IMG/VR virus record: IMGVR_UViG_3300034061_006011
Length of the DNA stretch: 64,000 nucleotides
Direction: 5' to 3' (one strand)
Origin: a virus
Lineage: Duplodnaviria; Caudoviricetes
Shown: in pieces, positions 1 to 64,000 of the stretch
Layout of the letters: every line of letters starts with the position of its first letter
How positions within the stretch are numbered: position 1 is the first letter of the stretch
Notes under the pieces: generated by a model
Told to the model about the DNA's origin: nothing
Database searches by the model: none
Seen by the model: only the letters and a program-made list of their open reading frames with translations
Position numbers and translations under genes: made by a program

Positions 1-2
1 GC

Positions 3-314
3 ATACTACAAGGGCATTGGGGTAATGAAAATAGAAAGTTCTTGAAAGTGTTGCAAAGATGTGCTGTCGCTCTTGCTAAATCAATTGATGAAAGTGACGA
101 CTTAGAAGCAACAATTAAAAAGGTAATTTCTAATTTACAAGCAATAATTAAGAAGATGGGCATTCCTATTAATGCTTTCCAAATATCGCCACAACCTGAA
201 AAGAATGAAAAACCTAATGATGTGGCTGTACAAGATATCGCTCCTGAATTGCCTCAAGCAAGCGGATTTGATACTTCTGGAGCCGCACCAACTTCTCAAA
301 TGCCTCAAAAGTAA
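3..314 (+). CDS. Hypothetical protein, 5'-truncated by window edge
   Basis: Frame is open without a stop from position 3 to TAA at 312-314; P/Q-rich C-terminus. Confidence 0.6.
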   Translation: MLQGHWGNENRKFLKVLQRCAVALAKSIDESDDLEATIKKVISNLQAIIKKMGIPINAFQISPQPEKNEKPNDVAVQDIAPELPQASGFDTSGAAPTSQMPQK

Positions 315-320
315 TAAAAT

Positions 321-1115
321 ATGTGTGGAATTGCAGGATTTATAGGCAAATCAAAAGATATAAGATTGACTTATAATCTCACGAAAAATATTTTTAAAAA
401 ACTAGAAGTCAGAGGCATCCATGCTTCTGGTGTTTTTGCAATAGATGATAAAAATAAAGTTTACTTTGATAAGAAACCAATGATTTCATCTGATTTTGTA
501 AATACAAGTTTTTTCAAAAGCTTAGAAGATAAAAATCTTCATCTGTGTTTACTTCATGCTAGACAAGCTACACCAATGTGTGGTAACCCAGAAGACAATA
601 TTAACAACCATCCTTTTGTCAGTGAAGATGGAAAAAAAATATTAACACATAACGGAATGGTTGATAGAGAAGAATATAAAAATTTAATAAGCATGTTTCC
701 AACTGAATCAACTTGCGATTCAGAAGTTTTACTTAAATTCATGGAAAAGAATGAAGATAATACTGTTAAGTCATTTGGAAAATTGATGGGTCTTACTGCC
801 AAAAGTCAATTTGCTATTTCTTATGTAGATTTTAATGAAAATGAAACAAATTTATATTTAATTAGAAACGCAGCCAGACCTTTATATGTTTTTGATTTGA
901 CTGAAACATTAGGACAAATATTTTTTTGTTCAACAACTGAGATATTTGTACAAGCATTGTCTAGGTTTAAAAGAAGCCAAGAAATTATGAATGACTGTAT
1001 ATTTAATAGAACAATGCCTTATAAGCTTTACAATTTTAAATATTCAAACGGAGAAATTAGAAGGAAATACCACTCAATTAAATTACATAAAGAGGTTATT
1101 ATAGAATATGGATGA
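321..1115 (+). CDS. Class II (Ntn) glutamine amidotransferase
   Basis: N-terminal MCGIAG with catalytic Cys2; HARQAT, NNHPF, HNG and DSE motifs. Confidence 0.9.
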   Translation: MCGIAGFIGKSKDIRLTYNLTKNIFKKLEVRGIHASGVFAIDDKNKVYFDKKPMISSDFVNTSFFKSLEDKNLHLCLLHARQATPMCGNPEDNINNHPFVSEDGKKILTHNGMVDREEYKNLISMFPTESTCDSEVLLKFMEKNEDNTVKSFGKLMGLTAKSQFAISYVDFNENETNLYLIRNAARPLYVFDLTETLGQIFFCSTTEIFVQALSRFKRSQEIMNDCIFNRTMPYKLYNFKYSNGEIRRKYHSIKLHKEVIIEYG

Positions 1116-1638
1116 TTTTAAAGGTCTAGATATCGATGAAATACAACCAAAAAGACCTAACAAAGTCAATGGAAAGAAAAAAGGAAATCGTACAGAATTA
1201 GAACTAACTAAAATTCTTACTACAAGATTCAATATGCCTTTCAGCAGATCTGTCGGGTCCGGCAATCGATGGAGTCAAGCGGATTTACCACAACACGCTT
1301 CTGAAGTTTTCTCTGGTGATTTAATATGTCCAAAGAACTTTAAATTTGTTATCGAAAGTAAAGGCGGATATGACAGCATCGACATGAGTGCTGTTTTTGT
1401 AAATGGAAATAGTGAATTAAATGGATTCTTAAAGCAAGCAACCGCTGATAGTAATCGTTGTGGAAGAAAACCAATGATGTGTTGGAAAAAAACACGAAAA
1501 CCTTGGCTTGCTTTCATCATGACCAATGAATTAATTGGTCATGAATTTGAATATTCATTAAAGTATAAAGAATGGACAGCAATAGCTCTAGACCATCTTC
1601 TAAAACTTAATGACGACTTTTTTTTAAATCAAACATAA
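1108..1638 (+). CDS. Hjc-like Holliday junction resolvase, PD-(D/E)xK fold
   Basis: KKKGNRTELEL...GDL...IESKGG motif pattern. Confidence 0.7.
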   Translation: MDDFKGLDIDEIQPKRPNKVNGKKKGNRTELELTKILTTRFNMPFSRSVGSGNRWSQADLPQHASEVFSGDLICPKNFKFVIESKGGYDSIDMSAVFVNGNSELNGFLKQATADSNRCGRKPMMCWKKTRKPWLAFIMTNELIGHEFEYSLKYKEWTAIALDHLLKLNDDFFLNQT

Positions 1639-2867
1639 TCATCAAGATTGTAAACATTTGATTTAATAGGAATATACTTTTTGTTGTCTTCTGATAAAAA
1701 CCAATACCATCTTTCAGGATGAATAGGATTAACCTTGCTTCCCATACCATCTGTGATAACAAATACAGCAGAAGGATATTTCTTACCTTCCGTTTCTACC
1801 CTTATTTTTTCTTCTATACAGGCAAATGATGTTCCACCCCCTCCATACACCCTTCTGCTCTCAAGTGTCGTCTCTTCAGCCTTTGTATCGAAACAAAACA
1901 ACCTTACGTTGAAACGATCTTCTGGCAGACTTGAAGCTGCTGTAAAAAATCGATCTTTCAATCCATAACAACTTCCAGATGTATCTAGAAAGAAAAATAC
2001 ATCTATTTTTTTTGTTTCTTTATCATAATCTTCTATTTCAGCTTCTGATGGTAATATCATATCAGAATAATAAGCATTCATTCTTCTGGATTTGCGTGAC
2101 CATTGTTCTTTATCGACATCTGCAATTTTAAGTACTTTCATTTTCCATTTGTGGATAACGCTTTCCCATTTTTTATTTTTTATTATTTTTCTTGTTCCTA
2201 ACGATGCCCAAAATCCACTGCCATTGCCAGCCATTTTACTACTAATAATATTATCAATTTCTGTTTTCTCATCATCAGTAAGTTCTCCACCTACCTTTTC
2301 CATTATCTCTTTGATTTCCTCTTCACTTAATGCTTGATGTTCATCAACAAGCTTCTGATTTCCACCAGATTTTCCAGATCCACCATTATTTTCAGGATCT
2401 TTTTTTATTTCATTATAATAAAACTCAGATGTTTCATCGTCTGGATAATTAAGACCATTGTGTTTTTTCTCACCAAAAATAGTGTCAATCCAACAGTATT
2501 CATTTTTTGCATCAATTTCTTCTCTTATGAAACCAAAATCTTTTACAAGAGAATGATTGACCACAATATCAACAGCAATGTTGAATATTTTTGGATTTTC
2601 CTTTTCCTGAAATCTTTTACCATGATTCAGGATAATGTGTAACGCTTCATGACATATGACAAATATTTTTTTATATTCATCACATTCATTCCAGAAATTT
2701 TCATTGAACAAGAACATCAAGTAATTACCTTCTTTATCAAACTGCACAGCAGCAGTTTGAATCTTATCGGTAAATACAGGTTTACCCATTTGAATTATTT
2801 TATAAAAAATACTATGATGGTTTTCCATCTTAGTTAAAATATGATTCCATTCTTCTTTAATGCTCAT
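1629..2867 (-). CDS. Metallopeptidase (HExxH) plus VWA domain protein, DUF2201-like
   Basis: ICHEALH zinc motif; FLDTSGS MIDAS, GGGTSF and VITDG; adjacent to MoxR ATPase. Confidence 0.85.
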   Translation of the reverse strand: MSIKEEWNHILTKMENHHSIFYKIIQMGKPVFTDKIQTAAVQFDKEGNYLMFLFNENFWNECDEYKKIFVICHEALHIILNHGKRFQEKENPKIFNIAVDIVVNHSLVKDFGFIREEIDAKNEYCWIDTIFGEKKHNGLNYPDDETSEFYYNEIKKDPENNGGSGKSGGNQKLVDEHQALSEEEIKEIMEKVGGELTDDEKTEIDNIISSKMAGNGSGFWASLGTRKIIKNKKWESVIHKWKMKVLKIADVDKEQWSRKSRRMNAYYSDMILPSEAEIEDYDKETKKIDVFFFLDTSGSCYGLKDRFFTAASSLPEDRFNVRLFCFDTKAEETTLESRRVYGGGGTSFACIEEKIRVETEGKKYPSAVFVITDGMGSKVNPIHPERWYWFLSEDNKKYIPIKSNVYNLDDYV

Positions 2868-3946
2868 TTGAAAATCCTTTCACGTTCTGAAGAATTTGAA
2901 GCTTTCTGATTCTTCCATACAGATTCATCTTCATAAAAGAAAGAACGTATTTTTTTAATGACTTTTGGATTAGTTCCAGCGGTTAAAACACTTTCAATCA
3001 CTGATTTAAAAATTGGATTAATTTTCCAATTTTCAATTATATAAGAAGAAATTTTTGAATCTTCCTCAGAAATAATAAGACTTAACTTTTCTTTCTTGAA
3101 AAGAGGAACAAAGAATTCAATATATTCTTTGCTTTCATTGATATACTTGATAGCATTATCAAAGTTGTTTTCAACAGCTAAAAACAACTTTGCATCTTTT
3201 ATATCTTTGTCATCAAACATTTTCCTTAACTTTTTGTCAATTGGACCATTAGCTAAAGCTTGACGAAGTTTATTTACATTACTTTCTTGAGGAAGAATAT
3301 CTTCCAAAGGAATTCCTTTTGCCATAAATTCCAACGCATAGTCAAGCCTTCTAGGAGATATCTTTTTCTTAATATCATCAGGAATAGCATTCCACCATTC
3401 AATTGCTATAGTTGATTTTTCACAACCATATTTGTTATTAAAATATTCTGCATCACATGCATATGGAACTTGGATAGGTACATGGAATCTATCTTTCTGA
3501 GCAGGATCTAACTTTTCAACATCATATGTTTCATTCTCGTCTTCTGGATTTATTGCTGCCCAAACAACTTGAAGATTAGGAAACTTCATACCATTAATAC
3601 TCTTGAACTGAATAAGTTCAAGAATTGCATTCCTTATTTTCTTTGGTGATCTATTATATTCATCAATAAACAAAGCCCTGATCTTTGTAGCATCAGCAAA
3701 AGCTTTTGGTCTGATTAATTCAATATATTGAGTTCCATTGCTTTCCCTTTCTTTAGGAATACCAATGAAATCAACCCAAGGATCTAATGTGCTAGCTGAA
3801 AAATATAACCATGAATCACCAAGAACTAATCCTTGAGATTCAAACACACTTTTAATCAATGATGTTTTACCAACACCATGTTCTCCAATTAGAAGAACAT
3901 TGACACCACATTCATAACACTTTGTAAGCTTTTCGACAAGACGCAT
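2864..3946 (-). CDS. MoxR-family AAA+ ATPase
   Basis: Walker A GEHGVGKT, Walker B LFIDEYNR, AAINP, LDPAQKDRF. Confidence 0.9.
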   Translation of the reverse strand: MRLVEKLTKCYECGVNVLLIGEHGVGKTSLIKSVFESQGLVLGDSWLYFSASTLDPWVDFIGIPKERESNGTQYIELIRPKAFADATKIRALFIDEYNRSPKKIRNAILELIQFKSINGMKFPNLQVVWAAINPEDENETYDVEKLDPAQKDRFHVPIQVPYACDAEYFNNKYGCEKSTIAIEWWNAIPDDIKKKISPRRLDYALEFMAKGIPLEDILPQESNVNKLRQALANGPIDKKLRKMFDDKDIKDAKLFLAVENNFDNAIKYINESKEYIEFFVPLFKKEKLSLIISEEDSKISSYIIENWKINPIFKSVIESVLTAGTNPKVIKKIRSFFYEDESVWKNQKASNSSERERIFK

Positions 3947-3998
3947 TGGCTAGCCTCCTTGATGACCAAGGACATACTATACCATTGTTTCAAGCCCA

Positions 3999-4736
3999 TC
4001 AAGAGAAGATTTGAAGATTCATCCGGTCGGAAATATAAATATTGTCACCAATTTCAAGCGTAAACCAAGCGTTGTAAATACCTACATCCAAATCAGTTGT
4101 GTCTAATTGGTAATAAGCAAAATTCTTTTCCCTGTAATCCATTGATACTTGATCTAACACTAAACGAAGGTCTTCCTCCGTTGGCACACAATTACCACAG
4201 TTTAATTCCAAACTTATTTTTACATTAGAATTAATGATTAGGTTTTCATAATATCTACCCAAGTCTGTGCCTTTCGGCACATTGGGCGTAATTTGACAAA
4301 TTAAATATTGCTTTGAACCTTTTCTAAAACGATTAGGTCTGAACACGAAGCTAAAGTCATATACAACTGGAATTGGTGTCGTATACCAAAGATCAGGATA
4401 CAACAGGAAATTATTGATTACTTGACTAGTGCCTTCACTTGATTTGAAGACTATACTCCATACATCTACATACTTTCCTGTTGTATAAAGAGGATACTCA
4501 GCTAAAACTTCAATGTAATACTTTCCAGTATCATCTTGCTTGATATCTGGATCAATCACAGTCTGAATCAAGGTAGCATTTGATAAATCACTAACAGATG
4601 CATTATCAGGAATTTTGTAAATATCTACTTTTTCAATTGAATCAACATTAGAAAAACTATTTTGATTGTAAACAAATAGTCTTAAAATTACAGTATCATC
4701 TGTTGTTGGATTTTGATAACGCTCTTTAGTAGACAT
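3999..4736 (-). CDS. Putative virion/baseplate-associated beta-rich protein
   Basis: Beta-rich composition; N-terminus resembles that of the 47805-50873 baseplate protein; downstream of chaperone genes. Confidence 0.45.
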   Translation of the reverse strand: MSTKERYQNPTTDDTVILRLFVYNQNSFSNVDSIEKVDIYKIPDNASVSDLSNATLIQTVIDPDIKQDDTGKYYIEVLAEYPLYTTGKYVDVWSIVFKSSEGTSQVINNFLLYPDLWYTTPIPVVYDFSFVFRPNRFRKGSKQYLICQITPNVPKGTDLGRYYENLIINSNVKISLELNCGNCVPTEEDLRLVLDQVSMDYREKNFAYYQLDTTDLDVGIYNAWFTLEIGDNIYISDRMNLQIFS

Positions 4737-4741
4737 AATTA

Positions 4742-4912
4742 TTACCTTGACCTAGATTTAGCCTTCCTCATTTCCTTATCATGCTCTTCTTTCTCTTTCT
4801 TCTTCTGCTCAACAAACTTGTCTATCAAGTATCTACGTTCCGAAATCGTTAATTGCAAGAAAGACGATTTGTCAACATGAAGATGATAGAGAAAGAAGAA
4901 CATCTCATCCAT
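4742..4912 (-). CDS. T4 gp51-like small baseplate/tail assembly ORF (56 aa, absent from the ORF track); possible frameshift extension of the upstream ORF
   Basis: Hand translation gives MDEMFFFLYHLHVDKSSFLQLTISERRYLIDKFVEQKKKEKEEHDKEMRKAKSRSR*; lies in the -1 frame of 4942-5958. Confidence 0.75.
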   Translation of the reverse strand: MDEMFFFLYHLHVDKSSFLQLTISERRYLIDKFVEQKKKEKEEHDKEMRKAKSRSR

Positions 4913-4941
4913 CAAAGCCTGCCATAGCTTTAAACTTGGAC

Positions 4942-5958
4942 TTATACCCCCACCTTCTTGTTCCGGGGGAAGAAAAAACCCGAATCAAGTGGCAAATCAA
5001 TCTCAAACTCTTCATTTGAAAAGGGTGAAAGAATGCTAACCTTTGTCTGGATTCCAAAAGGTGGATCGTTAACAAGATTTCTTAAATAATTAACATCTTG
5101 AACAGGAAGATTCTTGATGACAACCTTGAGTTCATCCTTTGATGTAATAGTCTCAATGTTGTTCAACAACTGAGCAGTTCTATAAAGCAAAGTATCATCA
5201 GAAGCACTATCACCAAAAGCCTTAAGCTTTCTTTCCCTGTATTCCTGAAGATCAGTTTCGTCCTTGCCCTTGCTTAAACGATAACTGAACTTCAAACCAC
5301 TCTTTGGAAGAACACCAGAAAGATTGTCTGCTGCGTAATCATCAGGACACCTGTTGATTACTAATGTGTCCAAATCAATCGTCGTTGAAAACTGCTTGTC
5401 AGTATCTGGACAACGTACCTGAACTTCGTAATCAGTACCATAACTAATACCACGAAGATAAATCAAAAGATAAGTTCTATCTTGAGACAATAAATTTTCT
5501 GACTTAATATTTTCTCTAATACACTTGCTAAAAATCATATTAATAGCAGTGCCCTTTTTCACAAATCGTGGAGTAGCAAGAATCTGCTCTTCTTCACCTG
5601 TCATAGGACGAATGTTAACAATTCCATTTGTCGGTCCATCTGTTCCATCATAGAACTTGCCCTTACTTGGAAGAAGCACTTCTTCATAGTGTGTGCTATG
5701 CTGCTTCAAATTATTAATAAGATTTGCTAACTCAGTATTAATCTGCATGCCACCTACGTTCATTGGAGCAGCTTGCTGACGATATGACTGAGTATTATCA
5801 TCTCCAGCAATTGAAGACGTAAACTGTGGAGGAACTCTTCCTGTAACAACTCCCGGTGGTAATGAATTTGCCTGTTGTCTCATTGGATGATTTTCAGGAA
5901 TGTCAATTTGTGAATCATTTGACGCTGGTCGTTGTGGTCTAAAAACTTCATCAGCCAT
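4942..5958 (-). CDS. gp26: T4 gp26-like baseplate hub/tail assembly chaperone
   Basis: LPSKG..Y, IRPMTGEEEQIL, DRTYLLIYLRGISYG and CP..Q pattern; C-terminal GFFFP. Confidence 0.75.
   Translation of the reverse strand: MADEVFRPQRPASNDSQIDIPENHPMRQQANSLPPGVVTGRVPPQFTSSIAGDDNTQSYRQQAAPMNVGGMQINTELANLINNLKQHSTHYEEVLLPSKGKFYDGTDGPTNGIVNIRPMTGEEEQILATPRFVKKGTAINMIFSKCIRENIKSENLLSQDRTYLLIYLRGISYGTDYEVQVRCPDTDKQFSTTIDLDTLVINRCPDDYAADNLSGVLPKSGLKFSYRLSKGKDETDLQEYRERKLKAFGDSASDDTLLYRTAQLLNNIETITSKDELKVVIKNLPVQDVNYLRNLVNDPPFGIQTKVSILSPFSNEEFEIDLPLDSGFFFPRNKKVGV
4972..4981 (-). promoter_or_regulatory. Candidate -1 ribosomal frameshift site (G GGT TTT TTC)
   Basis: In-frame X XXY YYZ heptamers GGGTTTT (4981-4975) and TTTTTTC (4978-4972); -1 frame open to 4742; downstream CCCCC/GGGGG stem. 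Confidence 0.6.
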
Positions 5959-6040
5959 TTTTTTTCCCCTTAAAAATTACGAAACTTAATTTTAAATTAG
6001 TATTCATAATTAAAAACTATATTAGTTTAGGAGATTTTTT

Positions 6041-6421
6041 ATGATTCAGATAGGCTTCCATAACGCAGCAGAATTGCTTTTTCAGAATCAACTTATCAAA
6101 AATGAATTCCCAAAATTTAAACATTTGTTTGATTCTTGGGCAATGGCACAAAAAGTTTCTCACCTTAAAAGTCTTGGAATAAGATCTGTCGTAGATTTTT
6201 TAAACAGCGTAACAAAAGAAGACGTTGAAAAAATATCTTCCATATTCAAAATGGAAGTTAATATTATGAAGACAGATTTAAGTGCATACAGGAATATTAA
6301 AGGTAATATTGAAAATTTTGAATTTCAATTACCTCTTTTTAATAATGTAATGGATTTTCACGTTTATCGTAAAGGTGAAGAAGTTTCTGTACTCATAAAC
6401 ACGGGGAATCAAAATGCTTGA
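6041..6421 (+). CDS. Hypothetical protein
   Basis: 126-aa ORF with AGGAG RBS. Confidence 0.7.
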   Translation: MIQIGFHNAAELLFQNQLIKNEFPKFKHLFDSWAMAQKVSHLKSLGIRSVVDFLNSVTKEDVEKISSIFKMEVNIMKTDLSAYRNIKGNIENFEFQLPLFNNVMDFHVYRKGEEVSVLINTGNQNA

Positions 6422-6728
6422 GTTGACACTTTGGCTTTTCGGATCAATCGGAATGACCAACATTGTTGTTGAATCAGATATTTCAAAGTCTGTTAAAGAT
6501 AGAATCAAACCATATCTTCCAACATTTTTTATGAAAATGCTCAACTGCTACCAATGCTCTGGATTTTGGTGTGGAATCTTTACCACGACACTCATGTATG
6601 TCTTCTGCGGATGGAATCTAGATAAATTACATTATATTTTTCTAGGAGGTTGCGCCACTAGCTTCTTGGCAACATTCTTCGCATTCTTCCAAACTTACCT
6701 AGAAGCAAATAGCATGATTTCGGACTAA
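6414..6728 (+). CDS. DUF1360-like small membrane protein
   Basis: Hydrophobic helices around CYQCSGFW motif. Confidence 0.65.
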   Translation: MLELTLWLFGSIGMTNIVVESDISKSVKDRIKPYLPTFFMKMLNCYQCSGFWCGIFTTTLMYVFCGWNLDKLHYIFLGGCATSFLATFFAFFQTYLEANSMISD

Positions 6729-6730
6729 TT

Positions 6731-6955
6731 ATGTTTTCTATTTGTGAAAATTGTGGAACAAAATATACAGAAACTTCCATCAAAGAATTGGTGGAAGTTA
6801 AACGATCTACTTTGCAAAACATTATCAAAAAAACCGAAGATGATAGGGAAGAATTTAAAATTCAACCATCTATTTATAGATGTAAGCATTGTGGCTTCAC
6901 TTTGAGGATTAAAAACAATGAGCGAGCAAACAAAGAACTTTATAAGCCTTCTTGA
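6731..6955 (+). CDS. Small zinc-ribbon protein
   Basis: CENC and CKHC pairs. Confidence 0.6.
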   Translation: MFSICENCGTKYTETSIKELVEVKRSTLQNIIKKTEDDREEFKIQPSIYRCKHCGFTLRIKNNERANKELYKPS

Positions 6956-7310
6956 TATCAAGACCGCTATGAAAGATGAAACCTTTCGTAGTAAGCTACC
7001 AGAGTCATTGAATCCAGAAGTGCAAAAGTTTATTAATAATCCTAGCTGTTCTTGTAACGTCCCACTTTACAAGAAGATTATTAAAGAAGCTAAAGATCAA
7101 GTTCTTGAATACTTCCCCGGCAAGACTGTAATGTCTCAAGAGGAAGAAGCAGAACAGCTAGCAAAGAACAACTGGCGTGTTGTCAGCTGTTCAATTGGCG
7201 ATCTAGAAAAGGAAATGAAAAAGCTTCCTGCTGGACGTAAACAAATCTCTATGTCAAGATTTGAAGATCAAGTAACTGTAATCATCAATGAACTTGATCA
7301 TATTTTTTGA
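6918..7310 (+). CDS. Hypothetical protein
   Basis: 130-aa ORF in an overlapping operon. Confidence 0.65.
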   Translation: MSEQTKNFISLLDIKTAMKDETFRSKLPESLNPEVQKFINNPSCSCNVPLYKKIIKEAKDQVLEYFPGKTVMSQEEEAEQLAKNNWRVVSCSIGDLEKEMKKLPAGRKQISMSRFEDQVTVIINELDHIF

Positions 7311-8064
7311 TCAACTCTTCAATATTTGCCAACATTTTCTCAGGATGACTTTTGTGCATTCTGGGAATCATTGGCATCTTATCGTAAATGCTACGCTCTG
7401 AAGCTGACTTCAGAGCTTTGGCGTAGAACAATTTCGCTTCTTCAATACGATTAGATTCATATAAGAAGTCGCCCCAAAGACACAATAATTCAACAAAATT
7501 TGGATAATTATTCAATACACTCGGAAACAAATTCTTTAATGTATCATCATACATTTTTTTCTTTAATTTTTCAAAAATGTATCTGTAAACAAGAAATAAA
7601 TTTTCTTCATTTATACCAACAATAAATAAATATTCTTCTAACCTATTAATAAAATTTCCACCATCTTGCCACAAATTATTCCACAAATCATCATATTTAA
7701 TAACATTTTTGTAATTTGACCTAATAAATATTTTTGAAACTTTTTCTTCTTTCGTATTCGTTCTTCTAGACTTAATTATCCAATCATCTATAATAAGATT
7801 GTAATGACTTCCAAAAGATTCTTCATCATCCCATAACTCTATGTCTTCATCTGGATAAAGTACAAAAAAACTTTTTTGATCAAAAAACATAGACAATTCA
7901 GTATTAATGTTTCTTCTGCTATTAAGTAAATTTATTGATTTTAAATTTTTGTCAAAAGTAAAAAAATTAATATTTTCTATTTGCTGGAATTTTAAAATAC
8001 TTTTTTGCTTTTCTTCAATCGAATCAATAATTATAGCACAATTAATTTTCATTTTTTTAAGCAT
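7285..8064 (-). CDS. TPR-like repeat protein
   Basis: C-terminal LWGDFLYESNRIEEAKLFYAKAL TPR-type helix pair. Confidence 0.55.
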   Translation of the reverse strand: MLKKMKINCAIIIDSIEEKQKSILKFQQIENINFFTFDKNLKSINLLNSRRNINTELSMFFDQKSFFVLYPDEDIELWDDEESFGSHYNLIIDDWIIKSRRTNTKEEKVSKIFIRSNYKNVIKYDDLWNNLWQDGGNFINRLEEYLFIVGINEENLFLVYRYIFEKLKKKMYDDTLKNLFPSVLNNYPNFVELLCLWGDFLYESNRIEEAKLFYAKALKSASERSIYDKMPMIPRMHKSHPEKMLANIEELIKKYDQVH

Positions 8065-8082
8065 GCGGACTATATTTTAAAT

Positions 8083-8574
8083 ATGAGTAATCACTATCTT
8101 GATAACAAATATCTTGAAACAAATATAATAGAGTTTCAAAAAGCAAAGAAGCTAAAGAAAAAATACGAACTTTTAAAAGAAGATATAGAATTTAATAAAA
8201 ATAATACAGAAGGCAATCCCACTGTCAGTCTAGATGAAAATAAAATTATAGAAAATGAAAAAATGCTCAAACAAAGTCAAGATAATTTAGCAAAAGAATT
8301 TTTTACACTGTCAGAAAATATTGTTAGATTTAGAAATTTTCAGAAAATTGATTATGATGACGCAGTACAAGAAGGTGTATTTATCTGCTTCTCTAAAATA
8401 GAACGATTCGATCCAACTAGAGGAAGCAAAGCTTTTAACTTCCTGACAACTTGCCTAATACATCACCTAAGACAAATTTATCGTTCAAATAAAAACTTCG
8501 ACGAACTTAAGAAAAGATATCAAGAATACTATACAGCAAAAATGAATAGAGAAATGCCAAGCAGAAGAATTTAA
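8083..8574 (+). CDS. gp55: T4 gp55-like late-transcription sigma factor
   Basis: HYLDNKYL N-terminus and DAVQEG..C...ERFDP.RGSKAFNFLTTC region 2 match the gp55 pattern; ATG at 8083 chosen over the upstream start. Confidence 0.75.
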   Translation: MSNHYLDNKYLETNIIEFQKAKKLKKKYELLKEDIEFNKNNTEGNPTVSLDENKIIENEKMLKQSQDNLAKEFFTLSENIVRFRNFQKIDYDDAVQEGVFICFSKIERFDPTRGSKAFNFLTTCLIHHLRQIYRSNKNFDELKKRYQEYYTAKMNREMPSRRI

Positions 8575-8636
8575 TAAATTCATTTTTTATACCAAAGCAC
8601 TTACTCAATTAGTGTTGGATATTTTGTTTTTGGAGA

Positions 8637-8912
8637 ATGTCGATGAAGAACAGATTCTTAGAAGGCATAGAAAATACCGAATTGCTCCAAATTCTTGAAA
8701 GCAGCTATCTAAAAGAAAAAATTGGTCTGCTACTTTCAAACGAAAACTTAGTTTATACAAAAAAAGGTCGCCTCAATAAATCTGGCGCTTGTAGAATCTT
8801 AAACATGAAAACTAAAGAACTCGAAACTTTTTTAGTAGAATGTAGAAAAGTTTTAGAAGTAGATCAATTCCTCGAACCCGATGAGTATGCATCTCTAGAT
8901 GCAGAAGACTAA
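8637..8912 (+). CDS. Hypothetical, possible HTH DNA-binding protein
   Basis: LNKSGACRILNM HTH-like segment. Confidence 0.45.
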   Translation: MSMKNRFLEGIENTELLQILESSYLKEKIGLLLSNENLVYTKKGRLNKSGACRILNMKTKELETFLVECRKVLEVDQFLEPDEYASLDAED

Positions 8913-9499
8913 GGAAACATGTAAGATTGAACAAGTGAATTCATCTGATCGTCGCACTTTTCCCAATATGCTCTATCATAACGTAGAGTAAGATTGACCT
9001 TCATTACATCATTTCCGGTCATGTCTGTTTCCCCAAATTCAACGTCAGTGGGGAAAGCATTCATGTATGTCCATGCTTCTATCGCATTGCCACATCCATC
9101 AAGCATGAATATCTGAATTGTTCTTTTAAAGTTAGAACCACCAGCACCAACATTTGTTAAAGAACCTTTGTATTGTACAGAAACTTGATTATTGTTTGAA
9201 TCTACGGCATAATTTGCTTTAACCCAATCCCATGCAGGATTATCATTAGCAACATCATATAAAGTTACCTTTAAAGGCTTCCAATCAGGTCTGCCAGCAA
9301 AATATATCGTTTCTATTAAATGAGGTACTTCAATTTCTTTAAATGAAATATTAGGTCTAGAAGATTTTTCTTCTACCATAACTTTACTAATAGCTCTCTG
9401 CCCAGTCACTGTATGAGTGATTCCGGGTATGTACATGATAAAACGGTTTTGCCTCTTGAATAAAACTTGAGAGGCAAAACCGATACCCATATTAGCCAT
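8909..9499 (-). CDS. gp19: Tail tube protein (gp19-like), paralog 2
   Basis: KRQNRF, RPNISF, GRPDWKPLKVTLYD and W...NAFPTDVEFGE...LTLRYD motifs; follows sheath. Confidence 0.85.
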   Translation of the reverse strand: MANMGIGFASQVLFKRQNRFIMYIPGITHTVTGQRAISKVMVEEKSSRPNISFKEIEVPHLIETIYFAGRPDWKPLKVTLYDVANDNPAWDWVKANYAVDSNNNQVSVQYKGSLTNVGAGGSNFKRTIQIFMLDGCGNAIEAWTYMNAFPTDVEFGETDMTGNDVMKVNLTLRYDRAYWEKCDDQMNSLVQSYMFP

Positions 9500-9509
9500 A
9501 TTTTACTTC

Positions 9510-10136
9510 TTAGTAAGAACCCGCTGTAGTTCCACAAATTCCTGTGCAAGGTGGATCTGTTTCTCCAGTATTACAGTAGTTCTCATATATTGCATAAGCA
9601 TATCTAAGTGATAACTCAATATTACATTCATCAGAAGATGAATAATCTAAATCACCAAAATTGATACTCTTAGGCCAACAGTTAATCAACTGCCACTTTT
9701 CTACAGCAAATCCGCAACCATCGAGCAAAGTAAGCACACCTGTGCCAGCATATCCTGAACCTATATCAGGATAACTTCCTTGTGTGGCGTATATTTGCTT
9801 TGTTCCTCCAATTTGCTCGAAGTTATAAACTCTATTTATCCATCTGAGCAAACTGTTAACAGTTGCATCTTCTAGAACAGCAACATCGTAATAAGTAAAA
9901 CTAATTTCATTAAAAGTAGCTTTACCGGGAATAAATGTTTTCCCATTTAAAAAATTGATTTCTGTTTCATCGATATCAATCTGCGGTCTATTACCAGATT
10001 TAACATACTGTCCACCGATGTTAAAACCACCAGCGCCGCCGACATTTTCCACTTGGAATGTCCATCGATATTTTCTTTTAAATGCCGCAGTGCCAAGCGG
10101 TCCAATGCCCATGTTGTTGTCTGTTGATGTAGCCAT
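9510..10136 (-). CDS. gp19: Tail tube protein (gp19-like), paralog 1
   Basis: KRKYRW, IPGKATFNEISFTYYD and WQLINCWPKSINFGDLDY motifs. Confidence 0.88.
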   Translation of the reverse strand: MATSTDNNMGIGPLGTAAFKRKYRWTFQVENVGGAGGFNIGGQYVKSGNRPQIDIDETEINFLNGKTFIPGKATFNEISFTYYDVAVLEDATVNSLLRWINRVYNFEQIGGTKQIYATQGSYPDIGSGYAGTGVLTLLDGCGFAVEKWQLINCWPKSINFGDLDYSSSDECNIELSLRYAYAIYENYCNTGETDPPCTGICGTTAGSY

Positions 10137-10175
10137 ATAAATTACCTCCTAAAGTTTATTTTTTCAAATTAATTA

Positions 10176-12509
10176 TTATGCTAACTCTCTAACCAAGTTA
10201 AATTCAATAAATATAAATTCAATGGCATAGGTTGGAACAATTCCAATTCTAGCTCTTAGTTCATTTCTAGCAATTACGTCTGGTGTGTTTAATTCTTCAT
10301 CACATTTGATTACAAAATTTGTTAATCCAGAATTGAGCTGCACTCTTGAAAGAATAGTTGAACAAGTATTTATAAAAATGCTCCTTGTTGAAGCTGTGTT
10401 TGGTTCAAACAACAATGATTTTGATGCTGTTTTAATTGATTTCTCGACATAGAACAACATTCTGCGAACATTAACTCTATCGAGAGCAGTTGGTGTTCTC
10501 TGTAGCGTCTTCTGACCCCAGATTACGAATCCAGTGATATCAGGATAAGTGATGATTGGATTGATAGCATTGCTGTTACCATACATCAAATCTTTTTCTT
10601 CAAGACTTGGTCTGGTGAAGACGTTATTGATATTAGGAACAATACCTCTCTTCAAACCTGCTGGAGCAAACCAAGGACCACCTAAATTATCACTCTGGCA
10701 GTAAGCTGCCATAACTGAACCAGATGGTGGAACCCAAACAGGAATATTGTTGAATACATCAGTTTGTTCTACCCAAGGATAATAAAGAGCAGCGAAGTCT
10801 GTATTAAGCTGAGTGTTGTTGAGTGGATGAACACCGTTCTGCCATTGAATAATTTCGTTAACAGTAAGACCGAAAGGAGGATCAATGATTGCTAAACAGT
10901 CTTGACGTAATTCACAAACATCAATTAGAGTCTGAATAACTGATGTTGAGCTACGTCCGGGTGTTGCAAGGAGATCGATTACAACCTGTTCTGGTTCAGA
11001 GAATGCATAAAGACCAGTTCCAGCGGTTGCATTCCCCTTGATGAGATCATCCTGAGCATCTGGATCAACTGGAATGCCATCAGTACCACCTGATAATTGA
11101 ATACCAGCAGCACCTGTATTTGCAGGAGGAGCAGACAATGCAGTGTTATCTGTAACTCTGATGAATGAACTTTGTGAGTTGATATATGTTGCAACGTAGA
11201 AAGAAGAGGTCTGATTCTTGGTCAAGTTACCCCAAGCTTCAACTTGTGCTCCATTATTAAACACTTTGAATGCGAATGTGCCATCATTAACATTGTTGGA
11301 AATTTGAACAACAGTTTCATTTCCTTCAATGCCGGGGCTGTCAGCATAAATGGTAAAGCTATAAGCACCAGATGCCGCAGAAGCTCCTCTTACAACGCCT
11401 GCTTCATCTGTCATACCATCATTAGTTGTTTGAACAGGAGATAAGCCAGATGCTGTAGCATTTGACAATCCAAAGATAACATCAAGTGTACTGTCGGTTT
11501 TAACAACAAGTTTACTTCCTGAACCGTAAGCTAATGTTCTAAGGATTATGTGGTCTGCGCCATCATCATCAGCTTCAAAGCCACCGAGAGGAGAAGCGAT
11601 TTGATTGTTAATTTCGGTTACAACTTGAGCTGTTGTATAAGTTCCACCAGCAAGAGCTGAAAGGTCAATAACCTGAACAACATCATCGATATTAACATTT
11701 CCTGTGCCGCTGATAACAACTTGTAGTGCTGTTGAAAGAATAGTTGATGATACGCCAGAGAAATTCCAATCACCAACTGAAGTGTAGATATCGTCAGGAT
11801 ATTTATCTTCAGTACCAAGAAGTTCAGCTTGTGTCATGGATGTTCCCATGCCAATGATGCTGCTTGCACCGCCATAGATGCTATCCTGATGAGAAACAAG
11901 TTCAATTGTTGAACTTGTTCCGTAAGCCCAAACAGACTTGAGGGTTACACTGTCGCCAGCTGTTGCTTCAAATATAATTCCGTCAATTTCTGAAACAAGT
12001 TGATTATTAAGAAAATCTACAAGTTCATCAGCAGTAGCATATGTGTCTGCATCAACTACAAGAATTTTGCTTGCAAGTACGCCGTTTAGTTTCCAGCTGA
12101 AATACTGATCGTCTGCAAAAACAAAAGGACCAGTAGCTGATCCAAGGATTTCAATCAAGCCACCAGTTGCAGGAGCGACAACTGCTGCTGTGTTTGCCTG
12201 ATAAGCACTTGTTGGATCGGTATCAGCAACTCTGGTTACGATGAGTTCGCTAGAAACTCTTAGAATCTGTTGTGCTGCATAGATTAGATAAGGATCACCA
12301 GTATCTGGGTGAGGATTGCCAAACTTGAAAACCAAGTCGGTAAGACTGGTTACTGAGGTTGGTGTATTGATTGGACCTTTACTCGCAAAACCTACAAGAC
12401 CAATACTATGGAAGCTTGTGGTTGGAGAAATGAAAGTCAAATCATTCTCTGTAATTCTTACAGATGGGCTAATCGTGTTGCTAGCAGGGAATCCTCGTAA
12501 GTTTGCCAT
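10176..12509 (-). CDS. gp18: Tail sheath protein (gp18-like)
   Basis: SPSVRITENDLT, GFASKGP, WFAPAG..RG and WGQKTL...ALDRVNVRR; AAGGAG RBS before MANLRG. Confidence 0.95.
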   Translation of the reverse strand: MANLRGFPASNTISPSVRITENDLTFISPTTSFHSIGLVGFASKGPINTPTSVTSLTDLVFKFGNPHPDTGDPYLIYAAQQILRVSSELIVTRVADTDPTSAYQANTAAVVAPATGGLIEILGSATGPFVFADDQYFSWKLNGVLASKILVVDADTYATADELVDFLNNQLVSEIDGIIFEATAGDSVTLKSVWAYGTSSTIELVSHQDSIYGGASSIIGMGTSMTQAELLGTEDKYPDDIYTSVGDWNFSGVSSTILSTALQVVISGTGNVNIDDVVQVIDLSALAGGTYTTAQVVTEINNQIASPLGGFEADDDGADHIILRTLAYGSGSKLVVKTDSTLDVIFGLSNATASGLSPVQTTNDGMTDEAGVVRGASAASGAYSFTIYADSPGIEGNETVVQISNNVNDGTFAFKVFNNGAQVEAWGNLTKNQTSSFYVATYINSQSSFIRVTDNTALSAPPANTGAAGIQLSGGTDGIPVDPDAQDDLIKGNATAGTGLYAFSEPEQVVIDLLATPGRSSTSVIQTLIDVCELRQDCLAIIDPPFGLTVNEIIQWQNGVHPLNNTQLNTDFAALYYPWVEQTDVFNNIPVWVPPSGSVMAAYCQSDNLGGPWFAPAGLKRGIVPNINNVFTRPSLEEKDLMYGNSNAINPIITYPDITGFVIWGQKTLQRTPTALDRVNVRRMLFYVEKSIKTASKSLLFEPNTASTRSIFINTCSTILSRVQLNSGLTNFVIKCDEELNTPDVIARNELRARIGIVPTYAIEFIFIEFNLVRELA

Positions 12510-12510
12510 T

Positions 12511-12738
12511 TTACTTTTCTCCTTCAATCAAAATATTATTCGATATATATCTAGTCTTTATCAGACCCATTTTTTCTACTCTTTCTATATATGCAGTAGA
12601 CCTCTCATCTTCTAAATTATAAATATTTTTTTTTGATCCCAATCCGGGAATGTTAAGAGTTGTAAAAGAATTTGACTTTTTCCTACTCTTAATTATAATT
12701 TGAACTGGATGCTTTTTCAAGTTTGTAATTTCAATCAT
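12511..12738 (-). CDS. Small hypothetical protein in tail operon
   Basis: 75-aa ORF between gp15 and sheath with overlapping start/stop. Confidence 0.6.
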   Translation of the reverse strand: MIEITNLKKHPVQIIIKSRKKSNSFTTLNIPGLGSKKNIYNLEDERSTAYIERVEKMGLIKTRYISNNILIEGEK

Positions 12739-13733
12739 AAAATTGGTGCCGTTTCCTCTATTTTTGCTAGAACCTCTGTTATTGTCGCTTCGTCTACTGA
12801 GTCAACAAGATCTGCCTTTACCACTTTAATCAAAGAATCGTATTGTTTAACTGGTAGTGGCACATATGTTTGAGCAGTTAGTCCGAATTGAAATTTTATT
12901 ACTCTTAAAGCTTGATCTCCGGGTTCGGTTTCAAGGTTATTAGCAATAGAATCCAATTTAACAATGACTTCTTGCAAAACGCCTCTAACTTTTATGTATG
13001 CTACAAGACTAAATTTTGTAACAATTTGTTCTAATATTTGATTCATATCTTCAAGTTGCATTGTCCAAGCATACATTGTGTAAGACACATTGATTGGAAT
13101 TCCTCTTGAAACTCCAAATAATGTTTCTCTGTTTTGATATTTTGGTGCTTTAATTGGTGAAGATCCAGTATAAGCTTCAATGTATCTTACTGCTTGATGA
13201 TATGTGTATCTTGTTGCATCTAATTCATATCCTGTTGAACTAATTGCAAGCATAGGAAGTTTGATTCTATCAACAACAAGTGTTTCATCTTTTCTTACAT
13301 TTTGTTGAAGGATTGCAGCAACTGCTCTTTCTTGTGTTGCCCAAATGATTGGAATATTATGAGCTTTTCCTTCTTCATCAATAACGACAATATTTCTGAA
13401 CAAATCCATTACAGCTTCGTCAGTTCCTCTTAATGCTTTTGAATATCTGTATACTATATTTTGATCTATTTGTTCTGCTGGATCATTAACAATTTTGCCA
13501 GCTTGCATTGGATCGCAGTTATTTGCTGCGCCGTTGCCAAGATTTTGAACTAAGTTATCATTAAGCCAATCGGCAGCGCCTTGTTCGCCGATATTATTTT
13601 GATTATCTGGTGGAACATGACAATCCATACCGGGAGGTGGATCAGTATTGTTTGATCTGCCTAAAATGCTTAGATCTGGGCAGGGGTTAATCTGGTTCTC
13701 GTAGTGATTTGGATTTGGACCTATTGGAAGCAT
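12735..13733 (-). CDS. gp15: Tail terminator/sheath stabilizer (gp15-like)
   Basis: IPIIWATQE, LPMLAI and PINVSYTM...EDMNQILEQIVTKF match gp15. Confidence 0.85.
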   Translation of the reverse strand: MLPIGPNPNHYENQINPCPDLSILGRSNNTDPPPGMDCHVPPDNQNNIGEQGAADWLNDNLVQNLGNGAANNCDPMQAGKIVNDPAEQIDQNIVYRYSKALRGTDEAVMDLFRNIVVIDEEGKAHNIPIIWATQERAVAAILQQNVRKDETLVVDRIKLPMLAISSTGYELDATRYTYHQAVRYIEAYTGSSPIKAPKYQNRETLFGVSRGIPINVSYTMYAWTMQLEDMNQILEQIVTKFSLVAYIKVRGVLQEVIVKLDSIANNLETEPGDQALRVIKFQFGLTAQTYVPLPVKQYDSLIKVVKADLVDSVDEATITEVLAKIEETAPIL

Positions 13734-13754
13734 AATTTTATATAGTGGTTTCTC

Positions 13755-13782
13755 TTGATTTTACCTTGTTTTTAACTATAAT
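13755..13782 (+). promoter_or_regulatory. Sigma70-type promoter, probably leaderless
   Basis: TTGATT-N16-TATAAT; ATG 6 nt after the -10 box. Confidence 0.55.
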
Positions 13783-13788
13783 AATTGC

Positions 13789-14622
13789 ATGGACAAGAAA
13801 CTCAAAGTGCTTTATCGAAATTACGGTTCCAGTATTGGACCCCGTAAAATCAAGATAGAAATCCCCGGTTTTGCTGGGGAGTCTAACGATCATACCAATG
13901 GCAGTAAAGCACAGCCATTTCATTGTTTACCATTTGTAGATGCAAGTACATACGCATTAGAATTAATATATCACTTTGATACGACAACGATAGTAAAGAA
14001 TGTTGGTGGAAAGATTATATTTGATGGTGATTGGTCAAAAGAAAAATTAAATGTAAAGTATTCAACAATTCCGCCGTTTGGATTATTTGCAGAAGGTCAT
14101 TATGGATTCACATCAAGTTTAGACATTCAGCCGCCGCCGGGATATATAATCAGAGTTGAACCACATCCAAGTTTTTATACAGATCCTACTTGGTCAACTC
14201 CATGTGCTGTTCCGGGTCATATTCAAGGAGAATTTTGGAGCAGTATTTTCTTTGTTGTATTTAAATCACCATTAGAAGGACAGCAACAAATATTTCAGAA
14301 GGGTAAGCCTTATGCACAAATATTTATTCTTCCTAAAAAAGTTGAATATAATGTTGAAGAAATGTCTCCTGAAATTAGAAAGAAGCGAGAGAAAAGAAAC
14401 GATATAGTTTTTAATAACAGAAGAAAAGTTGCCAAACATGTATGGAAAGATAATTTAAATCAAGAATTTGATGATAAGTACAAACAACTTAAGATGATAT
14501 TTGAGAAAAAAGGAATTGAAGGTGTTGATGAATTTCTAGAAAAAATTGTAGCTTGCCCTGTGGTGAAGAGCAAGCTACGATATAAACTTGTAAATTTTAA
14601 GAAACTGAATAAGAAAAAGTAA
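13789..14622 (+). CDS. DUF6065-like protein
   Basis: PFHCLPF.DA..Y motif, beta-rich core and GKPYAQIF. Confidence 0.5.
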   Translation: MDKKLKVLYRNYGSSIGPRKIKIEIPGFAGESNDHTNGSKAQPFHCLPFVDASTYALELIYHFDTTTIVKNVGGKIIFDGDWSKEKLNVKYSTIPPFGLFAEGHYGFTSSLDIQPPPGYIIRVEPHPSFYTDPTWSTPCAVPGHIQGEFWSSIFFVVFKSPLEGQQQIFQKGKPYAQIFILPKKVEYNVEEMSPEIRKKREKRNDIVFNNRRKVAKHVWKDNLNQEFDDKYKQLKMIFEKKGIEGVDEFLEKIVACPVVKSKLRYKLVNFKKLNKKK

Positions 14623-14689
14623 TTTTACTTTATACTCTTAGTTAAATATCAAAATATTTATAAATATAAAATTAAATTTAAATTATTTG

Positions 14690-14697
14690 TATAAATA
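14690..14697 (+). promoter_or_regulatory. T4-type late promoter TATAAATA (second copy at 14659-14666)
   Basis: Exact TATAAATA 6 nt upstream of ATG 14704; gp55-like sigma is encoded in the window. Confidence 0.55.
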
Positions 14698-14703
14698 AAC
14701 ATT

Positions 14704-15216
14704 ATGAAAACATTTTTTGATTGGATGGCAAGTAACAGATATTATACTGAAGATACAAGAACAGGCATGCCTGTTAATCCTAATCAGCAAAAAGCACCTG
14801 TTGCTCCTAATCAGCAACAAACAACTGGTTTCCCAGATAATCGTGACACAAGTGTAAGAAGAGCAGCACCAAGCAATCCACAAGCTAACAATCAAATGAA
14901 TGTAAGCAAAGAATTCGAAAATAGATGGTCTGCAAATTTTCCGTTAATAGTACAATCACTTAAACAAGCTGGTGTATCGATTAATAGTCTAAGTCCCAAT
15001 GACCAGTCAGCCGCTACCGGTGGTATCAGCAATATTTCAAAAAACTTAGATAATGTCGCAAAGAATTTTATAGATTACAAAAATCAGACTGTTCAAACTT
15101 TTGCTATATTAAGAAATATGTTGAACCAAAAAAGACAAGAACTAAAAAATTCACCGCCGCCTGTTAATCGAATGAGTGATCCCGCCTACAGTAGAGAGGC
15201 GGGAAGAGTTCAATAA
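14704..15216 (+). CDS. Q/N/P-rich putative internal head protein
   Basis: Starts MKTFFDW, resembling a capsid-targeting sequence. Confidence 0.6.
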   Translation: MKTFFDWMASNRYYTEDTRTGMPVNPNQQKAPVAPNQQQTTGFPDNRDTSVRRAAPSNPQANNQMNVSKEFENRWSANFPLIVQSLKQAGVSINSLSPNDQSAATGGISNISKNLDNVAKNFIDYKNQTVQTFAILRNMLNQKRQELKNSPPPVNRMSDPAYSREAGRVQ

Positions 15217-15233
15217 TTAATTAAATTTACAAA

Positions 15234-15932
15234 TTACATTCCGCCGTAGCCGCCACCCATTCCAGTGCCGCTACCGCCGCCTTGACCGCCGCCACCCATT
15301 CCAGCACCCATACCACCGCCCATGCCGCCCATGCCACCACCAAAGCCGCCACTCATATCACCAGAGCCTTGATCTGCGCCACCTGCTCCTGCGCCGCCAC
15401 TCATATCACCACCTGTTGGCGGTGCGCTTACATTTGGAGCGCCTTCAGGAGAACCTTCTTCTCCACCTTCTTCTTCTCCACCCTCTTCTTCTCCCTCTTC
15501 TCCTTCTTCATCTTCTCCAGAAATACTCTTGATAAGATTATCGAGTTGATTTAAAAGATCTTCAATTTGTCCACCCTTGTCTTCATCTTGACTCTTGAAA
15601 TTTTCAATTTGATTTTTAAGAGTTTCAATAGCTGACTTAGTGCTTTCTGTATCTGATCCACCTTCGCTTGGTGCAACATTTGATTCATCGGTGTCTGCTG
15701 GCGCATCACCTTGTTGACCTTGTTGATTTTGGAAAGTATTCATTTGATCTTGTGGGATCTGTGCTTGTGCAGAAAAATCTGGTTGACCACCAGCAGGAGG
15801 AGCGCCAGCATTGCCACCACCCATGGGGTTAGGATTTTGCATCATACCGGGCATCGGCATGCCACCTGCATCTTGTTCTCTAAAAACCCTTTTGTTTTCA
15901 AGAATTCTGTACATCTCATAAAAAGTCTTCAT
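15234..15932 (-). CDS. G/M/E-rich low-complexity putative internal head protein
   Basis: Starts MKTFYEM; GGM/GGG and EEG tracts. Confidence 0.65.
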   Translation of the reverse strand: MKTFYEMYRILENKRVFREQDAGGMPMPGMMQNPNPMGGGNAGAPPAGGQPDFSAQAQIPQDQMNTFQNQQGQQGDAPADTDESNVAPSEGGSDTESTKSAIETLKNQIENFKSQDEDKGGQIEDLLNQLDNLIKSISGEDEEGEEGEEEGGEEEGGEEGSPEGAPNVSAPPTGGDMSGGAGAGGADQGSGDMSGGFGGGMGGMGGGMGAGMGGGGQGGGSGTGMGGGYGGM

Positions 15933-15940
15933 ATTTACTC

Positions 15941-16477
15941 CTAAACTATCTTAAAATCAGCGTTTTCAGTCTTTCCAACAGATGAACCACTAACAGTATC
16001 TTCTTGGAATCTCTGACAAATAAGTTGTAGTCTCAATGCATTATATAGTTTAAACTCACCTAATTTTCTTTCAATAATGACCCAATCTTCATTTAAAAAT
16101 GGAGTCTTGACTCTACTACCTATTTTAGGTGGGTGACCAAGATCCCTTAAAACTGCACGATAGTTCAAATCAAATGTCATTTCATCAGGTGAATCTATAC
16201 CAAAAGCAGTTTGCATATTTTGGGAAGGAATTGGTTCGTATACACACCATAGTTGTATAGGATTTTGACTATAAATTTTTGCTCTTGATTCAACATAAAG
16301 AGGATCAATATTATTTGCATCTATGAAAAGTTCATAATAGAACAATGGTGATCCGCCCAGACGGATTGTTTCTTCATCATAAAGATCAAACAAGCTTCTT
16401 TCTGGCAATCCATCATCGAATTGCTGCAAGCTTCCTGTGGGACAATATGGTTTTCCATCTGGTTTATATATTGTCAT
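15941..16477 (-). CDS. gp14: Neck protein (gp14-like)
   Basis: EETIRLGG.PLFYY, FGIDSPDEMTF, PKIGSRV and LICQRF match gp14. Confidence 0.8.
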   Translation of the reverse strand: MTIYKPDGKPYCPTGSLQQFDDGLPERSLFDLYDEETIRLGGSPLFYYELFIDANNIDPLYVESRAKIYSQNPIQLWCVYEPIPSQNMQTAFGIDSPDEMTFDLNYRAVLRDLGHPPKIGSRVKTPFLNEDWVIIERKLGEFKLYNALRLQLICQRFQEDTVSGSSVGKTENADFKIV

Positions 16478-16484
16478 TTTTTCC

Positions 16485-16889
16485 TTAAGTACAACTGTTA
16501 AGAGAAATTTGTGCTGTAATCAGGATCTGTCCACCACTTCCGGGCAATTGAAAAGGAGCAGCGGTAAATCTTTCAATCCATAGTAAATCACCACCGACAT
16601 TTGTAATATAATATCCAAAAACAGTTGCAGCTGCTGTAATATTAAATGTTTGTTCTGGATAGCTTGCAGTGGTAACACCAGAAGTTGTTGCAACTGTCCA
16701 AGTTGCTGCTGTTAGAGTGATGCCTGCATATCCAGTAGCAGTAACTTGTGTTATATCACCTAACACAGTAGTTGAGCTTGGTGTTAAATTATTTGAGTAA
16801 AGACGCAACACAGTATTTGTTGGTGCTACCTTATTAAGCATATTGCTTAAAAGAACTACTTCGCCAACATCTGGAATTACTAATGCCAT
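16485..16889 (-). CDS. Putative virion structural protein
   Basis: GEVVLL...LRLY...TGYA pattern; similar to 28123-28641; AGGAG RBS. Confidence 0.55.
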   Translation of the reverse strand: MALVIPDVGEVVLLSNMLNKVAPTNTVLRLYSNNLTPSSTTVLGDITQVTATGYAGITLTAATWTVATTSGVTTASYPEQTFNITAAATVFGYYITNVGGDLLWIERFTAAPFQLPGSGGQILITAQISLNSCT

Positions 16890-16912
16890 GAAAAACTCCT
16901 AGTTAATTCGAT

Positions 16913-16926
16913 CTATATATATTTAG
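16913..16926. promoter_or_regulatory. Bidirectional TA-rich promoter element between divergent genes
   Basis: CTATATATATTTAG; TATATA lies 7 nt before ATG 16927; reads CTAAATA on the minus strand. Confidence 0.45.
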
Positions 16927-17526
16927 ATGGTAATTCATAAAAAAGATGGAAGTGTTTTTAAATTAAATGGACCTAATGAAATTATGTTCACACAGGAATC
17001 GTGGAGTGCCTTCAAAACACACAATTTATCAAACTTATCAAATTGCAAAATGGAATCAAATATTCCTCATGTTATTTTAGGAAAGAAGAAAATTGTTGAA
17101 GAAAATAAGGTAATTGAACCAATTAAAGAAGAAATTGTTGAAGAAGAAATTGTTATTGAAGAAACTCCTGAAGAAATTGTCGTTGAAGAAGTTGTTGAAG
17201 ATAAAAAGAAAACAAATGAATTTGATAATTTTAAAAAAACTATTATGCATTGTGCTTTAGCAAAGAAAATAGAAGTGAAAGATGATTTGTATGGTGAAAC
17301 TGCATTAAAGGTAAAATTTATTGATAAATTTACATTTGAATCTATAGTTATGAACAAAAATGATTTTGTACTTATATTTTGGACAAAACTAGATAATTTG
17401 ACAATTGGATCTGTGTTATATCCACAAGATGATTCAAAAAGATGGTGGGAAGTGAGAGAAATTGAGGATGTTCCCGGTGGTCACAAGATTACTTGTTGTA
17501 TCACCAGAAACACCCCTGCTTTTTAA
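16927..17526 (+). CDS. Hypothetical protein with acidic EEIV repeats
   Basis: 199-aa ORF; N-terminus resembles the gp14 start. Confidence 0.6.
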   Translation: MVIHKKDGSVFKLNGPNEIMFTQESWSAFKTHNLSNLSNCKMESNIPHVILGKKKIVEENKVIEPIKEEIVEEEIVIEETPEEIVVEEVVEDKKKTNEFDNFKKTIMHCALAKKIEVKDDLYGETALKVKFIDKFTFESIVMNKNDFVLIFWTKLDNLTIGSVLYPQDDSKRWWEVREIEDVPGGHKITCCITRNTPAF

Positions 17527-19448
17527 GTTATTGCTTTATCCATCATCTCACCTATTGCTGCTCGAACAGCAGCAGCATCAGCATCTTTGCCAAATCTTTT
17601 TCTCATTGTTCCAGAAACTCCTAAATTCTTTTTATATAATACATAACTTAGGCTACTCATTAAACTTCTCAAGGTTTGTGAAATGACAGTTTGTGCAAGT
17701 CTTGTCGCTATTGGACGAGTTAAATTAAAAAGTCTTAAATTCCTTAAAGCTTTATCTTTTATTAGATTTTTAAAAGCTAAATATGTTGTTGGCGATATGA
17801 TTCCTTCTTCAGGATCATAAAATGTTTTCAAGAAAATATTAAATCTTCCCTCATAATTTTCTTTTACGAATTTTTTAACAAGTTCATCAAATAAATCATC
17901 ATCACCCATTACAAGCATAAGGTTTTCTAAATTTTGATTTAAATCTTGTCTGCCCGGTCCTGCTTCATATTCAGATGATTTATTTGGGTATACACCTCCC
18001 GCCAATGTTCTATCTCTTTTGTCTAAATCTTCTGGAACATCTCTTTCATTATCAAATTGATAAAATATTGGTTTTCTTTTTCGATTTGCAGCAGGTTGTT
18101 CTATATCTCTTGGATCATAATGATGTCCAACTCTACGAGTTGCTTCCAAATTTCTGATCAGATCTCCTAATCTTTGAACTTCTTCTGGATCTTCTTTTGC
18201 TTCTGCGTCTGCAACTTTTTTTTGTAATTTTTCTATTGTTTGATTAATGTTAAAAAGTATTTTACCCGGAAGCAATTCTGGCATCGTTTGACCGGGATGA
18301 TGAGGATTAGCTACTGTAGGATGTCTTAACTTTGAGAAAGACATTGTATCAAAGTCTTCACCATGATAATTTTGTATTGGATATGTGATTAAATCTATAT
18401 CAACTAAAGCATCAATTAATTTTTCTTCAAATTTAACACTGTGTTCAGCATGTTGAACAATATGTGATAAATTGTTAAATGTCATTTTATGTGGATTTCT
18501 TATATTGACTTCCTTTCTTAAATCATCAGCAAATCTAGCTCGATTTGCTAATAAGTACGAATATATATCAGTATTTGGTTTCTTAAGTTGAAATTTTTTA
18601 TTTAAAATGGTTACATCTTTTTGTGTAAGTGCTTTTTTAATAAATTTTTCTTCTAATTCTTTTATGTATTTTGCATACTTGTTGTACAATGGTGTCCTAT
18701 AGATATCTCTTTCTATTTCTTCTTCTGTAGCTTCAGTGTTTGCAGCATATTCAGTTTTTGATCTTTCTCTGTGTGTTTTTGGATCTATAGTATTCGGTGC
18801 ATGTAAAAGTCCTTGTGAGGCATATGTTACCCAAGATTGTAAATTGTTTGAAATTTGTTTTACTTGTGGACAAGTAAAACCAATAGTGTACCAGTTACCA
18901 ACTGGATTTTCAGGATCGAAATTTCTAATTTTGCTTAAATCAAAACCAACTGCACTTGCTCCTCTTGGTCCTTCCAGTCTATCAACTAATTCTCTAATAT
19001 AATTATTTTTTATTGTTGTAGATGTTGCTCGTTTTCTAATAACGAAACTATATTCTGTTCTTGGATAATTGATGTTCATCCAAGCTCCACCACCATCTGG
19101 TCTTTGTGCCAATTCACTATCAATAAAGTTTTTTGCATTATTATATGCACTTTCTCTGATTCTTGTTACTTCTTCAGGCTGATTGCCTTTGTAAGTCAAT
19201 CCTTGATATATTCCGTCTGCTGCATCTTGTATTGTTTCGTAATAACCTTTACTGAATCCTTTAATTTTTTTCTTTCTAGCTTCTTCTCTCTGCGTAAGTG
19301 CTGCGGGTAAATCAAGTCCATATCGCTCTTCAATGGCTCTTGCCCATACAGATTGTGGAAATTGATGTAGAAAATCCATATCATCGTTTCCGAACAGATG
19401 AAAGTCGTGACTTACATGTCCAGAAAAGTATTCACTAAAAAGTTTCAT
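17523..19448 (-). CDS. Large hypothetical, putative internal head protein
   Basis: 641-aa ORF; starts MKLFSEYF; GAGGA RBS. Confidence 0.6.
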   Translation of the reverse strand: MKLFSEYFSGHVSHDFHLFGNDDMDFLHQFPQSVWARAIEERYGLDLPAALTQREEARKKKIKGFSKGYYETIQDAADGIYQGLTYKGNQPEEVTRIRESAYNNAKNFIDSELAQRPDGGGAWMNINYPRTEYSFVIRKRATSTTIKNNYIRELVDRLEGPRGASAVGFDLSKIRNFDPENPVGNWYTIGFTCPQVKQISNNLQSWVTYASQGLLHAPNTIDPKTHRERSKTEYAANTEATEEEIERDIYRTPLYNKYAKYIKELEEKFIKKALTQKDVTILNKKFQLKKPNTDIYSYLLANRARFADDLRKEVNIRNPHKMTFNNLSHIVQHAEHSVKFEEKLIDALVDIDLITYPIQNYHGEDFDTMSFSKLRHPTVANPHHPGQTMPELLPGKILFNINQTIEKLQKKVADAEAKEDPEEVQRLGDLIRNLEATRRVGHHYDPRDIEQPAANRKRKPIFYQFDNERDVPEDLDKRDRTLAGGVYPNKSSEYEAGPGRQDLNQNLENLMLVMGDDDLFDELVKKFVKENYEGRFNIFLKTFYDPEEGIISPTTYLAFKNLIKDKALRNLRLFNLTRPIATRLAQTVISQTLRSLMSSLSYVLYKKNLGVSGTMRKRFGKDADAAAVRAAIGEMMDKAIT

Positions 19449-19473
19449 TCATGTTCCTCAATTTGACTGTTAC

Positions 19474-19487
19474 TTTATATATATAAA
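19474..19487. promoter_or_regulatory. Palindromic TTTATATATATAAA bidirectional promoter candidate
   Basis: Perfect 14-bp palindrome between divergent starts 19448(-) and 19489(+). Confidence 0.5.
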
Positions 19488-19488
19488 C

Positions 19489-20376
19489 ATGTCATATTCT
19501 TGTGCTTCAAATACTATGTATTTTCCCCGTCCAAGTGCGGAGTCGCAAAATTGTAGTACTAATAATTTCAATCTTGGGGTTTCTGATCCCCTTGATATTG
19601 CTCAATTATCACCAAGACCAAACAGAACAAAAGTAAAAGCACAAATTAGAGATTATATTCTTTTAATGCTTGGTGCTCCAGTAGTTACAATTGAATTAGA
19701 TAGTCAACAACTTGATGCTGCTGTTGATTTATCTCTTCAGATTTATGAAGAATATGCACCAAGAGAATTCTTTAAATACCATGTGTTCCAGACAATTCCC
19801 GGTAAAAGCATTTACACAATGCCTCCAGATATTGGTTATGTAAGAAATGTTTTTTACAAACAAATGGCAACATTTAGTTTTAGTTCTTCTGACCTTGGTG
19901 GAGCTATTCCTATTGAATATTTTTATCCGGGTGGAGCATATGCTTCTATTACAGGTGGTATGATTGATAGTGTGACTCCAATTTGGGGTCGAGTTGGAGA
20001 ATGGAGTCTTTACAAAGAATATGAAAGAACTTATGCTCGTAGTGCAAGTAATTTAGGTGGTTGGGAATGGCTTGGTGGTTATCAAAATATTAAATTATAT
20101 CCAATTCCGAGAGCACCAACTGCTGTTATTGTTCATTATTTGCAAAAAAACAATGATTGGCAGAGAGTTAATCAGGCTATGCAAGAAGGTGCTTTAGCGC
20201 ATGCAAAGATTATGTTAGGAAGAATTAGAGGCAAATATACAACATTGCCCGGTGCTCAGGGTGGAGTTCAGTTAGATGGAGCTACTTTGTTGACAGAGGG
20301 GATTCAAGAAAAGAAGGATTGGGAAGAAAGATTGATTACCAGATATGGCGATATTCCTTTCATTTCAATGGGATAA
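19489..20376 (+). CDS. gp13: Neck protein (gp13-like)
   Basis: IRDYILLMLGAPVVTIELDSQQL; LPG..GGVQLDG..L..EG. Confidence 0.9.
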   Translation: MSYSCASNTMYFPRPSAESQNCSTNNFNLGVSDPLDIAQLSPRPNRTKVKAQIRDYILLMLGAPVVTIELDSQQLDAAVDLSLQIYEEYAPREFFKYHVFQTIPGKSIYTMPPDIGYVRNVFYKQMATFSFSSSDLGGAIPIEYFYPGGAYASITGGMIDSVTPIWGRVGEWSLYKEYERTYARSASNLGGWEWLGGYQNIKLYPIPRAPTAVIVHYLQKNNDWQRVNQAMQEGALAHAKIMLGRIRGKYTTLPGAQGGVQLDGATLLTEGIQEKKDWEERLITRYGDIPFISMG

Positions 20377-20379
20377 TAC

Positions 20380-21012
20380 ATGAAAACATTCAAAGAATAT
20401 GTCGAATTAAGAGAAACAAAAACAAATTTGCTCCAGCAAGGAAAAGGTTGGCTTGGTGGACTTGTAAAATCTGCTGGTAAATTTGCAGCTTCATTTATTC
20501 CGGGCGCAGACGCAGCAAGTGCAGCTGTGGATATGGCTACACAAATATATAATGTCAAGAAGCAAAAAGGAAAAGTAAATGAATTAATTAGAAAAGCAGC
20601 ATCTTTACCAGATAATAGTAGAGGATCTGTAAAGAATGGAGATATTTTTGATGTTTCTGACACTTTGTGGAATACAGTTAATAAAGACTCTCAAGATAAA
20701 ATTATAAATATTGTTGACAAAAATTTAGATAGATATATTGCAGCTAATCAGATGCCTAAACCTAGTTTTGCTGACATGCTTGCTCACAAGTATGTTATTG
20801 GTAAATTACCAAGAGCAACATCTAAAATAGTTCCTGTACAAGGACAAGCAGCGCCACAACAAGGTCAAGCTGCACCACAACCACAACAAGCAGCACCACA
20901 ACAAGGACAGCAACGTCAAGCTGCACCACAACAACCACAACAACCACAGCAACGTCAAGCTGCACCACAACAACCACAACAACCACAGCAACGTCAAGCT
21001 GTTCGTCGTTAA
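20380..21012 (+). CDS. Putative internal head protein with Q/P-rich tail
   Basis: Starts MKTFKEYVE; QAAPQQ repeats. Confidence 0.65.
   Translation: MKTFKEYVELRETKTNLLQQGKGWLGGLVKSAGKFAASFIPGADAASAAVDMATQIYNVKKQKGKVNELIRKAASLPDNSRGSVKNGDIFDVSDTLWNTVNKDSQDKIINIVDKNLDRYIAANQMPKPSFADMLAHKYVIGKLPRATSKIVPVQGQAAPQQGQAAPQPQQAAPQQGQQRQAAPQQPQQPQQRQAAPQQPQQPQQRQAVRR
20830..21000 (+). repeat. Coding tandem repeats (QAAPQQ / QQRQAAPQQPQQP)
   Basis: Repeated caagctgcaccacaacaa units. Confidence 0.85.
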
Positions 21013-21042
21013 AAATATTTAGCATTAAAGATAAATAACAAT

Positions 21043-21501
21043 ATGATCAATTATAATGAGTTTATAAAAGCATTGAATGAAGGCTCACAGAATATGAGAT
21101 ATTCTGTTGAGGTTAATTTCGATACACCTAAAGAAGATTGTTTAGTTTCTTACGCAAAAATAGTTCTTGGTTATGTTAGTGCAGCAATGAAGAAGATGGA
21201 TTATCATGTTAAGCTTGTGTTTTCACATAAGCCATTAAGATTGATTGTTGCTTCTAGAAATTGGGATGATGGGGAATGGGTTGGGATGATTTCTTACAAT
21301 GAAGAAAAAGATCATTTCACTTTATCAAAAGGTTTTTATAACAAACTTAAGAAAACAGTTGCAGTTCAAGACACTAGTACAATAAGTGATCCCGTAAATG
21401 CAAAGATATTATCTTACAAATTACGGGATTTAATGAAAGATTTAGAGGGCAAAAAGGATCGATTTGCCCCCGAATTTAGAAAATTAAGAATCAATCTTTA
21501 A
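21043..21501 (+). CDS. Putative internal head protein
   Basis: Starts MINYNEFIKALNE. Confidence 0.6.
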   Translation: MINYNEFIKALNEGSQNMRYSVEVNFDTPKEDCLVSYAKIVLGYVSAAMKKMDYHVKLVFSHKPLRLIVASRNWDDGEWVGMISYNEEKDHFTLSKGFYNKLKKTVAVQDTSTISDPVNAKILSYKLRDLMKDLEGKKDRFAPEFRKLRINL

Positions 21502-21859
21502 TAATTTTAATATTGGAGCAAGGACTTTCGACTAGAAGAACTTCATCTAGATGTTCTTGTTCGCCTTCCTTAAGGATCTTCTTCTTGCTGGTTTGACCTG
21601 CTGCAACGTGTTCAACCTTGCCTTCATTTGTTACGATAGGTGGTTGGTCAAGAATAAGCTTACTTTCCACGATTACCTCTTTCTGCTTATAGGGTCCAAT
21701 AAAACGAATCATACCAACTTTGACAAATTCGAAAAAATCTTTTTCTGCCAAGAATTGTCCTCTTGGCTTAATCATTTCCAGACCCTTATAAGCAGGTCTA
21801 GAAAGTTTTAAATCATAGTTGTGATGATTTTCAAAAAGAAACAGTTCTGGGATATTCAT
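21491..21859 (-). CDS. Hypothetical protein
   Basis: ATG at 21859 (MNIPEL) lies 6 nt after TATAAT. Confidence 0.55.
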   Translation of the reverse strand: MNIPELFLFENHHNYDLKLSRPAYKGLEMIKPRGQFLAEKDFFEFVKVGMIRFIGPYKQKEVIVESKLILDQPPIVTNEGKVEHVAAGQTSKKKILKEGEQEHLDEVLLVESPCSNIKIIKD

Positions 21860-21874
21860 AACTATATTATAGTA
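21860..21874. promoter_or_regulatory. 15-bp bidirectional leaderless promoter candidate
   Basis: TATATT-N6-ATG on + and TATAAT-N6-ATG on -, overlapping in the near-palindrome ACTATATTATAGT. Confidence 0.5.
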
Positions 21875-22210
21875 ATGAATAATAAAAAAATGCCAAACTG
21901 GTATGAAATATATCCCCAAGGAACACCTGAAGGGGAAGAAGAAAAGAAATTTTTCTTATCTTTGATTAGGAATAAAAAATATAAAAATTGGCGTAGCGTG
22001 TCTGCTATTTCAAAAGAATCAGGATTGACAGAAGAAAAAATTGAACAAATTATATTCAAATACCATAAAATTGGACTTATAATTCAAAGCCCCGCTAACT
22101 CAGAGTTCTGGGGTTACTATTACAATAATTTAGAAGATGTTAAAGAAGATCCAATTTCTGTAATCGAAGAAGAAAGAAAAAAAATTCTTAAAAAAGCTAA
22201 AAATCCTTAA
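21875..22210 (+). CDS. Hypothetical, possible winged-helix protein
   Basis: WRSVSAISKESGLTEEKIEQII HTH-like segment. Confidence 0.5.
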   Translation: MNNKKMPNWYEIYPQGTPEGEEEKKFFLSLIRNKKYKNWRSVSAISKESGLTEEKIEQIIFKYHKIGLIIQSPANSEFWGYYYNNLEDVKEDPISVIEEERKKILKKAKNP

Positions 22211-22346
22211 GCCATTGGTATAAAACAACTTTCATAATAATAAAAACGGATATAGGCATCGGAACAAACCCAATGCGCTATACCAGTTCTTCTTATGTTT
22301 TCAAAAATATTTTATCTCTTGATTCGAGATATTCCATAAACTTCAT
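22207..22346 (-). pseudogene. Frameshifted tandem paralog of 22346-22546
   Basis: MKFMEYLESRDK in frame 0 continues in the -1 frame as NIFENIRRTGIAHWVCSDAYIR...FIPMA*, which aligns to ENAKRGGIATWAYPDAYAR...FMPIA. Confidence 0.7.
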
Positions 22347-22546
22347 TACTTGGAATTAACTTTTCTTCCAATTCCCAACTTAAATGCCGCATCAGCTGCT
22401 ATTGGCATAAAGTAGTTAGAAGGATACTGACCTCTTGCATAAGCATCAGGATAAGCCCAAGTAGCGATACCGCCTCGCTTGGCGTTCTCGTTAACAGTAG
22501 GAACCTTCAAGTTATTTTCAGTTGCCCAATCGGTAAATGTTTTCAT
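22346..22546 (-). CDS. Small putative internal head protein
   Basis: Starts MKTFTDW; GAGGA RBS; CTAAATA upstream. Confidence 0.65.
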   Translation of the reverse strand: MKTFTDWATENNLKVPTVNENAKRGGIATWAYPDAYARGQYPSNYFMPIAADAAFKLGIGRKVNSK

Positions 22547-22620
22547 TTATGTCCTCACAAAAAGTCATCCTTTACTTATTTAGATGTGTGCTCACATTTT
22601 TTAATTAAAATGACTAAAAA

Positions 22621-23172
22621 ATGACCAAAAAATTAATACCGATTATTGTTACATCAATTCAAGAAATATCCCAAGAAAACGCATTTGAATCGAGTATCTT
22701 ATGTAATTGCTGTAAAACAATTTCTCGGATGGTTAATGATTCTGGATTATGTGCGTTTTGTTTTAAAAAAATAGAACAATTTAACAACATCAAGGTTTTT
22801 AACTTTAAACCTTGTTATTATCTTTTTATGAAAATTGGCATTCAAAAAACAATAATGGAAGAAATTGAAGCAGAACAAACGAATATTGGTTTGTTTACGA
22901 ATTATATGGAATACAGTCCAAATAATATGATTTGGTATGTATACAGAGATATAGAACCGAAAGAATTGTTTACTAAAGTTGAAGAAATGTACAATTTGTT
23001 TAAACAGACAGGATTGTTTGACAAATCTTTCTATAAACTAAATATTGAAAAAACAAGAAGTTTATTTTTTAATAAAAATAAATTTATTTGCATAGGATTT
23101 AATTTTGCAGAACTATCTGATGACAATTATTTATCAGCAAGTTTTTTTGATAAAGAGCGGATTTTCTTGTGA
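22621..23172 (+). CDS. Hypothetical protein with Cys cluster
   Basis: 183-aa ORF; CNCC..CAFC. Confidence 0.55.
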   Translation: MTKKLIPIIVTSIQEISQENAFESSILCNCCKTISRMVNDSGLCAFCFKKIEQFNNIKVFNFKPCYYLFMKIGIQKTIMEEIEAEQTNIGLFTNYMEYSPNNMIWYVYRDIEPKELFTKVEEMYNLFKQTGLFDKSFYKLNIEKTRSLFFNKNKFICIGFNFAELSDDNYLSASFFDKERIFL

Positions 23173-23196
23173 TTTTTCTTAAAAGTATGCTATTTT
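23167..23196 (+). promoter_or_regulatory. Sigma70-type promoter with extended -10
   Basis: TTGTGA-N18-TATTTT with TG at the extended position. Confidence 0.4.
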
Positions 23197-23239
23197 AATT
23201 ATGCAGATGTTGTTAAGTTTTTTGTTAAAGGAGCGTCAG

Positions 23240-23602
23240 ATGAGCGAAGCTAAGACCAAGAGTGCTACAAAGTCAACCACCAAGACTTCAGTGCCAGCAA
23301 ATTCCATTCGTTACAAGATTGTAACGAAGCTTTCTGGTGTTAACGAAGTTTATGAAGCAACGGCTGAAATTTCCGGCTTCAAGGCTACAAAGGTTACCCG
23401 ACAGGATGGCACTACTGCCTTCACTACTCGTTCCGCTCTTACTAAGGCTTGCAAGGATCGTGCAGCTTCCCTCAAGCGTATTCCAATCTTTGATCTTGGT
23501 TCTGCAACTGTTGCACCTAGCAAGAAGGCAAAGGCACCAAAGGCTGGTAAGGTTGTTACCTTCTGCTCAACTGGTTGTCCAGTAACGGGCGCATGCTCTT
23601 AA
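23240..23602 (+). CDS. Small basic K/A/T-rich protein
   Basis: AAGGAG RBS; biased codon use (AAG, GCT, CGT); followed by a terminator. Confidence 0.7.
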   Translation: MSEAKTKSATKSTTKTSVPANSIRYKIVTKLSGVNEVYEATAEISGFKATKVTRQDGTTAFTTRSALTKACKDRAASLKRIPIFDLGSATVAPSKKAKAPKAGKVVTFCSTGCPVTGACS

Positions 23603-23616
23603 GTTAATTTAAATTT

Positions 23617-23667
23617 AAAAAAAACAAGACCTAATCGTAATTTTTAATGATTAGGTCTTGTTTTTTT
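23617..23667. terminator. Bidirectional rho-independent terminator
   Basis: AAAAAAACAAGACCTAATC...GATTAGGTCTTGTTTTTTT inverted repeat. Confidence 0.85.
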
Positions 23668-23722
23668 ATTATTATTCATGAATTGTATTCTTACTTGATA
23701 TATAATATTAAATGGAGGCGAT

Positions 23723-23941
23723 ATGGGTTGCGGATGTGGTGGTAAAAAAGGCACAATGCCCAACAGAAACGTAGTTAGAAACACTTCTATACAACAAAAT
23801 ATTGTCAGATCTATTGGAACTGGAGTTACTGAAGCTTTAAATCAACAAATAACAACACCAGTTGGTATGGACAAAAATCGTTTAGAAGTTGAAAAAAAAA
23901 GAAGAGAAGCTATTAAAAAGTCTCTAGGAAAAATGATCTAA
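23723..23941 (+). CDS. Small protein with MGCGCGG N-terminus
   Basis: GGAGG RBS; 72 aa. Confidence 0.7.
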   Translation: MGCGCGGKKGTMPNRNVVRNTSIQQNIVRSIGTGVTEALNQQITTPVGMDKNRLEVEKKRREAIKKSLGKMI

Positions 23942-23980
23942 GTATCTATATACAATAAATTGTATTTTTGGAGAACCAAC

Positions 23981-25021
23981 ATGCTCAATTATGAAAAGTG
24001 GAAGAAACTCAATGAGAGCTTTATGATGTCATCACCAATTGGTGGCATTACCCATAACAATGGGTTCCTTGCTTATAGTCCTCTCTCTGAAGCCGAAATG
24101 GACAGAGATGAAGATGAAGACATGGAAGATGAAGACATGGAAGACGAAGACATGGAAGACGAAGATATGGAAGATGAAGACATGGATGATGAAGATATGG
24201 AAGATGAAGATATGGAAGATGAAGATATGGATGATGAAGATATGGATGATGAAGATATGGATGATGAAGACATGGATGATGAAGACATGGATGATGAAGA
24301 TGATGGAGAAATGGAAATTCAAGATGATGCTGGAGAAATTGAAGAAATAGAAGATGGTGATGAATCAGAAGATTCTGATGACGGTGCTGTTCATCATCAT
24401 CACCACCACTACCATGGTCATAAGAATAAAGAAGCATATAGCGATGATGCAGATGAAGAAGCTGGCAATGAGATGATGTGCAAGCGTTGTGGTTCTTACA
24501 TGGCTAACGAAAATCATGATTGTGGCATTGATGAGTGGGCTGCTAGTGTTAAGTCTTTGATTAATCCAGTTATTTTACAGAAGCTTAATGGTAAGATTTT
24601 GACTGAAGCATCATTCAAGGGTGCTAAAATTGATATTAAAGATGGTGAAGTTGGTTCTGTTGGTGCTGTAAAGTCTAAATTAAAAACTTTCCTTGATGGT
24701 GTCGAAAGTCAAATTGACAGCATGACTGATAGACAAAGATATTCAATTCTTTCCAGTGTTGTTAACGCTTTGGTTACCGATGCTGAACTTCCTGACTTCT
24801 TGAAGTTTATCAAAATGGAAAAAAGTTCAATTGTGAAGAGTGACCCAAAAGAAACAGAAGAAAAAATGTATAAGGGTAGAGTCTCCAAGAAGAAAAGTGG
24901 TCCATGCAAGAAGTGTTCAACTAGCATGAAATTTATGCCAGCAAAATCAGGCAAGTATGCTGGCAAAAATATGCCAACAAAATCAGGCAAGTATGCTGGC
25001 AAAAAAATGAAAAAGAAATGA
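23981..25021 (+). CDS. Acidic-repeat/His-tract protein, putative internal head protein
   Basis: GGAGA RBS; starts MLNYEKWKKLNE; EDM(E/D)D repeats, poly-His, basic C-terminus. Confidence 0.7.
   Translation: MLNYEKWKKLNESFMMSSPIGGITHNNGFLAYSPLSEAEMDRDEDEDMEDEDMEDEDMEDEDMEDEDMDDEDMEDEDMEDEDMDDEDMDDEDMDDEDMDDEDMDDEDDGEMEIQDDAGEIEEIEDGDESEDSDDGAVHHHHHHYHGHKNKEAYSDDADEEAGNEMMCKRCGSYMANENHDCGIDEWAASVKSLINPVILQKLNGKILTEASFKGAKIDIKDGEVGSVGAVKSKLKTFLDGVESQIDSMTDRQRYSILSSVVNALVTDAELPDFLKFIKMEKSSIVKSDPKETEEKMYKGRVSKKKSGPCKKCSTSMKFMPAKSGKYAGKNMPTKSGKYAGKKMKKK
24105..24305 (+). repeat. 15-nt tandem repeat encoding EDM(D/E)D
   Basis: About 12-13 copies of gaagayatggaw-gay. Confidence 0.9.
24935..25006 (+). 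repeat. 36-nt direct duplication (MP[A/T]KSGKYAGK[N/K])
   Basis: Two near-identical copies starting at 24935 and 24971. Confidence 0.85.
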
Positions 25022-25037
25022 GGTAGCACTTAACTAC

Positions 25038-25937
25038 TTAGCCTCCCATGCAGTTTGCATGGGAGGCTATTTTTTTTGCATCATTGATTTGCTGAACCAA
25101 ATCATTAGGCATAAAATTAAAAATAAAACCAAGAAGTCTATCAGCTTCAAATTTATTACAATTATTAATTGCATCTTTGATAATATTCACATCATAACCA
25201 AAACAATTATATGAAATCTTATCACCAATTGTAACAGTCCAGAATTTTTCCCAAATCTTTTCGATCATTTCATTGTAAACGAAATCAGTTAAAGAATAAA
25301 CCAATGCTGTATATTCTGGTTTGCCAATCCACCAAGAACTCAAAACTCTATATTCAATTCCATAATTCTTTGGTCTAAAAGATCCAGCTCTACCAAAAAC
25401 CTTCCTTCTATCAATTTGACTTAAATCATTGTCTATAGCAACAGACGTTAAACCTAAAAATAAATCAAGCATGTAAACAAACAAAGGTTTAATAATCGGA
25501 TCAAGCAGAATTTCATCTCCAACAGATCCAATGTGCAAATGTCCACCTGAAGTCCTTACAGAACTATTTTTAATAAAGTTTTTAGGTTCTGTGTTTATCA
25601 TCAACGTATATGCGTTGTATTCGTCGTCACAGCCACTTTCTTTTGCATTAGCATCTTGCAGCACACTTTGCTCAATGATAGCAGCAGCTGTCAAATCGAC
25701 CTTATAAGGAGATGCTAGTTTTTCTAACAGATAAACGCCGTTTGTGATATTTGTGATAAATTCTCGTGCATTATTGCATGGAGGAATATTAAATTCTGCT
25801 AAAATATTATCATAATATATTTTTATTTTTTGTTTTTTGTAAGGATTATCTTTGTCATGTGTAATATGCTTTGCAGCATTAATTACTTGATCAGAAGAAT
25901 TGCGTAGGAAACACTCTACATCTGATCCTATTTGCAC
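25038..25937 (-). CDS. phiEco32-like COOH-NH2 ligase (type 2)
   Basis: IGSDVECFL, DNILAEFN, RTSGGHLHIG and GRAGSFRPKNYGIEYRVLSSWW motifs. Confidence 0.85.
   Translation of the reverse strand: MQIGSDVECFLRNSSDQVINAAKHITHDKDNPYKKQKIKIYYDNILAEFNIPPCNNAREFITNITNGVYLLEKLASPYKVDLTAAAIIEQSVLQDANAKESGCDDEYNAYTLMINTEPKNFIKNSSVRTSGGHLHIGSVGDEILLDPIIKPLFVYMLDLFLGLTSVAIDNDLSQIDRRKVFGRAGSFRPKNYGIEYRVLSSWWIGKPEYTALVYSLTDFVYNEMIEKIWEKFWTVTIGDKISYNCFGYDVNIIKDAINNCNKFEADRLLGFIFNFMPNDLVQQINDAKKIASHANCMGG
25039..25077 (+). terminator. Rho-independent terminator
   Basis: TAGCCTCCCATGCA-GTT-TGCATGGGAGGCTA followed by T8. Confidence 0.9.
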
Positions 25938-26011
25938 AACAAAATCCTCTGATGATAGATGATACTAATAAATTAGAATCATTGAATAATTAATTAAAGA
26001 AAATATAATTA

Positions 26012-26914
26012 CTAGTCATCATTTCCATATGTTTCTAAAAGCCAAGACAATGCTCTAGCATATTGTTTTGGATATAGATAATAATGGAATATTTTAATAA
26101 ATTCTTGTGCAATGCTTTCTGATCTAATAATTTGATTTGTTATTTGTTTCAACGCACTTGTTGCCCTTATTGCAGATTTTGTGACTTTCTCAGCTAATCT
26201 TTTTACAAACTCATCAGCATCAAAATCGTCTTCAGGCAAAAACAATTTATCCTCATGCTTCAACATACTGTTTCTGTTTTGATATGTTTTGTCACTTTTA
26301 AGATCTATATCTTTATACTTTTCAAGAAATTCTTCTAAATTAATTTTTTCCCAATTATTATCTCTTTCTGAAAATGAAATAATTTTATCTGGATTTAAAT
26401 TTCCAGTAAATAAAGCTTGATATTCAGAACTATCAAAAAGCACTTTAGTCATATAGGGATTATCACTAGATTTAACAAATTCAGGTTGGTTTTGATCATT
26501 TCTTATTTCGTTTTCAAATCTTTTTTTAGTTGCCAATCTTTCAACCTTGCTTCTAAATGTTGGCATATAAGAACCTTGTGTACCATATGATCCCTGTACC
26601 CAAACTGGTGGTTCTAGATCTTCGTATTTTGCAATAAATTCTACAACGCACCCATCAAGAGCAAAATCTCTAGCTGTTTTTTCTGATATTGTGACAAATA
26701 GTCCTTTAGGATTTGTGTTTGCTTCATAAGAATATTTCCTAGCGGGTCTTAACTGTCCTGAAATGCCATATCTAGCTGCAATTATTGCTTCTGTGACATT
26801 GTCAAACCCATGGAAAACTCTTACAGTGTCTCCTCTTTTCAAAGGTTCAAAATCACCTCGCATGTTGTCATATTTGTGCAAATGCTCGTTTAGCCAATCA
26901 TAAAATGTATTCAT
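26012..26914 (-). CDS. Putative ADP-ribosyltransferase-fold internal head protein
   Basis: Starts MNTFYDWLNE; VFHG...GLFVT...TARDFA..G.VVEF order of ART-like elements. Confidence 0.45.
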   Translation of the reverse strand: MNTFYDWLNEHLHKYDNMRGDFEPLKRGDTVRVFHGFDNVTEAIIAARYGISGQLRPARKYSYEANTNPKGLFVTISEKTARDFALDGCVVEFIAKYEDLEPPVWVQGSYGTQGSYMPTFRSKVERLATKKRFENEIRNDQNQPEFVKSSDNPYMTKVLFDSSEYQALFTGNLNPDKIISFSERDNNWEKINLEEFLEKYKDIDLKSDKTYQNRNSMLKHEDKLFLPEDDFDADEFVKRLAEKVTKSAIRATSALKQITNQIIRSESIAQEFIKIFHYYLYPKQYARALSWLLETYGNDD

Positions 26915-27023
26915 AATGCTATTTATGACTGCGTTTAATAATATTATCGTTCCAAGCATTTGTTTCTGAATAATTAATTAATTAGAAAAGGCTGGTTTTA
27001 ACTCTATATATTGTATAATTTGA

Positions 27024-27839
27024 TTGGAAAAAATAATGATAACAGCAAATGATATTGTTTTTGTTTTTAGTGGCAGTACAGGCAACTATGATCCTTTCGA
27101 AAGTTTGGGTGGCGATCCTTCTAACGTAGAAATTGCCGACATTTCTCAAAACCTGTTTAACTCTCTCACAGACTCACAACTTAAAACAGGGCTGGTAGAC
27201 TATCGTTGTTTTTATATATTTAATCAAAATGACACCGAAACTCTTTATGATGTATCAATTTACGTTCAAAACACCACTGCTACATCATGTTTGATTGGTG
27301 TTAACAAACAAAACGACACACAGAAGATAACGCTTAGTGGTCCTGCAACAGGTGGCAACTTAGTTCTTAGTTATGAAGATCAGACTTTTACAGTTGCCTT
27401 CTCTGTGAACATGACCACATTAGCAAATAATTTTGTTTCAGCATTGAATAATATTGGTTTGCTTGGTGTTACGGCAGTAGCAGAAGCAAACACAGGTTAC
27501 TACACAGTTACAATAGTATTTGAAGACGATTCAGGTTACAAGTACCATCCTTTACTTGAATTAGTAGACAACAATTTAACACCAGCTACTGATTTCTTTA
27601 TTAGTAAAACTCAAAATGGTTCACCTATAAATATTATTACTCCTAAAACAGCAACTGTTTTAATCAAACCAGAAAATATACAATTTGCTAGTTTTGCAGA
27701 AACACAACCATTAACTTTGGGAAGCTTAAGACCTTTTGAAGGATTTCCCGTTTGGTTGCAAAGAACTATAGAACCGGGAACATCTAAATCCGATAATCAA
27801 ACATTTACTTTCAAGATTGCAGGAAAGGTTATAACTTGA
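27024..27839 (+). CDS. Putative virion structural protein
   Basis: SLGGDPS...NLF...DYRCFYIFN motif with TQKITLSGPATGGNLVLSY insert. Confidence 0.55.
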   Translation: MEKIMITANDIVFVFSGSTGNYDPFESLGGDPSNVEIADISQNLFNSLTDSQLKTGLVDYRCFYIFNQNDTETLYDVSIYVQNTTATSCLIGVNKQNDTQKITLSGPATGGNLVLSYEDQTFTVAFSVNMTTLANNFVSALNNIGLLGVTAVAEANTGYYTVTIVFEDDSGYKYHPLLELVDNNLTPATDFFISKTQNGSPINIITPKTATVLIKPENIQFASFAETQPLTLGSLRPFEGFPVWLQRTIEPGTSKSDNQTFTFKIAGKVIT

Positions 27840-28126
27840 AAAATAAGAAATGTCCAAGTTGTAATATAGATTATTCATTTATAAGTGAAAAACATCGACT
27901 TGGATGTTCTTTTTGTTATTTCGCATTCAGAAAAGAAATGCTTTATGTTTTTGAGTACAAACAAGATAATAATTATAAACATGTTGGAAAAATTCCTAAG
28001 AAATACGATAATCCTGTTGTGTTGTTTGTAAATGATTTGATTGATGAAAAAATAAAAAATGAAAATGTTAAAAAAGATTTAAAAGACAAGATGCAGATAA
28101 ACGCAAGTATTGGAGAACAATTATGA
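27836..28126 (+). CDS. McsA-like zinc-binding protein (truncated)
   Basis: CPSC...RLGCSFCY.AF...HVGKIP matches the second half of McsA. Confidence 0.7.
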   Translation: MKNKKCPSCNIDYSFISEKHRLGCSFCYFAFRKEMLYVFEYKQDNNYKHVGKIPKKYDNPVVLFVNDLIDEKIKNENVKKDLKDKMQINASIGEQL

Positions 28127-28641
28127 AAAATTGGCATGGCATAATGAAAATTGAAGAGATAATTCACAGTGATGCGAATGGCAAAGAACTTTATAAAGAA
28201 GAAAATGTTTATAACATTTTACATGGTCAAGGAGAAGAAACAATACTTTCTGCTATTTTTGCAGGTGGTCCTAACAATAACGCATATATCCCTATTAACT
28301 ATTATCTTGGCTTAGACAATAGAGCAACTATAAGTGAAGGGCAAACTCTTGCAAGTCTTGTAGGAGAACCAAGCGGTAATGGTTATAGTAGACAGCCAGT
28401 AAGCTCAACTACTGGATTTACTATAATAAACAATGGTGGCGTGTATCAAGCTAGAAGTAATGTTGTAATTTTTGCAGCTGTAACTGGATCATGGGGTCCA
28501 GTTGTCAATATATTTTTAACAAATTCTAGTTCTGGAACAACTGGCAAGCTGTATAGCACAGCAGTTTTATCAGCACCAATTGTACTCAGTGCTGGAGAAA
28601 ATGTAAGCGCAAGATTTTCAATGGCTTTGAGAAACTGCTAA
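28123..28641 (+). CDS. Putative virion structural protein
   Basis: GEETIL...YYLGL...GNGYSRQ pattern; similar to 16485-16889. Confidence 0.55.
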   Translation: MKNWHGIMKIEEIIHSDANGKELYKEENVYNILHGQGEETILSAIFAGGPNNNAYIPINYYLGLDNRATISEGQTLASLVGEPSGNGYSRQPVSSTTGFTIINNGGVYQARSNVVIFAAVTGSWGPVVNIFLTNSSSGTTGKLYSTAVLSAPIVLSAGENVSARFSMALRNC

Positions 28642-29046
28642 TTCATCAACAAAAATATAATTTTTTTCTAAAACAGATTTATCTGTTATGCAAATAAAAT
28701 GCATTTCTTTTTTGCCTTTTATAATAAATTTTAATTTTTCTTTTCCACCATTTTCTTTATCTAAAATGTCATCAATATCGACATTTACTTTTTTTGGATT
28801 AAAATTTATATTGATGTGTTCAAGTTTATCAACAACTTCTGTTTTTTTTGAATTTGAATCAAGTTCATACAATGTGACATGTTCTTCTATGAATGAGAAT
28901 TCTATGTTAAATTTATCTTGATTTATTTCTGTGAGAAATCCTTCTGCCATAATTTTGTTGCCTATGTTAAGTTCGTTTCTTCCATTAGCGTCAACAAATA
29001 TTTGGTGATTATAAATCTTCATCACGCATTTCTTCCATAAGGACAT
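28618..29046 (-). CDS. Hypothetical protein
   Basis: 142-aa ORF overlapping the nuclease stop. Confidence 0.55.
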   Translation of the reverse strand: MSLWKKCVMKIYNHQIFVDANGRNELNIGNKIMAEGFLTEINQDKFNIEFSFIEEHVTLYELDSNSKKTEVVDKLEHININFNPKKVNVDIDDILDKENGGKEKLKFIIKGKKEMHFICITDKSVLEKNYIFVDELAVSQSH

Positions 29047-29777
29047 ATGTTTTGGAAATCACATCTTCTACAATGATTGCCAATATTTGGTCGTGCTTGG
29101 CTTTCATCTGTAGATTCTATTATGTTATAGTTTTCTCTTAAAAATTCAATAGCACTTTCCATTTGTTTTTCTGTATAATTTGTACAAACCAATTTTTTAT
29201 TTTCCAAATAATAAAGGCAACAAAAAACACTTTCTGGCTTTAAATTAAATTTCTTACAAATATAATAAGCATAAGTTCTAAGTTGCAAATCTTCTTTTAT
29301 AGTTGTGTTGTTCTTCTGATAGAATCCAGCTTTAGTTGTTTTATAATCAAGTATCATAGTTTTATCTTCTTTGAAGATAATTCTATCAACATATCCAAGC
29401 AAATATTTTTCATTTGGTGGCAACATGTCAAGCTTTATTTCATATTCAAGCAAACCTTCATACCCAATATTTGTTGTTATTTTTTCAATATTATCAAGAT
29501 GTATCGGAAGCTTATCTTTATATTCTTTGCTTAATTTTAAATTCTTGAATTCTTCTGTATGCAAACCTGTTAACAAATCAGATGCTATTTTTCTAATTGG
29601 CAATGTGCCTTTTTCTTTAACATAAATTTCTGCTGCTTTGTGTACAAGTTTACCATAAGCAAAGTAAGGTGGTTCTGGCTTTGTTGGTAATACTTCTAAA
29701 TGATATTTATAACGATACTTTACTTGACATTCTTCCCAAACACCAGATCTAGAAATTGATATATGTTTGATTTTCAA
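29022..29777 (-). CDS. Cas4/RecB-like PD-(D/E)xK exonuclease with Fe-S cysteines
   Basis: N-terminal Cys, GKLVH, GYVDRI, ILDYKT, QLRTY and CRRC....C. Confidence 0.85.
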   Translation of the reverse strand: MKIKHISISRSGVWEECQVKYRYKYHLEVLPTKPEPPYFAYGKLVHKAAEIYVKEKGTLPIRKIASDLLTGLHTEEFKNLKLSKEYKDKLPIHLDNIEKITTNIGYEGLLEYEIKLDMLPPNEKYLLGYVDRIIFKEDKTMILDYKTTKAGFYQKNNTTIKEDLQLRTYAYYICKKFNLKPESVFCCLYYLENKKLVCTNYTEKQMESAIEFLRENYNIIESTDESQARPNIGNHCRRCDFQNICPYGRNA

Positions 29778-29785
29778 CTTGCACC

Positions 29786-29813
29786 TTGACTTTTTATCTT
29801 ACTCCATTAATAT
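29786..29813 (+). promoter_or_regulatory. Sigma70-type promoter upstream of primase
   Basis: TTGACT-N16-TAATAT. Confidence 0.45.
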
Positions 29814-29843
29814 AGCAAAACCAGCTGCTTTTGGAATAATATT

Positions 29844-30797
29844 ATGATTAATGATCAACTTTTTTTTAAATGGGCTGAGAAAAAATTTGGTCAACCACTT
29901 GTCAAAGGAGATCAGATAAGATTCAATTCTCCTTTCTGCGAAGACTCAAAACATCATCTTTATTGCAATATTAAAAAGTTTTGGAAAGGAGTTTTTAATT
30001 GTTTCAAAAGCAACAACAAAGGAACTGTCGTTGCTCTTGTAATGAAAGTAGAAGATTGTCAATTCAACAAAGCAATGCAAATACTAGGAATCACTGGAAA
30101 AGAAAGCTCTGATGAATTTTTCCAAGATGAAAATTCAATAGACTATGATTCGCTTAATAAGGAAGAATTTGAAACTATAAAAATGCCAGAAGGCGCTGTT
30201 AAAGTTAACTCTGCACCAAGATGGTGGAAAGATATGGCAAACAATTACTTGAACAACAGAAATATTAATAGTGATTTGTTTTTTGTTGGCATAGATGGCA
30301 GGATGAAATCAAGAATTGTAATCCCATATTATGACAGAAAAGGCAATTTGATTTATTACAATGGTAGAGCATTGTTTCAAAGCAAACTAAGATATCTTGG
30401 TCCTCATAAAGATGAATGTAATGTGGGCAAAGCAGATGTCATATTCTTTCGTAAGTGGAACGAAAATAATCAGAAAATTTATGTATGTGAAGGTGAATTT
30501 GATTCTATGTCTTTAACAGAAGCAAATATTATGTCATGTGCTGTTGGTGGCAAATACATTTCAGTAAAACAAGCCACTGTCTTAGCTAATAAAGAAATAT
30601 GCTTGGCTTTTGATAACGACGAAGCAGGAAAAAGTTCTGTAGAAAATTCTTTTAAATTATTAAAATCTTTTGGATGTCAAGTTACCAAGGTCTGTCCACC
30701 TTTAGATATCAAGGATTGGAATGAATTCCTTGTTAAATTTGACAAAAATATGTTGTATCAGTATATTAAATTAGCTGAAACTCAAATGGATGGTTAA
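29844..30797 (+). CDS. DNA primase (TOPRIM, DnaG/gp61-like)
   Basis: Degenerate Zn-binding N-terminus; RIVIPY, YNGRA, VCEGEFD, AFDNDEAG and KDWNE. Confidence 0.9.
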   Translation: MINDQLFFKWAEKKFGQPLVKGDQIRFNSPFCEDSKHHLYCNIKKFWKGVFNCFKSNNKGTVVALVMKVEDCQFNKAMQILGITGKESSDEFFQDENSIDYDSLNKEEFETIKMPEGAVKVNSAPRWWKDMANNYLNNRNINSDLFFVGIDGRMKSRIVIPYYDRKGNLIYYNGRALFQSKLRYLGPHKDECNVGKADVIFFRKWNENNQKIYVCEGEFDSMSLTEANIMSCAVGGKYISVKQATVLANKEICLAFDNDEAGKSSVENSFKLLKSFGCQVTKVCPPLDIKDWNEFLVKFDKNMLYQYIKLAETQMDG

Positions 30798-31101
30798 CAT
30801 GGATAACAGAACAACAATTACAAGATTACAACACTTTATTGGAAAACCATGTAGTTTTTTTACATCTTTGCATCAAAGAAATCTTAAAGATGAACAACAA
30901 ATTGTTTATTTTATAGGTTTCCCCACAGAAATTAATCAAGATGGAATTTTCTACAAATCCTATAAAGGAGAAAAAATGAATTTTATAAACATTAATCACC
31001 TTGTTTCTATTTGTGAGGAAGAACTAGTAGCTCAACCTCAACAAAAAGCACCAGATAATTTGAGTGATTTAGAAAGAATGATGTCTAAAAAATCTTCTTG
31101 A
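30790..31101 (+). CDS. Hypothetical protein
   Basis: 103-aa ORF overlapping the primase stop. Confidence 0.6.
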   Translation: MVNMDNRTTITRLQHFIGKPCSFFTSLHQRNLKDEQQIVYFIGFPTEINQDGIFYKSYKGEKMNFININHLVSICEEELVAQPQQKAPDNLSDLERMMSKKSS

Positions 31102-31513
31102 GAGACATTAGCTTGCTGTCAAAATTGTGGAATTCACTTCCACTGTATTGCATGTTGATTTCCCTAAATTGAGTTTCTTCTAGTTCTGATGAAACATCAA
31201 AGTAAAAAAATCTATTTTTCTTTCCAAGTAAAATAAACTTGTGCATCAAAATATAAGCTGCACAACCTAGATCGTTTGTAAAACAATTGCTTTTAATTTC
31301 AAATGGATATTCATCAAGTTTCTTCAAACTCATTAAACATGAATCGAAATGATGAAATTCACTTGATAAATAACTTATTTTTAAATCTTCAAACTTTTTA
31401 TTTTCATCTGAAACAACTTCAAACAAAAAACTTTTATCTTTTTTATCACGCAGTTTGTATTCATGCATAACAAGATAAGCAGCAATTCCAATATCTCTAA
31501 TTTCTTTTAACAT
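31085..31513 (-). CDS. Tandem-domain protein, DUF5659-like
   Basis: Two ~65-aa repeats D.G.AAY..MH...F.F...SEFH.FDS.LMSLKK. Confidence 0.6.
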   Translation of the reverse strand: MLKEIRDIGIAAYLVMHEYKLRDKKDKSFLFEVVSDENKKFEDLKISYLSSEFHHFDSCLMSLKKLDEYPFEIKSNCFTNDLGCAAYILMHKFILLGKKNRFFYFDVSSELEETQFREINMQYSGSEFHNFDSKLMSLKKIF

Positions 31514-32514
31514 CAGTTAGAATTCTCCGCTGCTATTAAACAGCCTTTGGCAATTGTGTAAGTTGCATTATCTGCTCTTGTAATATCTCCAAGTTCAATA
31601 CTTAAGCCAGCACTCTTCATTGCATCTCTAAATATTACATCAAACCCAGCAATACATGATGTGCCACCAGCAACAACAACATCAACTGCGCCAGCAGACC
31701 TAACATTTGTTTTTGCGTTTGCAAGCCCGTTTTTGATGCCTTGGACGGTCTTTTCAATCATGATCCTATATTGGGTGCCAATTGCCCTTTCAATCATGTT
31801 TGTTGGTTCTTTGCTCAAATCAACTTTCATCTTTTCTTTATTGATAACTGTAGTGCTTTCACCAGTTGCTTTGGCTGATTGTTTGTCAATCCAATCACCT
31901 GAATTTACAATTGCAAATTGGAATACTGGATTACCATACATTGCGTAGCAGACGTTTACCATTCCACCTCCGCAAGATATTCCAATCCCTGTATAAGCCT
32001 TCTTTTGCATTTCTGCATAGATGATAGCTAAAGCTTCATTGATTGGACTTGGATTTAGTTTATAACCAGCTTCGCTTCTATAACTCTTAAATATGCTGTG
32101 AAGAATTTTTTGATGGTAATCTGCATCTGTTTCTGTGTTTACGGCATTTGCAGGAACACAATAATAGATCTTTTCATCATCTTTATCAATTTCGCCAATC
32201 AATGAATGAATCATGATCTGCAAGATTTCAAATGCACTTTTTTCTTTTGGATTAACGCATCCTTCTGACATTGGACGCTTTAGTTCTAAAGAAGCTAATG
32301 TGTAAGCCATATTTACAGCAGCTTCACCAAGAACATAACCCATATTGTCCCTTTCAATCAAAGGAACACCAGAGTTTTTCATCATGTTAAATAAGAAACG
32401 ATTTTCTAAAGGAATTTCAACAAATGAATTGATTCCCTTGTTGAATTCAATTTCTTTCTTGTTTCTTTTGGCGCAAATCAAAGAAAACGTACCAACATCA
32501 AATCCGAGACTCAT
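31513..32514 (-). CDS. Actin-like ATPase (MreB/ParM/FtsA fold)
   Basis: Phosphate-1 GFDVGT, connect-1 INEALA, phosphate-2 ISCGGG and adenosine VVAGGTS. Confidence 0.8.
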   Translation of the reverse strand: MSLGFDVGTFSLICAKRNKKEIEFNKGINSFVEIPLENRFLFNMMKNSGVPLIERDNMGYVLGEAAVNMAYTLASLELKRPMSEGCVNPKEKSAFEILQIMIHSLIGEIDKDDEKIYYCVPANAVNTETDADYHQKILHSIFKSYRSEAGYKLNPSPINEALAIIYAEMQKKAYTGIGISCGGGMVNVCYAMYGNPVFQFAIVNSGDWIDKQSAKATGESTTVINKEKMKVDLSKEPTNMIERAIGTQYRIMIEKTVQGIKNGLANAKTNVRSAGAVDVVVAGGTSCIAGFDVIFRDAMKSAGLSIELGDITRADNATYTIAKGCLIAAENSN

Positions 32515-32744
32515 GACTGCTCCTTATTTCCAAATTTTATTTTTGGGACACTGTTGAATTCGGGTATTTCCCAAAGCGTTTGTTTTTCTTCTTGCTTTAC
32601 TTTTTTTTCTTCTTGTTTCGACTCAACAGTAGTATTTACAACACCTTGAGTCAAATTAATATTAATATCTAGTTTTAAATTGACTAGAACTTCGCCATTA
32701 ACGGTTTTAACACTAATTTCTGTTGGTTTTATTAATTGTGCCAC
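32511..32744 (-). CDS. Small hypothetical protein
   Basis: 77-aa ORF coupled to the actin-like gene. Confidence 0.6.
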   Translation of the reverse strand: MAQLIKPTEISVKTVNGEVLVNLKLDININLTQGVVNTTVESKQEEKKVKQEEKQTLWEIPEFNSVPKIKFGNKEQS

Positions 32745-32758
32745 AAATTAACATAGTT

Positions 32759-33718
32759 TTAAACGCAAAATTTGTTTAAAAAATAGTTTAGTTTATCGTT
32801 TACAATATCCATTGGTAATTCTATTGAACATTTTAATTGTTTGTCAATTAAAGGATAAGGACATCTTCCCATGTTATTACAAGGTCCGCATGTCCAATTT
32901 TTATCATTTGATGAATCTTTTTGAATAACTGTTAAGTTTTTATAATGTTTACCAACAACATGTCCATTTGTGTAATTAAAAAATCCTAGCAAAGGTTTGT
33001 TATATCCACCAGCGCAATGTAAATGACCTGTGTCTGTTGATATTACCATGTCTGAAAAATATATCATACTCATTGCTTCAATAAAATTTCTACATGCTAT
33101 TAGTGGAAATTTTAATTGATCTAATGTTGGAATATTATGCATATAAAAACAGAAAGCATTAGTTTCTAATAATCTTTTTTCTACAAGTTCACGATGTTTT
33201 TGCATTATATGTCTAGTAGGGACTGCGCTATATGGTGTAAATGCTATTATTTTTTGACCTTCTTTATATCCACCTTGTTTAAATAAAGAAAAAATATAAT
33301 CTCTATTTTTTTCTAAACTAGGTAAATGCATGTTATGATTGTCTAATGTAAGTCCAAATGATTCAGCCCAAATATCACTGCGATTTTTAACACATTCTTT
33401 GTTGTAGAAAGCTTCATGTCTTGAGCAATGATGTGTTATATTAAAAACTTGCCTATAATTATTATAATCAATGTCTTTATGATCTATTACTTCATCAATA
33501 TATTTATGATCTTTTATTACTTGAAAATAAGCTTGAGGTAGAGCATATGTTATTTTAAAATCAGGATATTGCTTTTTTAGATCTTCAAATATCATTCTAG
33601 ACATTAAAATGTCGCCGTATCCACCACATAAACGTAAAATGCAAATATTATTTTTTATTTTATTGTAATGTTTGATTCCTTGTGCCTTTTTAGGAGGCAT
33701 TTTAATAATTAGTTTCAC
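32759..33718 (-). CDS. Glycosyltransferase family 9 (heptosyltransferase-like)
   Basis: GGYGDILM, KQYPDFKI and ISTDTGHLHCAGGYNKP motifs. Confidence 0.85.
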   Translation of the reverse strand: MKLIIKMPPKKAQGIKHYNKIKNNICILRLCGGYGDILMSRMIFEDLKKQYPDFKITYALPQAYFQVIKDHKYIDEVIDHKDIDYNNYRQVFNITHHCSRHEAFYNKECVKNRSDIWAESFGLTLDNHNMHLPSLEKNRDYIFSLFKQGGYKEGQKIIAFTPYSAVPTRHIMQKHRELVEKRLLETNAFCFYMHNIPTLDQLKFPLIACRNFIEAMSMIYFSDMVISTDTGHLHCAGGYNKPLLGFFNYTNGHVVGKHYKNLTVIQKDSSNDKNWTCGPCNNMGRCPYPLIDKQLKCSIELPMDIVNDKLNYFLNKFCV

Positions 33719-33726
33719 AAAATAAA

Positions 33727-33760
33727 AATAGTGCTCGCAATTTAAATTGCAAGCACTATT
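33727..33760 (-). terminator. Rho-independent terminator candidate
   Basis: AATAGTGCTCGCAAT..ATTGCAAGCACTATT inverted repeat with T-tract on the minus strand. Confidence 0.7.
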
Positions 33761-33781
33761 TATTAATTTTTAATAATTAAG

Positions 33782-34390
33782 TTAGCTGTTGCATTGAGAA
33801 ACAACAGAATAAAGAGCTTCGATGTTGAATGTGCCAAATACGCCTGTTGCACCAGACATCTGAGGCTGAACAGCGACTCTATTGATAGAAATATCGCCAC
33901 CATTGAATACCTGAGTGCTGCCAGCTTCAAGGACAAAGATAGCGCCAGAACTACCGTTAAGCTGAACAATTGCATTGTTACCAGAAGCAAGAGCACCAGC
34001 ATTGGTAAGCTGCATAAAGGAAGCAAAGCTGCCAGTGTCGCCAGCAATGTCGATAATGTTGCCAGAAGAAACAAGAGTCTTACCAGAAGTAAGGGTGATG
34101 TTTGTTACTGCTGGATAGGTATTTTCGCTAGCAATGTCGCTGTAAACGCTACCATCATCAGTAACAACTTCGATGAAAGCATCATCAACAGATACAGCTG
34201 GAACTGCAAATTGCTTCCAGTAGTTGCAATCGGTGAAGGTTGTACCGTCAGCGATCTCACGAATTTTGCCATTTGGTCCAGTTACAAACATAGTGCGCTG
34301 AACGCTAGTGGAGAACTCAACACCAGTAGCTGGATCAATGTCGAGAGTGCCCTGATTTCCCTGATTTAATTTTACTCGAAATACACTCAT
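33782..34390 (-). CDS. Putative abundant virion protein
   Basis: AAGGAG RBS, upstream TATATATA, beta-rich G/S/T composition, own terminator. Confidence 0.6.
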   Translation of the reverse strand: MSVFRVKLNQGNQGTLDIDPATGVEFSTSVQRTMFVTGPNGKIREIADGTTFTDCNYWKQFAVPAVSVDDAFIEVVTDDGSVYSDIASENTYPAVTNITLTSGKTLVSSGNIIDIAGDTGSFASFMQLTNAGALASGNNAIVQLNGSSGAIFVLEAGSTQVFNGGDISINRVAVQPQMSGATGVFGTFNIEALYSVVSQCNS

Positions 34391-34508
34391 TTTTAAACTC
34401 CTTCATATGAAGATTTACTTACTATATATATAATCGTAGCTATATTTTTTTCTGCTTTGGAAACATTTTTAAAAATAATCCACTACAGTTTCCATTATTA
34501 GTTATTGC

Positions 34509-34536
34509 AGATACTAATAAATTTTTATTAGTATCT
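34509..34536. other. Perfect 12-bp inverted repeat (terminator or operator)
   Basis: AGATACTAATAA-ATTT-TTATTAGTATCT, intergenic. Confidence 0.5.
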
Positions 34537-34561
34537 TAAAAAAATTGACAATACTATTATA

Positions 34562-34882
34562 TTATTTAAATTTTATATCATTTTTATCAAAATAATCTTT
34601 TATTCCATTGCCTTTGGGGTTGATATAAATTTCTTCACAAACGGCAAAATTATTTTTATTCTTTTCCATTTCTTCTAGACTAATAAAATTACTTGGTAGT
34701 TTTAAATCTTTTATTACATTGTTAGTAAAAGCAAAGTAAAAATTAATTTCAGGATATTTTTCTTTTATATTTTCTTGTAATATATTTAATTGGATTGCAT
34801 ATTCTAAGTTATAGACAGATAGATATATGCAATAATTGTTTGTAATTTTTGAAAGGATTTTAATTGTGGAAGAATCAGTCAC
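34562..34882 (-). CDS. Hypothetical, resembles a GT9 N-terminal fragment
   Basis: IKEKYPEINFYFAF resembles LKKQYPDFKITYAL of 32759-33718. Confidence 0.4.
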   Translation of the reverse strand: MTDSSTIKILSKITNNYCIYLSVYNLEYAIQLNILQENIKEKYPEINFYFAFTNNVIKDLKLPSNFISLEEMEKNKNNFAVCEEIYINPKGNGIKDYFDKNDIKFK

Positions 34883-35021
34883 AAATCCATCTCCAGATGA
34901 AAAGTCAAAAATTGAAGATTCTCTAGATGCTATGCAAAAGTTTTCTGCAAGTCTAGGACCAAATGATATTTACAGTCAAATTTTGATTGAAGAACTTTTT
35001 AAGGTTTTATGCAAAAAATGA
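34836..35021 (+). CDS. Small hypothetical protein
   Basis: Short ORF filling an intergenic gap; start uncertain. Confidence 0.3.
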   Translation: MFVIFERILIVEESVTNPSPDEKSKIEDSLDAMQKFSASLGPNDIYSQILIEELFKVLCKK

Positions 35022-35065
35022 TCTTGATTTGTTAATAATCCATGCTATAAATGAGTTAACCAGTA

Positions 35066-35593
35066 ATGAACTGGATTCAAGCCGCCCACATGGAGGATGT
35101 TGCTGTGAGACTTAGATACGTTTGGACATTGGTAGCTTTCGGTGTTATTTTCTCTTTGGGTGCTGTTAATTTTTATCAGTACAACAATGTCAGGAAATTA
35201 GAATTTTTCATGGAATGTGAAAGAGAACGAGCACGGATCAATGATGATCAGCTCAGAGAAAACACAATGAGAATGATTTCTGATTTAAGAGATCAAAACA
35301 TTGAAAGTGCTAGATCGCAAGGCAGGCTTGATGGCATTATTAGTGCTATCAATAACCTTAAGCTTTCTGAAGACAACGAATACAACAAGATTTGGCATGC
35401 CGGATATTATAACGGCACTGAAACACACAAACAACTTGTTGATGCTGCTTATGAAAACGGATATCATAAAGCAACAGAAGATGGTGCATGCACGGCTAAG
35501 GTAGATGCTAAGAAAGCTGCTGAAGCTAAAAATAAACCAGAAGTTGCTCCGCAGAAGAAGCCAGCAAATTCAGACATGACTACACAGAAGTAA
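35066..35593 (+). CDS. Single-pass membrane protein with coiled coil
   Basis: N-terminal TM segment VWTLVAFGVIFSLGAV; GY..G motifs. Confidence 0.65.
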   Translation: MNWIQAAHMEDVAVRLRYVWTLVAFGVIFSLGAVNFYQYNNVRKLEFFMECERERARINDDQLRENTMRMISDLRDQNIESARSQGRLDGIISAINNLKLSEDNEYNKIWHAGYYNGTETHKQLVDAAYENGYHKATEDGACTAKVDAKKAAEAKNKPEVAPQKKPANSDMTTQK

Positions 35594-35612
35594 AAGTGTT
35601 GTTCATTTTGTA

Positions 35613-35639
35613 GCCACCTGCACTAATAGTGCAGGTGGT
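35613..35639. terminator. Terminator between convergent genes
   Basis: GCCACCTGCACT-AAT-AGTGCAGGTGGT hairpin. Confidence 0.8.
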
Positions 35640-35918
35640 TTAGTTTTCTATAATATCATTTATGTTAAGATAAAATCTGCCTCTTGCAGACTTAATTAAC
35701 ACTTGATTTTCGATAATCTCTTCTACTGTTCCACCATTCTTGATAAAATCTTTTCCAATTTTTAATGAATTACCAATTATGATATCTGCTACTTCGCAAA
35801 AGTGTTTTAGTGATAAATTTGTTGTAACGCTATTACCGATCAATTTTTTATTTTCATTGATCTCGTTTTGAGCTTTTAGCCATTTCTTAAAATCGTAAAC
35901 AAATTTGTTATTGTTCAT
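35640..35918 (-). CDS. Small hypothetical protein
   Basis: 92-aa ORF; FVYDFKKWL N-terminus. Confidence 0.55.
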   Translation of the reverse strand: MNNNKFVYDFKKWLKAQNEINENKKLIGNSVTTNLSLKHFCEVADIIIGNSLKIGKDFIKNGGTVEEIIENQVLIKSARGRFYLNINDIIEN

Positions 35919-36813
35919 AAAATTTTTCTAAATTGTTTGGTTCAATATAGTTAGCAAACAACAAAGAATTTTTTATTCCAATGTAAGAAATATTTGTGTT
36001 TGAATTTCCAAGTTTTTGCCAGAATAAATTTGCATCAATAATATTTTTTGCAATTTTCTGTTGGGGATAGAAATGAAAATTTGTATCTTCTATTTTCTCT
36101 GTCCCCGGTCTTTGTTTTTCATAAGCATTTATTGGATAAGCAATGCATAATTTTTCACATTTCATTTTAGATGCTAATATTATTGCAGCAGATATTGAAC
36201 TTCTGTATTCATCAATATAATCAGCACTTTTGTGACTAATTGGACTTTCATAATTCTCATCTGGAGTTGTATTGTATCTAAATATTTTGTTTGGATATCT
36301 TTTAATAAATTTGTTGCATGATCTTGAACTTGCTATAAGGAATGGAAATATTCTTTCAGGCAGACAGGTTAAAGAATCTTCAAATGGATTAGTAAAAACC
36401 ATATAGTCTGGTAATCTTTTAGATTTCCAAAATCTGCTAGCACCATAAACTGTGATAATTTTTACATCTTTTGGCAATTGATCTAACCATGCGGTTGAAT
36501 TAGAAAATCCAAATCCATCTGATATTATTAATATTTTTTTGTGGATTATTGTTTCACTAAAAAAATCAAGCATTTGCATTTCTTGATTTTTCATTTCATT
36601 GTCTAGAAGAGTCTTCACTTCTTCTTTGCCATAAAATCCATTAATGTCTTTTGGCACAACATTTGGTTTCAAAAAATTCCTTACCCAAATGTTTTCATCA
36701 GTTAAATAATAATCATTCTTGTTTTTATGCAATTTGATTGTAACATTTTTCTCTTTATTGTTCGGCAGATTTACTTTAAAACTCTTGTAACTCTGCATGT
36801 TATTTTCTATCAT
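35908..36813 (-). CDS. DUF115/Maf-like (MptE-fold) putative sugar transferase
   Basis: KKILIISDG...KIITV...PDYMVF...SSISAAIILASKMKCEKL order typical of the fold. Confidence 0.45.
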   Translation of the reverse strand: MIENNMQSYKSFKVNLPNNKEKNVTIKLHKNKNDYYLTDENIWVRNFLKPNVVPKDINGFYGKEEVKTLLDNEMKNQEMQMLDFFSETIIHKKILIISDGFGFSNSTAWLDQLPKDVKIITVYGASRFWKSKRLPDYMVFTNPFEDSLTCLPERIFPFLIASSRSCNKFIKRYPNKIFRYNTTPDENYESPISHKSADYIDEYRSSISAAIILASKMKCEKLCIAYPINAYEKQRPGTEKIEDTNFHFYPQQKIAKNIIDANLFWQKLGNSNTNISYIGIKNSLLFANYIEPNNLEKFYEQ

Positions 36814-39800
36814 TGAATTCTGTTGATTCCCTTTCTGAGTCCTGTATTTTGTTAAATACAGTTTCTGCTTTAATCATATTAATTATTGGAGTTACATTGT
36901 TCTCAATATTAACTACACTTTGGTTAACAACAGGTTCAATATCAATTTTTTCTATCTTAATTTCTTCTGTAACTGAATCGTTCTCAACAAAATTTATGTT
37001 TTTGACTTCTTCTTTTTCACTCTTAGAATCCTCATATATTTCTACTATTTGAGGAATATTATCAATATTAATTGATTTAGAATCAGATTCTGTAACATTG
37101 TCTTTAGCAACTGGGGTAAAGAGCGTAGCTTCTTCTATATTAGTATTAATTTTTTCAATTTCTTTACTTGAATTCAATTCTGACAATTTCAAAAATTTCA
37201 TTTCTGTTTTTTTGCTTTGATTGTAAACTTCGATTCCAAAATTAACATTCTTCATTTTGTCTTTAGCTTTTATCAAATGTAAATTTGATTTTTCACAAAA
37301 ACGATTGCAATCTCTAAGATTGTCAAATAATCCTAAGTTTTCAAAATAAAGACCAGCATTATCAATGTTTATACTCAAACATTCACACTTGTTGTTGGTT
37401 AATAAAGGATCTTTTACTGCAAAATAAATGTTGCTTTCAGTTGCGTTGAATGCAAAGGATGGTACAGGTTGACAGTTGATATCGTTTTGTTCTTCGCCCT
37501 CAGTCGGGCACGCTTCACCTAATCCGGGACAATTACAAGATGCAGTACAACCTAAAGGAGTGGGTGGTGACAAATTACAGGGTGATGTAGCAACCCATAT
37601 ACCAGCACTACATATTTTGCTACAAAAACAAGATAAACAATTACCTACTGGAGCAGAAGGTGTAGGCGGTGTTGGTGCAGTTGGTGTACACGAAGGATCT
37701 TTTTTACATGGTCTGTAAACAACCTGACCACTTATGCCTCTATTAGAAGGAGGTGGAGAAGTTATGCAAACATCAGGACAGTCATCGCAACAAATACATT
37801 TGTCGTTATCAAAAGTTTCATAGTTCCAACAAGTATTTATAGAAAACCATCTATTGTCTTGTACAGACCATTGGCACTGACAAGAACACTCGTTTTTTTC
37901 GCTTAGAACATCAGTGCAGTCGTTAGTTGGATCATGTTCAGTACATACAGTAAATCTTTGATAGTCGCCCGGTTGAGTCGGTGCTTGTAAATCCTCTAAA
38001 CAATAACATTCACAATTACCAATACAGTTAGAAATTTTTCTCCAGTTTGGATTTGGTATATCTGGGTGACAAGGAGTTCCAAGTCCGGGATCATATTGCC
38101 ATTCACATTGGTTAGGACATCCGGGATCTTTAAAACAACCAGTTGAAGCAAGTTCACCATCAGTTGTTCCGGGATTCTTTGGATGTGTGCAAGAACAACT
38201 AACATTAAAACAGCCTATTTGTTTAGGCATCCATTCTTCAAGTATTGAACTCCATTCCCAGAGACAATTTTCACCACAATAAGATTTACATCCAATATGG
38301 ATTATATCACCAATAAATTGAATTGGTGAAATTGGAATTTCCGATCCATCTCGACATACACAATCTCCATCACATGGTTGATAAATAAACGCACCATCAG
38401 CAGGTTGTCCATATTTCCTACATCCAGCATTATTACCAGTTGCCTGTGCCCACGAAGCAATACCTGAAGAATTAATTCCAAAAATGTATCTACACATACA
38501 ATTTTTGCAGTTTGAAGGATAATATGGATAAAAAGATGGAGTAAGATATATTGGTGTAATACTTGGAGTTAATGGCGCTGTTGGATTAGGAGGTCCGGGT
38601 GGTAAAAATCCGGGAGATGCTGGAACTGGTGGGAAAGCTGGTCCCGGTGGAATTGGTCCTGATGCCGGTGATGCTGGTCCTGATGCCGGTCCCGCCGCTG
38701 GTCCGGGATTAAATATTGGCGATGATGGCGAAGCTACCGGAGCAGAAGCTGGCGATGATGGAGCAGTCGGACCAAAACAAATATTATCTGAAACGCATAT
38801 GTTTATTAAAGCTCTACCAATAATACCAATTTGGTCGCATGTATCATATCCAGTATCATTGTTAAATTTTTGGACATACATCTCGTATTGTCCATCTGGA
38901 TTAATATTTTGAAAAGAAGATAAACCTGTTTTGTATGGAGCAGGTGGAGCAGGAGCAAGCAAACTGATATTTTCATGTCCATTTGGAGATGGATGATAAG
39001 TTCCAGATAACAAAGGAGTGTTAGTACTAACAGGTAATATATAATTTGTACTACTATCATCAAATGTTATATCAACATAATCAGCAATAGTATATGCGTT
39101 TGCGCCAATTGCTAATAATAATACAGCTGTTCCGTCTGGTCCAACCACTAATATTCTTACATCACCTAATCTTTTACTTGGTTTGAAAATTTTTAAAGAT
39201 TCAATTTCCACTGTCATTTTACTTATTGATGGCGTTCCATTACATAAAGATCCTGCAATAGTAAAATTAGCTGGATAAGGATTTGCTGTACAATTTGACC
39301 TAATATTTATTCCACCCGTTCTTATTGTAAAACAATCATTAAAATCAAAATTAACATTACCACCAATGGTTATTGGCGTAACACTTATCAAACTTGGGAT
39401 ATTTGGGAAAGGACTAACAGAAATAAATGAAGGAATGTTTGGAAACGGAGTTACTGTAATCACTGAAGGAATATTAAGATCTGGAGTTATATTAATAGTT
39501 GATGGTATAAATATAGGTCCAATATTAGCAAAAAAGTTTGGAAATACAATCGGAGGAAAGTTAATAATAACAGGATCACAATTTGCCGTAACAATCGGAA
39601 AAGGACCGGGAGTCAAAGCAGTTGGAATAGGTAAAGTAGGAACAGTTGCAGGAGTTCTAGCATCAATTAAATTTCCAGCGCCACCAACATTGTTTCTTAC
39701 TATGCCAGATACAACTGTAGAACAATTTTGATTAACTACCGTTAAAACTGGATCAACAACAAAGTTTGGTGGATAAATATGAGTGCCAATTAAACTGTTT

Positions 39801-40411
39801 GCATCAGATGTACCATCACCAAAATCTAAAATAAAACTATTAATATTTCCATTGATTATAATTTCATATGATATTTCAGTTCCAGTAACTGGACTCGAAG
39901 AAATAGTAGTATAATAAAATGTTACATCAGGACAACCAGAGTCATCTCCTATTTGCGGTAAACCTGCTAAATTTCTAACTCTCCAGTCAACAGTAGCTTG
40001 ATCTGGATTCTCCGTATAACCAATAAAATTTTCAGTGTTTACAATCGCTCTGGCAAGCTGATTGTGATGTTCTGCCATCACAAATCCACGAATATCTGTA
40101 CCAGCAGCATTAAACTTGGAAGACTTTCCACCAATATTACGCAAACAATTCAACAAACCATTCACTTTACTTGTATATTGGTCTTTGCTTACATTTTCGT
40201 AATAAAGAACTTCACCAGATATTGTGGCGTATCCATTATCTGCCCAAACTTCTGGTTTATCAGCATCAACAGGTTTGATATACAATGTTGTATCAAATTG
40301 TTCTGCTGATTTTGTTAGTATACTTTCAGTTGTGTTGTATACGTTAAGGAGTGTATAATCAGAATCATAGTTCTGAGGATATTGTGACGTTGGCGGAAAT
40401 ACTTGCTTCAA
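36800..40411 (-). CDS. Large virion protein: HHN module, PKD, proprotein-convertase P-domain, Pro-rich linker, Cys/Trp repeats
   Basis: TTG start with RBS; LDFGDG PKD; GDVRILVVGPDGTAVLL...ITFDDS P-domain; ~44 Cys in ~350 aa. Confidence 0.7.
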   Translation of the reverse strand: MKQVFPPTSQYPQNYDSDYTLLNVYNTTESILTKSAEQFDTTLYIKPVDADKPEVWADNGYATISGEVLYYENVSKDQYTSKVNGLLNCLRNIGGKSSKFNAAGTDIRGFVMAEHHNQLARAIVNTENFIGYTENPDQATVDWRVRNLAGLPQIGDDSGCPDVTFYYTTISSSPVTGTEISYEIIINGNINSFILDFGDGTSDANSLIGTHIYPPNFVVDPVLTVVNQNCSTVVSGIVRNNVGGAGNLIDARTPATVPTLPIPTALTPGPFPIVTANCDPVIINFPPIVFPNFFANIGPIFIPSTINITPDLNIPSVITVTPFPNIPSFISVSPFPNIPSLISVTPITIGGNVNFDFNDCFTIRTGGINIRSNCTANPYPANFTIAGSLCNGTPSISKMTVEIESLKIFKPSKRLGDVRILVVGPDGTAVLLLAIGANAYTIADYVDITFDDSSTNYILPVSTNTPLLSGTYHPSPNGHENISLLAPAPPAPYKTGLSSFQNINPDGQYEMYVQKFNNDTGYDTCDQIGIIGRALINICVSDNICFGPTAPSSPASAPVASPSSPIFNPGPAAGPASGPASPASGPIPPGPAFPPVPASPGFLPPGPPNPTAPLTPSITPIYLTPSFYPYYPSNCKNCMCRYIFGINSSGIASWAQATGNNAGCRKYGQPADGAFIYQPCDGDCVCRDGSEIPISPIQFIGDIIHIGCKSYCGENCLWEWSSILEEWMPKQIGCFNVSCSCTHPKNPGTTDGELASTGCFKDPGCPNQCEWQYDPGLGTPCHPDIPNPNWRKISNCIGNCECYCLEDLQAPTQPGDYQRFTVCTEHDPTNDCTDVLSEKNECSCQCQWSVQDNRWFSINTCWNYETFDNDKCICCDDCPDVCITSPPPSNRGISGQVVYRPCKKDPSCTPTAPTPPTPSAPVGNCLSCFCSKICSAGIWVATSPCNLSPPTPLGCTASCNCPGLGEACPTEGEEQNDINCQPVPSFAFNATESNIYFAVKDPLLTNNKCECLSINIDNAGLYFENLGLFDNLRDCNRFCEKSNLHLIKAKDKMKNVNFGIEVYNQSKKTEMKFLKLSELNSSKEIEKINTNIEEATLFTPVAKDNVTESDSKSINIDNIPQIVEIYEDSKSEKEEVKNINFVENDSVTEEIKIEKIDIEPVVNQSVVNIENNVTPIINMIKAETVFNKIQDSERESTEFNDRK

Positions 40412-40444
40412 TTTTATGCCCTACCTATTAATATTTAGTTTAAT

Positions 40445-43400
40445 TTAAAATATATTACTATGCCATTGAGAAGAATTTACCCTTTTTGGCAATCTACTGA
40501 ATGTTAAAGTTATATCACTAAACTGAATGAATGAATTGTCTGTGTAGTCAAAGCTAACATATGCTATGTGGTCATTATCAGAACATGCAACAAGAGTATT
40601 TGCTGGATTATTATAATCTGGCTTGGTAGTATCTTGCATTCCTTTGAATGCAAGTGAATTGATACCCGGACCACCAGTTTGCCAAACAGCATTGTTTGGA
40701 TTATAAGCTGAAACACTTCCTGTGTTATTAAAGAAGTACAAACCAGATGAAAGATTAACAAGACCGCCTTCTAATTTTTCTGGTCCAGCAATATCAGCTA
40801 ATTTTTCAAAGTAATAAATAAGGTTAACACCATCTTCTTTTGTTTTATAGAAACTATTTATTTTAAAGAAATCTCCAATACCACTGTTCCTAAGAATATA
40901 ACCATTTCTGCCATTAAATGCAGTTCTGTATACTGAGAAATAACCATAAAGACTTGTTCCATCATCAAATTGTGATGGATTTTGTTTCAATTCTCCAGAA
41001 GAACCTAAGTACTGAATCCCTGATATTGTTGATGTTGAATATGAATTTGATATCAAATCATGTTGAAGAATCTGTTGATTTGTCAAAGAAAGACCAGCAG
41101 GTTGAGTTAATGGATTGCCAAATAGATAATAAATATTATTTTCAAAGCCATAAGCTATCCAGTTCCAAGGTCTGTATGTTGCATTAAATGCATTATAAGT
41201 TTCATTAAATGCATTATAATTTATAGAAATTATCTTTTCTAAACTAACAGGATCAACGGCATCTCTACCTGTCGCATAATTCAACAGAAGACTGCCACCA
41301 TAACCACTTGAATAAACACTATTAAGTGTAGAAAAACTATTTCTAGAAAATTCTCTAATTGCTTGAGTGTCATTTTCTGTGCCTTGCAAGAAATTATCAT
41401 TAATGAAAACTTCTTGACCAGTAGATTGTGTTGTTTTAAATGTGTGACTTAAAAGACCAAATTCGTTTGCGTAAATATAATTTGAATTGGCTCCATAAGT
41501 AAACAAATAATAGTTCTTTAATTCTATTACATTAATATAATTTGCTTTTTGTGTTATTCTATAAGAACCATTTTCTGTCAAGCATTGAAGAACTAGATCA
41601 TAGACTCCACCAATAGGATAACTTATATTTGTGTAAGAATTATTTGGGTGAGAAAGAACATCGCTTAGTATCCAATTGTATTCTGTCACTGGATCAATTG
41701 CGTTTTCTCCATTGTCTGTAACTACAACGTAAAGATTAATATTGTTTGGTGTCTTTACTTGTCCATTTATTTCTATTTGATAAGTGTTTAATTCTGGAAC
41801 AATTGTTGCAAAATCTGGAGCTTCATATCTTGCATTGATATAATCTGGGAATTCTGAAACATTTGTGCCAAATTCATTGGTAACAGTTAATGTTACAGTA
41901 TAAATTCCCGGATTTTGATATGTGTGCGTTACATCAGCTGAAGAGTTTTTGGTGGAATAATTAATAACTTTTGTTGAACCATCTCCAAAATCCCATGTGT
42001 AAGTTATATCATTTCCCCGTAATTCTTTTCCAGAATTAAAACTTAAATCTGTAAAATAAACTTCTAAAGGAACAATTCCTACTGTTGCGTTTGCGTTAAA
42101 CCAAGGTTTTGGATTATAAGCAATACTTCTAATGTAATTAATTCTCTGTTCAATCGTACCAACCAGAGGTTTAGTAGCAATTTGATTAGCAACACCAACA
42201 TAATTCTGAATTGTTTTTAATGCGTTTTTAACAGCATTATGGTGTTGAGCAACAACATTCAATGTGACATTGGTTACATTTTTAGGTTTGTAGGAATCAA
42301 CAAATTCATCTAAAAGTTTAATTCCTTCAAATGTAGTGTTTGTTTTTGATGTGTAATAGAAAGAAATTGCTCTAAATTCAGGTTCACTACAGTTTTCTGT
42401 TAAAGTTATAATCCCTGCATCAGGGAACAAAGCCATCATAATTGGATTGTTCTCAACCACAACTGATATGTCACCAAGATTGTAATCTTGCGCCAACATT
42501 AATCTCAAACTATCTTTTGTAGCATAAAGATTAGCATCGCTATCATATTGTGTTGGGAAGTTAATAGCTGGTAAAACTGCACTTACTTCTGGAGCAACTG
42601 GTGCTACAGGAACAATAGGCGGTAATGGTGTTGCTGGTCCTGCTATTGGTGTCGTAGGTGCAATCGGACTTGGTATTGGAGTCGGTGTCGGTGCAGGTGT
42701 TGGAACGGGAATAGGTGCAGGAACTGGAATTGGCGTTACTGTAGGCGTTGCTGGTCCTACTGCTGGTGTTGCTGGTCCTACTGCTGGTGTTGCTGGTCCT
42801 ACTGCTGGTGTTGCTGCTGGTGTTGCTGCTGGTGTTGCTGGTCCTACTGCTGGTGTTGCTGGTCCTACTGCTGGTGTAGCTGGTGTAAAGCTTGGTGTTG
42901 CTGGTGTAAAGCTTGGTGTTGTTGGTCCTGCTGGTGTAAAGCTTGGTGTTGTTGGTCCTGCTGGTGTAAAGCTTGGTGTTGTTGGTCCTGCTGCTGGTGT
43001 AAAGCTTGGTGTTGTTGGTCCTGCTGCTGGTGTAAAGCTTGGTGTTGTTGGTCCTGCTGCTGGTGTAAAGCTTGGTGTTGCTGGTGTAAAGCTTGGTGTT
43101 GCTGGTGTAGCTGATGGTGTAGGTGTTGTTCTTGATACGCAACTAGTTGTTGCTTCCTGACCTATATAATCGCCTGAATATGTGGGTTGTGCATTCTCGC
43201 ACCAGCATTCTGTCGTGCATGAGTTGTTTATCAATAGCCAATAAGAAAAACCACCCGCTTGAAACCACTGCCAAAAACAACTGCCACATACTGGTGTTGC
43301 TGGTGTTGCTGGTGTTGATGGTGTTGCTGGTGTTGATGGTGTTGCTGGTGTTGCTGGTGTTGATGGTGTTGATGGTGTAAAGCTTGGTGTTGCTGGTCCT

Positions 43401-44911
43401 GCTGGTGTAAAGCTTGGTGTTGCTGGTCCTGCTGGTGTAAAGCTTGGTGTTGCTGGTCCTGCTGGTGTAAAGCTTGGCGTTGCTGGTCCTGCTGGTGTTG
43501 CTGGTGTTGCTGGTCCTGCTGGTGTTGCTGGTGTTGCTGGTGTTGCTGGTGTTGCTGGTGTTGCTGGTGTTGCTGGTGTATACGGAGCAGCCTGCGGCGT
43601 ATGCGGTGTTGCTGGTGTTGCTGGTGTTGCTGGTGTTGCTGGTGTTGCTGGTGTTGCTGGTGTTGCTGGTGTTGCTGGTGTTGCTGGTGTTGCTGGTGTT
43701 GCTGGTGTTGGACTGCATTGAGATTGGTAAGTTTCATCAAGAAAACTAGCAGCATCAAAACATTGATCTTCTGCGTTACTGTCACACATAGTCCATGCTA
43801 ATAAAGTACAATCTGCCCAGCTACCAAGAGGAGAAAGACATGTTTCTAAATTTGCACACGCATCAATTTGAATACCATTAGGACAACAAACCATAGCAAT
43901 AATAGTACATTCAACATCATCGGCAGTTTTACATTCACCTGCAATTGCATCCCAATATGGAGGAATTCCTTGATGCCCTCCACCAGTACATCCATTGGTA
44001 CATTTTGCTTCTGCACCCGGAGTGGCAATAAAGCTACCTGAATCTGTTGTGTAACATCCTTGACTTTCACAGCATTCTTGATCTTGACATTGCGGTCCAG
44101 CTTGTGGTGTTGCATTTGGTGTAGCATTTGGTGTAGCATTTGGTGTAGCATTTGGTGTAGCTGGTGTAGCTGGTGTAGCTGGTGTAGCTGGTGGTGGTTG
44201 ACATGATGTTTGGTATGTATCACCCGGATTATCACAAGGACCGCCATCAATTGGACAAGAAACTCCACATTCTTCTGGGCACTCTGCATTTGTTCTTAAC
44301 CAGTTTCCTTCAATGCAAGCATAGTCACAAGAACCACCACAATTACAAGCAAAATGTCTTTTTTCTGATAAACTAGAACATGGTTCTAATTCTCCCGGAC
44401 AATACTCACCACAAGGTGCAGAACTTTGTGGTCCATCTGGACATGCTCCAAATTGCCCCTCACCAATTTGCCAACAACCTACAGGATAAGCTGGACCGCA
44501 AGGAGAGCATGTTTGTTCACAAAAACAACAGACTGTATCTGCTTCTGCACCAACATTTCCCGAAGTGCAATCATAAGCTGGACTACCACCATAAGTTGAA
44601 CTAGGCTGGGTGCAAGTCCCCATCAAACAATCACGAGTTTTGGTCCATGCATATCCACCATTTTGGGATTCGCATTTCCAACCGCAAGTTAGACCAGTTT
44701 CGTTTATCTTACGCACTTCTTCAACATTATTTCCTTTAAAGTTTTCAATATATTTTAATACTTGTTCAGCTTCATCAAATGTTTCATAAGGAGAAGATAA
44801 TATTGATTCACTTTCTTGTAAAGAATTATTATCTTCTAAATAAAGAATATAAAGATCATCATTATTAATGATGATATACCAACCTTTGATGAATTCTGAT
44901 TCTTCAGACAT
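40445..44911 (-). CDS. Large virion protein: Cys/Trp repeats, PAT mucin-like stalk, HHN module, PKD
   Basis: WDFGDGS...HTYQNPGIYTVTL PKD; PAT/TPSF repeats; Cys-rich N-terminus. Confidence 0.7.
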   Translation of the reverse strand: MSEESEFIKGWYIIINNDDLYILYLEDNNSLQESESILSSPYETFDEAEQVLKYIENFKGNNVEEVRKINETGLTCGWKCESQNGGYAWTKTRDCLMGTCTQPSSTYGGSPAYDCTSGNVGAEADTVCCFCEQTCSPCGPAYPVGCWQIGEGQFGACPDGPQSSAPCGEYCPGELEPCSSLSEKRHFACNCGGSCDYACIEGNWLRTNAECPEECGVSCPIDGGPCDNPGDTYQTSCQPPPATPATPATPATPNATPNATPNATPNATPQAGPQCQDQECCESQGCYTTDSGSFIATPGAEAKCTNGCTGGGHQGIPPYWDAIAGECKTADDVECTIIAMVCCPNGIQIDACANLETCLSPLGSWADCTLLAWTMCDSNAEDQCFDAASFLDETYQSQCSPTPATPATPATPATPATPATPATPATPATPATPATPHTPQAAPYTPATPATPATPATPATPATPAGPATPATPAGPATPSFTPAGPATPSFTPAGPATPSFTPAGPATPSFTPSTPSTPATPATPSTPATPSTPATPATPVCGSCFWQWFQAGGFSYWLLINNSCTTECWCENAQPTYSGDYIGQEATTSCVSRTTPTPSATPATPSFTPATPSFTPAAGPTTPSFTPAAGPTTPSFTPAAGPTTPSFTPAGPTTPSFTPAGPTTPSFTPATPSFTPATPAVGPATPAVGPATPAATPAATPAVGPATPAVGPATPAVGPATPTVTPIPVPAPIPVPTPAPTPTPIPSPIAPTTPIAGPATPLPPIVPVAPVAPEVSAVLPAINFPTQYDSDANLYATKDSLRLMLAQDYNLGDISVVVENNPIMMALFPDAGIITLTENCSEPEFRAISFYYTSKTNTTFEGIKLLDEFVDSYKPKNVTNVTLNVVAQHHNAVKNALKTIQNYVGVANQIATKPLVGTIEQRINYIRSIAYNPKPWFNANATVGIVPLEVYFTDLSFNSGKELRGNDITYTWDFGDGSTKVINYSTKNSSADVTHTYQNPGIYTVTLTVTNEFGTNVSEFPDYINARYEAPDFATIVPELNTYQIEINGQVKTPNNINLYVVVTDNGENAIDPVTEYNWILSDVLSHPNNSYTNISYPIGGVYDLVLQCLTENGSYRITQKANYINVIELKNYYLFTYGANSNYIYANEFGLLSHTFKTTQSTGQEVFINDNFLQGTENDTQAIREFSRNSFSTLNSVYSSGYGGSLLLNYATGRDAVDPVSLEKIISINYNAFNETYNAFNATYRPWNWIAYGFENNIYYLFGNPLTQPAGLSLTNQQILQHDLISNSYSTSTISGIQYLGSSGELKQNPSQFDDGTSLYGYFSVYRTAFNGRNGYILRNSGIGDFFKINSFYKTKEDGVNLIYYFEKLADIAGPEKLEGGLVNLSSGLYFFNNTGSVSAYNPNNAVWQTGGPGINSLAFKGMQDTTKPDYNNPANTLVACSDNDHIAYVSFDYTDNSFIQFSDITLTFSRLPKRVNSSQWHSNIF
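42590..43140 (-). repeat. Coding tandem repeats TPSFTPA(A)GP / TPAVGPA / PAP
   Basis: Repeated ggtgtaaagcttggtgtt and gctggtcctact units on +. Confidence 0.9.
43290..43712 (-). repeat. 9-nt tandem arrays encoding (PAT)n with TPSFTPAGPA units
   Basis: Long ggtgttgct arrays on +. Confidence 0.95.
44100..44195 (-). repeat. (PAT)n and (PNAT)n coding repeats
   Basis: ggtgtagct and tttggtgtagca units on +. Confidence 0.85.
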
Positions 44912-45930
44912 TACAAAACCTTTATTGGATTGGAAATAATTATTCTGTTTACATTATTACCTTCAAGAGTAATCAACAATGTGGGAGCATAAGTTCCCGG
45001 TTTTTGATATGTGTGAGTTGTATAATGAATATTAGGGTTCTGCTGACTTTGATTGCCACCATCCTCAAATATCCAAAATCTCTCCACAATTTTACCAACA
45101 GATTGATCGATTAAATTAAATTCAGTAGGATCAACACCTAATTCAGCAGCAGTTTGAACCGAATACCCAATACTAGGCGTAGCATAAAAGAATAAATCAG
45201 GAGTATTAGTAGAAACATTAACATAACCAGTCTTAGATATTACGCCTTGCGCCCCAAGATCTGTAATAACACGCAACTTAACGTCAAAAGCACCTTCGTT
45301 AATATAAGTGTGAGTAGGACTCTTTAAAAGACTTGTGCCACCATCACCAAAATCCCAGAAAAATTTATTTGCAATAATATTACTAAAATTTTGAAACTTA
45401 ACAGTCAAAGGAGGTTTGCCATTCAAAGGATATCCTCTGAATAATGGTCTAGGAGTCAAATACTTAATTTCTTGCTTCTTTAAGATGCCATTAAGAGTCT
45501 CTGCCGCAGGTTCAACCAAAGTTCCGAGTGTTTGTTCAATCTTTATAATTGAGTCTTTAAGGCTATTGTGGTGATCAGCAAAGACACCACCAATAACCTG
45601 CGAACCAACAACCCAATTTGTTTCTCTTGAATCTCCAAAACCTCTAATTAAATTATAAAAAGTTTGACTTGTTTTGTTTTCGTAATAAATATATTCTGGA
45701 GGAGTTGCGTATTTATCTTCTAGATTAATTCTAATTAATCCCTTATCAGGGAAATTTTCTGTAGATTCTACAATTATTAGGTTCGCACCATAATTCAAAG
45801 CTTGAGTTAATGATGTTTCACTATTATTTTTAGCAGAATATAGCGTATCATAGCCATCAATAGCTTGTGGGAATATGGATAGATCACCAGTTGTGTATCC
45901 AATGTCATAACTACTTAACTTACTGACCAT
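44911..45930 (-). CDS. Virion protein with HHN module and two PKD domains
   Basis: FFWDFGDGG...HTYINEG and HTYQKPGTY PKD motifs. Confidence 0.75.
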   Translation of the reverse strand: MVSKLSSYDIGYTTGDLSIFPQAIDGYDTLYSAKNNSETSLTQALNYGANLIIVESTENFPDKGLIRINLEDKYATPPEYIYYENKTSQTFYNLIRGFGDSRETNWVVGSQVIGGVFADHHNSLKDSIIKIEQTLGTLVEPAAETLNGILKKQEIKYLTPRPLFRGYPLNGKPPLTVKFQNFSNIIANKFFWDFGDGGTSLLKSPTHTYINEGAFDVKLRVITDLGAQGVISKTGYVNVSTNTPDLFFYATPSIGYSVQTAAELGVDPTEFNLIDQSVGKIVERFWIFEDGGNQSQQNPNIHYTTHTYQKPGTYAPTLLITLEGNNVNRIIISNPIKVL

Positions 45931-46519
45931 TACCCAAAAGACCTTTCTGCTTGTTCATGGACTCAATCAAATTGTGCTTCAATCTACTATTATTTTCTAA
46001 TTGCAAAATTGATTTAACCAGTTCTTTATTTACGGGATGACCAAGCAAAAAATCTAAATTTAATTCGCTGCCGAACTTATTTTCAAAATATTCTGCCTGT
46101 GCATTATTATCATTCCATCCTTTTACCTTGATTTTTGCATCAATTTTATTAAAAAGACTTATGAAAACAGCACATTCTTCTTCTTGATTTTTCTTCTTTT
46201 CCAAAAGTTTTTGATGATTTATTTTTAAAGATTCAATAGTTCTTTCAATTTTCCTAACAATAAATTTAGATTTTTTAGTATTTTTTTCTAATTCTTCTTC
46301 AATTTCTATTTTCTTTATTTCAATATCATCTAAAATGTTGGCAAGTTCCATTTCAAGACTGACCAAACTATCATAACGAGATTCTAATTCTCTAAGACAC
46401 TGCCAAGCTTGAGAGTTTGGTGTAGTTTCTTTTCCTACAATAAATTTTTCTATTTGGAATTCGCTATGTCTGTTGCAAACAATATTTTTATCTAACAAAT
46501 CTTTGATGTTATTTAGCAT
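45920..46519 (-). CDS. Coiled-coil hypothetical protein
   Basis: Heptad-rich E/K/I/L core. Confidence 0.6.
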   Translation of the reverse strand: MLNNIKDLLDKNIVCNRHSEFQIEKFIVGKETTPNSQAWQCLRELESRYDSLVSLEMELANILDDIEIKKIEIEEELEKNTKKSKFIVRKIERTIESLKINHQKLLEKKKNQEEECAVFISLFNKIDAKIKVKGWNDNNAQAEYFENKFGSELNLDFLLGHPVNKELVKSILQLENNSRLKHNLIESMNKQKGLLGNGQ

Positions 46520-46537
46520 GTAATAACATAGTGATTT

Positions 46538-47323
46538 TTAATCTAATGCTAAATTGAAATCTATTCTTATAACATCAGAAGATGTTATCGCTTGATCTAA
46601 CACAAAACCTAGACGATTTGTGTTTTCTGTAAATCCATTTAGCTGATAACTACTCGTTGCATATGGAGTTGGCACATAAATAGAAGCGCCATCACTGTAG
46701 ATTCTTGTACCATTTACATAAACCCTAAGAGATCCTTCTTCATAAGGAACATTAAGTCCAGTTATATAATTAATATAATCTGGACTTAAACCAGCTGACA
46801 ATGGTTCTATACTGTAAAAATGCCTGTGTGCATATTGCAAACCAACTTCAACTTCAGCAGTAATAATATTCGGTTCATGAACAACAAAGTTTATAGTACT
46901 TGAATTCTTAAATAAAATTGGTCCATTATCAAAATAAACAATCTGACTAACTTGATCAACTTGAATACTTATATTTTTAGCTTCATCAGCTATAAGAGCT
47001 AATTTTTGACGTTCAGAAAGAGTCATCCTTACATAATCAGTGCCATCATAAGATCCATCTGTATGTGCGCCTATATTATGAAGAGCTTCATCAATTTTAT
47101 ATGTTAAAAGATCTCCATTTGGAGCTATGGATTGATTTAATCTTGCTGCCAAAGTTCCTGTTGTTCCAATAGCAGATTCTAGAATTGCAGTATTAGCATC
47201 TACAGAATTATTAATTACCTCATCTCTTTGAGCCAAGGCATCAAATGGTTGATTATCCACCTGATAATAATAAGGCTGTAGTGCTTGATAACTTGGTACT
47301 GGGATTATACTAATATTAGGCAT
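46538..47323 (-). CDS. Putative baseplate/tail fibre-associated structural protein
   Basis: GSLRVYVNG.RI beta-rich C-terminus; ATG at 47323 avoids a long overlap. Confidence 0.55.
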   Translation of the reverse strand: MPNISIIPVPSYQALQPYYYQVDNQPFDALAQRDEVINNSVDANTAILESAIGTTGTLAARLNQSIAPNGDLLTYKIDEALHNIGAHTDGSYDGTDYVRMTLSERQKLALIADEAKNISIQVDQVSQIVYFDNGPILFKNSSTINFVVHEPNIITAEVEVGLQYAHRHFYSIEPLSAGLSPDYINYITGLNVPYEEGSLRVYVNGTRIYSDGASIYVPTPYATSSYQLNGFTENTNRLGFVLDQAITSSDVIRIDFNLALD

Positions 47324-47340
47324 GATATATTTAGAACGAA

Positions 47341-47808
47341 TTACAGCAAATTTATACGCCAGTTCCAAATAATTTGAATATCAGATGTTTTTGACAATGG
47401 CGAAAATGTCGCCATTGAGTATAAAACGTCATTATTCAACACTAATCCCATTTCAGAAAGCGAATAACCATTAGCATCGCTGAAACCTAACACAGAAGTA
47501 AAAATAACCTGTGTTGGGTTAGAGTTGTCAATACTTGCTGATACGGTCTTAGAAGCCCTAGTAATGCCAAACAAACCAGTTCTATCTTGATTTACATATC
47601 TTAAGGTTGTACCGTCAACACCATTGTCACCAAAAATCATTCTTGAGACAAACTGTTCATAACTACCAATGCTATTAGCTAAAACTTTTACAAGTTCAGC
47701 TCTACCACCAGCCAAAACAGCATTCTTGAAATCTATGACTTTCTCGGTGCCATTTTTGTCAATAATTTTACCACTTACAGAACCAAGAAAATTCGTTGAA
47801 TCAATCAT
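47341..47808 (-). CDS. Putative baseplate/tail-fibre attachment protein
   Basis: KNAVL.GGR...LSEMGL...K..DIQIIWNW pattern; follows the wedge gene. Confidence 0.55.
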   Translation of the reverse strand: MIDSTNFLGSVSGKIIDKNGTEKVIDFKNAVLAGGRAELVKVLANSIGSYEQFVSRMIFGDNGVDGTTLRYVNQDRTGLFGITRASKTVSASIDNSNPTQVIFTSVLGFSDANGYSLSEMGLVLNNDVLYSMATFSPLSKTSDIQIIWNWRINLL

Positions 47809-50800
47809 ATGTTCCCTTCAGTTTTCTTATTATCTTTAGTTAAAATAGTGTAACCAATACTTTCTTCTTGTACCGAAAAGTCTTTAGTCTCAGAACCAGA
47901 AGCTAAATCAGTCATTGCAAATGCTGGCAAGTTCATTATCTCATTTGTAATTACTTCTTGACCAGATCTATCTACAAAATCAAAATCTTGTAACATAATT
48001 GTTGCCGGATCTTTCACATATCTTATCAAGTCGTAAGAAACCGATGTTCCACCACTTGATATCGTTCCCCATTCTTCAAATTTACCAGATAAAAATAAAT
48101 ACTGATTAAGTCCTATTGTTTCTTCGCTTATTATCGAATAAAAAGAACTGTTAATTTCAATTAAATAGTTTTCTTTAAATGTGCTATCCTCTAATGCATT
48201 CGGATCATTTGGATCTGTAAATGTTGGGAAAGTAATTGGTTTTAAAAATAACATTTTATTATAATCTAAATTTCCACTATCAGCAGTAATTCTTTGCAAT
48301 ACTTTACCACTTACTCCACCTTGATCACCAGCATTGTAATTATCTATATAAATTTCGTTTGATGTATCTGGATATCCATCAATGTAATACTGAGAAGAAT
48401 CAGCATCAAAGAAGAAATAATTGTTTCTTGTTAAAAATGTTTGAATGTTTCCAATACCAGTTCCAGCATCAACTACTACTCTTCCCCTATAAACAACATT
48501 GTAAATACCATCATTTGATTCAAATATTATATTATTACTATTATCAAGAAGCTTGTAATCTAAATTTTCATAATAAGAATTTGTGAGAGACCCATCGTTC
48601 AGCAAGTAAATCTCATTGTTGACTATATTTGTTATTTCATAAATTAATCCAGTTGAAATAATTTGTATCTTCCAACTTGCAACAGCCTGACCATTGTCAA
48701 CATCAAATATAGTTTTTATTGGATAATAAAGGAAGTCTAAGGTAGAATCTGTTATAAAATACAAGTTATCTTGATAAACATCAAAATTAGAATCAGATAA
48801 AACAATATTGGAAAGTATAAAGCTAAATTCTGTTGTGTTTAAAGGTTCACTAATCGAACCAATTATTTCAACATAATTACCAACAGGATTTTGAACAGTA
48901 TATTCTCCGCTATTTACATGTGGAGATAAAATTTCTAATAATGTGTCAGATGAATTATTAGAAATGCCAATCGTTTCTAAATTTTGCAAAGGACAGAACA
49001 AAATAATTGATTCATTATATCCATTTGTTGTTCCACTTTCAGCGGTTTGCGCTGTTGCTAACATATTTCTAAGAACTTGACCATACACATTAGGTCTAAT
49101 ATTTCTGTTAAATATTGTATTAGCTTGACCAGAAATCAAATAATCAGAAGCATTATATTTTATTAAAATCTGCCAAGACTCATATGCTGGAAGCATATAG
49201 TCTTCCATATAGCCATTAAATTTCAATGTGTGAAGAATTGCATGAAATGGCGTGTATTCAGCAATTATTTCTTGTGCCTCGACTAATCTTATATTAGATA
49301 AATCTTGAACAGAAAGTTCTAGATTATATCTAGCACTAATTGTATCTCTACATGGTTCAATAAAGTTCTTGTCAATATCTTTAGGATCAAAACTGTCTCT
49401 TAATGAACCGTTATATTCATCCATGTTATAAGCTTGTTCTGAATATGGAAATTCAGTACGAATTTTACCAAAAACAATTGGCTCATAAAATGGATTTTTA
49501 ACATTTACAATCACATCAAATAAAGGATCTGTCTCTTCAATTGCATAAGTATTCCAATCCTTTGGTGGATACTCAAAATAACGATCATCTCTTGTGTCAA
49601 TCAAAGACAAACCTAATATGTAATTATGAATTTGAACTTGAGTTTCATTAGGAAATTCTTTTATTTGATATGTAATTTTTAATCTCGAAGATAGCTCTAG
49701 AGAGTTTCCTATATATTTCATATAAGAAACACCATTACTTGTATAAATTTCTATGTTGTCTAAGCTTATTGTTGCATAATCTGAAGTATTAGTTTCTAGT
49801 TGTAATAAAAAAAATGTATTATTTTTATCTAAACTTACTTTTGACAATTTAAAAATTGTTTCGCCAGAATACAAGAAACTTTCTGTATGTGAATATTTTG
49901 TCCCAACTTGCCACAATTGAGAAAATTCAACTAATTCCATTCCTGCATCGCTTAATGCTTGTCTAAGTCCTTCTAATCTGCCTTTCATTTTATTAAGAGG
50001 TACTGCTTTCTTAATTTGCTTGCGCCATCTAGTTGGATCAGAACTACGCAGTTTCAAATTGAAAAAGTTAGCCAAGTAAATTAGAAGCGGTTCTTGAAGA
50101 ACATTTGCATCTAGAAGATCAATAATTTGATTTACTAAATCTTCCATTTGCTTAAATCCATCATTCAAAGCAAGATTAAGCTTGTCTAATATTTCTGGAG
50201 TTCTATCTGTATCAGCATATGTACTTTTGTACATTTCTGGTAAATATCTTGTTAGTAAATCATAATACTTTTTTGGTGGAGTTCTGTGTGTTGGATTGCT
50301 GGTATATGCAGCAATGTCACTATTAAGATAAAATGGCAAGTGTGCGCTTAATGTATCACCAGATGGATTTGGTTTCCATTTATAACAAATGAAATAATCA
50401 CCTTCTCTTACATTGAAAGCATCCCAAAAAAATTGAAATCTGCAATAAGGGAATTCATCTGTTGGTGCTTTGATTACAATTGAATCTGTATTTGTTCCGC
50501 CACGAACCCAAAGTGGTTGTGTGGAACTGCCAGCTTGAAAAACTATTTGAGAATTTGCGTAGTAAAATGGATTAGTAACAATGCTTTTTTGCCAAGCATC
50601 AAAAGCATCGTTTGCAAGTTGAGCATTTTCTTCTGATGGATACTCACAGGCAATATTTTTTAGAACAAGATAACGAGCTTCTAAATTAGCTTGAGATATT
50701 TGAGTATCGTATTCTTGAATATTTGGGGAAGCATAATTTCTTTCAATGAAAAAAATTGTGATGTTTTCTATGTAATAAGGATCTATTGGATAGCATTTGT

Positions 50801-50873
50801 TTGCATCCGGTGTTAAGAATATAAATTCAACCCTATCATTAACTTTAGGGTTATCTGTGTATAGCTTATTCAT
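47805..50873 (-). CDS. Baseplate wedge protein (gp7 / P2 gpI-like domain)
   Basis: LLDAN....LIYLANFF...WRKQIKKAV.L.K.KG..EGLRQAL; follows gp6. Confidence 0.7.
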   Translation of the reverse strand: MNKLYTDNPKVNDRVEFIFLTPDANKCYPIDPYYIENITIFFIERNYASPNIQEYDTQISQANLEARYLVLKNIACEYPSEENAQLANDAFDAWQKSIVTNPFYYANSQIVFQAGSSTQPLWVRGGTNTDSIVIKAPTDEFPYCRFQFFWDAFNVREGDYFICYKWKPNPSGDTLSAHLPFYLNSDIAAYTSNPTHRTPPKKYYDLLTRYLPEMYKSTYADTDRTPEILDKLNLALNDGFKQMEDLVNQIIDLLDANVLQEPLLIYLANFFNLKLRSSDPTRWRKQIKKAVPLNKMKGRLEGLRQALSDAGMELVEFSQLWQVGTKYSHTESFLYSGETIFKLSKVSLDKNNTFFLLQLETNTSDYATISLDNIEIYTSNGVSYMKYIGNSLELSSRLKITYQIKEFPNETQVQIHNYILGLSLIDTRDDRYFEYPPKDWNTYAIEETDPLFDVIVNVKNPFYEPIVFGKIRTEFPYSEQAYNMDEYNGSLRDSFDPKDIDKNFIEPCRDTISARYNLELSVQDLSNIRLVEAQEIIAEYTPFHAILHTLKFNGYMEDYMLPAYESWQILIKYNASDYLISGQANTIFNRNIRPNVYGQVLRNMLATAQTAESGTTNGYNESIILFCPLQNLETIGISNNSSDTLLEILSPHVNSGEYTVQNPVGNYVEIIGSISEPLNTTEFSFILSNIVLSDSNFDVYQDNLYFITDSTLDFLYYPIKTIFDVDNGQAVASWKIQIISTGLIYEITNIVNNEIYLLNDGSLTNSYYENLDYKLLDNSNNIIFESNDGIYNVVYRGRVVVDAGTGIGNIQTFLTRNNYFFFDADSSQYYIDGYPDTSNEIYIDNYNAGDQGGVSGKVLQRITADSGNLDYNKMLFLKPITFPTFTDPNDPNALEDSTFKENYLIEINSSFYSIISEETIGLNQYLFLSGKFEEWGTISSGGTSVSYDLIRYVKDPATIMLQDFDFVDRSGQEVITNEIMNLPAFAMTDLASGSETKDFSVQEESIGYTILTKDNKKTEGNI

Positions 50874-52422
50874 AGGTAAAATTAATTCTCGTAGTATCTG
50901 GTCTAATTATTTCAAAATATCTTGCCCTTACAAGCTTTCCGCTATTTTCAGGATCAGAAGTTGTAAAATAAATATCATATCTTCTTGGCTGTTGCATATC
51001 AGACAAAGCCTTAATGACATCAATGTCTCTTAAATTTTGATTGTAATCCCAATTGTTAAGGGAGAAGAAGTTTTGCATTCTTGTTGTTATGTTTGCTCTG
51101 ATGTCGTCTTCAAACTTTTTGTAATATTTATCAATTACAACATTGATAGAAACATCTGAAAGTATTATTTGTCCATCAAGTATTGACAAATAATCTGTCA
51201 TCATCTTGTTTTCATTCATGTATTGTGTAAATTCATATTTGAACTGACTGGAAGAAACAGCTAGATCAAAATTATTAACTTTTGTGAGAATATAAAGTTC
51301 TATGATGTTTGCACTACATCCAGAATGTCTGAGAACTGCATTTGTTTTTCCCATAACACCATTATATGGAGTCACAAACAAATTAGCATAATTTTTATAA
51401 TCAGATCCTGATACACATCTATTTTGTGTTTGGTTGTAAATAGGAAGTTTATATCTAATATCATCTATTGTATCGCCATCGTATCCGTATTCACCTTTTG
51501 TATAATTGGTAAAATTAACAACTGCACTGAAAACTTCGCCTTCAATTGAAACTAATGACTGTGCATTTACAAAATTTGTAACAATATTACCAGAAGTTCC
51601 ACCACCGACTCTATAGGTTGCAACAATAGTTGAACCAGTTGGAGGAATGTATCCAGCACGATTATTGCCAAATATAATGAAAACAGAATAATCAGAATTG
51701 TATTCAACTCTATATTCTCTCTTTGGAGCTGATTCTGTAAAGTATTTTACTTGTTCCCAAGTGACACCGTCAACGCTTACTCTAATTGAATCTAATAGCA
51801 CTGGAGAAAAGTTTAATAAGTAAGCTTGATCTGTTCCACCAGTTCCTGCGAATGTATCTGTGTATGTTCTTCCTTCAATACCAACTATATTGCTATTAAT
51901 TAATGATCCAGATGTTATTACTATGTTTTCATCAAATATTGGTCTTCCCAAAGCATCAGAAGCAAATAATTCAATTGTCGTTGTAACATTATTATTAAAT
52001 ATATCAACAGCATAAGGAGTTTGAATTACAAGATCTACGTTGTATGTGTTTGGAACTCTTGCTGTCCAAAGACTTTTTCCAGCAATAGGTGGTTTTGGAA
52101 CAAATCCTACTAGATTTGCTAGACGTATTGCGTTTTCTAATTCTGTAACTGTGTCAATAAACACTTCATTGGCGATTTGATCTGTCTTGAAGGACAGTGT
52201 ATCAGCAATAAATGCCCAGTTTTCAATAAGCATGATACCAAGACTTGATTCAACAAAGTCATTGAACTCTGTACCAAATTTTTCTTGAATATAAGCAACC
52301 AATCGAGATTTCATTGACCAGAAATCTTGATTGGTGTAATTTAATGAAAAAATTTGAGGTCTTGTGCCATTAGCCCCAGATTTATATGGCGTTAAATCAA
52401 ACGGACACTTCTCCACGGTCAA
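50866..52422 (-). CDS. gp6: Baseplate wedge subunit (gp6 / baseplate J-like)
   Basis: DFWSMK..L, NDFVESSLG.MLIE, ANEVFIDT, FGNNRAG.IP and RCVSGSDY. Confidence 0.9.
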   Translation of the reverse strand: MTVEKCPFDLTPYKSGANGTRPQIFSLNYTNQDFWSMKSRLVAYIQEKFGTEFNDFVESSLGIMLIENWAFIADTLSFKTDQIANEVFIDTVTELENAIRLANLVGFVPKPPIAGKSLWTARVPNTYNVDLVIQTPYAVDIFNNNVTTTIELFASDALGRPIFDENIVITSGSLINSNIVGIEGRTYTDTFAGTGGTDQAYLLNFSPVLLDSIRVSVDGVTWEQVKYFTESAPKREYRVEYNSDYSVFIIFGNNRAGYIPPTGSTIVATYRVGGGTSGNIVTNFVNAQSLVSIEGEVFSAVVNFTNYTKGEYGYDGDTIDDIRYKLPIYNQTQNRCVSGSDYKNYANLFVTPYNGVMGKTNAVLRHSGCSANIIELYILTKVNNFDLAVSSSQFKYEFTQYMNENKMMTDYLSILDGQIILSDVSINVVIDKYYKKFEDDIRANITTRMQNFFSLNNWDYNQNLRDIDVIKALSDMQQPRRYDIYFTTSDPENSGKLVRARYFEIIRPDTTRINFTYE

Positions 52423-52832
52423 CCCCCTTCGAACGGTACTGCTAGCACAAGTTCTTCAATAATATTTATTTTCTCTGGATTTATATAGTTAATTCGGATC
52501 AATACTCCATTCTTGTTTGTCGAATTATAACCAGCTTCAGTTTTTTCAACCAAATCTGTTACAGTAATTGCTGTTACAGTTATTCTTGGTTCCCAAGTGC
52601 TTATTGAATTAGATATTTCTCCTGCAATAGCACTTTTTGTGGCATCAGTGTTTTGTTCAAAAATATACTTTCTCAAAGCTGTGCCATATTGTGGCAACAT
52701 AACTCTATCACCGGGATTTGTTAATATTAATTGAATCAAATCACTTTTTAAGTTTTTAGCGCCAATTTGAGTATAGAAAAATCCTAATGGATTTTTAAAA
52801 ATTGGAAATGGAAAACCTTTTAAATCAGCCAT
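52419..52832 (-). CDS. gp25: Baseplate wedge subunit gp25 (GPW/gp25)
   Basis: LILTNPGDRVMLPQYG...FE...WEPRI. Confidence 0.92.
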   Translation of the reverse strand: MADLKGFPFPIFKNPLGFFYTQIGAKNLKSDLIQLILTNPGDRVMLPQYGTALRKYIFEQNTDATKSAIAGEISNSISTWEPRITVTAITVTDLVEKTEAGYNSTNKNGVLIRINYINPEKINIIEELVLAVPFEGG

Positions 52833-52834
52833 TA

Positions 52835-55021
52835 TTAATTTCCTTCAAGAGGTAAACCACCAGAACATAAATCTTCTCCCGGCAAACAGTTATCAGTTAT
52901 ATTTAGAGCGCCAAGCCCAATACCACTAGCAGAATTGCTACAAGAAGCATAAACTCTATCACTTGCTCTTACACATCCATTTACTAAAACGAGAACTGGG
53001 AACACACCCGGAATACACTGATCAGGATCTGTTGCTGTAGCATCATCTGTAGCTTGATTCAAATCAATTTGCAAAACATTCTCAGGAGGTGGATTTTCTG
53101 CTTCATCTGGTGGAATTGGTGGATAATCTCTACCAGCTAACAGGTAAATTTTTTCATCAAATTGTATCACATGATTGCCTTTTCCTTTGTGATAAAATGT
53201 CTGTTCTGTATAATCAAACCTATTAGTTGCCACATAATTCATTTTGTGACCTTTTACATATTCAAGAGCGTTTTCTTCAGCATAAAGGAATAGATTCCCA
53301 CCTGATCTTATTTGAATATATCCTGATTCTTCCACGCCTTCAAAACCTTCTCTTAATGTAATTTGATGTGGTCTTGAACCATTTTCTATTGTCTTTTGTG
53401 GCGCAGTAATAGAAATATATTGTCCTAATGTTTTATTTTGATCAGAACTATCATCCATTCTTATGGACAAACCATAACCAGTTCTTAATTGCATATAAGC
53501 AGCGGTTGCTTTTGGTTCTGGAACAGCGCCATCTCTTCTACAAGGATATTCTCTAAGATTTCCTCCATCACAAAGGAAAATTTCATGCTGACTAGTAGAA
53601 TTTATTTTCACACCTTGTTTTGAAGAAGCAGCGTCTGTGCAATTTAGACCATCAACAGCATCACATAAAAATATTTGATTTCCTAAAGCACTTTTTATTT
53701 TTACTCCATTATTATCTGCTCTAACTTTATCTGTGTTTGTTCCAACTCTTTCAATATCATTAAGTTCAATTAAATGTCCAGTTGTTGATTTCCAATAAGA
53801 TCTACCAACAAATTTATCATCACAACCAAAATCAAATGCTCGAATGCTTCTATCCCATTCCATATTGCCTCTTGGCTGATGGACAGAATCATCCATTACA
53901 AAACTGTGACCAGAAATAGAAAGAAACTGTATGCCTGTTTGAGGTAAATCACACTTATTATTTTGTGGAGTTTGTGGACCTTTATATGGTCTGCATTCGC
54001 TTTGTTGTTTGAAAAATGGATTTCTACCAATTTGTGAGTCTGGATTAATTTGACTTTCAGGTTCCCCACCAATTATTGTGGATCTATCATCTGTAGAACA
54101 ACCAACTTCTTCGCTTTTAGCAATGACCGGATTATCTTCATAATCAGGATTAAATAAATCAGATATACTTCCTGCTAAAGGAAAACGTGTAAAATCTTGA
54201 TAAGAAAACGCTTCAGGATTAGGAACTCCTTGAATACAACTAGTATCGCCATCTTTAGCAAAATTTGCACAAGCTGGATGCGCCCACTGACCCCCATAGT
54301 GTAAATGGTCATCTTTAAAGCACATCCAGTTGCCATTGCCGCTCATTATTTCTAATCTTTTCCATTTACGGTTGCAACTAGGATCTCCATCAACCATTTT
54401 CATCATGTGTTTTTCTGGAGTTTTAAAACCATAAATGTTCGGCGTTGTCGTTCTCTTAAGAATATTTGGGTCAGAAATTATTTGTTCAATTGAATCAATG
54501 TCAAATCCATTGTATGATTCTGTGTTCCAAGGAGGCATGACTTGTGATCCATCATTAGCTCCACAAAGATATCCGTTTCTTTTTCCTGCATAAATATCGT
54601 TATATTCTATGATTGGATAGCCAAAATAGTTTAATGCGCCCGGTGCTCTATCTCTTGTCCATGTTGTTCCAATATAATAACCAGCACCATTCATGCCATT
54701 TTCAAAAGCTACAATTATTGTTGAACCAGCAGGAGGAACCCATGATGCTCCACAGTCATCAAATCCACCAAACGAAGATATTGCTGATGCCCAAGGTAAT
54801 CCTTCAATAGGAATAGTTGGCTTATGCAAAATTGGAGAAAAATATTGAACTGCATTTTGTTTCCATACATCATATGTGCTAACGCAAATTGCTGTATAAA
54901 TTCCGTAATTATTAATTGGTTGTACTAAATCGGAAATACGCAACTTGTCTGTCGTATCCCACATCGTAGCAATTAAGTCTTCATGCTCTTGAAGTTTTTT
55001 AACAATATCATCAATTTCCAT
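52835..55021 (-). CDS. gp5: Baseplate central spike (gp5/VgrG-like), Cys-rich
   Basis: OB-fold LPWA...VPPAGS.IIVAFENG..G; repeated SGH.F.MDD beta-helix motifs. Confidence 0.75.
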   Translation of the reverse strand: MEIDDIVKKLQEHEDLIATMWDTTDKLRISDLVQPINNYGIYTAICVSTYDVWKQNAVQYFSPILHKPTIPIEGLPWASAISSFGGFDDCGASWVPPAGSTIIVAFENGMNGAGYYIGTTWTRDRAPGALNYFGYPIIEYNDIYAGKRNGYLCGANDGSQVMPPWNTESYNGFDIDSIEQIISDPNILKRTTTPNIYGFKTPEKHMMKMVDGDPSCNRKWKRLEIMSGNGNWMCFKDDHLHYGGQWAHPACANFAKDGDTSCIQGVPNPEAFSYQDFTRFPLAGSISDLFNPDYEDNPVIAKSEEVGCSTDDRSTIIGGEPESQINPDSQIGRNPFFKQQSECRPYKGPQTPQNNKCDLPQTGIQFLSISGHSFVMDDSVHQPRGNMEWDRSIRAFDFGCDDKFVGRSYWKSTTGHLIELNDIERVGTNTDKVRADNNGVKIKSALGNQIFLCDAVDGLNCTDAASSKQGVKINSTSQHEIFLCDGGNLREYPCRRDGAVPEPKATAAYMQLRTGYGLSIRMDDSSDQNKTLGQYISITAPQKTIENGSRPHQITLREGFEGVEESGYIQIRSGGNLFLYAEENALEYVKGHKMNYVATNRFDYTEQTFYHKGKGNHVIQFDEKIYLLAGRDYPPIPPDEAENPPPENVLQIDLNQATDDATATDPDQCIPGVFPVLVLVNGCVRASDRVYASCSNSASGIGLGALNITDNCLPGEDLCSGGLPLEGN

Positions 55022-55034
55022 ACAAATTACCTTC

Positions 55035-56699
55035 TTATGATTTTAAAGCTCTATTATTCTGTTCCACACCAGTTAATTTCAATTTAGTAATCCATTTACC
55101 ATCTGATAATTCATGATCACAACCATTTATCAAAAAAGCAATAGATGATATCTGATCATTTATTGTTGGCAGAGAAAGCCAGACACCATTGATTTTACCA
55201 TTATCAAAAAGATCTGACTGAATAACTGTGAATGGGTTTATAAATATTATTTTTATAAAAGACCCTATAATGTTCCAAGACCAAAGAAATCTTGGATCAC
55301 CTTGTATTGTCAAATCTGCTGTAACAGCTCCCAACATCGGTTTAGAAAAATTTCCAGCTTCAAGATGTAAAGATGCCGCTTCTGCTGTTTTTTGTCCTAT
55401 TTCTGCCGGTGGAGAAGACTCTCTATTATTAGAAGTAGCTGCTCCAGCAACTACAGTTTCTTTTCCCGGTTCATTGTTAGTTGCAGAATTTTGATTGCAA
55501 CCTTGTATAATTACAGATTTTGAGCTATTTGCTCCACCCGGAGCAGCGCCAACAAATCTGTTTGGAACACCAACAAATTCTATTTTTGGGGAAAATGATA
55601 TTACAGGACTTAAGTCGCCACCGTTAACAACATATGTCCCTACAAATTGTTTTATTTTACAGCTTCTATATTTTGTTCTGTCAATTAAACATTCAGTACT
55701 TTCCGCTTCTACTAAATATAAACATTCGTCATTTGCTCCACTTGGATAACATAAAAACACACCTTTTGTATGATCTGTTACAAAATTATTTAAATTTTTT
55801 GCTATAGCGTCAAGCACAGGTAAGTTATAACCGGGATAAACACCACTTCTTCCTGCATTAGTATCAGCATTTTTTTGTTTTGCATAAGACCAACCACCAT
55901 TTTGACCTTGCGGTTGTCTTACCAACGCTATTCTGCTTCCTTGTTTTGGAGCATTTGTTGGTTTTGGAGGACATGTTCCATCTTGCATCAGTTCAAAAGA
56001 TGTTAATATAGGAATTTTTTGAGAAGATTTTCCCAGAACATTTTGAGTTCTTCTTTGACCCATTTTGGCATCTGGTCCTTTTAATTCTAGTTTATATTTC
56101 CAAATGTTATTATCAAAAGTTACATCTATTTTTGTAACAAGGAAATCAATATAAGGTCCAATCGGTTTTCCCGGCAAAGACTGTTTATCTACAAAACTTT
56201 GTTGATAAATTGCGTTACCACCATTCTTGTTGGTGAAAACATACCCAAAATTAAGAGAAACTTTAATAATATCAGTATTTTTAACGCCTCTTCTAGGTGT
56301 GGCATCACAACGATCTCTATAAACAGAATTATAAAAACTTGTGAAATCCTGACCAGATGTATCAATTATTTCTAATGTTGCACCGTAACTTTGTGATATA
56401 CCCATGCTGGCAGATTTAATGAAAGCTCTTTTGTCTCTATCTGTTCCTAAAAAGTTTCCTGTTGTTATATAATAAGAAACATATCCATTATTATTTTGCT
56501 GTCTAAAATTAGCTTGATTTTCCCTTATTATTCTGAATCTAGCTTCTATAAACGGCGCATAACTTTCATATGATGCGTTTGGAGACAAACCATTTTGACC
56601 CGTATCGGGTAATGGTCGTCTTATATTTCCGCATGTATTGTAATTTTTACCATTTACTATAAATGACGGCAGTGATGGATATTTTAAATTAATAGGCAT
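55035..56699 (-). CDS. Baseplate hub protein (gp27/gpD-like)
   Basis: Position between gp53 and spike; C-terminal ADLTIQGDP...I.GCDHEL..G.W.TKL.L. Confidence 0.55.
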   Translation of the reverse strand: MPINLKYPSLPSFIVNGKNYNTCGNIRRPLPDTGQNGLSPNASYESYAPFIEARFRIIRENQANFRQQNNNGYVSYYITTGNFLGTDRDKRAFIKSASMGISQSYGATLEIIDTSGQDFTSFYNSVYRDRCDATPRRGVKNTDIIKVSLNFGYVFTNKNGGNAIYQQSFVDKQSLPGKPIGPYIDFLVTKIDVTFDNNIWKYKLELKGPDAKMGQRRTQNVLGKSSQKIPILTSFELMQDGTCPPKPTNAPKQGSRIALVRQPQGQNGGWSYAKQKNADTNAGRSGVYPGYNLPVLDAIAKNLNNFVTDHTKGVFLCYPSGANDECLYLVEAESTECLIDRTKYRSCKIKQFVGTYVVNGGDLSPVISFSPKIEFVGVPNRFVGAAPGGANSSKSVIIQGCNQNSATNNEPGKETVVAGAATSNNRESSPPAEIGQKTAEAASLHLEAGNFSKPMLGAVTADLTIQGDPRFLWSWNIIGSFIKIIFINPFTVIQSDLFDNGKINGVWLSLPTINDQISSIAFLINGCDHELSDGKWITKLKLTGVEQNNRALKS

Positions 56700-56700
56700 A

Positions 56701-57027
56701 TTACTGGTTATTTATTGGTATCCTAATTGTTTTACCTGCAATAAAATCTTTTATGTCATATATATTGTTGGCTTGCATAATTAACCACCAAGAATCTGGA
56801 TACCCATAAACGCTATTTGATACAAGATCTGGTCTATACGCATAACCTTCTGGAATGACTGTATACTTGTCAAATTGGTTTGCTGGTATCTCCGTTCTTT
56901 TGTAAGTGCTAAATGTTAATTTTTCTTCATCACCATAGACTAAAACAGTTGAATCTTTATATCTTGATAAAGAATTTACATAACTAGAAGCTTTTGCTGT
57001 TTCTGAAACTGATATTTGATACGCCAT
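56701..57027 (-). CDS. gp53: gp53/LysM-like (tail X) baseplate protein
   Basis: YRPDLVS..VYG.PD.WWLIMQANNI.D...G..IRIP. Confidence 0.85.
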   Translation of the reverse strand: MAYQISVSETAKASSYVNSLSRYKDSTVLVYGDEEKLTFSTYKRTEIPANQFDKYTVIPEGYAYRPDLVSNSVYGYPDSWWLIMQANNIYDIKDFIAGKTIRIPINNQ

Positions 57028-57028
57028 A

Positions 57029-57580
57029 TCATGCTCCCAATTGAATAATTCTATCTGCTCCGGGTAAATATCTACTGTCGTAAACAATTTCAAAATTCAA
57101 ATCTACATCAAGCTTATAAGGAAGATATTTACCATTTGCACTATTTACATTCCACACTTGATCAGATGGAAATGATACACTATAACTCAATAACACAACT
57201 GTAACTTCTGTATCAGCTATTAAACTGCCACATTTAATGCTTAATATTTTAGGTGGAATATAAGGAATAATATTATTAGGGTCTGCTCTAGGATAAACAC
57301 AAGATTCTAAATTTCTCAAATTTAATATATTTTGATTAATTGAATTCTGATCATATGAAATAAAATGACATTTCCATCCTATTTTTCTAGATCCACCAGA
57401 ATTAAACGTCTTAAATGGTGTTGATCTACCCATACCAGTTTCTTCAGCATAACCAGCATCTTTACTGTCTGTTATATCTGGTAAGTTGTTCATGAAAATC
57501 TGGAAAGTATTTGAACGAATATAGCAATCAGCAATATCGTTCAATGCTCCCGTTGGTCCTGTTGCTCTTCCTTCTGACAT
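57029..57580 (-). CDS. Tail tube initiator (gp48/gp54, CIS tube-like)
   Basis: GRSTP...F.SGG.R.I, L..LE..VYP and PP..L...G motifs; follows the tape measure. Confidence 0.65.
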   Translation of the reverse strand: MSEGRATGPTGALNDIADCYIRSNTFQIFMNNLPDITDSKDAGYAEETGMGRSTPFKTFNSGGSRKIGWKCHFISYDQNSINQNILNLRNLESCVYPRADPNNIIPYIPPKILSIKCGSLIADTEVTVVLLSYSVSFPSDQVWNVNSANGKYLPYKLDVDLNFEIVYDSRYLPGADRIIQLGA

Positions 57581-57613
57581 TTTTAAATTCCCTCAATATA
57601 ATTAAATTAGTTA

Positions 57614-64000
<6,387 letters not shown>

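Follow-up and report, generated by a model that had tools for sequence, protein, structure and literature searches.

Eight intact genes and one gene remnant in a 64,000-nucleotide stretch of viral DNA (hereafter the window) share a short N-terminal tag, and judging from the sequence we put at about 70% the probability that it is a T4-type capsid-targeting sequence which is later cleaved. The eight tagged proteins are most likely packaged in the phage head, because they start almost exactly as the head-loading tag of T4 does. The source is an uncultured T4-like freshwater phage lineage with an estimated genome of ~0.5 Mb (CheckV estimates and a 563-kb contig). A megablast of the window against cultured phages gave no match, and the nearest cultured tail sheaths are 33 to 34% identical over half the protein. 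All nine N-termini listed by a previous sequence-only reading were found in place (Table 1; genes are named by the position of their start codon), but the one at 22346 belongs to a remnant, which has a 1-nt deletion relative to an intact 73-aa copy in sister contig L002; contig L001 carries the same frameshift lesion. The start at 23981 is the second ATG of its ORF, and that at 26914 is an internal ATG of ORF 26012-26959 at which the homologues also begin.

Table 1. Tagged genes and two untagged neighbours in the window; a solidus marks the predicted cut, and numbers after motifs are residue positions.
Coordinates	Strand	Product	N-terminal tag	Leader and site	Other features
14704..15216	+	170 aa	MKTFFDW	MKTFFDW...YTE16	P/N/Q-rich N-terminal half, basic, pI 9.9
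15234..15932	-	232 aa	MKTFYEM	MKTFYEMYRILE/N..FRE/QD	Gly/Met/Pro-rich, acidic, pI 4.1
17523..19448	-	641 aa	MKLFSEY	no cleavage motif close to tag	
19489..20376	+	neck/head-tail adaptor	untagged		phrog_211, 4e-16
20380..21012	+	210 aa	MKTFKEY	MKTFKEYVELRE/T	Q/P-rich repeats, pI 10.1
21043..21501	+	152 aa	MINYNEF	MINYNEFIKALNE/G	Glu13 site; leader of 9-52 aa among orthologues
22293..22346	-	17-codon remnant	MKFMEYL	MKFMEYLESRDKIFLKT, then stop	decayed paralogue of the 66-aa tagged gene
22346..22546	-	66 aa	MKTFTDW	MKTFTDW...TVNE/N	basic body, conserved RGGIAxWAYP motif
23981..25021	+	346 aa	MLNYEKW	MLNYEKWKKLNE/S	DEDME poly-acidic repeats, His run, Cys motif, basic tail
25038-25937		COOH.NH2 ligase	untagged		phrog_3815 3e-52, PF14395; between two tagged genes
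26012..26914	-	300 aa	MNTFYDW	MNTFYDWLNE/H	predicted ART-fold domain (~residues 25-200), helical C-terminal domain

The tag lies at the initiator methionine in all nine cases, with F or Y at position 4 in eight (MKFMEYL is shifted by one), W, Y, F or M at position 7 in nine of nine, and a distance from methionine to glutamate of mostly 10 to 13 residues. A pattern drawn from the window, M[KINL][TLN][FY]x[DE][WFYM], matches its six frames eight times, seven of these at tagged ORF starts, whereas 100 Markov-2 shuffles gave 0.13 matches on average and never more than 2. We took the remaining match, which is internal to a 2011-aa ORF (58729, minus strand) and without a ribosome site, to be a chance occurrence. 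Across the window and three related contigs, a strict form of the tag occurs at 17 of 568 gene starts versus 0.2 with shuffled N-termini, and the window-derived pattern applied to 83 kb of T4 matches IPI, IPII and IPIII (ipI, ipII and ipIII) only. Tagged genes make up 8 of the 70 genes in the window and 6 of 61 in the adjoining 48 kb, and are scattered on both strands across more than 100 kb. No tag was found at the recognisable tail, baseplate, replication or metabolic genes of the window. The proposal that cargo is identifiable from its leader alone holds for narrow patterns but not for loose ones; a loose pattern was rejected as a counting tool, with ~4% false positives in T4 and additional matches in relatives to a portal, a primase and a methyltransferase.

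In T4, targeting depends on residues 4 and 7 and processing on residues 8 and 10, and the gp21 cleavage motif is L/I-x-E (PMC9026906). In the T4 record AF158101 the leaders are MKTYQEFIAE/A and MKTFKEF...ITE/A. The start of 20380 has MKTFKE in common with IPI, and MNTFYDWLNE (26914) has the 10-residue register of IPII/III. Beyond the tag, the ORFs are unrelated, as had been proposed: all-against-all BLASTP of the bodies (first 20 residues removed) gave no E below 0.3, and the mean column identity among 36 tagged proteins of the clade is 7%. Pfam, PHROG and PADLOC scans of the eight tagged proteins returned no match.

A hydrophobic-x-Glu triplet occurs within 20 residues of the start in seven of the nine (ILE12, LRE12, LNE13, VNE20, YLE8, LNE12 and LNE10); the exceptions are 14704 (YTE16) and 19448, which has nothing before AIE40. 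Six intact genes and the remnant fit a protease-type L/I-x-Glu ending, and the same two genes do not. Presence of the triplet is by itself weak evidence, since 37% of gene starts across the clade hold one in residues 5 to 24. In the orthologue families, a hydrophobic residue and Glu are fixed at the point where the variable leader meets the conserved body. Glu13 is invariant across 20 orthologues of 21043 (alignment A2), the junction Glu (Glu9/Glu10) is at least 90% conserved in the 26914 family (alignment A1) down to 26% identity, and the corresponding Glu is conserved by eye in the families of 15932, 22546 and 23981. The 15932 protein occurs clade-wide and its family keeps an (L/F/I)-x-E/QD site at residues 17 to 21, orthologues of 22546 keep theirs as V/I/F/L-x-E, and the leader of the 23981 family is still conserved at 33% identity. 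Both AF2 models (21043 and 26914) have a predicted helix at residues 4 to 11, a low-confidence linker and then a fold. The 21043 orthologues of five close relatives start MNNKNQKFNE: the Glu site is retained but the aromatic part is gone, so that the targeting part must be dispensable or replaced in this protein. Selection on the tag acts at protein level.

A gp21-type S77 protease (PF03420) is encoded by three relatives (G004, G005 and G006); it matches the PHROG head maturation protease at 8e-46 and is 28% identical to T4 gp21. The gene order in the clade is S77 protease, a gene in scaffold position and a gp23-like capsid protein, and the N-termini of the protease and capsid protein themselves carry LNE/INE/ELE sites. 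No similarity of the clade scaffold to gp22 was detectable. We did not find the protease in the window or in its 91-kb twin, only in relatives and in one contig (L069) from the same metagenome as the twin; this contig contains the protease/scaffold/capsid module with three tagged ORFs adjoining, its linkage to the window being unproven. Tag enrichment, unrelated bodies, a fixed junction Glu and an S77 protease module in the clade make capsid targeting a reading well supported by sequence. We infer docking, cleavage, virion residence and host delivery of the tagged proteins by analogy with T4: the tag would be a short helix whose aromatics at positions 4 and 7 dock the new protein onto the assembling prohead core, the gp21-type (S77) prohead protease would cut at hydrophobic-x-Glu and so remove it, and the mature cargo protein would remain within the head.

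The sequence-only reading went further and proposed a packaged, injected effector set. A capsid-targeting leader is what the sequences indicate, but the label 'effector' overreaches, because five of the eight tagged genes (15932, 19448, 21043, 22546 and 23981) belong to the conserved core of the clade and lie in the neck/head module, and several products are of low complexity and very acidic or basic (23981, for instance, has a pI of 4.3 and 29% D+E). These bear a closer resemblance to internal or core head proteins than to effectors. It is conceivable, if unlikely, that the tag targets the prohead but most of its carriers are assembly components (core- or scaffold-like, cf. T4 gp67/gp68) rather than delivered effectors, which maturation would destroy or expel, or leave in place as inert internal peptides. 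The clade-wide conservation of these five at fixed neck/head-module positions would fit such a role, as would the low-complexity, very acidic 15932 and 23981 proteins (cf. the acidic stretch of T4 gp67) and the large core that a head for ~0.5 Mb of DNA would need. The 641-aa protein (19448), which is transcribed divergently from the neck gene, gave only clade-restricted proteins without domains in a homologue search and no usable match in a feature search of a sequence atlas. Other tagged proteins fit an assembly role poorly. The 14704 protein is present in the closest relatives only, and 20380 is a lineage-specific insertion into a slot of only 6 to 15 nt in most relatives (collected with the neck gene 19489..20376 as query), so tagged genes come and go at a syntenic position; being lineage-specific, these two are not essential assembly parts, and they are the only tagged genes behaving as lineage-specific cargo. 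The body of 21043 is compact and globular in its model (pLDDT 80.8; helix 4-11, disordered 11-19, alpha/beta sandwich), for which the only matches in fold searches were uncharacterised viral proteins and alpha/beta sandwiches of a generic kind (frataxin/Nqo15, Z 8.6). Lastly, 26012-26914 has a predicted enzyme fold with conserved catalytic-type residues. Packaged cargo as the main reading therefore probably covers a mixture of internal or core head proteins (the five conserved genes), exchangeable accessory proteins (14704 and 20380) and at least one enzyme.

The protein encoded by 26012-26914 is the only tagged one that looks like an enzyme. It has 57 homologues, and in alignment A1 residues H35, G36, Y61, S62, Y63, E64, E164 and Q166 are invariant or nearly so. 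The nearly all-ART (ART superfamily) top 30 VIA matches of its AF2 model (pLDDT 90.7) include the ART toxin TreX of bacterial Rhs systems (Z 8.0, rmsd 3.9 over 108 residues); the top Foldseek matches are likewise all ARTs, yet with a best E of only 0.019. Searching an ART-family profile against PDB sequences gave no match, and neither did Pfam for this protein. A putative triad, mapped by secondary structure only, comprises the invariant H35-G36 closing strand 30-37, G71-L-F73-V-T on strand 72-75, and the invariant E164 just before strand 166-169. The pattern of conservation points to an H-Y/F-E-type site rather than the R-S-E type of Alt. T4 Alt is a head-packaged, gp21-processed ADP-ribosyltransferase that is injected with the DNA. 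Like Alt, 26012-26914 joins a predicted cleavable N-terminal leader to an ART-fold domain, and with this combination it may be an enzyme that is packaged to modify the host and that, once ejected, would act on host targets as Alt does. It has no sequence similarity to Alt, its fold match being to the Rhs toxin.

Two further explanations dispense with head targeting. The tag might be a recognition peptide for some other partner, such as a modifying enzyme (e.g. the COOH-NH2 ligase), a chaperone or a sorting system. The ligase gene does sit inside the tagged cluster, but we consider this improbable given that the tag is near-identical to an experimentally defined T4 sequence, including the residues that matter, that it goes with the S77 protease clade and has the motif of that protease at its end, and that tagged genes extend across more than 100 kb, on both strands and unlinked to the ligase. 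The other explanation starts from the upstream DNA. Three tagged starts of the window have ATAAATA-N4-8-ATG, an element similar to the T4 late promoter, in front of them (6 nt separate ATAAATA from the ATG of 14704), and it is found at 6 of 49 tagged versus 7 of 519 untagged starts, the latter including baseplate genes. In the window as a whole neither this element nor exact TATAAATA (14 against 8) is enriched; the element is so only at tagged and late-looking starts. That the tag is a functionless by-product of a mobile promoter/ribosome-site/start-codon cassette spread by recombination, of a kind with the mobile regulatory cassettes of T4-type phages (PMC2839356), is very improbable: the nine window starts lack long identical upstream DNA, codons vary (AAA/AAG, ACA/ACT, TTT/TTC, GAA/GAG) as does position 7 (W, Y, F, M), orthologues of 26 to 50% identity still keep the Glu and the aromatic positions, and movement by cassette, possible in itself, would leave retention of the tag unexplained.

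Returning to the capsid-targeting reading, we tentatively suggest that this lineage may give ~5 to 10% of its genes (perhaps 30 to 60 proteins) to capsid-delivered cargo by means of one portable tag of 10 to 13 residues, amounting to an injected proteome ~10 times that of T4 and including ART-like enzymes, and that the receptor in the prohead, instead of being the scaffold, may be the protease or the propeptide of the capsid protein. The tag has hardly changed from its T4 form although the scaffold has diverged beyond recognition, hence the tag receptor may be a conserved prohead component. Should the tag function as it does in T4, the cargo of a giant uncultured phage could be read from sequence alone, which would give a provisional virion-cargo role to a sizeable share of unannotatable genes and flag candidate enzymes of host takeover or anti-defence, the ART-fold protein among them. 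Natural tag variants would also be a resource for T4 protein-packaging technology, and conservation of the tag across distant heads bears on the question in T4 assembly of what the tag binds.

Among known systems, phiKZ-like giants (phiKZ, 201phi2-1 and SPN3US) have many head proteins that are cut after Glu and ejected (PMC9026906, PMC5694885). They resemble the present system in Glu cleavage by a diverged gp21 homologue and in ejected proteins, but their propeptides are mostly longer than 100 residues with no common short tag and the motif S/A-x-E, whereas here we find a short T4-like tag and a T4-type head module. Literature searches on tags of this type in metagenomic or jumbo phages brought up no paper that describes such expansions. 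With the IPI, IPII and IPIII tag of T4, the one described here shares a length of ~10 to 20 residues, the N-terminal position, unrelated bodies, the form M-K-T-[FY]-x-E-[FWY] and a hydrophobic-x-Glu end; with T4 internal proteins it also shares a gp21-type S77 protease in the clade and turnover of cargo genes between relatives. It differs from T4 in that the cut site favours L-N-E, the scaffold is unlike gp22 and the protease has diverged from gp21, and in that T4 has three tagged genes (~1%) as opposed to about 10% of genes in this phage region. The capsid-loading tag is a known kind of system, here on an expanded scale.

All nine N-termini that the sequence-only reading had listed as carrying a T4-type capsid-targeting leader are present at their positions, and the tagged genes are named here by start coordinate (see table). 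For 23981 and 26914 the start is not the first ATG of the ORF; homologues begin at these positions. The frame at 22346 (minus strand) is open for only 17 codons and is the remnant of a paralogue of the adjoining 66-aa gene, an intact 73-aa counterpart of which (MKFMEYLESRDKKLFETIRRTGIAHWAYP...) is encoded by the related contig L002; the window carries a 1-nt deletion followed by decay. Because an independent assembly (L001, a near-identical 91-kb twin contig) has the same lesion, 22346 is a real pseudogene. The pattern M[KINL][TLN][FY]x[DE][WFYM] occurs eight times in the six frames of the window versus 0.13 times in shuffles, and the eight tagged proteins minus their first 20 residues share no similarity, bearing out the claim of one tag on unrelated ORFs. 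Pfam, PHROGs and PADLOC gave no match for any of the eight. A strict match at 58729 (-) (MNTFTEMIGSTINFLSKFNE), which lacks a ribosome site, is probably due to chance; it sits 1640 residues from the start of a helical protein of 2011 aa that resembles a tape measure (ORF 57614-63649).

Features of the window
Feature	Coordinates	Strand	Remarks
Tail-tube paralogues, two, adjacent	8909-9499 and 9510-10136	-	both match phrog_4542
Tail sheath	10176-12509
gp15-like sheath stabiliser	12735-13733
Neck adaptor	19489-20376
Baseplate block	~44.9-57.6 kb
Primase
Tagged gene 14704	14704-15216	+	170 aa
Tagged gene 15932	15234-15932	-	232 aa
Tagged gene 19448	17523-19448	-	641 aa
Tagged gene 20380	20380-21012	+	210 aa
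Tagged gene 21043	21043-21501	+	152 aa
Tagged gene 22546	22346-22546	-	66 aa
Tagged gene 23981	23981-25021	+	346 aa
Tagged gene 26914	26012-26914	-	300 aa
ATAAATA sites	14691-14706, 21031-21045, 26912-26926		5-6 nt before ATG
Class-II glutamine amidotransferase-like gene	321-1115	+	at window start
Cys-rich N-terminus ORF	23723-23941	+	72 aa, begins MGCGCGGKKG
phiEco32-like COOH-NH2 ligase	25038-25937	-	among tagged genes; phrog_3815, 3e-52; PF14395

The window is a myovirus segment (G+C 32-33%) for which no close cultured phage was found. IMG/VR holds the near-identical twin and ~40 relatives with neck proteins 53-93% identical. The whole genome is probably ~0.5 Mb, since CheckV completeness is 16% for the 91-kb contig, 23% for one of 116 kb and 46% for one of 223 kb, and a 563-kb contig carries one homologue. 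The ligase and the amidotransferase-like gene could together make up a system for ligating peptides or metabolites; no link between this pair and the tags was found. The relative L021 has an ORF beginning MGCGCNEIK near the position of the Cys-rich ORF.

No tag was found on recognisable tail, baseplate, replication or metabolic genes of the window. The medium pattern is matched by 6 of its 70 genes (8 including the two non-first-ATG starts), by 6/61 in the 48 kb by which the twin contig extends upstream (tags found there include MKSFQEYYLMRE, MKFHEYVQLRE, MKGFKNWLNE and MTFKDFLQLDE), by 6/134 and 14/303 in the related contigs G005 and G004, and by 4/129 in a T4 control; strict matches numbered 17, against 0.2 after shuffling residues 2-26 of every protein. 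Genes 14704 and 20380 are confined to the closest relatives; the remaining six are conserved throughout the clade. Turnover is visible at one slot, where only 6-15 nt separate the neck gene from gene 21043 (152 aa) in most relatives: in the window lineage the 210-aa tagged gene has been inserted, whereas the slot holds another tagged gene, of 79 aa (MKTFREYFESRE), in L019 and L020 and one of 41 aa in L036 and L040.

Orthologue families preserve the predicted cut site. Among 20 orthologues of the 152-aa protein, with identities as low as 37%, Glu13 never varies and follows L/I/F/V-x; the leader ahead of it ranges in length from 9 to 52 residues, and conservation of the body sets in 3-6 residues past it. 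Across 43 sequences of the 300-aa family, the most distant of them 26% identical, conservation of Glu9 is 90% or higher, and nearly all members start M-x-(x)-hydrophobic-x-x-hydrophobic-(x)-x-E. The 232-aa family keeps (L/F/I)-x-E before QD, the 66-aa family (V/I/F/L)-x-E before N and the 346-aa family LNE before S/N. In the AlphaFold models of both the 152-aa and the 300-aa protein, residues 4-11 form a helix, which a linker of low confidence separates from a confidently predicted fold. Because the nine starts differ in codons and aromatic residues, the sequences indicate that constraint acts on the peptide.

A candidate processing enzyme is present in the clade: PF03420 (Peptidase_S77) was found in G004, G005 and G006, and this protease matches the PHROG head maturation protease (8e-46) and is 28% identical to T4 gp21. 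After it, in the scaffold position, comes a gene of 296-300 aa with no detectable similarity to gp22, and then one for a gp23-like capsid protein. The N-termini of protease and capsid protein contain LNE, INE, FLNE and ELE; the L-N-E context is shared with four window tags, and N is the most frequent P2 residue across the clade. L069, a 9.8-kb contig from the twin's metagenome (same sample, not necessarily same genome), carries the protease/scaffold/capsid module with three tagged ORFs directly adjacent. A conserved 115-116-aa tagged gene, MQ[ST]FQDFISRRF...NE (L069:3576-3926 (-), L068:3767-4114 (-)), is part of the head-gene block and stands two genes ahead of the protease, between a putative portal and a 587-592-aa gene, roughly where T4 has prohead core genes 67 and 68. 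Tagged proteins of relatives yielded one T4-type portal match (PF07230, 7e-76) and one intein splicing-domain match (PF14890, 5e-12); if both belong to the 847-aa L062:12106-14646 (G004), it is an intein-bearing portal. Its N-terminus, MPLWSDFFKLF..., fits a loose tag pattern and resembles that of L068:1237-3765 (G006, 842 aa).

The T4 register, the conserved Glu and the S77 protease in the clade are best explained by the proposed T4-type capsid-targeting leaders, a reading to which we give a probability of roughly 0.7. By analogy, the tagged proteins would be packaged and injected. The further proposal of an effector set probably does not hold in its pure form; the cargo is more likely to mix conserved internal head proteins with exchangeable accessory ones (14704, 20380). 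From their composition, 15932 (pI 4.1, rich in Gly/Met/Pro) and 23981 (Asp+Glu 29%, a His run and a basic tail) resemble internal or core proteins; no domain could be recognised in the 641-aa protein. The model of the 300-aa protein (pLDDT 90.7) matches ADP-ribosyltransferases (ARTs) over residues ~25-200: VIA lists the Rhs toxin TreX at Z 8.0 and then pertussis-like, Scabin, DarT, Tpt1 and PARP rows; the top Foldseek rows are all ARTs, with a best E of only 0.019. Its invariant H35-G36, G71-L-F73-V-T and E164 would lie, in the model, on the strands expected for an H-Y-E-type site.

ATAAATA followed after 4-8 nt by ATG precedes 14704, 21043 and 26914, which lack a Shine-Dalgarno sequence. Across four sequence sets this arrangement precedes 6/49 tagged versus 7/519 untagged starts (p = 3e-4), the latter including baseplate genes. 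The motif resembles the T4 late promoter TATAAATA, the exact form of which is not enriched in the window, and would fit late expression; should it be a late promoter of the T4 kind, transcripts of these three genes would be nearly leaderless.

T4 leaders read from AF158101 are MKTYQEFIAE, before A, for IPII and IPIII and MKTFKEFTSTTTPVSTITE, before A, for IPI. The first six residues of 20380 (MKTFKEYVELRE) are those of IPI, and 26914 (MNTFYDWLNE) has the exact IPII/III layout, with aromatics at 4 and 7, an aliphatic at 8 and Glu at 10. The first 10 residues of IPIII are enough for incorporation, residues 4 and 7 being most important for targeting and 8 and 10 for processing, and gp21 cleaves after L/I-x-E (PMC9026906). 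Applied to 83 kb of T4 (129 called genes), the window-derived pattern recovered IPI, IPII, IPIII and nothing else; a slightly wider pattern added gp57B alone. That gene (73952-74410) adjoins ipI, begins MMEFKDFSTGLYVAAKFSE and is the sole non-IP match to the medium pattern there. As a leader-bearing protein with an ART fold, 26914 is reminiscent of T4 Alt, a packaged protein that gp21 cleaves (PMC9026906). We found no paper describing such tag expansions. The mechanism is in kind the known T4 one; the novelty lies in the scale on which a very distant lineage of uncultured giant phages uses it and in a tag that is near-identical to that of T4 despite a diverged core.

Follow-up and report, generated by a model that had tools for sequence, protein, structure and literature searches.

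Introduction

TSP_1 domains, approximately 50-60 aa long, have six cysteines, three antiparallel strands and a conserved first-strand tryptophan, occur as tandem copies on adhesive proteins outside the cell and often bear glycans. In mucins, in turn, glycosylated Pro/Thr/Ser stretches are broken by Cys-rich, Trp-containing domains such as CysD/WxxW. On virions, Ig-like, PKD and carbohydrate-binding decorations (e.g. T4 Hoc) are small repeated beta domains that look dispensable and provide weak multivalent adhesion, and the variable proteins of diversity-generating retroelements, a phage tail protein among them, combine a stable scaffold with a hypervariable exposed patch. As for chemical modification, mycobacteriophages carry glycosyltransferase genes near structural genes, and their virion proteins are glycosylated (Freeman et al. 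2023, PMC10527164, as cited in PMC12619734); as described in the citing paper, the glycans are on capsid and tail-tube subunit C-termini, with no mention of a Cys/Trp module. Finally, the contractile-tailed particle of Agrobacterium phage Milano is reported to contain a disulfide network that prevents tail contraction (PMC10811340).

The window analysed here, a stretch of 64,000 nucleotides, comes from an uncultured giant phage whose DNA is present in lake-water metagenomes. Two of its proteins, P0001 and P0002, carry a mini-domain of approximately 46-60 aa without earlier annotation, which we call the Cys6/Trp unit. The unit resembles TSP_1 in its size, six cysteines, three antiparallel strands, first-strand Trp and tandem use, but it has W-x-W instead of W-x-x-W, lacks an Arg ladder and spaces its cysteines differently; what is more, TSP_1 gave no Pfam match at E <= 10 and is missing from all fold-search lists, although small domains match poorly in such searches. 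The mucin-like trait is the alternation of Cys/Trp beads with Pro/Thr/Ser stalks, with glycosyltransferase genes alongside, but, unlike mucins, these proteins are encoded by phages, their assembly takes place in the cytoplasm of a prokaryote, their units are half the size, and the mucin WxxW family is unmatched in Pfam. PKD domains occur in the same proteins, as they do in decorated virions, but the Cys6/Trp unit is Cys-rich, differs in fold from such decorations and matches them neither in sequence nor in structure. Compared with retroelement targets, variation here includes whole-unit swaps as well as indels. Milano is a precedent for functional virion disulfides, although what is described there is a network and not a self-contained, repeated fibre mini-domain (PMC10811340), and, as compared with mycobacteriophages, glycosylation of the fibres is something that we infer here.

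Results

Definition of the unit family

The core of the unit reads C-x2-3-C-x-W-x-W...W-x5-6-C-x2-8-C-x-C-x2-P...C in alignment A3 (29 units from 10 proteins), with six invariant or near-invariant cysteines, one invariant Trp lying 5-6 residues ahead of the third Cys, and one near-invariant Pro. Membership follows from the cysteine order, C-x2-3-C ... C-x2-8-C-x-C ... C, the columns of which are invariant or at least 90% conserved among the 29 units; aa 712-759 of P0001 and aa 542-591 of P0002 are canonical. In alignments A1, A2 and A3 alike, the units form one coherent family, as the initial annotation of the window had proposed and as both alignment and HMM bear out.

The strict motif matches once in each of the two proteins, against 0.001-0.003 matches expected per shuffle, and z scores relative to composition-matched shuffles reach 14.3 for P0001 630-985, 10.5 for P0002 538-591 and 5.4 for P0002 70-240. 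The divergence of the units puts them out of reach of BLASTP, which detected no internal repeats when the Cys regions were compared with themselves. Profiles built from P0001 units or P0002 units only detect one another weakly (best domain 4.5 bits; shuffle z 2.3-4.4), and a wider profile was therefore required. Namely, a profile trained on sequences outside the window and without its close homologues (P0001-P0006) scores P0001 711-759 at 27.4 bits, P0002 540-591 at 22.6 bits and P0002 190-237 at 8.5 bits, in agreement with the earlier claim that both giant proteins share the module.

The domain is described in no database that we searched, and in this respect too the initial annotation holds. 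In particular, searches of Pfam, NCBIfam, PHROGs and PDB sequences returned no match to the unit, and EGF-like, hevein, peritrophin-A and other described small disulfide-rich modules went unmatched in Pfam, NCBIfam and the PDB-sequence profile search. Even at E <= 10, eight of nine units hit no Pfam family, and the ninth gave a single RING-like entry (E 0.77).

Arrangement in P0001 and P0002

The coordinates of the features are collected in Table 1. From its N-terminus, P0001 consists of an anchor domain (aa 1-230), Pro-rich strand repeats, a P-domain-like jelly roll (aa ~351-545), a Pro/Ala linker, five Cys/Trp units, a conserved 4-Cys segment and a Lys/Glu-rich tail. The five units claimed near 37470-38520 are thus present, in tandem, each 48-74 aa long and together holding 44 Cys in aa 635-980 (nt 37472-38509). 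Unit 2 served as the target of structure prediction, while unit 5 differs most between relatives, P0006 having a full replacement in its place. The array is internal, with approximately 220 conserved residues following it.

In P0002, the N-terminal 780 aa carry Cys modules on Pro/Thr/Ala stalks, followed by an anchor and PKD domain (aa ~781-1020) and a C-terminal domain. Three units had been claimed in this gene, at places that translate to aa 76-128, 189-237 and 542-591. The latter two are solid, and the unit at aa 542-591 is isolated by Pro/Thr stalks on both sides (140 and 189 aa); the rest amounts to one or two degenerate copies, aa 76-128 and an additional candidate at aa 128-178, for which the external-only profile gives nothing above 0 bits. 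Another Cys-rich block, at aa 275-399, has a z of -1.5 and is therefore not a Cys6/Trp module. A word-indexed search with aa 60-400 found no homologue. In other words, the picture of a real, repeated, undescribed module survives, together with its placement on or beside long, low-complexity, Pro/Thr/Ala-rich flexible stretches, whereas three equal copies in P0002 do not.

Table 1. Features of the two unit-bearing genes and of neighbouring genes, in window coordinates.
Feature	Position	Strand	Basis
GT9-like glycosyltransferase gene, ~3 kb downstream of P0001/Maf-like gene overlap	32759..33718	-	PF01075, 23.2 bits (cut-off 22)
Maf/MptE-like gene, start overlapping P0001 end; candidate fibre glycosyltransferase	35908..36813	-	PF01973, E 7.9e-5, below Pfam's cut-off
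P0001, 1203-aa fibre-like protein	36800..40411	-	ORF translation, homologues
P0001 unit 5, aa 925-980, 10 Cys	37472..37639	-	alignment, relatives
P0001 unit 4, aa 842-902, 10 Cys	37706..37888	-	alignments, profile
P0001 unit 3, aa 765-823, 8 Cys, one extra Cys pair (one member in hairpin insertion)	37943..38119	-	alignments
P0001 unit 2, aa 712-759, canonical 48 aa, 6 Cys	38135..38278	-	motif, alignment, external-only profile (27.4 bits)
P0001 unit 1, aa 635-708, 8 Cys, long insertion between core Cys 3 and 4	38288..38509	-	alignments
P0001 Cys-free Pro/Ala/Ser linker, aa 546-629, directly ahead of unit array	38525..38776	-	composition
P0002, 1488-aa protein	40445..44911	-	ORF translation
P0002 Pro/Thr/Ala microsatellite-like stalks, aa 401-540 and 592-780, flanking unit aa 542-591	42572..43711	-	composition
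P0002 unit, aa 542-591, 6 Cys	43139..43288	-	motif, external-only profile (22.6 bits), z 10.5
P0002 other Cys-rich block, aa 275-399, 16 Cys	43715..44089	-	shuffle control
P0002 unit, aa 189-237	44201..44347	-	motif, alignment, external-only profile (8.5 bits)
P0002 two degenerate candidate units, aa 76-128 (nt 44528-44686) and aa 128-178	44378..44686	-	window-trained profiles only

Both genes directly follow baseplate genes (gp6-like, P2-I-like and spike), and the anchor domain is common to three adjacent genes, namely those of P0001, P0002 and a neighbouring PKD protein. Among loci L006-L019, conservation is confined to aa 1-345/546. As predicted from the genes, P0001 and P0002 have the attributes of tail fibres or other baseplate-attached proteins: a place in the tail gene block, a conserved anchor and a variable remainder.

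Predicted fold and spread of the module

AlphaFold2, run on the unit alignment, predicts a three-stranded mini-sheet with a pLDDT of 89.9. It has no match among solved structures: the best VIA Z was 2.6, and a Foldseek search of the PDB was empty at E <= 0.001. The sole fold look-alikes are two uncharacterised proteins; one, of 134 aa, belongs to an uncultured Caudovirales phage (prob 1.00, TM 0.68), and the other is an AFDB entry of 74 aa that carries no name (prob 0.97). Searches of the ESM Atlas by features and by shape produced no usable match.

The module also occurs in relatives of the window's giant phage and in at least three IMG/VR phage records. Two DNA pattern scans gave mostly chance matches, along with at least four loci with true units, one of them on the window's near-twin contig. 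A search of 1.84 billion representatives with profile A2 returned one close homologue (P0004) and four true metagenomic fragments; two further matches, P0007 and P0009, were judged false positives. Profile A2 was, however, early and narrow and missed true multi-unit members in a local test, and the low match count is therefore uninformative on rarity. Units occur in at least 50 GC-rich tail proteins, mostly with 4-10 units each and with poly-Thr linkers; two of these proteins are encoded in Planctomycetes genomes (Bremerella volcania and Thermostilla marina). The tape measure gene of the GC-rich phages is followed, two to three genes on, by the gene with the units, and a GT2 glycosyltransferase gene is immediately downstream in 7/7 contexts examined. 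One distant giant-phage relative encodes a single-unit poly-Ser protein, next to which lies a gene that is weakly GT9-like and scores under the Pfam cut-off. Going beyond the initial annotation, the module belongs to a wider phage-tail family, usually with adjoining glycosyltransferase genes, and is not private to this phage.

Variability and cysteine pairing

Close relatives differ at 45% of unit positions, as compared with 9% of those in the anchor domain, and have 39 of the 44 Cys and 9 of the 10 Trp in common without exception. Units are gained, lost and replaced between flanks that are approximately 95% identical, and unit 2 is mosaic. The dN/dS ratio is approximately 0.5 in the unit region versus 0.03-0.17 in the N-terminal 545 aa; at non-scaffold positions it is 0.6-0.8, with one pair at 1.06, and synonymous divergence is raised too. 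Values above 1 were sought in the hairpin halves and not found. With dN/dS below 1 and synonymous divergence raised, the variability could therefore reflect relaxed constraint and recombination rather than positive selection. Within the 64-kb window, 37470-38520 has no template/variable repeat partner of the kind expected for a diversity-generating retroelement.

Within the clade of the window, all complete Cys segments bounded by linkers hold an even number of cysteines (6, 8, 10, 16, 18, 24, 34, 40, 42, 44 or 50), and the additional Cys of P0001 units 3-5 also come in even numbers. Counts in the GC-rich family, in which poly-Thr insertions split units and many proteins are fragments, are not enriched for even numbers, and the pairing argument is therefore limited to the window's clade. 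A search of related records for Erv1/ALR sulfhydryl oxidase gave no match, but with the controls equally silent it carries no information.

Discussion

To our mind, there is about an even chance that the Cys6/Trp unit is a new, hypervariable adhesion module, probably stapled by disulfides and carried on stalks that are probably glycosylated. In the predicted unit, the C-x-W-x-W segment lies on strand 1 of a three-stranded antiparallel sheet and the invariant Trp on strand 2, while a long loop bears C...C-x-C and the conserved Pro. Three disulfides would hold each unit and would form once the virion leaves the cell. The units would serve as beads, in tandem in P0001 or singly in P0002, on the Pro/Thr/Ser/Ala-rich stalks of baseplate-attached fibres, the stalks probably being O-glycosylated by the glycosyltransferases of adjoining genes. 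With the Cys/Trp scaffold constant, exposed residues of the first hairpin would vary freely and whole units could be exchanged; such arrays would act as multivalent, fast-evolving adhesion modules, with which the virion may first and reversibly touch the host envelope. The domain is undescribed and is found again on tail proteins of phages that are not related, usually on mucin-like stalks with glycosyltransferase genes alongside, and it is therefore probably a new host-binding bead; the adhesion role, and with it a putative ligand, is suggested by this context and by the hypervariability. That said, receptor-binding domains are usually located at the distal tip, and the internal position of the P0001 units speaks against adhesion. 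Likewise, C-x2-3-C plus C-x-C could bind metal, and virions assemble in a reducing cytoplasm.

A more general formulation, which we offer tentatively and hold to be rather doubtful, is that at least two unrelated phage lineages, namely lake giant myoviruses and siphovirus-like phages or prophages of Planctomycetes-type GC-rich hosts, build mucin-like tail fibres. Here, phage-glycosylated Ser/Thr/Pro stalks would carry a disulfide-knotted, hypervariable Cys6/Trp binding scaffold, a new receptor-binding class and a phage counterpart of eukaryotic EGF/thrombospondin-type modules.

Could the units be structural beads only, which stiffen, space or protease-shield the fibre, have no ligand of their own and vary by neutral drift of exposed residues? 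The tandem EGF-like arrays of fibrillin are beads of this sort, and the P0001 units abut without linkers, are internal, have dN/dS below 1 and are strongly conserved at scaffold residues only, all of which one would expect of such beads. Still, we think this unlikely, as gain, loss and swapping of whole units between nearly identical flanks are typical of host-range determinants, and lone units end long flexible stalks (P0002 aa 542-591; small proteins at L025 and L020), where there is nothing to stiffen. Only a little less credit, in our estimate, is due to zinc-binding knuckles that fold in the cytoplasm, for instance with four Cys on zinc and one disulfide, instead of a disulfide knot. The C-x2-3-C right before a strand, a second close Cys pair and the three-stranded sheet do recall zinc ribbons, assembly takes place in a reducing cytoplasm, and cysteine parity is blind to 4+2 versus 2+2+2. 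In a direct comparison with zinc ribbons, however, only the first pair fits, the second being C-x-C rather than C-x-x-C; His is absent from the core Cys columns in all 29 units, added Cys come in even numbers, and no zinc-finger or zinc-ribbon family matches, the RING-like entry being the exception at E <= 10 in Pfam.

One can also argue that the neighbouring glycosyltransferases dock on the folded units or use them as acceptors, the functional surface being glycan and not protein. Folded EGF and thrombospondin repeats serve their O-glycosyltransferases in this way, unit genes are paired with GT2, GT9-like or Maf-like genes across unrelated phages, and the last Cys is often preceded, at a distance of two to three residues, by Thr. 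It is nevertheless improbable in our view: the transferase family differs by lineage (GT2 versus GT9-like/Maf-like) while the unit stays the same, the Ser/Thr-rich linkers are more obvious acceptors, and a hypervariable surface is a poor fit for a conserved enzyme docking site.

Returning to the adhesion module, annotation can seldom make sense of the receptor-binding parts of uncultured phages, since the distal domains lack any match. The Cys6/Trp module is easily recognised and recurs in tail proteins of very different phages, and it therefore offers an annotation handle on candidate host-range determinants. If its cysteines are disulfide-bonded and the stalks glycosylated, these fibres would amount to glycoproteins of an extracellular style, produced by viruses whose assembly takes place in the bacterial cytoplasm, and this would raise the question of when and by what route the fibres are oxidised and glycosylated. 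What is more, a small, stable scaffold tolerant of heavy surface variation could serve binder engineering.

Repeat units in the two fibre proteins

The initial annotation had proposed that two giant fibre-like proteins, P0001 and P0002, share a Cys/Trp-rich repeat module, and this is borne out by a profile built without the window's sequences and those of its close homologues (P0001-P0006). This external-only profile scores residues 711-759 of P0001 at 27.4 bits and residues 540-591 of P0002 at 22.6 bits, with region z scores against shuffles of 14.3, 10.5 and 5.4. Cross-detection between profiles made from the units of P0001 only and of P0002 only is weak, and the strict motif is approximately 300-1000-fold rarer in composition-matched shuffles. 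The roughly five copies with some 44 Cys expected at 37470-38520 are found as five abutting units, with 44 Cys, in P0001 aa 635-980. In P0002, for which about three copies had been claimed, two solid units stand, namely a canonical one at aa 542-591, set apart by Cys-free Pro/Thr/Ala stalks on either side (140 and 189 aa), and another at aa 189-237; the remainder comes down to one or two degenerate units, with candidates at aa 76-128 and 128-178. A 16-Cys block in P0002 (aa 275-399) was rejected as a Cys6/Trp unit, as we call the repeat, when judged against shuffles with the external-only profile.

Genes of the two fibre proteins and GC-rich loci carrying the unit protein-glycosyltransferase cassette
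Feature	Coordinates	Strand	Description
P0002	40445-44911	minus	1488 aa; directly after baseplate genes
P0001	36800-40411	minus	1203 aa; same block as P0002, after baseplate genes
GC-rich cassette	L273:4608-6326		
GC-rich cassette	L272:4544-6625		
GC-rich cassette	L275:12838-14778		
GC-rich cassette	L276:13154-14896		
GC-rich cassette	L278:9830-11593		
GC-rich cassette	L279:9104-10963		

Both proteins, as well as the product of the preceding 339-aa gene, contain an anchor-plus-PKD module of about 230 aa. It is N-terminal in P0001 and starts at about aa 781 in P0002, whose first 780 residues therefore constitute an N-terminal appendage. The decoration of this appendage is lineage-specific; the corresponding part of the P0002 orthologues of two relatives carries different Cys modules or none. 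In place of Cys/Trp units, the counterpart of P0002 in a relative of 42% identity (L004:1-4557) has a different three-fold Cys repeat (N-C-G-Y-H-L-L ... C-x-C-V-Y-G-D ... Y-Y-Y-T-G-S-G). Yet another, E-C-P-x-D-C-x-V-x-L, is present in many copies, together with a P-x-W-W run, in a fibre-like protein of 1555 aa that has this anchor domain too (L013:8129-12793). In each of three related contigs (L001, L002 and L003), the first bases fall inside the P0002 counterpart. Microsatellite-like Pro/Thr arrays probably break assemblies, and appendages of the P0002 type would consequently be systematically absent from databases.

Some further features of these proteins deserve mention. A motif like G-P-Y-x-T-x-E-E-A-x-x-A-C lies at the P0002 N-terminus (aa ~38-60; window 44730-44800) and is also seen near the 4-Cys segment of P0001, in a small unit-bearing protein of a 254-kb relative (L025:803-1504) and three times in L004:1-4557. 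P0001 aa ~351-545 (window 38777-39361) weakly matches the proprotein convertase P-domain (PF01483, E 0.16), a match that suggests a jelly-roll module there, between Pro-rich strand repeats and a linker.

Predicted fold and cysteine chemistry

We aligned 29 units drawn from ten proteins (alignment A3), and the repeat proves coherent: six Cys are invariant or nearly so, one Trp is invariant and one Pro near-invariant, the consensus being C-x2-3-C-x-W-x-W-x4-8-W-x5-6-C-x2-8-C-x-C-x2-P-x3-5-G-x3-G-(E/Q/D)-x4-6-C. From A3, AlphaFold2 gives a confident model (mean pLDDT 89.9, pTM 0.68) in which strand 1 runs from the second Cys and bears W-x-W, strand 2 bears the invariant Trp, and strand 3 comes just ahead of the last Cys, the other three Cys and the Pro lying in a long loop. 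The same topology was predicted from an earlier 18-row alignment (pLDDT 75).

That the family was unrecognised also holds. Pfam has no match in the unit region of whole proteins and, for single units at E <= 10, nothing except one RING-like row (E 0.77); NCBIfam, PHROGs and a PDB-sequence profile search returned nothing relevant. Among solved structures, the top VIA-align Z scores for the unit models are 2.8 and 2.6, and Foldseek finds none in the PDB at E <= 0.001. The only two convincing look-alikes are both uncharacterised: a 134-aa protein of an uncultured Caudovirales phage (prob 1.00, TM 0.68, rmsd 2.8, 26% identity) and an unnamed 74-aa AFDB entry (prob 0.97, TM 0.68). For these reasons, we treat the Cys6/Trp unit as an undescribed domain family.

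As to the chemistry of the unit, we consider it rather probable that three disulfides form in each unit upon release into oxic water. Namely, in the window's clade all complete linker-bounded segments have even Cys counts, the extra Cys of P0001 units 3-5 come in even numbers, and His never appears in the core Cys columns of A3. Zinc knuckles, which would be a rival to the disulfide chemistry and not to the function, strike us as less likely: many of the even counts are not multiples of four, and the absence of core His likewise speaks against them. That said, six Cys would equally result from one disulfide combined with a metal site of four Cys, and the GC-rich family, in which linkers split units and many sequences are fragments, shows no enrichment of even parity.

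Distribution and gene neighbourhood

Beyond the window, units occur in other phages and in proteins encoded in Planctomycetes genomes. Among close relatives, four proteins and the IMG/VR loci L002-L005 provide P0001 orthologues with 5-8 units, and a more distant giant-phage relative (L007) has a P0001-like fibre with a single one. In the 254-kb record, small proteins combine a short N-terminal part with a poly-Ser/Pro linker and a single unit at the C-terminus; their genes adjoin a weakly GT9-like gene (below Pfam's cut-off). In short metagenomic contigs, Ser- or Asp/Ser-rich linkers precede two or three C-terminal units. GC-rich members emerged when IMG/VR was scanned with a degenerate DNA pattern and the matches were filtered by profile. 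Among the scan matches listed, three GC-rich records (55-65% GC), one of them a provirus, encode proteins of 734-1210 aa with 4-10 units and poly-Thr linkers between them. A word-indexed search with one such protein gave at least 50 proteins, of which nearly all have 4-10 detectable units along with 46-99 Cys and a Thr content of 13-24%; 2 of the 50 are hypothetical proteins in the Planctomycetes genomes of Bremerella volcania and Thermostilla marina. The sole exhaustive profile search used an early, narrow profile and severely undercounts the family.

The unit-bearing gene of the GC-rich phages comes two to three genes past the tape measure gene, the usual site of tail-tip and receptor-binding proteins. 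What is more, a GT2 gene (570-690 aa) directly follows it in all seven GC-rich contexts examined, and is frequently accompanied by another transferase or a methyltransferase. A conserved cassette is common to these phages and two Planctomycetes genomes: tape measure, one or two small genes, Thr-rich unit protein and GT2, which in some cases includes a Methyltransf_24 or DUF6171 part. Within the window itself, P0001 is overlapped at its end by a Maf/MptE-like gene (35908-36813; E 7.9e-5, short of Pfam's cut-off), and a GT9-like gene (32759-33718; 23.2 bits, cut-off 22) lies about 3 kb beyond it; related giant-phage records also have GT9-like genes, one approximately 5 kb from the fibre gene. 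The recurrence of the gene pairing with differing transferase families speaks for a functional connection of Ser/Thr/Pro-rich unit-bearing fibres with their putative glycosylation.

Variation of the unit region and proposed role

Across seven close relatives, 45% of positions vary in aa 630-985, as against 9% in aa 1-545 and 15% C-terminally, with 39 of the 44 Cys and 9 of the 10 Trp unchanged. In canonical unit 2, variation falls mostly in the first half (the hairpin and the residues from there to C-x-C), the second half being near-constant. The residues between the Trp vary. Judging from strand geometry, this is what would be expected if the Trp side chains pointed to the core and the alternate residues to the solvent. 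The dN/dS ratio is about 0.5 in the unit region and 0.03-0.17 in the N-terminal 545 aa; dS in the unit region is two- to five-fold higher too, which points to diverged segments having been imported. At non-scaffold positions dN/dS is 0.6-0.8 (1.06 in one pair), mostly below 1, and positive selection on the units is not demonstrated. Units are also gained (one extra in each of the homologues P0005 and P0006) and replaced (P0006 has a different last unit), and unit 2 is mosaic (the P0006 version is identical to that of P0001, another being common to P0004 and P0005). No template-like repeat occurs within the 64-kb window, and a diversity-generating retroelement is therefore unsupported.

We propose that the fibres would be fixed to the baseplate via the common anchor domain, the Pro/Thr/Ser/Ala stretches forming extended, probably O-glycosylated stalks. 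The units would be rigid beads that diversify on their exposed hairpin faces and change in copy number through recombination, and their arrays may bind host-surface structures in a multivalent and reversible manner. Alternatively, the units may be structural beads that bind no ligand, or acceptor or docking modules for the transferases. Modular adhesion domains borne by phage fibres are, as a kind of thing, known already; the domain itself, its apparent fold, its spread over unrelated phages and its consistent glycosyltransferase pairing appear undescribed. In a 2025 paper on large aquatic phages, glycosyltransferases are mentioned but no cysteine-rich module is.

The source phage

The window, with a low GC content of about 32%, derives from an uncultured contractile-tailed phage and encodes a sheath, a sheath stabiliser, a gp6-like wedge, a P2-I-like protein and a spike/hub. 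A 91-kb IMG/VR record, with 56% of the window's sampled 31-letter words in common, is a near-twin, and the 254-kb record is a more distant relative; as CheckV puts the former at 16% completeness and the latter stands at 51%, the genome probably measures several hundred kb. No cultured relative was found (top sheath match, 34% identity), and the anchor domain matches a single deposited phage record, that of an uncultured 595-kb phage. The window's DNA is present in lake-water metagenomes of many studies.

Upstream of the fibre block, genes contain a 15-nt tandem array (~15 copies) and a Gln/Pro/Ala-coding repeat of 9-21 nt, at 24065-24391 and 20833-20992. The counterpart of the gene at 31513-32514 in a related contig has the precomputed Pfam label Volactin (PF25216), an actin-fold family. 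Finally, for all its simple composition, the Lys/Glu/Asn-rich, low-complexity C-terminal tail of P0001 (aa ~1041-1203; window 36800-37290) shows 90-99% conservation in close relatives.

Follow-up and report, generated by a model that had tools for sequence, protein, structure and literature searches.

The 728-residue open reading frame studied here is the central spike, presumably trimeric, of an uncultured T4-like jumbo phage and belongs to the class of T4 gp5, P2 gpV and VgrG. We infer that about 12 of its 20 cysteines serve as structural disulfide cysteines. As a whole, the explanation that we prefer, and to which we give an even chance, is a gp5/gpV-class spike with these bonds, placed in a Cys-stabilized hub-spike unit, in a phage whose Cys-poor cargo is a generic trait. 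The window is the whole 64,000-nt stretch of DNA that was analyzed, and residue numbers refer to the translation of the spike ORF (Table 1).

Table 1. Coordinates of the features in the 64,000-nt window
Feature	Position	Strand	Description
Central spike	52835..55021	(-)	intact ORF, 728 aa, 20 Cys (2.75%)
Spike residues 216-400	53822..54376	(-)	near-invariant Cys 216, 251, 262, 308, 343, 400; C357; H241
Spike residues 461-719	52865..53641	(-)	coupled Cys pairs 461/494, 669/719, 683/712
Putative baseplate hub	55035..56699	(-)	554 aa, 9 Cys (1.6%); assigned by position between tape measure and spike, Mu/P2-like order
gp53-like baseplate protein	56701..57093	(-)	130 aa, 0 Cys; PHROG 7145, E 2.6e-12
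Baseplate protein p183	57029..57580	(-)	183 aa, 4 Cys (2.2%); synteny conserved
Tape measure	57614..63859	(-)	at least 2081 aa, frame open to window end, 0 Cys; synteny and length variation among relatives
gp25-like wedge protein	52419..52832	(-)	137 aa, 0 Cys; PHROG 261, E 1.5e-18
gp6/J-like wedge protein	50866..52422	(-)	518 aa, 3 Cys; PHROG 219, E 2e-28
gp7 / P2 I-like wedge protein	47805..50873	(-)	1022 aa, 6 Cys; Pfam Tail_P2_I, E 1.2e-6
Two giant fibre proteins	36800..44911	(-)	1203 aa with 58 Cys; 1488 aa with 49 Cys
Tail tube paralog 2	8909..9499	(-)	196 aa, 2 Cys (136, 182); PHROG 4542, E 2e-27
Tail tube paralog 1 (tube-1)	9510..10136	(-)	208 aa, 6 Cys (2.9%); PHROG 4542, E 2e-23
Tail sheath	10176..12527	(-)	783 aa, 5 Cys; PHROG 23, E 1e-83
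gp15-like tail completion protein	12735..13733	(-)	332 aa, 3 Cys; Pfam T4-gp15_tss at 96-318, E 3e-18
Leader-tagged ORF	14704-15216	(+)	T4 CTS-like N-terminus
Leader-tagged ORF	15234-15932	(-)	T4 CTS-like N-terminus
Leader-tagged ORF	17523-19448	(-)	T4 CTS-like N-terminus
Leader-tagged ORF	20380-21012	(+)	T4 CTS-like N-terminus
Leader-tagged ORF	21043-21501	(+)	T4 CTS-like N-terminus
Leader-tagged ORF	23960-25021	(+)	T4 CTS-like leader; real start at Met8; 5 Cys
Leader-tagged ORF	26012-26959	(-)	T4 CTS-like N-terminus

Identity and architecture of the spike

The class of the spike is established by its OB domain, by structural comparisons with Foldseek and VIA, and by gene order. Residues 77-121 match PF04717 (Phage_base_V; E 1e-4) with a score of 23.0 bits, which falls slightly short of the cut-off of 23.8, and a match to this family is precomputed for most of 120 spike relatives. 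When the AF2 model of the monomer (pLDDT 79.9) was submitted to Foldseek, the best matches were to T4 gp5. In VIA, model residues 36-162 gave Z scores of 9.4-9.6 to phage and CIS central spikes (8kea_D, Z 9.6; 9f4a_BB, Z 9.4, rmsd 3.0 over 110 residues), and the model matched VgrG1 (4uhv) with Z 7.9. The spike gene lies between those of the hub and a gp25/W-like protein, and the tail genes around it are in a Mu/P2-like order: tape measure, p183, gp53-like, hub, spike, gp25-like, gp6-like, gp7/I-like. The same order is found in 21 related loci.

The chain starts with an N-terminal helix, an OB fold (residues ~37-125) and a first set of beta-strands (196-236). A Cys-bearing insert (~240-360) then precedes a beta-meander (363-572), and the C-terminal domain occupies residues 625-728. 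The beta-meander, modeled in the monomer at a pLDDT of 90-97, aligns to T4 gp5 chains and also to single-layer beta-sheets. Folded alone (residues 185-412, alignment A2 of 42 sequences), the insert reached a pLDDT of only 40.

The protein thus resembles T4 gp5, P2 gpV, Mu gp45 and the T6SS VgrG in its N-terminal OB fold and in its long beta-strand region, which in those proteins takes the form of a trimeric beta-helix, as well as in hub-spike-gp25 gene placement and presumed membrane piercing. T4 gp5, however, is free of cysteine and has a lysozyme domain separating its OB fold from its helix, whereas here a Cys-bearing insert lies within residues 121-360; searches for a lysozyme or other enzyme family in the spike gave no Pfam match at E <= 0.01. 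Unlike those spikes, the protein has coupled Cys pairs in its C-terminal domain and no recognizable PAAR or HxH apex, and it does not match PF05488 (PAAR). A PDB sequence search with the spike profile returned no match. The spike family comprises no fewer than 785 protein clusters, every one of them from a large phage that has not been cultured, and each of the 120 members inspected has 11-27 cysteines.

Conservation and pairing of the spike cysteines

Recounting reproduced the 20 spike cysteines of the original prediction. Against the window background of 1.30% Cys this number has P = 0.0018, which is marginal after ~60 tests, and the significance of the spike cysteines rests on their conservation, not on the raw count. 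In an alignment of 111 spike sequences of 44-71% identity (A1), Cys-216, -251, -262, -308, -343 and -400 were each at least 97% conserved, and Cys-357 was 86% conserved and otherwise replaced by Ala, Val or Ile. Distant relatives (34-36% identity) without the 251-308 insert lack all six of these cysteines and have 1-9 in total, and the insert that bears the near-invariant cysteines is family-specific. Bond partners among the six were also sought through relatives missing single cysteines, but these losses followed no consistent pattern, probably as a result of misaligned loops, and the approach was abandoned.

Further cysteines are gained and lost in pairs. Counted in A1 as sequences with both, the first only, the second only or neither, co-occurrence was 80/0/2/29 for Cys-461/494, 18/4/0/89 for Cys-669/719, 44/13/2/52 for Cys-683/712 and 60/0/0/51 for Cys-633/672, the last being 25/0/0/11 in a second, more divergent set. 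In a tree-aware test, Cys-461 and Cys-494 changed in the same direction in six of seven independent contrasts and in opposite directions in none (p = 0.031), and all four contrasts for Cys-633/672 were concordant; control Cys pairs showed no coupling (2/9, 1/4 and 1/15 contrasts). The tree-aware support is significant for Cys-461/494 only, with few independent events available for Cys-683/712 and Cys-669/719. The subclade of the window lacks Cys-633/672 and has both Cys-669/719 and Cys-683/712, which reads as a turnover of pairs within one domain. Cys-461 and Cys-494 are placed in alternate loops along one edge of the AF2 beta-meander, and this modeled placement fits an intrachain bridge. Conservation of cysteines, or their gain and loss two by two, is the signature that disulfides leave in sequences, and intra-spike disulfides are therefore likely. 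Cys-46, -90, -153, -234, -357, -453, -484 and -694 interchange with Val, Ile, Met, Ala, Ser or Asn, and these eight are probably free thiols.

Alternatively, the invariant cysteines might coordinate Zn or Fe together with His and Asp residues, so that metal and not disulfides would stiffen the spike, in an arrangement akin to the HxH apex that holds Fe in P2 gpV and in phi92 gp138 or to the Zn-bearing PAAR tips. Metal-loaded spikes are established in the gp5/gpV class (they were reportedly described by Browning et al. 2012), and a PAAR gene was not found in four related records, one of them rated complete. The spike has an HLH motif at residues 239-241 (His-241 invariant, His-239 94%), located away from the C terminus, and a His-248-x2-Cys-251 motif (87% and 99%). 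His/Asp motifs recur where beta-strand pairs begin, and sites are possible because conserved H205, H239, H241, H248, H372, H416, D211/213, D237/238 and D377/378 are near cysteines. We nevertheless consider metal binding unlikely. The spike has neither CxxC nor CxC, and even its closest cysteines, Cys-712 and Cys-719, are 7 residues apart, which makes them unlike Zn sites; no metal-binding Pfam family matched. Moreover, the variable cysteines come and go in twos, with other pairs substituting in the same domain, a pattern that fits disulfides better than sites of three to four ligands.

Cysteines in the rest of the tail and in the cargo

The paired pattern of the spike recurs in the hub and in p183. 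Among 44 hub relatives, Cys-23 and Cys-347 were 98% conserved, and Cys-131/243 co-occurred (31/0/2/11); the hub had no match in Pfam, PHROG or PDB sequence searches. Co-occurrence of Cys-19 and Cys-117 was perfect (40/0/0/3) in p183, which has no match in Pfam or PHROGs. In the wedge, Cys-6 and Cys-369 of the gp6/J-like protein were invariant in 48 sequences, and Cys-508 and Cys-163 of the gp7-like protein were 100% and 93% conserved. Relatives of the gp25-like protein contain 0.15% Cys, those of the gp53-like protein 3 Cys in 4,488 aa, and p155, p276 and the PKD protein p339 are Cys-free here.

The six cysteines that had been reported for tube-1 were also confirmed; they all lie within residues 141-201, and in 25 sequences Cys-141 and Cys-188 were 100%, Cys-201 96% and Cys-171 84% conserved. 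Each tube paralog has a conserved pair (141/188 and 136/182), and the pair of paralog 2 appears to correspond to that of tube-1, as judged by position and spacing. Among 21 distinct sheath sequences (53-98% identity), only Cys-538 was invariant and positions 544, 610, 722 and 742 swapped with Ala; the sheath lacks a conserved Cys network. As had been claimed, all three cysteines of the gp15-like protein (18, 38 and 73, each invariant) fall in an N-terminal extension ahead of the Pfam match. The giant fibres, built of Cys/Trp modules and Pro/Thr linkers (3.3% and 4.8% Cys), are the main Cys-rich outer components.

A census of the 64-kb window, in which the capsid genes are not included, placed these proteins in context. 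The 17 tail and baseplate ORFs other than the two fibres have 66 Cys in 6393 aa (1.03%), significantly less than the 1.82% of the 34 other ORFs (Fisher p = 1e-4); with the fibres included, the comparison is 1.90% versus 1.82%. Enrichment is confined to the spike, tube-1, p183, the hub and the two fibres. The idea of a Cys-decorated outer virion was therefore not confirmed for the tail and baseplate class, in which the gp25-like and gp53-like proteins, p155, p276 and p339 have no cysteine at all, and there is no support for crosslinking of the shell across the whole particle. Cys-rich non-structural ORFs (a Zn-ribbon primase, a Cas4-like PD-(D/E)XK nuclease and a GT9 glycosyltransferase) were set aside as irrelevant. 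Searches of the window and of four related records for a thiol oxidase gene came up empty; Erv/ALR, DsbA and thioredoxin-fold families were absent from the window ORFs, as was DsbA from the four records. The Erv1 search was silent in these records and in every control genome, and hence is uninformative. A single thioredoxin was seen among the four records, in one of 532 kb.

Disulfides have been shown experimentally in phages Pam3 (2023; PMC9942802) and Milano (2024; PMC10811340) and in a siphophage tube (2026; PMC13576161). In Agrobacterium phage Milano, a soil myophage and a genuine precedent as originally proposed, they link baseplate, sheath and fibres; its structural proteins contain 2.1% Cys versus 1.4% for the proteome, and the sheath is the key element of the lock (PMC10811340). 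By Cys pattern the present phage is similar, since both have a contractile tail, conserved virion cysteines and a Cys-free lumen protein beside a Cys-bearing baseplate. Milano, however, has inter-chain bonds between sheath subunits and in the wedge, whereas here the sheath cysteines are not conserved and the tail proteins are poorer in Cys than the non-structural ones. In the freshwater cyanomyophage Pam3, the gp6/gp7-type wedge proteins contain intra- and inter-subunit disulfides, and the fibres are attached to the wedge by N-terminal cysteines and released by DTT (PMC9942802). Invariant wedge cysteines (gp6-like Cys-6 and Cys-369, gp7-like Cys-508) are known here from sequence alone, but the strongest signal lies in the central spike, hub and p183, not in the wedge and fibre N termini that are Cys-rich in Pam3. 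The siphophage tail tube protein gp39 is disulfide-crosslinked and has a clade-restricted conserved Cys pair (PMC13576161). Both tube paralogs here likewise have a conserved pair, but they belong to another tube family (T4 gp19-like, PF06841) and to a contractile tail.

These precedents in Pam3 (fibre-wedge) and Milano (baseplate, sheath, fibres) raise the alternative that inter-subunit disulfides link spike, hub, wedge, tube, fibres and completion proteins and are reduced or broken for contraction. Invariant cysteines near termini or in extensions (gp6-like Cys-6, hub Cys-23 and the odd number in the gp15-like protein), the retained pair of both tube paralogs and the richness of the fibres in Cys would suit such bonds, as would the odd number of near-invariant spike cysteines when Cys-357 is counted as the seventh. 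Cys-357, however, varies as would be expected of a buried free thiol, and the coupled spike pairs are nested within the topology of one chain. Further, the sheath retains one invariant cysteine, the lack of Cys in the gp25-like, gp53-like and other Cys-free proteins is a family-wide trend, and the low Cys content of the tail is the opposite of that in Milano. We judge this alternative to be distinctly unlikely.

The cargo differs from these proteins in its lack of cysteine, and the depletion that had been claimed is real. For the tape measure, the absence of Cys has P = 1.4e-12 against the window background, and its relatives, which range from 1011 to over 2500 aa, contain 37 Cys in 39,362 aa (0.09%). 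The protein has no Pfam or PHROG match, is poor in His (0.14%) and is also depleted in Tyr and Trp. Seven leader-tagged ORFs with N termini of the MKTF.E type, none matched in PHROGs or Pfam, lie in the region 14704..26959. Six of them have 0, 0, 1, 0, 1 and 1 Cys (3 in 1720 aa pooled, P = 3.5e-7 against the window background), in line with the predicted 0-1; inclusion of the seventh (23960-25021) gives 8 in 2051 aa (P = 2e-5). The seventh has four of its five cysteines in two CxxC pairs. His, Trp, Tyr and Phe are normal in this leader-tagged cargo, and Cys is about 8-fold lower.

In T4, used as a control, the tape measure gp29 has no Cys in 590 aa, gp21, gp22, gp67 and gp68 all have none, Alt has 3 in 682 aa and gp5 none in 575 aa; the figure for 39 late genes is 0.62% Cys. 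We know of no disulfide network in T4. Because the T4 tape measure and head-core proteins are likewise Cys-free, the Cys poverty of the cargo is not special to this phage. A Cys-free tape measure together with Cys-poor leader-tagged head cargo is a separate, generic trait of T4-type phages. By itself, either is no sign of a crosslinked virion, being the default for a T4-type phage. The Cys-poor proteins would either be bundled in parallel inside the tube or be packaged in the head, and all would have to exit via the tube; most likely cysteine is avoided because stray crosslinks would block this exit.

Proposed role of the spike cysteines

We propose that internal disulfides probably make the spike stiffer, with up to six bonds per chain if about 12 of the 20 cysteines are structural. 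The six near-invariant cysteines lie in the insert, most of it irregular, that separates the OB fold from the presumed beta-helix, at the position of the T4 lysozyme domain, and the pairs 461-494, 683-712 and 669-719 would sit in beta-helix loops and in the C-terminal domain, a candidate for the piercing tip. Oxidation to disulfides would take place once the virion has left the reducing cytoplasm, and the bonds would fasten loops together and stiffen both the insert near the hub and the C-terminal domain. Because the paired Cys pattern extends to the hub and p183, the central hub-spike complex would be the Cys-stabilized unit.

A more elaborate possibility, to which we give little chance, is a redox-gated plug. 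Disulfides of the insert, hub and p183 would keep the hub-spike complex shut in oxic water, and reduction or isomerization at the host envelope would free the spike, whose exit would clear the way for the tape measure, itself without Cys, and for a large set of Cys-poor leader-tagged head cargo. If so, infection would depend on host envelope thiols.

That the pattern has no structural meaning and reflects composition and drift (a helical tape measure of low complexity, disordered head cargo and a Cys-tolerant spike) would agree with the depletion of His, Tyr and Trp in the tape measure, which makes part of its Cys lack a general bias, with the marginal spike enrichment within the window and with the free swapping of 8 of the 20 spike cysteines, but is highly improbable given six cysteines so conserved at such divergence, coupled pairs with independent events, leader-tagged cargo depleted in Cys alone among the residues compared, and the consistently low Cys content of the tape measure relatives.

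Disulfide-stabilized phage particles have been demonstrated only recently, with bonds located in sheath, wedge, fibres or tube. Here, conserved, pair-coupled cysteines are concentrated in the puncturing spike and hub, at the position of the T4 lysozyme. If confirmed, disulfide stiffening of the spike would represent a different means of stiffening or locking the piercing device, and reducing agents would provide a simple handle on the infectivity of abundant jumbo phages.

Identity of the spike and its gene neighborhood

The window has a low GC content (∼33%) and contains the tail and baseplate region of an uncultured phage, with a minus-strand gene order that resembles those of Mu and P2 (see the table). 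A Phage_base_V OB domain was detected in the 728-aa ORF at an E-value of 1e-4, slightly below the Pfam cut-off, and the same match is precomputed for most relatives of this protein. We built an AF2 model from an alignment of 111 relatives (pLDDT 79.9); its top Foldseek matches were T4 gp5 chains, and in an exhaustive VIA search residues 36–162 matched central spikes from both phages and contractile injection systems, with the highest scores for 8kea_D (Z 9.6) and for 9f4a_BB (Z 9.4; 110 residues aligned at an rmsd of 3.0) and further matches to VgrG1, AFP, and the R2 pyocin spike. Residues 363–572 are modeled as a long beta-meander; in gp5, a meander of this type becomes a triple beta-helix. 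The stretch that separates the OB fold from the helix showed no lysozyme or other enzyme domain. Taken together, these results indicate that the ORF encodes a central spike of the gp5/gpV class that lacks the lysozyme of T4.

Features of the window with their coordinates and strands
Feature	Coordinates	Strand	Remark
Tape measure, 2081 aa	57614-63859	-	first in Mu/P2-like order
p183, baseplate protein, 183 aa	57029-57580	-	second
gp53-like protein		-	third
Putative hub, 554 aa	55035-56699	-	fourth
Spike, 728 aa	52835-55021	-	after hub
Spike C-terminal domain, residues 633-728	52835-53120	-	
gp25-like, gp6-like, gp7/P2-I-like wedge proteins		-	after spike, in that order
Small proteins, then two giant fiber proteins	36800-44911 (fibers)	-	after wedge genes; end of order
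Sheath, two tube paralogs, gp15-like completion protein	8.9-13.7 kb		
Adjacent tube paralogs, PHROG 4542	8909-10136	-	tube-1, 208 aa; tube-2, 196 aa
Seventh leader-type ORF	23960-25021	+	
Cys-rich non-structural ORFs	29022-30797; 32759-33718		

The tape measure had no match in Pfam or PHROG. It is rich in Ala, Gly, and Leu, and its relatives range from 1011 to >2500 aa, implying that tail length differs greatly across the family.

Cysteine content in the window and in T4

On recount, all Cys counts in the original prediction were correct. Against a window background of 1.30%, the tape measure contains no Cys (P = 1.4e-12), and six leader-tagged ORFs, presumed head cargo with a T4 CTS-like N terminus, contain 3 in 1720 aa (P = 3.5e-7). 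The His, Trp, Tyr, and Phe contents of the leader-tagged proteins are normal, which makes their depletion Cys-specific; in the tape measure, Tyr, Trp, and His (3 residues) are scarce as well, so part of its deficit is a general bias. The seventh leader-type ORF, which probably starts at Met8 with the CTS-like leader MLNYEKWKKLNE, breaks this rule: it has two CxxC pairs plus one further Cys (5 in all) and is a possible Zn-binding head cargo; depletion persists when it is included (8 Cys in 2051 aa, 0.39%).

Cys-poor cargo is likewise found in T4, where the tape measure gp29 (0 of 590) and the prohead core proteins gp21, gp22, gp67, and gp68 lack Cys and Alt has 3 in 682 residues; 39 pooled late genes contain 0.62%, and a few enzymes 1.2–1.7%. 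Thus, the predicted Cys-free ejected cargo is correct as an observation and represents a T4-type default. T4 gp5 (0 of 575) and the fiber protein gp34 (0 of 1289) are also Cys-free, and T4 is not known to have a disulfide network. What sets the lineage of the window's phage apart is that Cys were gained in its spike, hub, tube, and fibers.

The predicted opposition between Cys-decorated outer and Cys-free ejected proteins held only in part. Enrichment is strongest in the two fibers (3.98%) and otherwise limited to the spike (20 Cys, P = 0.0018 only), the hub, p183, and tube-1, whereas the 17 tail and baseplate ORFs (fibers excluded) have significantly less Cys than the 34 other ORFs (1.03% vs 1.82%). 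No Cys occurs in the gp25-like or gp53-like protein, p155, p276, or p339 (a PKD protein), and their relatives have nearly none. The fibers hold 107 of the window's 305 Cys and carry repeated modules of ∼35–45 aa (type CxxCxWxW...C...CxC) spaced by (TPA)n-type linkers. Cys richness among the non-structural ORFs is readily explained: 8 Cys belong to a Cas4-like PD-(D/E)XK nuclease, 10 to a Toprim primase that has a CHC2 zinc ribbon, and 12 to a GT9-like glycosyltransferase.

Paired turnover of cysteines in the spike and its neighbors

The spike family comprises at least 785 clusters at E <= 1e-3, and all 120 members retrieved have 11–27 Cys. Among 111 sequences of 44–71% identity, C216, C251, C262, C308, C343, and C400 are at least 97% conserved, and C357 is 86% conserved, with A, V, or I as replacements. 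Distant relatives (34–36% identity) lack the 251–308 insert and all six near-invariant Cys, having 1–9 in total. The variable Cys are gained and lost in pairs: co-occurrence (both/first only/second only/neither) was 80/0/2/29 for 461/494, 18/4/0/89 for 669/719, 44/13/2/52 for 683/712, and 60/0/0/51 for 633/672, the last being 25/0/0/11 in a second sequence set and never represented by one Cys alone. On a FastTree phylogeny, 461/494 changed jointly in 6 of 7 independent contrasts (0 opposite, p = 0.031) and 633/672 in 4 of 4; three control Cys pairs showed no coupling. The window's spike lacks 633/672, its subclade (Y633/G672) having swapped this pair for 669/719 and 683/712, and such turnover in the C-terminal domain appears disulfide-like. 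In the modeled meander, 461 and 494 share one edge, where they lie in alternate loops, and the pairs of the C-terminal domain are nested; both arrangements fit intrachain staples.

The hub and p183 follow the same pattern: in the hub, 131/243 co-occur 31/0/2/11 alongside the fixed C23 and C347, and in p183, 19/117 co-occur 40/0/0/3. Conserved Cys are also present in the gp6-like (C6, C369) and gp7-like (C508) wedge proteins and the gp15-like protein (C18, C38, C73). Each tube paralog has a conserved pair, 141/188 in tube-1 and 136/182 in tube-2, and these appear equivalent by position; tube-1 has additional conserved Cys (171, 196/197, 201) in a C-terminal extension.

Possible metal sites and intersubunit bonds, and reach of the family

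By analogy with gpV-type spikes, the His/Asp/Cys motifs of the spike could instead be metal sites: HLH at 239–241 is invariant, C251 lies in an H248-x2-C251 motif, and His/Asp motifs recur at strand starts. No PAAR gene was found in the four related records searched. However, the pairwise turnover favors disulfides, as does the absence of closely spaced ligands, the spike having no CxxC motif and a smallest Cys spacing of 7 residues (712/719). HLH lies mid-protein, whereas the HxH-type motif of P2 gpV is at the tip. The six invariant Cys could belong to either disulfides or metal sites. The extremely conserved His/Asp motifs start successive beta-strand pairs (residues 200–424), namely invariant K204-H205 with D211-G-D213, K236-D-D-H-L-H241, G371-H372 with D377-D378, and G415-H416 with D422 and E424. 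Candidate roles for these motifs are axial metal or ion sites inside the beta-helix, or the hub interface.

A thiol oxidase was found neither in the window nor in four related records; neither Milano nor Pam3 is known to need one. The proposed covalently stapled outer shell is unsupported for the sheath, which has one invariant Cys, the other four being replaced by Ala in relatives. The structural proteins of Milano are Cys-rich (2.1% vs 1.4% overall; PMC10811340), whereas the window's tail proteins, taken as a class, show no such richness. Intersubunit disulfides in this phage are possible by analogy with Pam3, a freshwater precedent (PMC9942802).

Spike relatives of 39–43% identity occur in records of >500 kb, LR756511.1 (595 kb) and the IMG/VR record L080 (532,729 bp), and the spike family therefore spans ∼90-kb fragments to megaphage size. 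L080, classed as a provirus and 100% complete by CheckV, has the window's gene order and encodes a thioredoxin (L111). Disulfide-stabilized phage parts are already known; the Cys pattern described here for the central spike-hub complex is real, extends across the family, and most likely represents intracomplex disulfide stapling.
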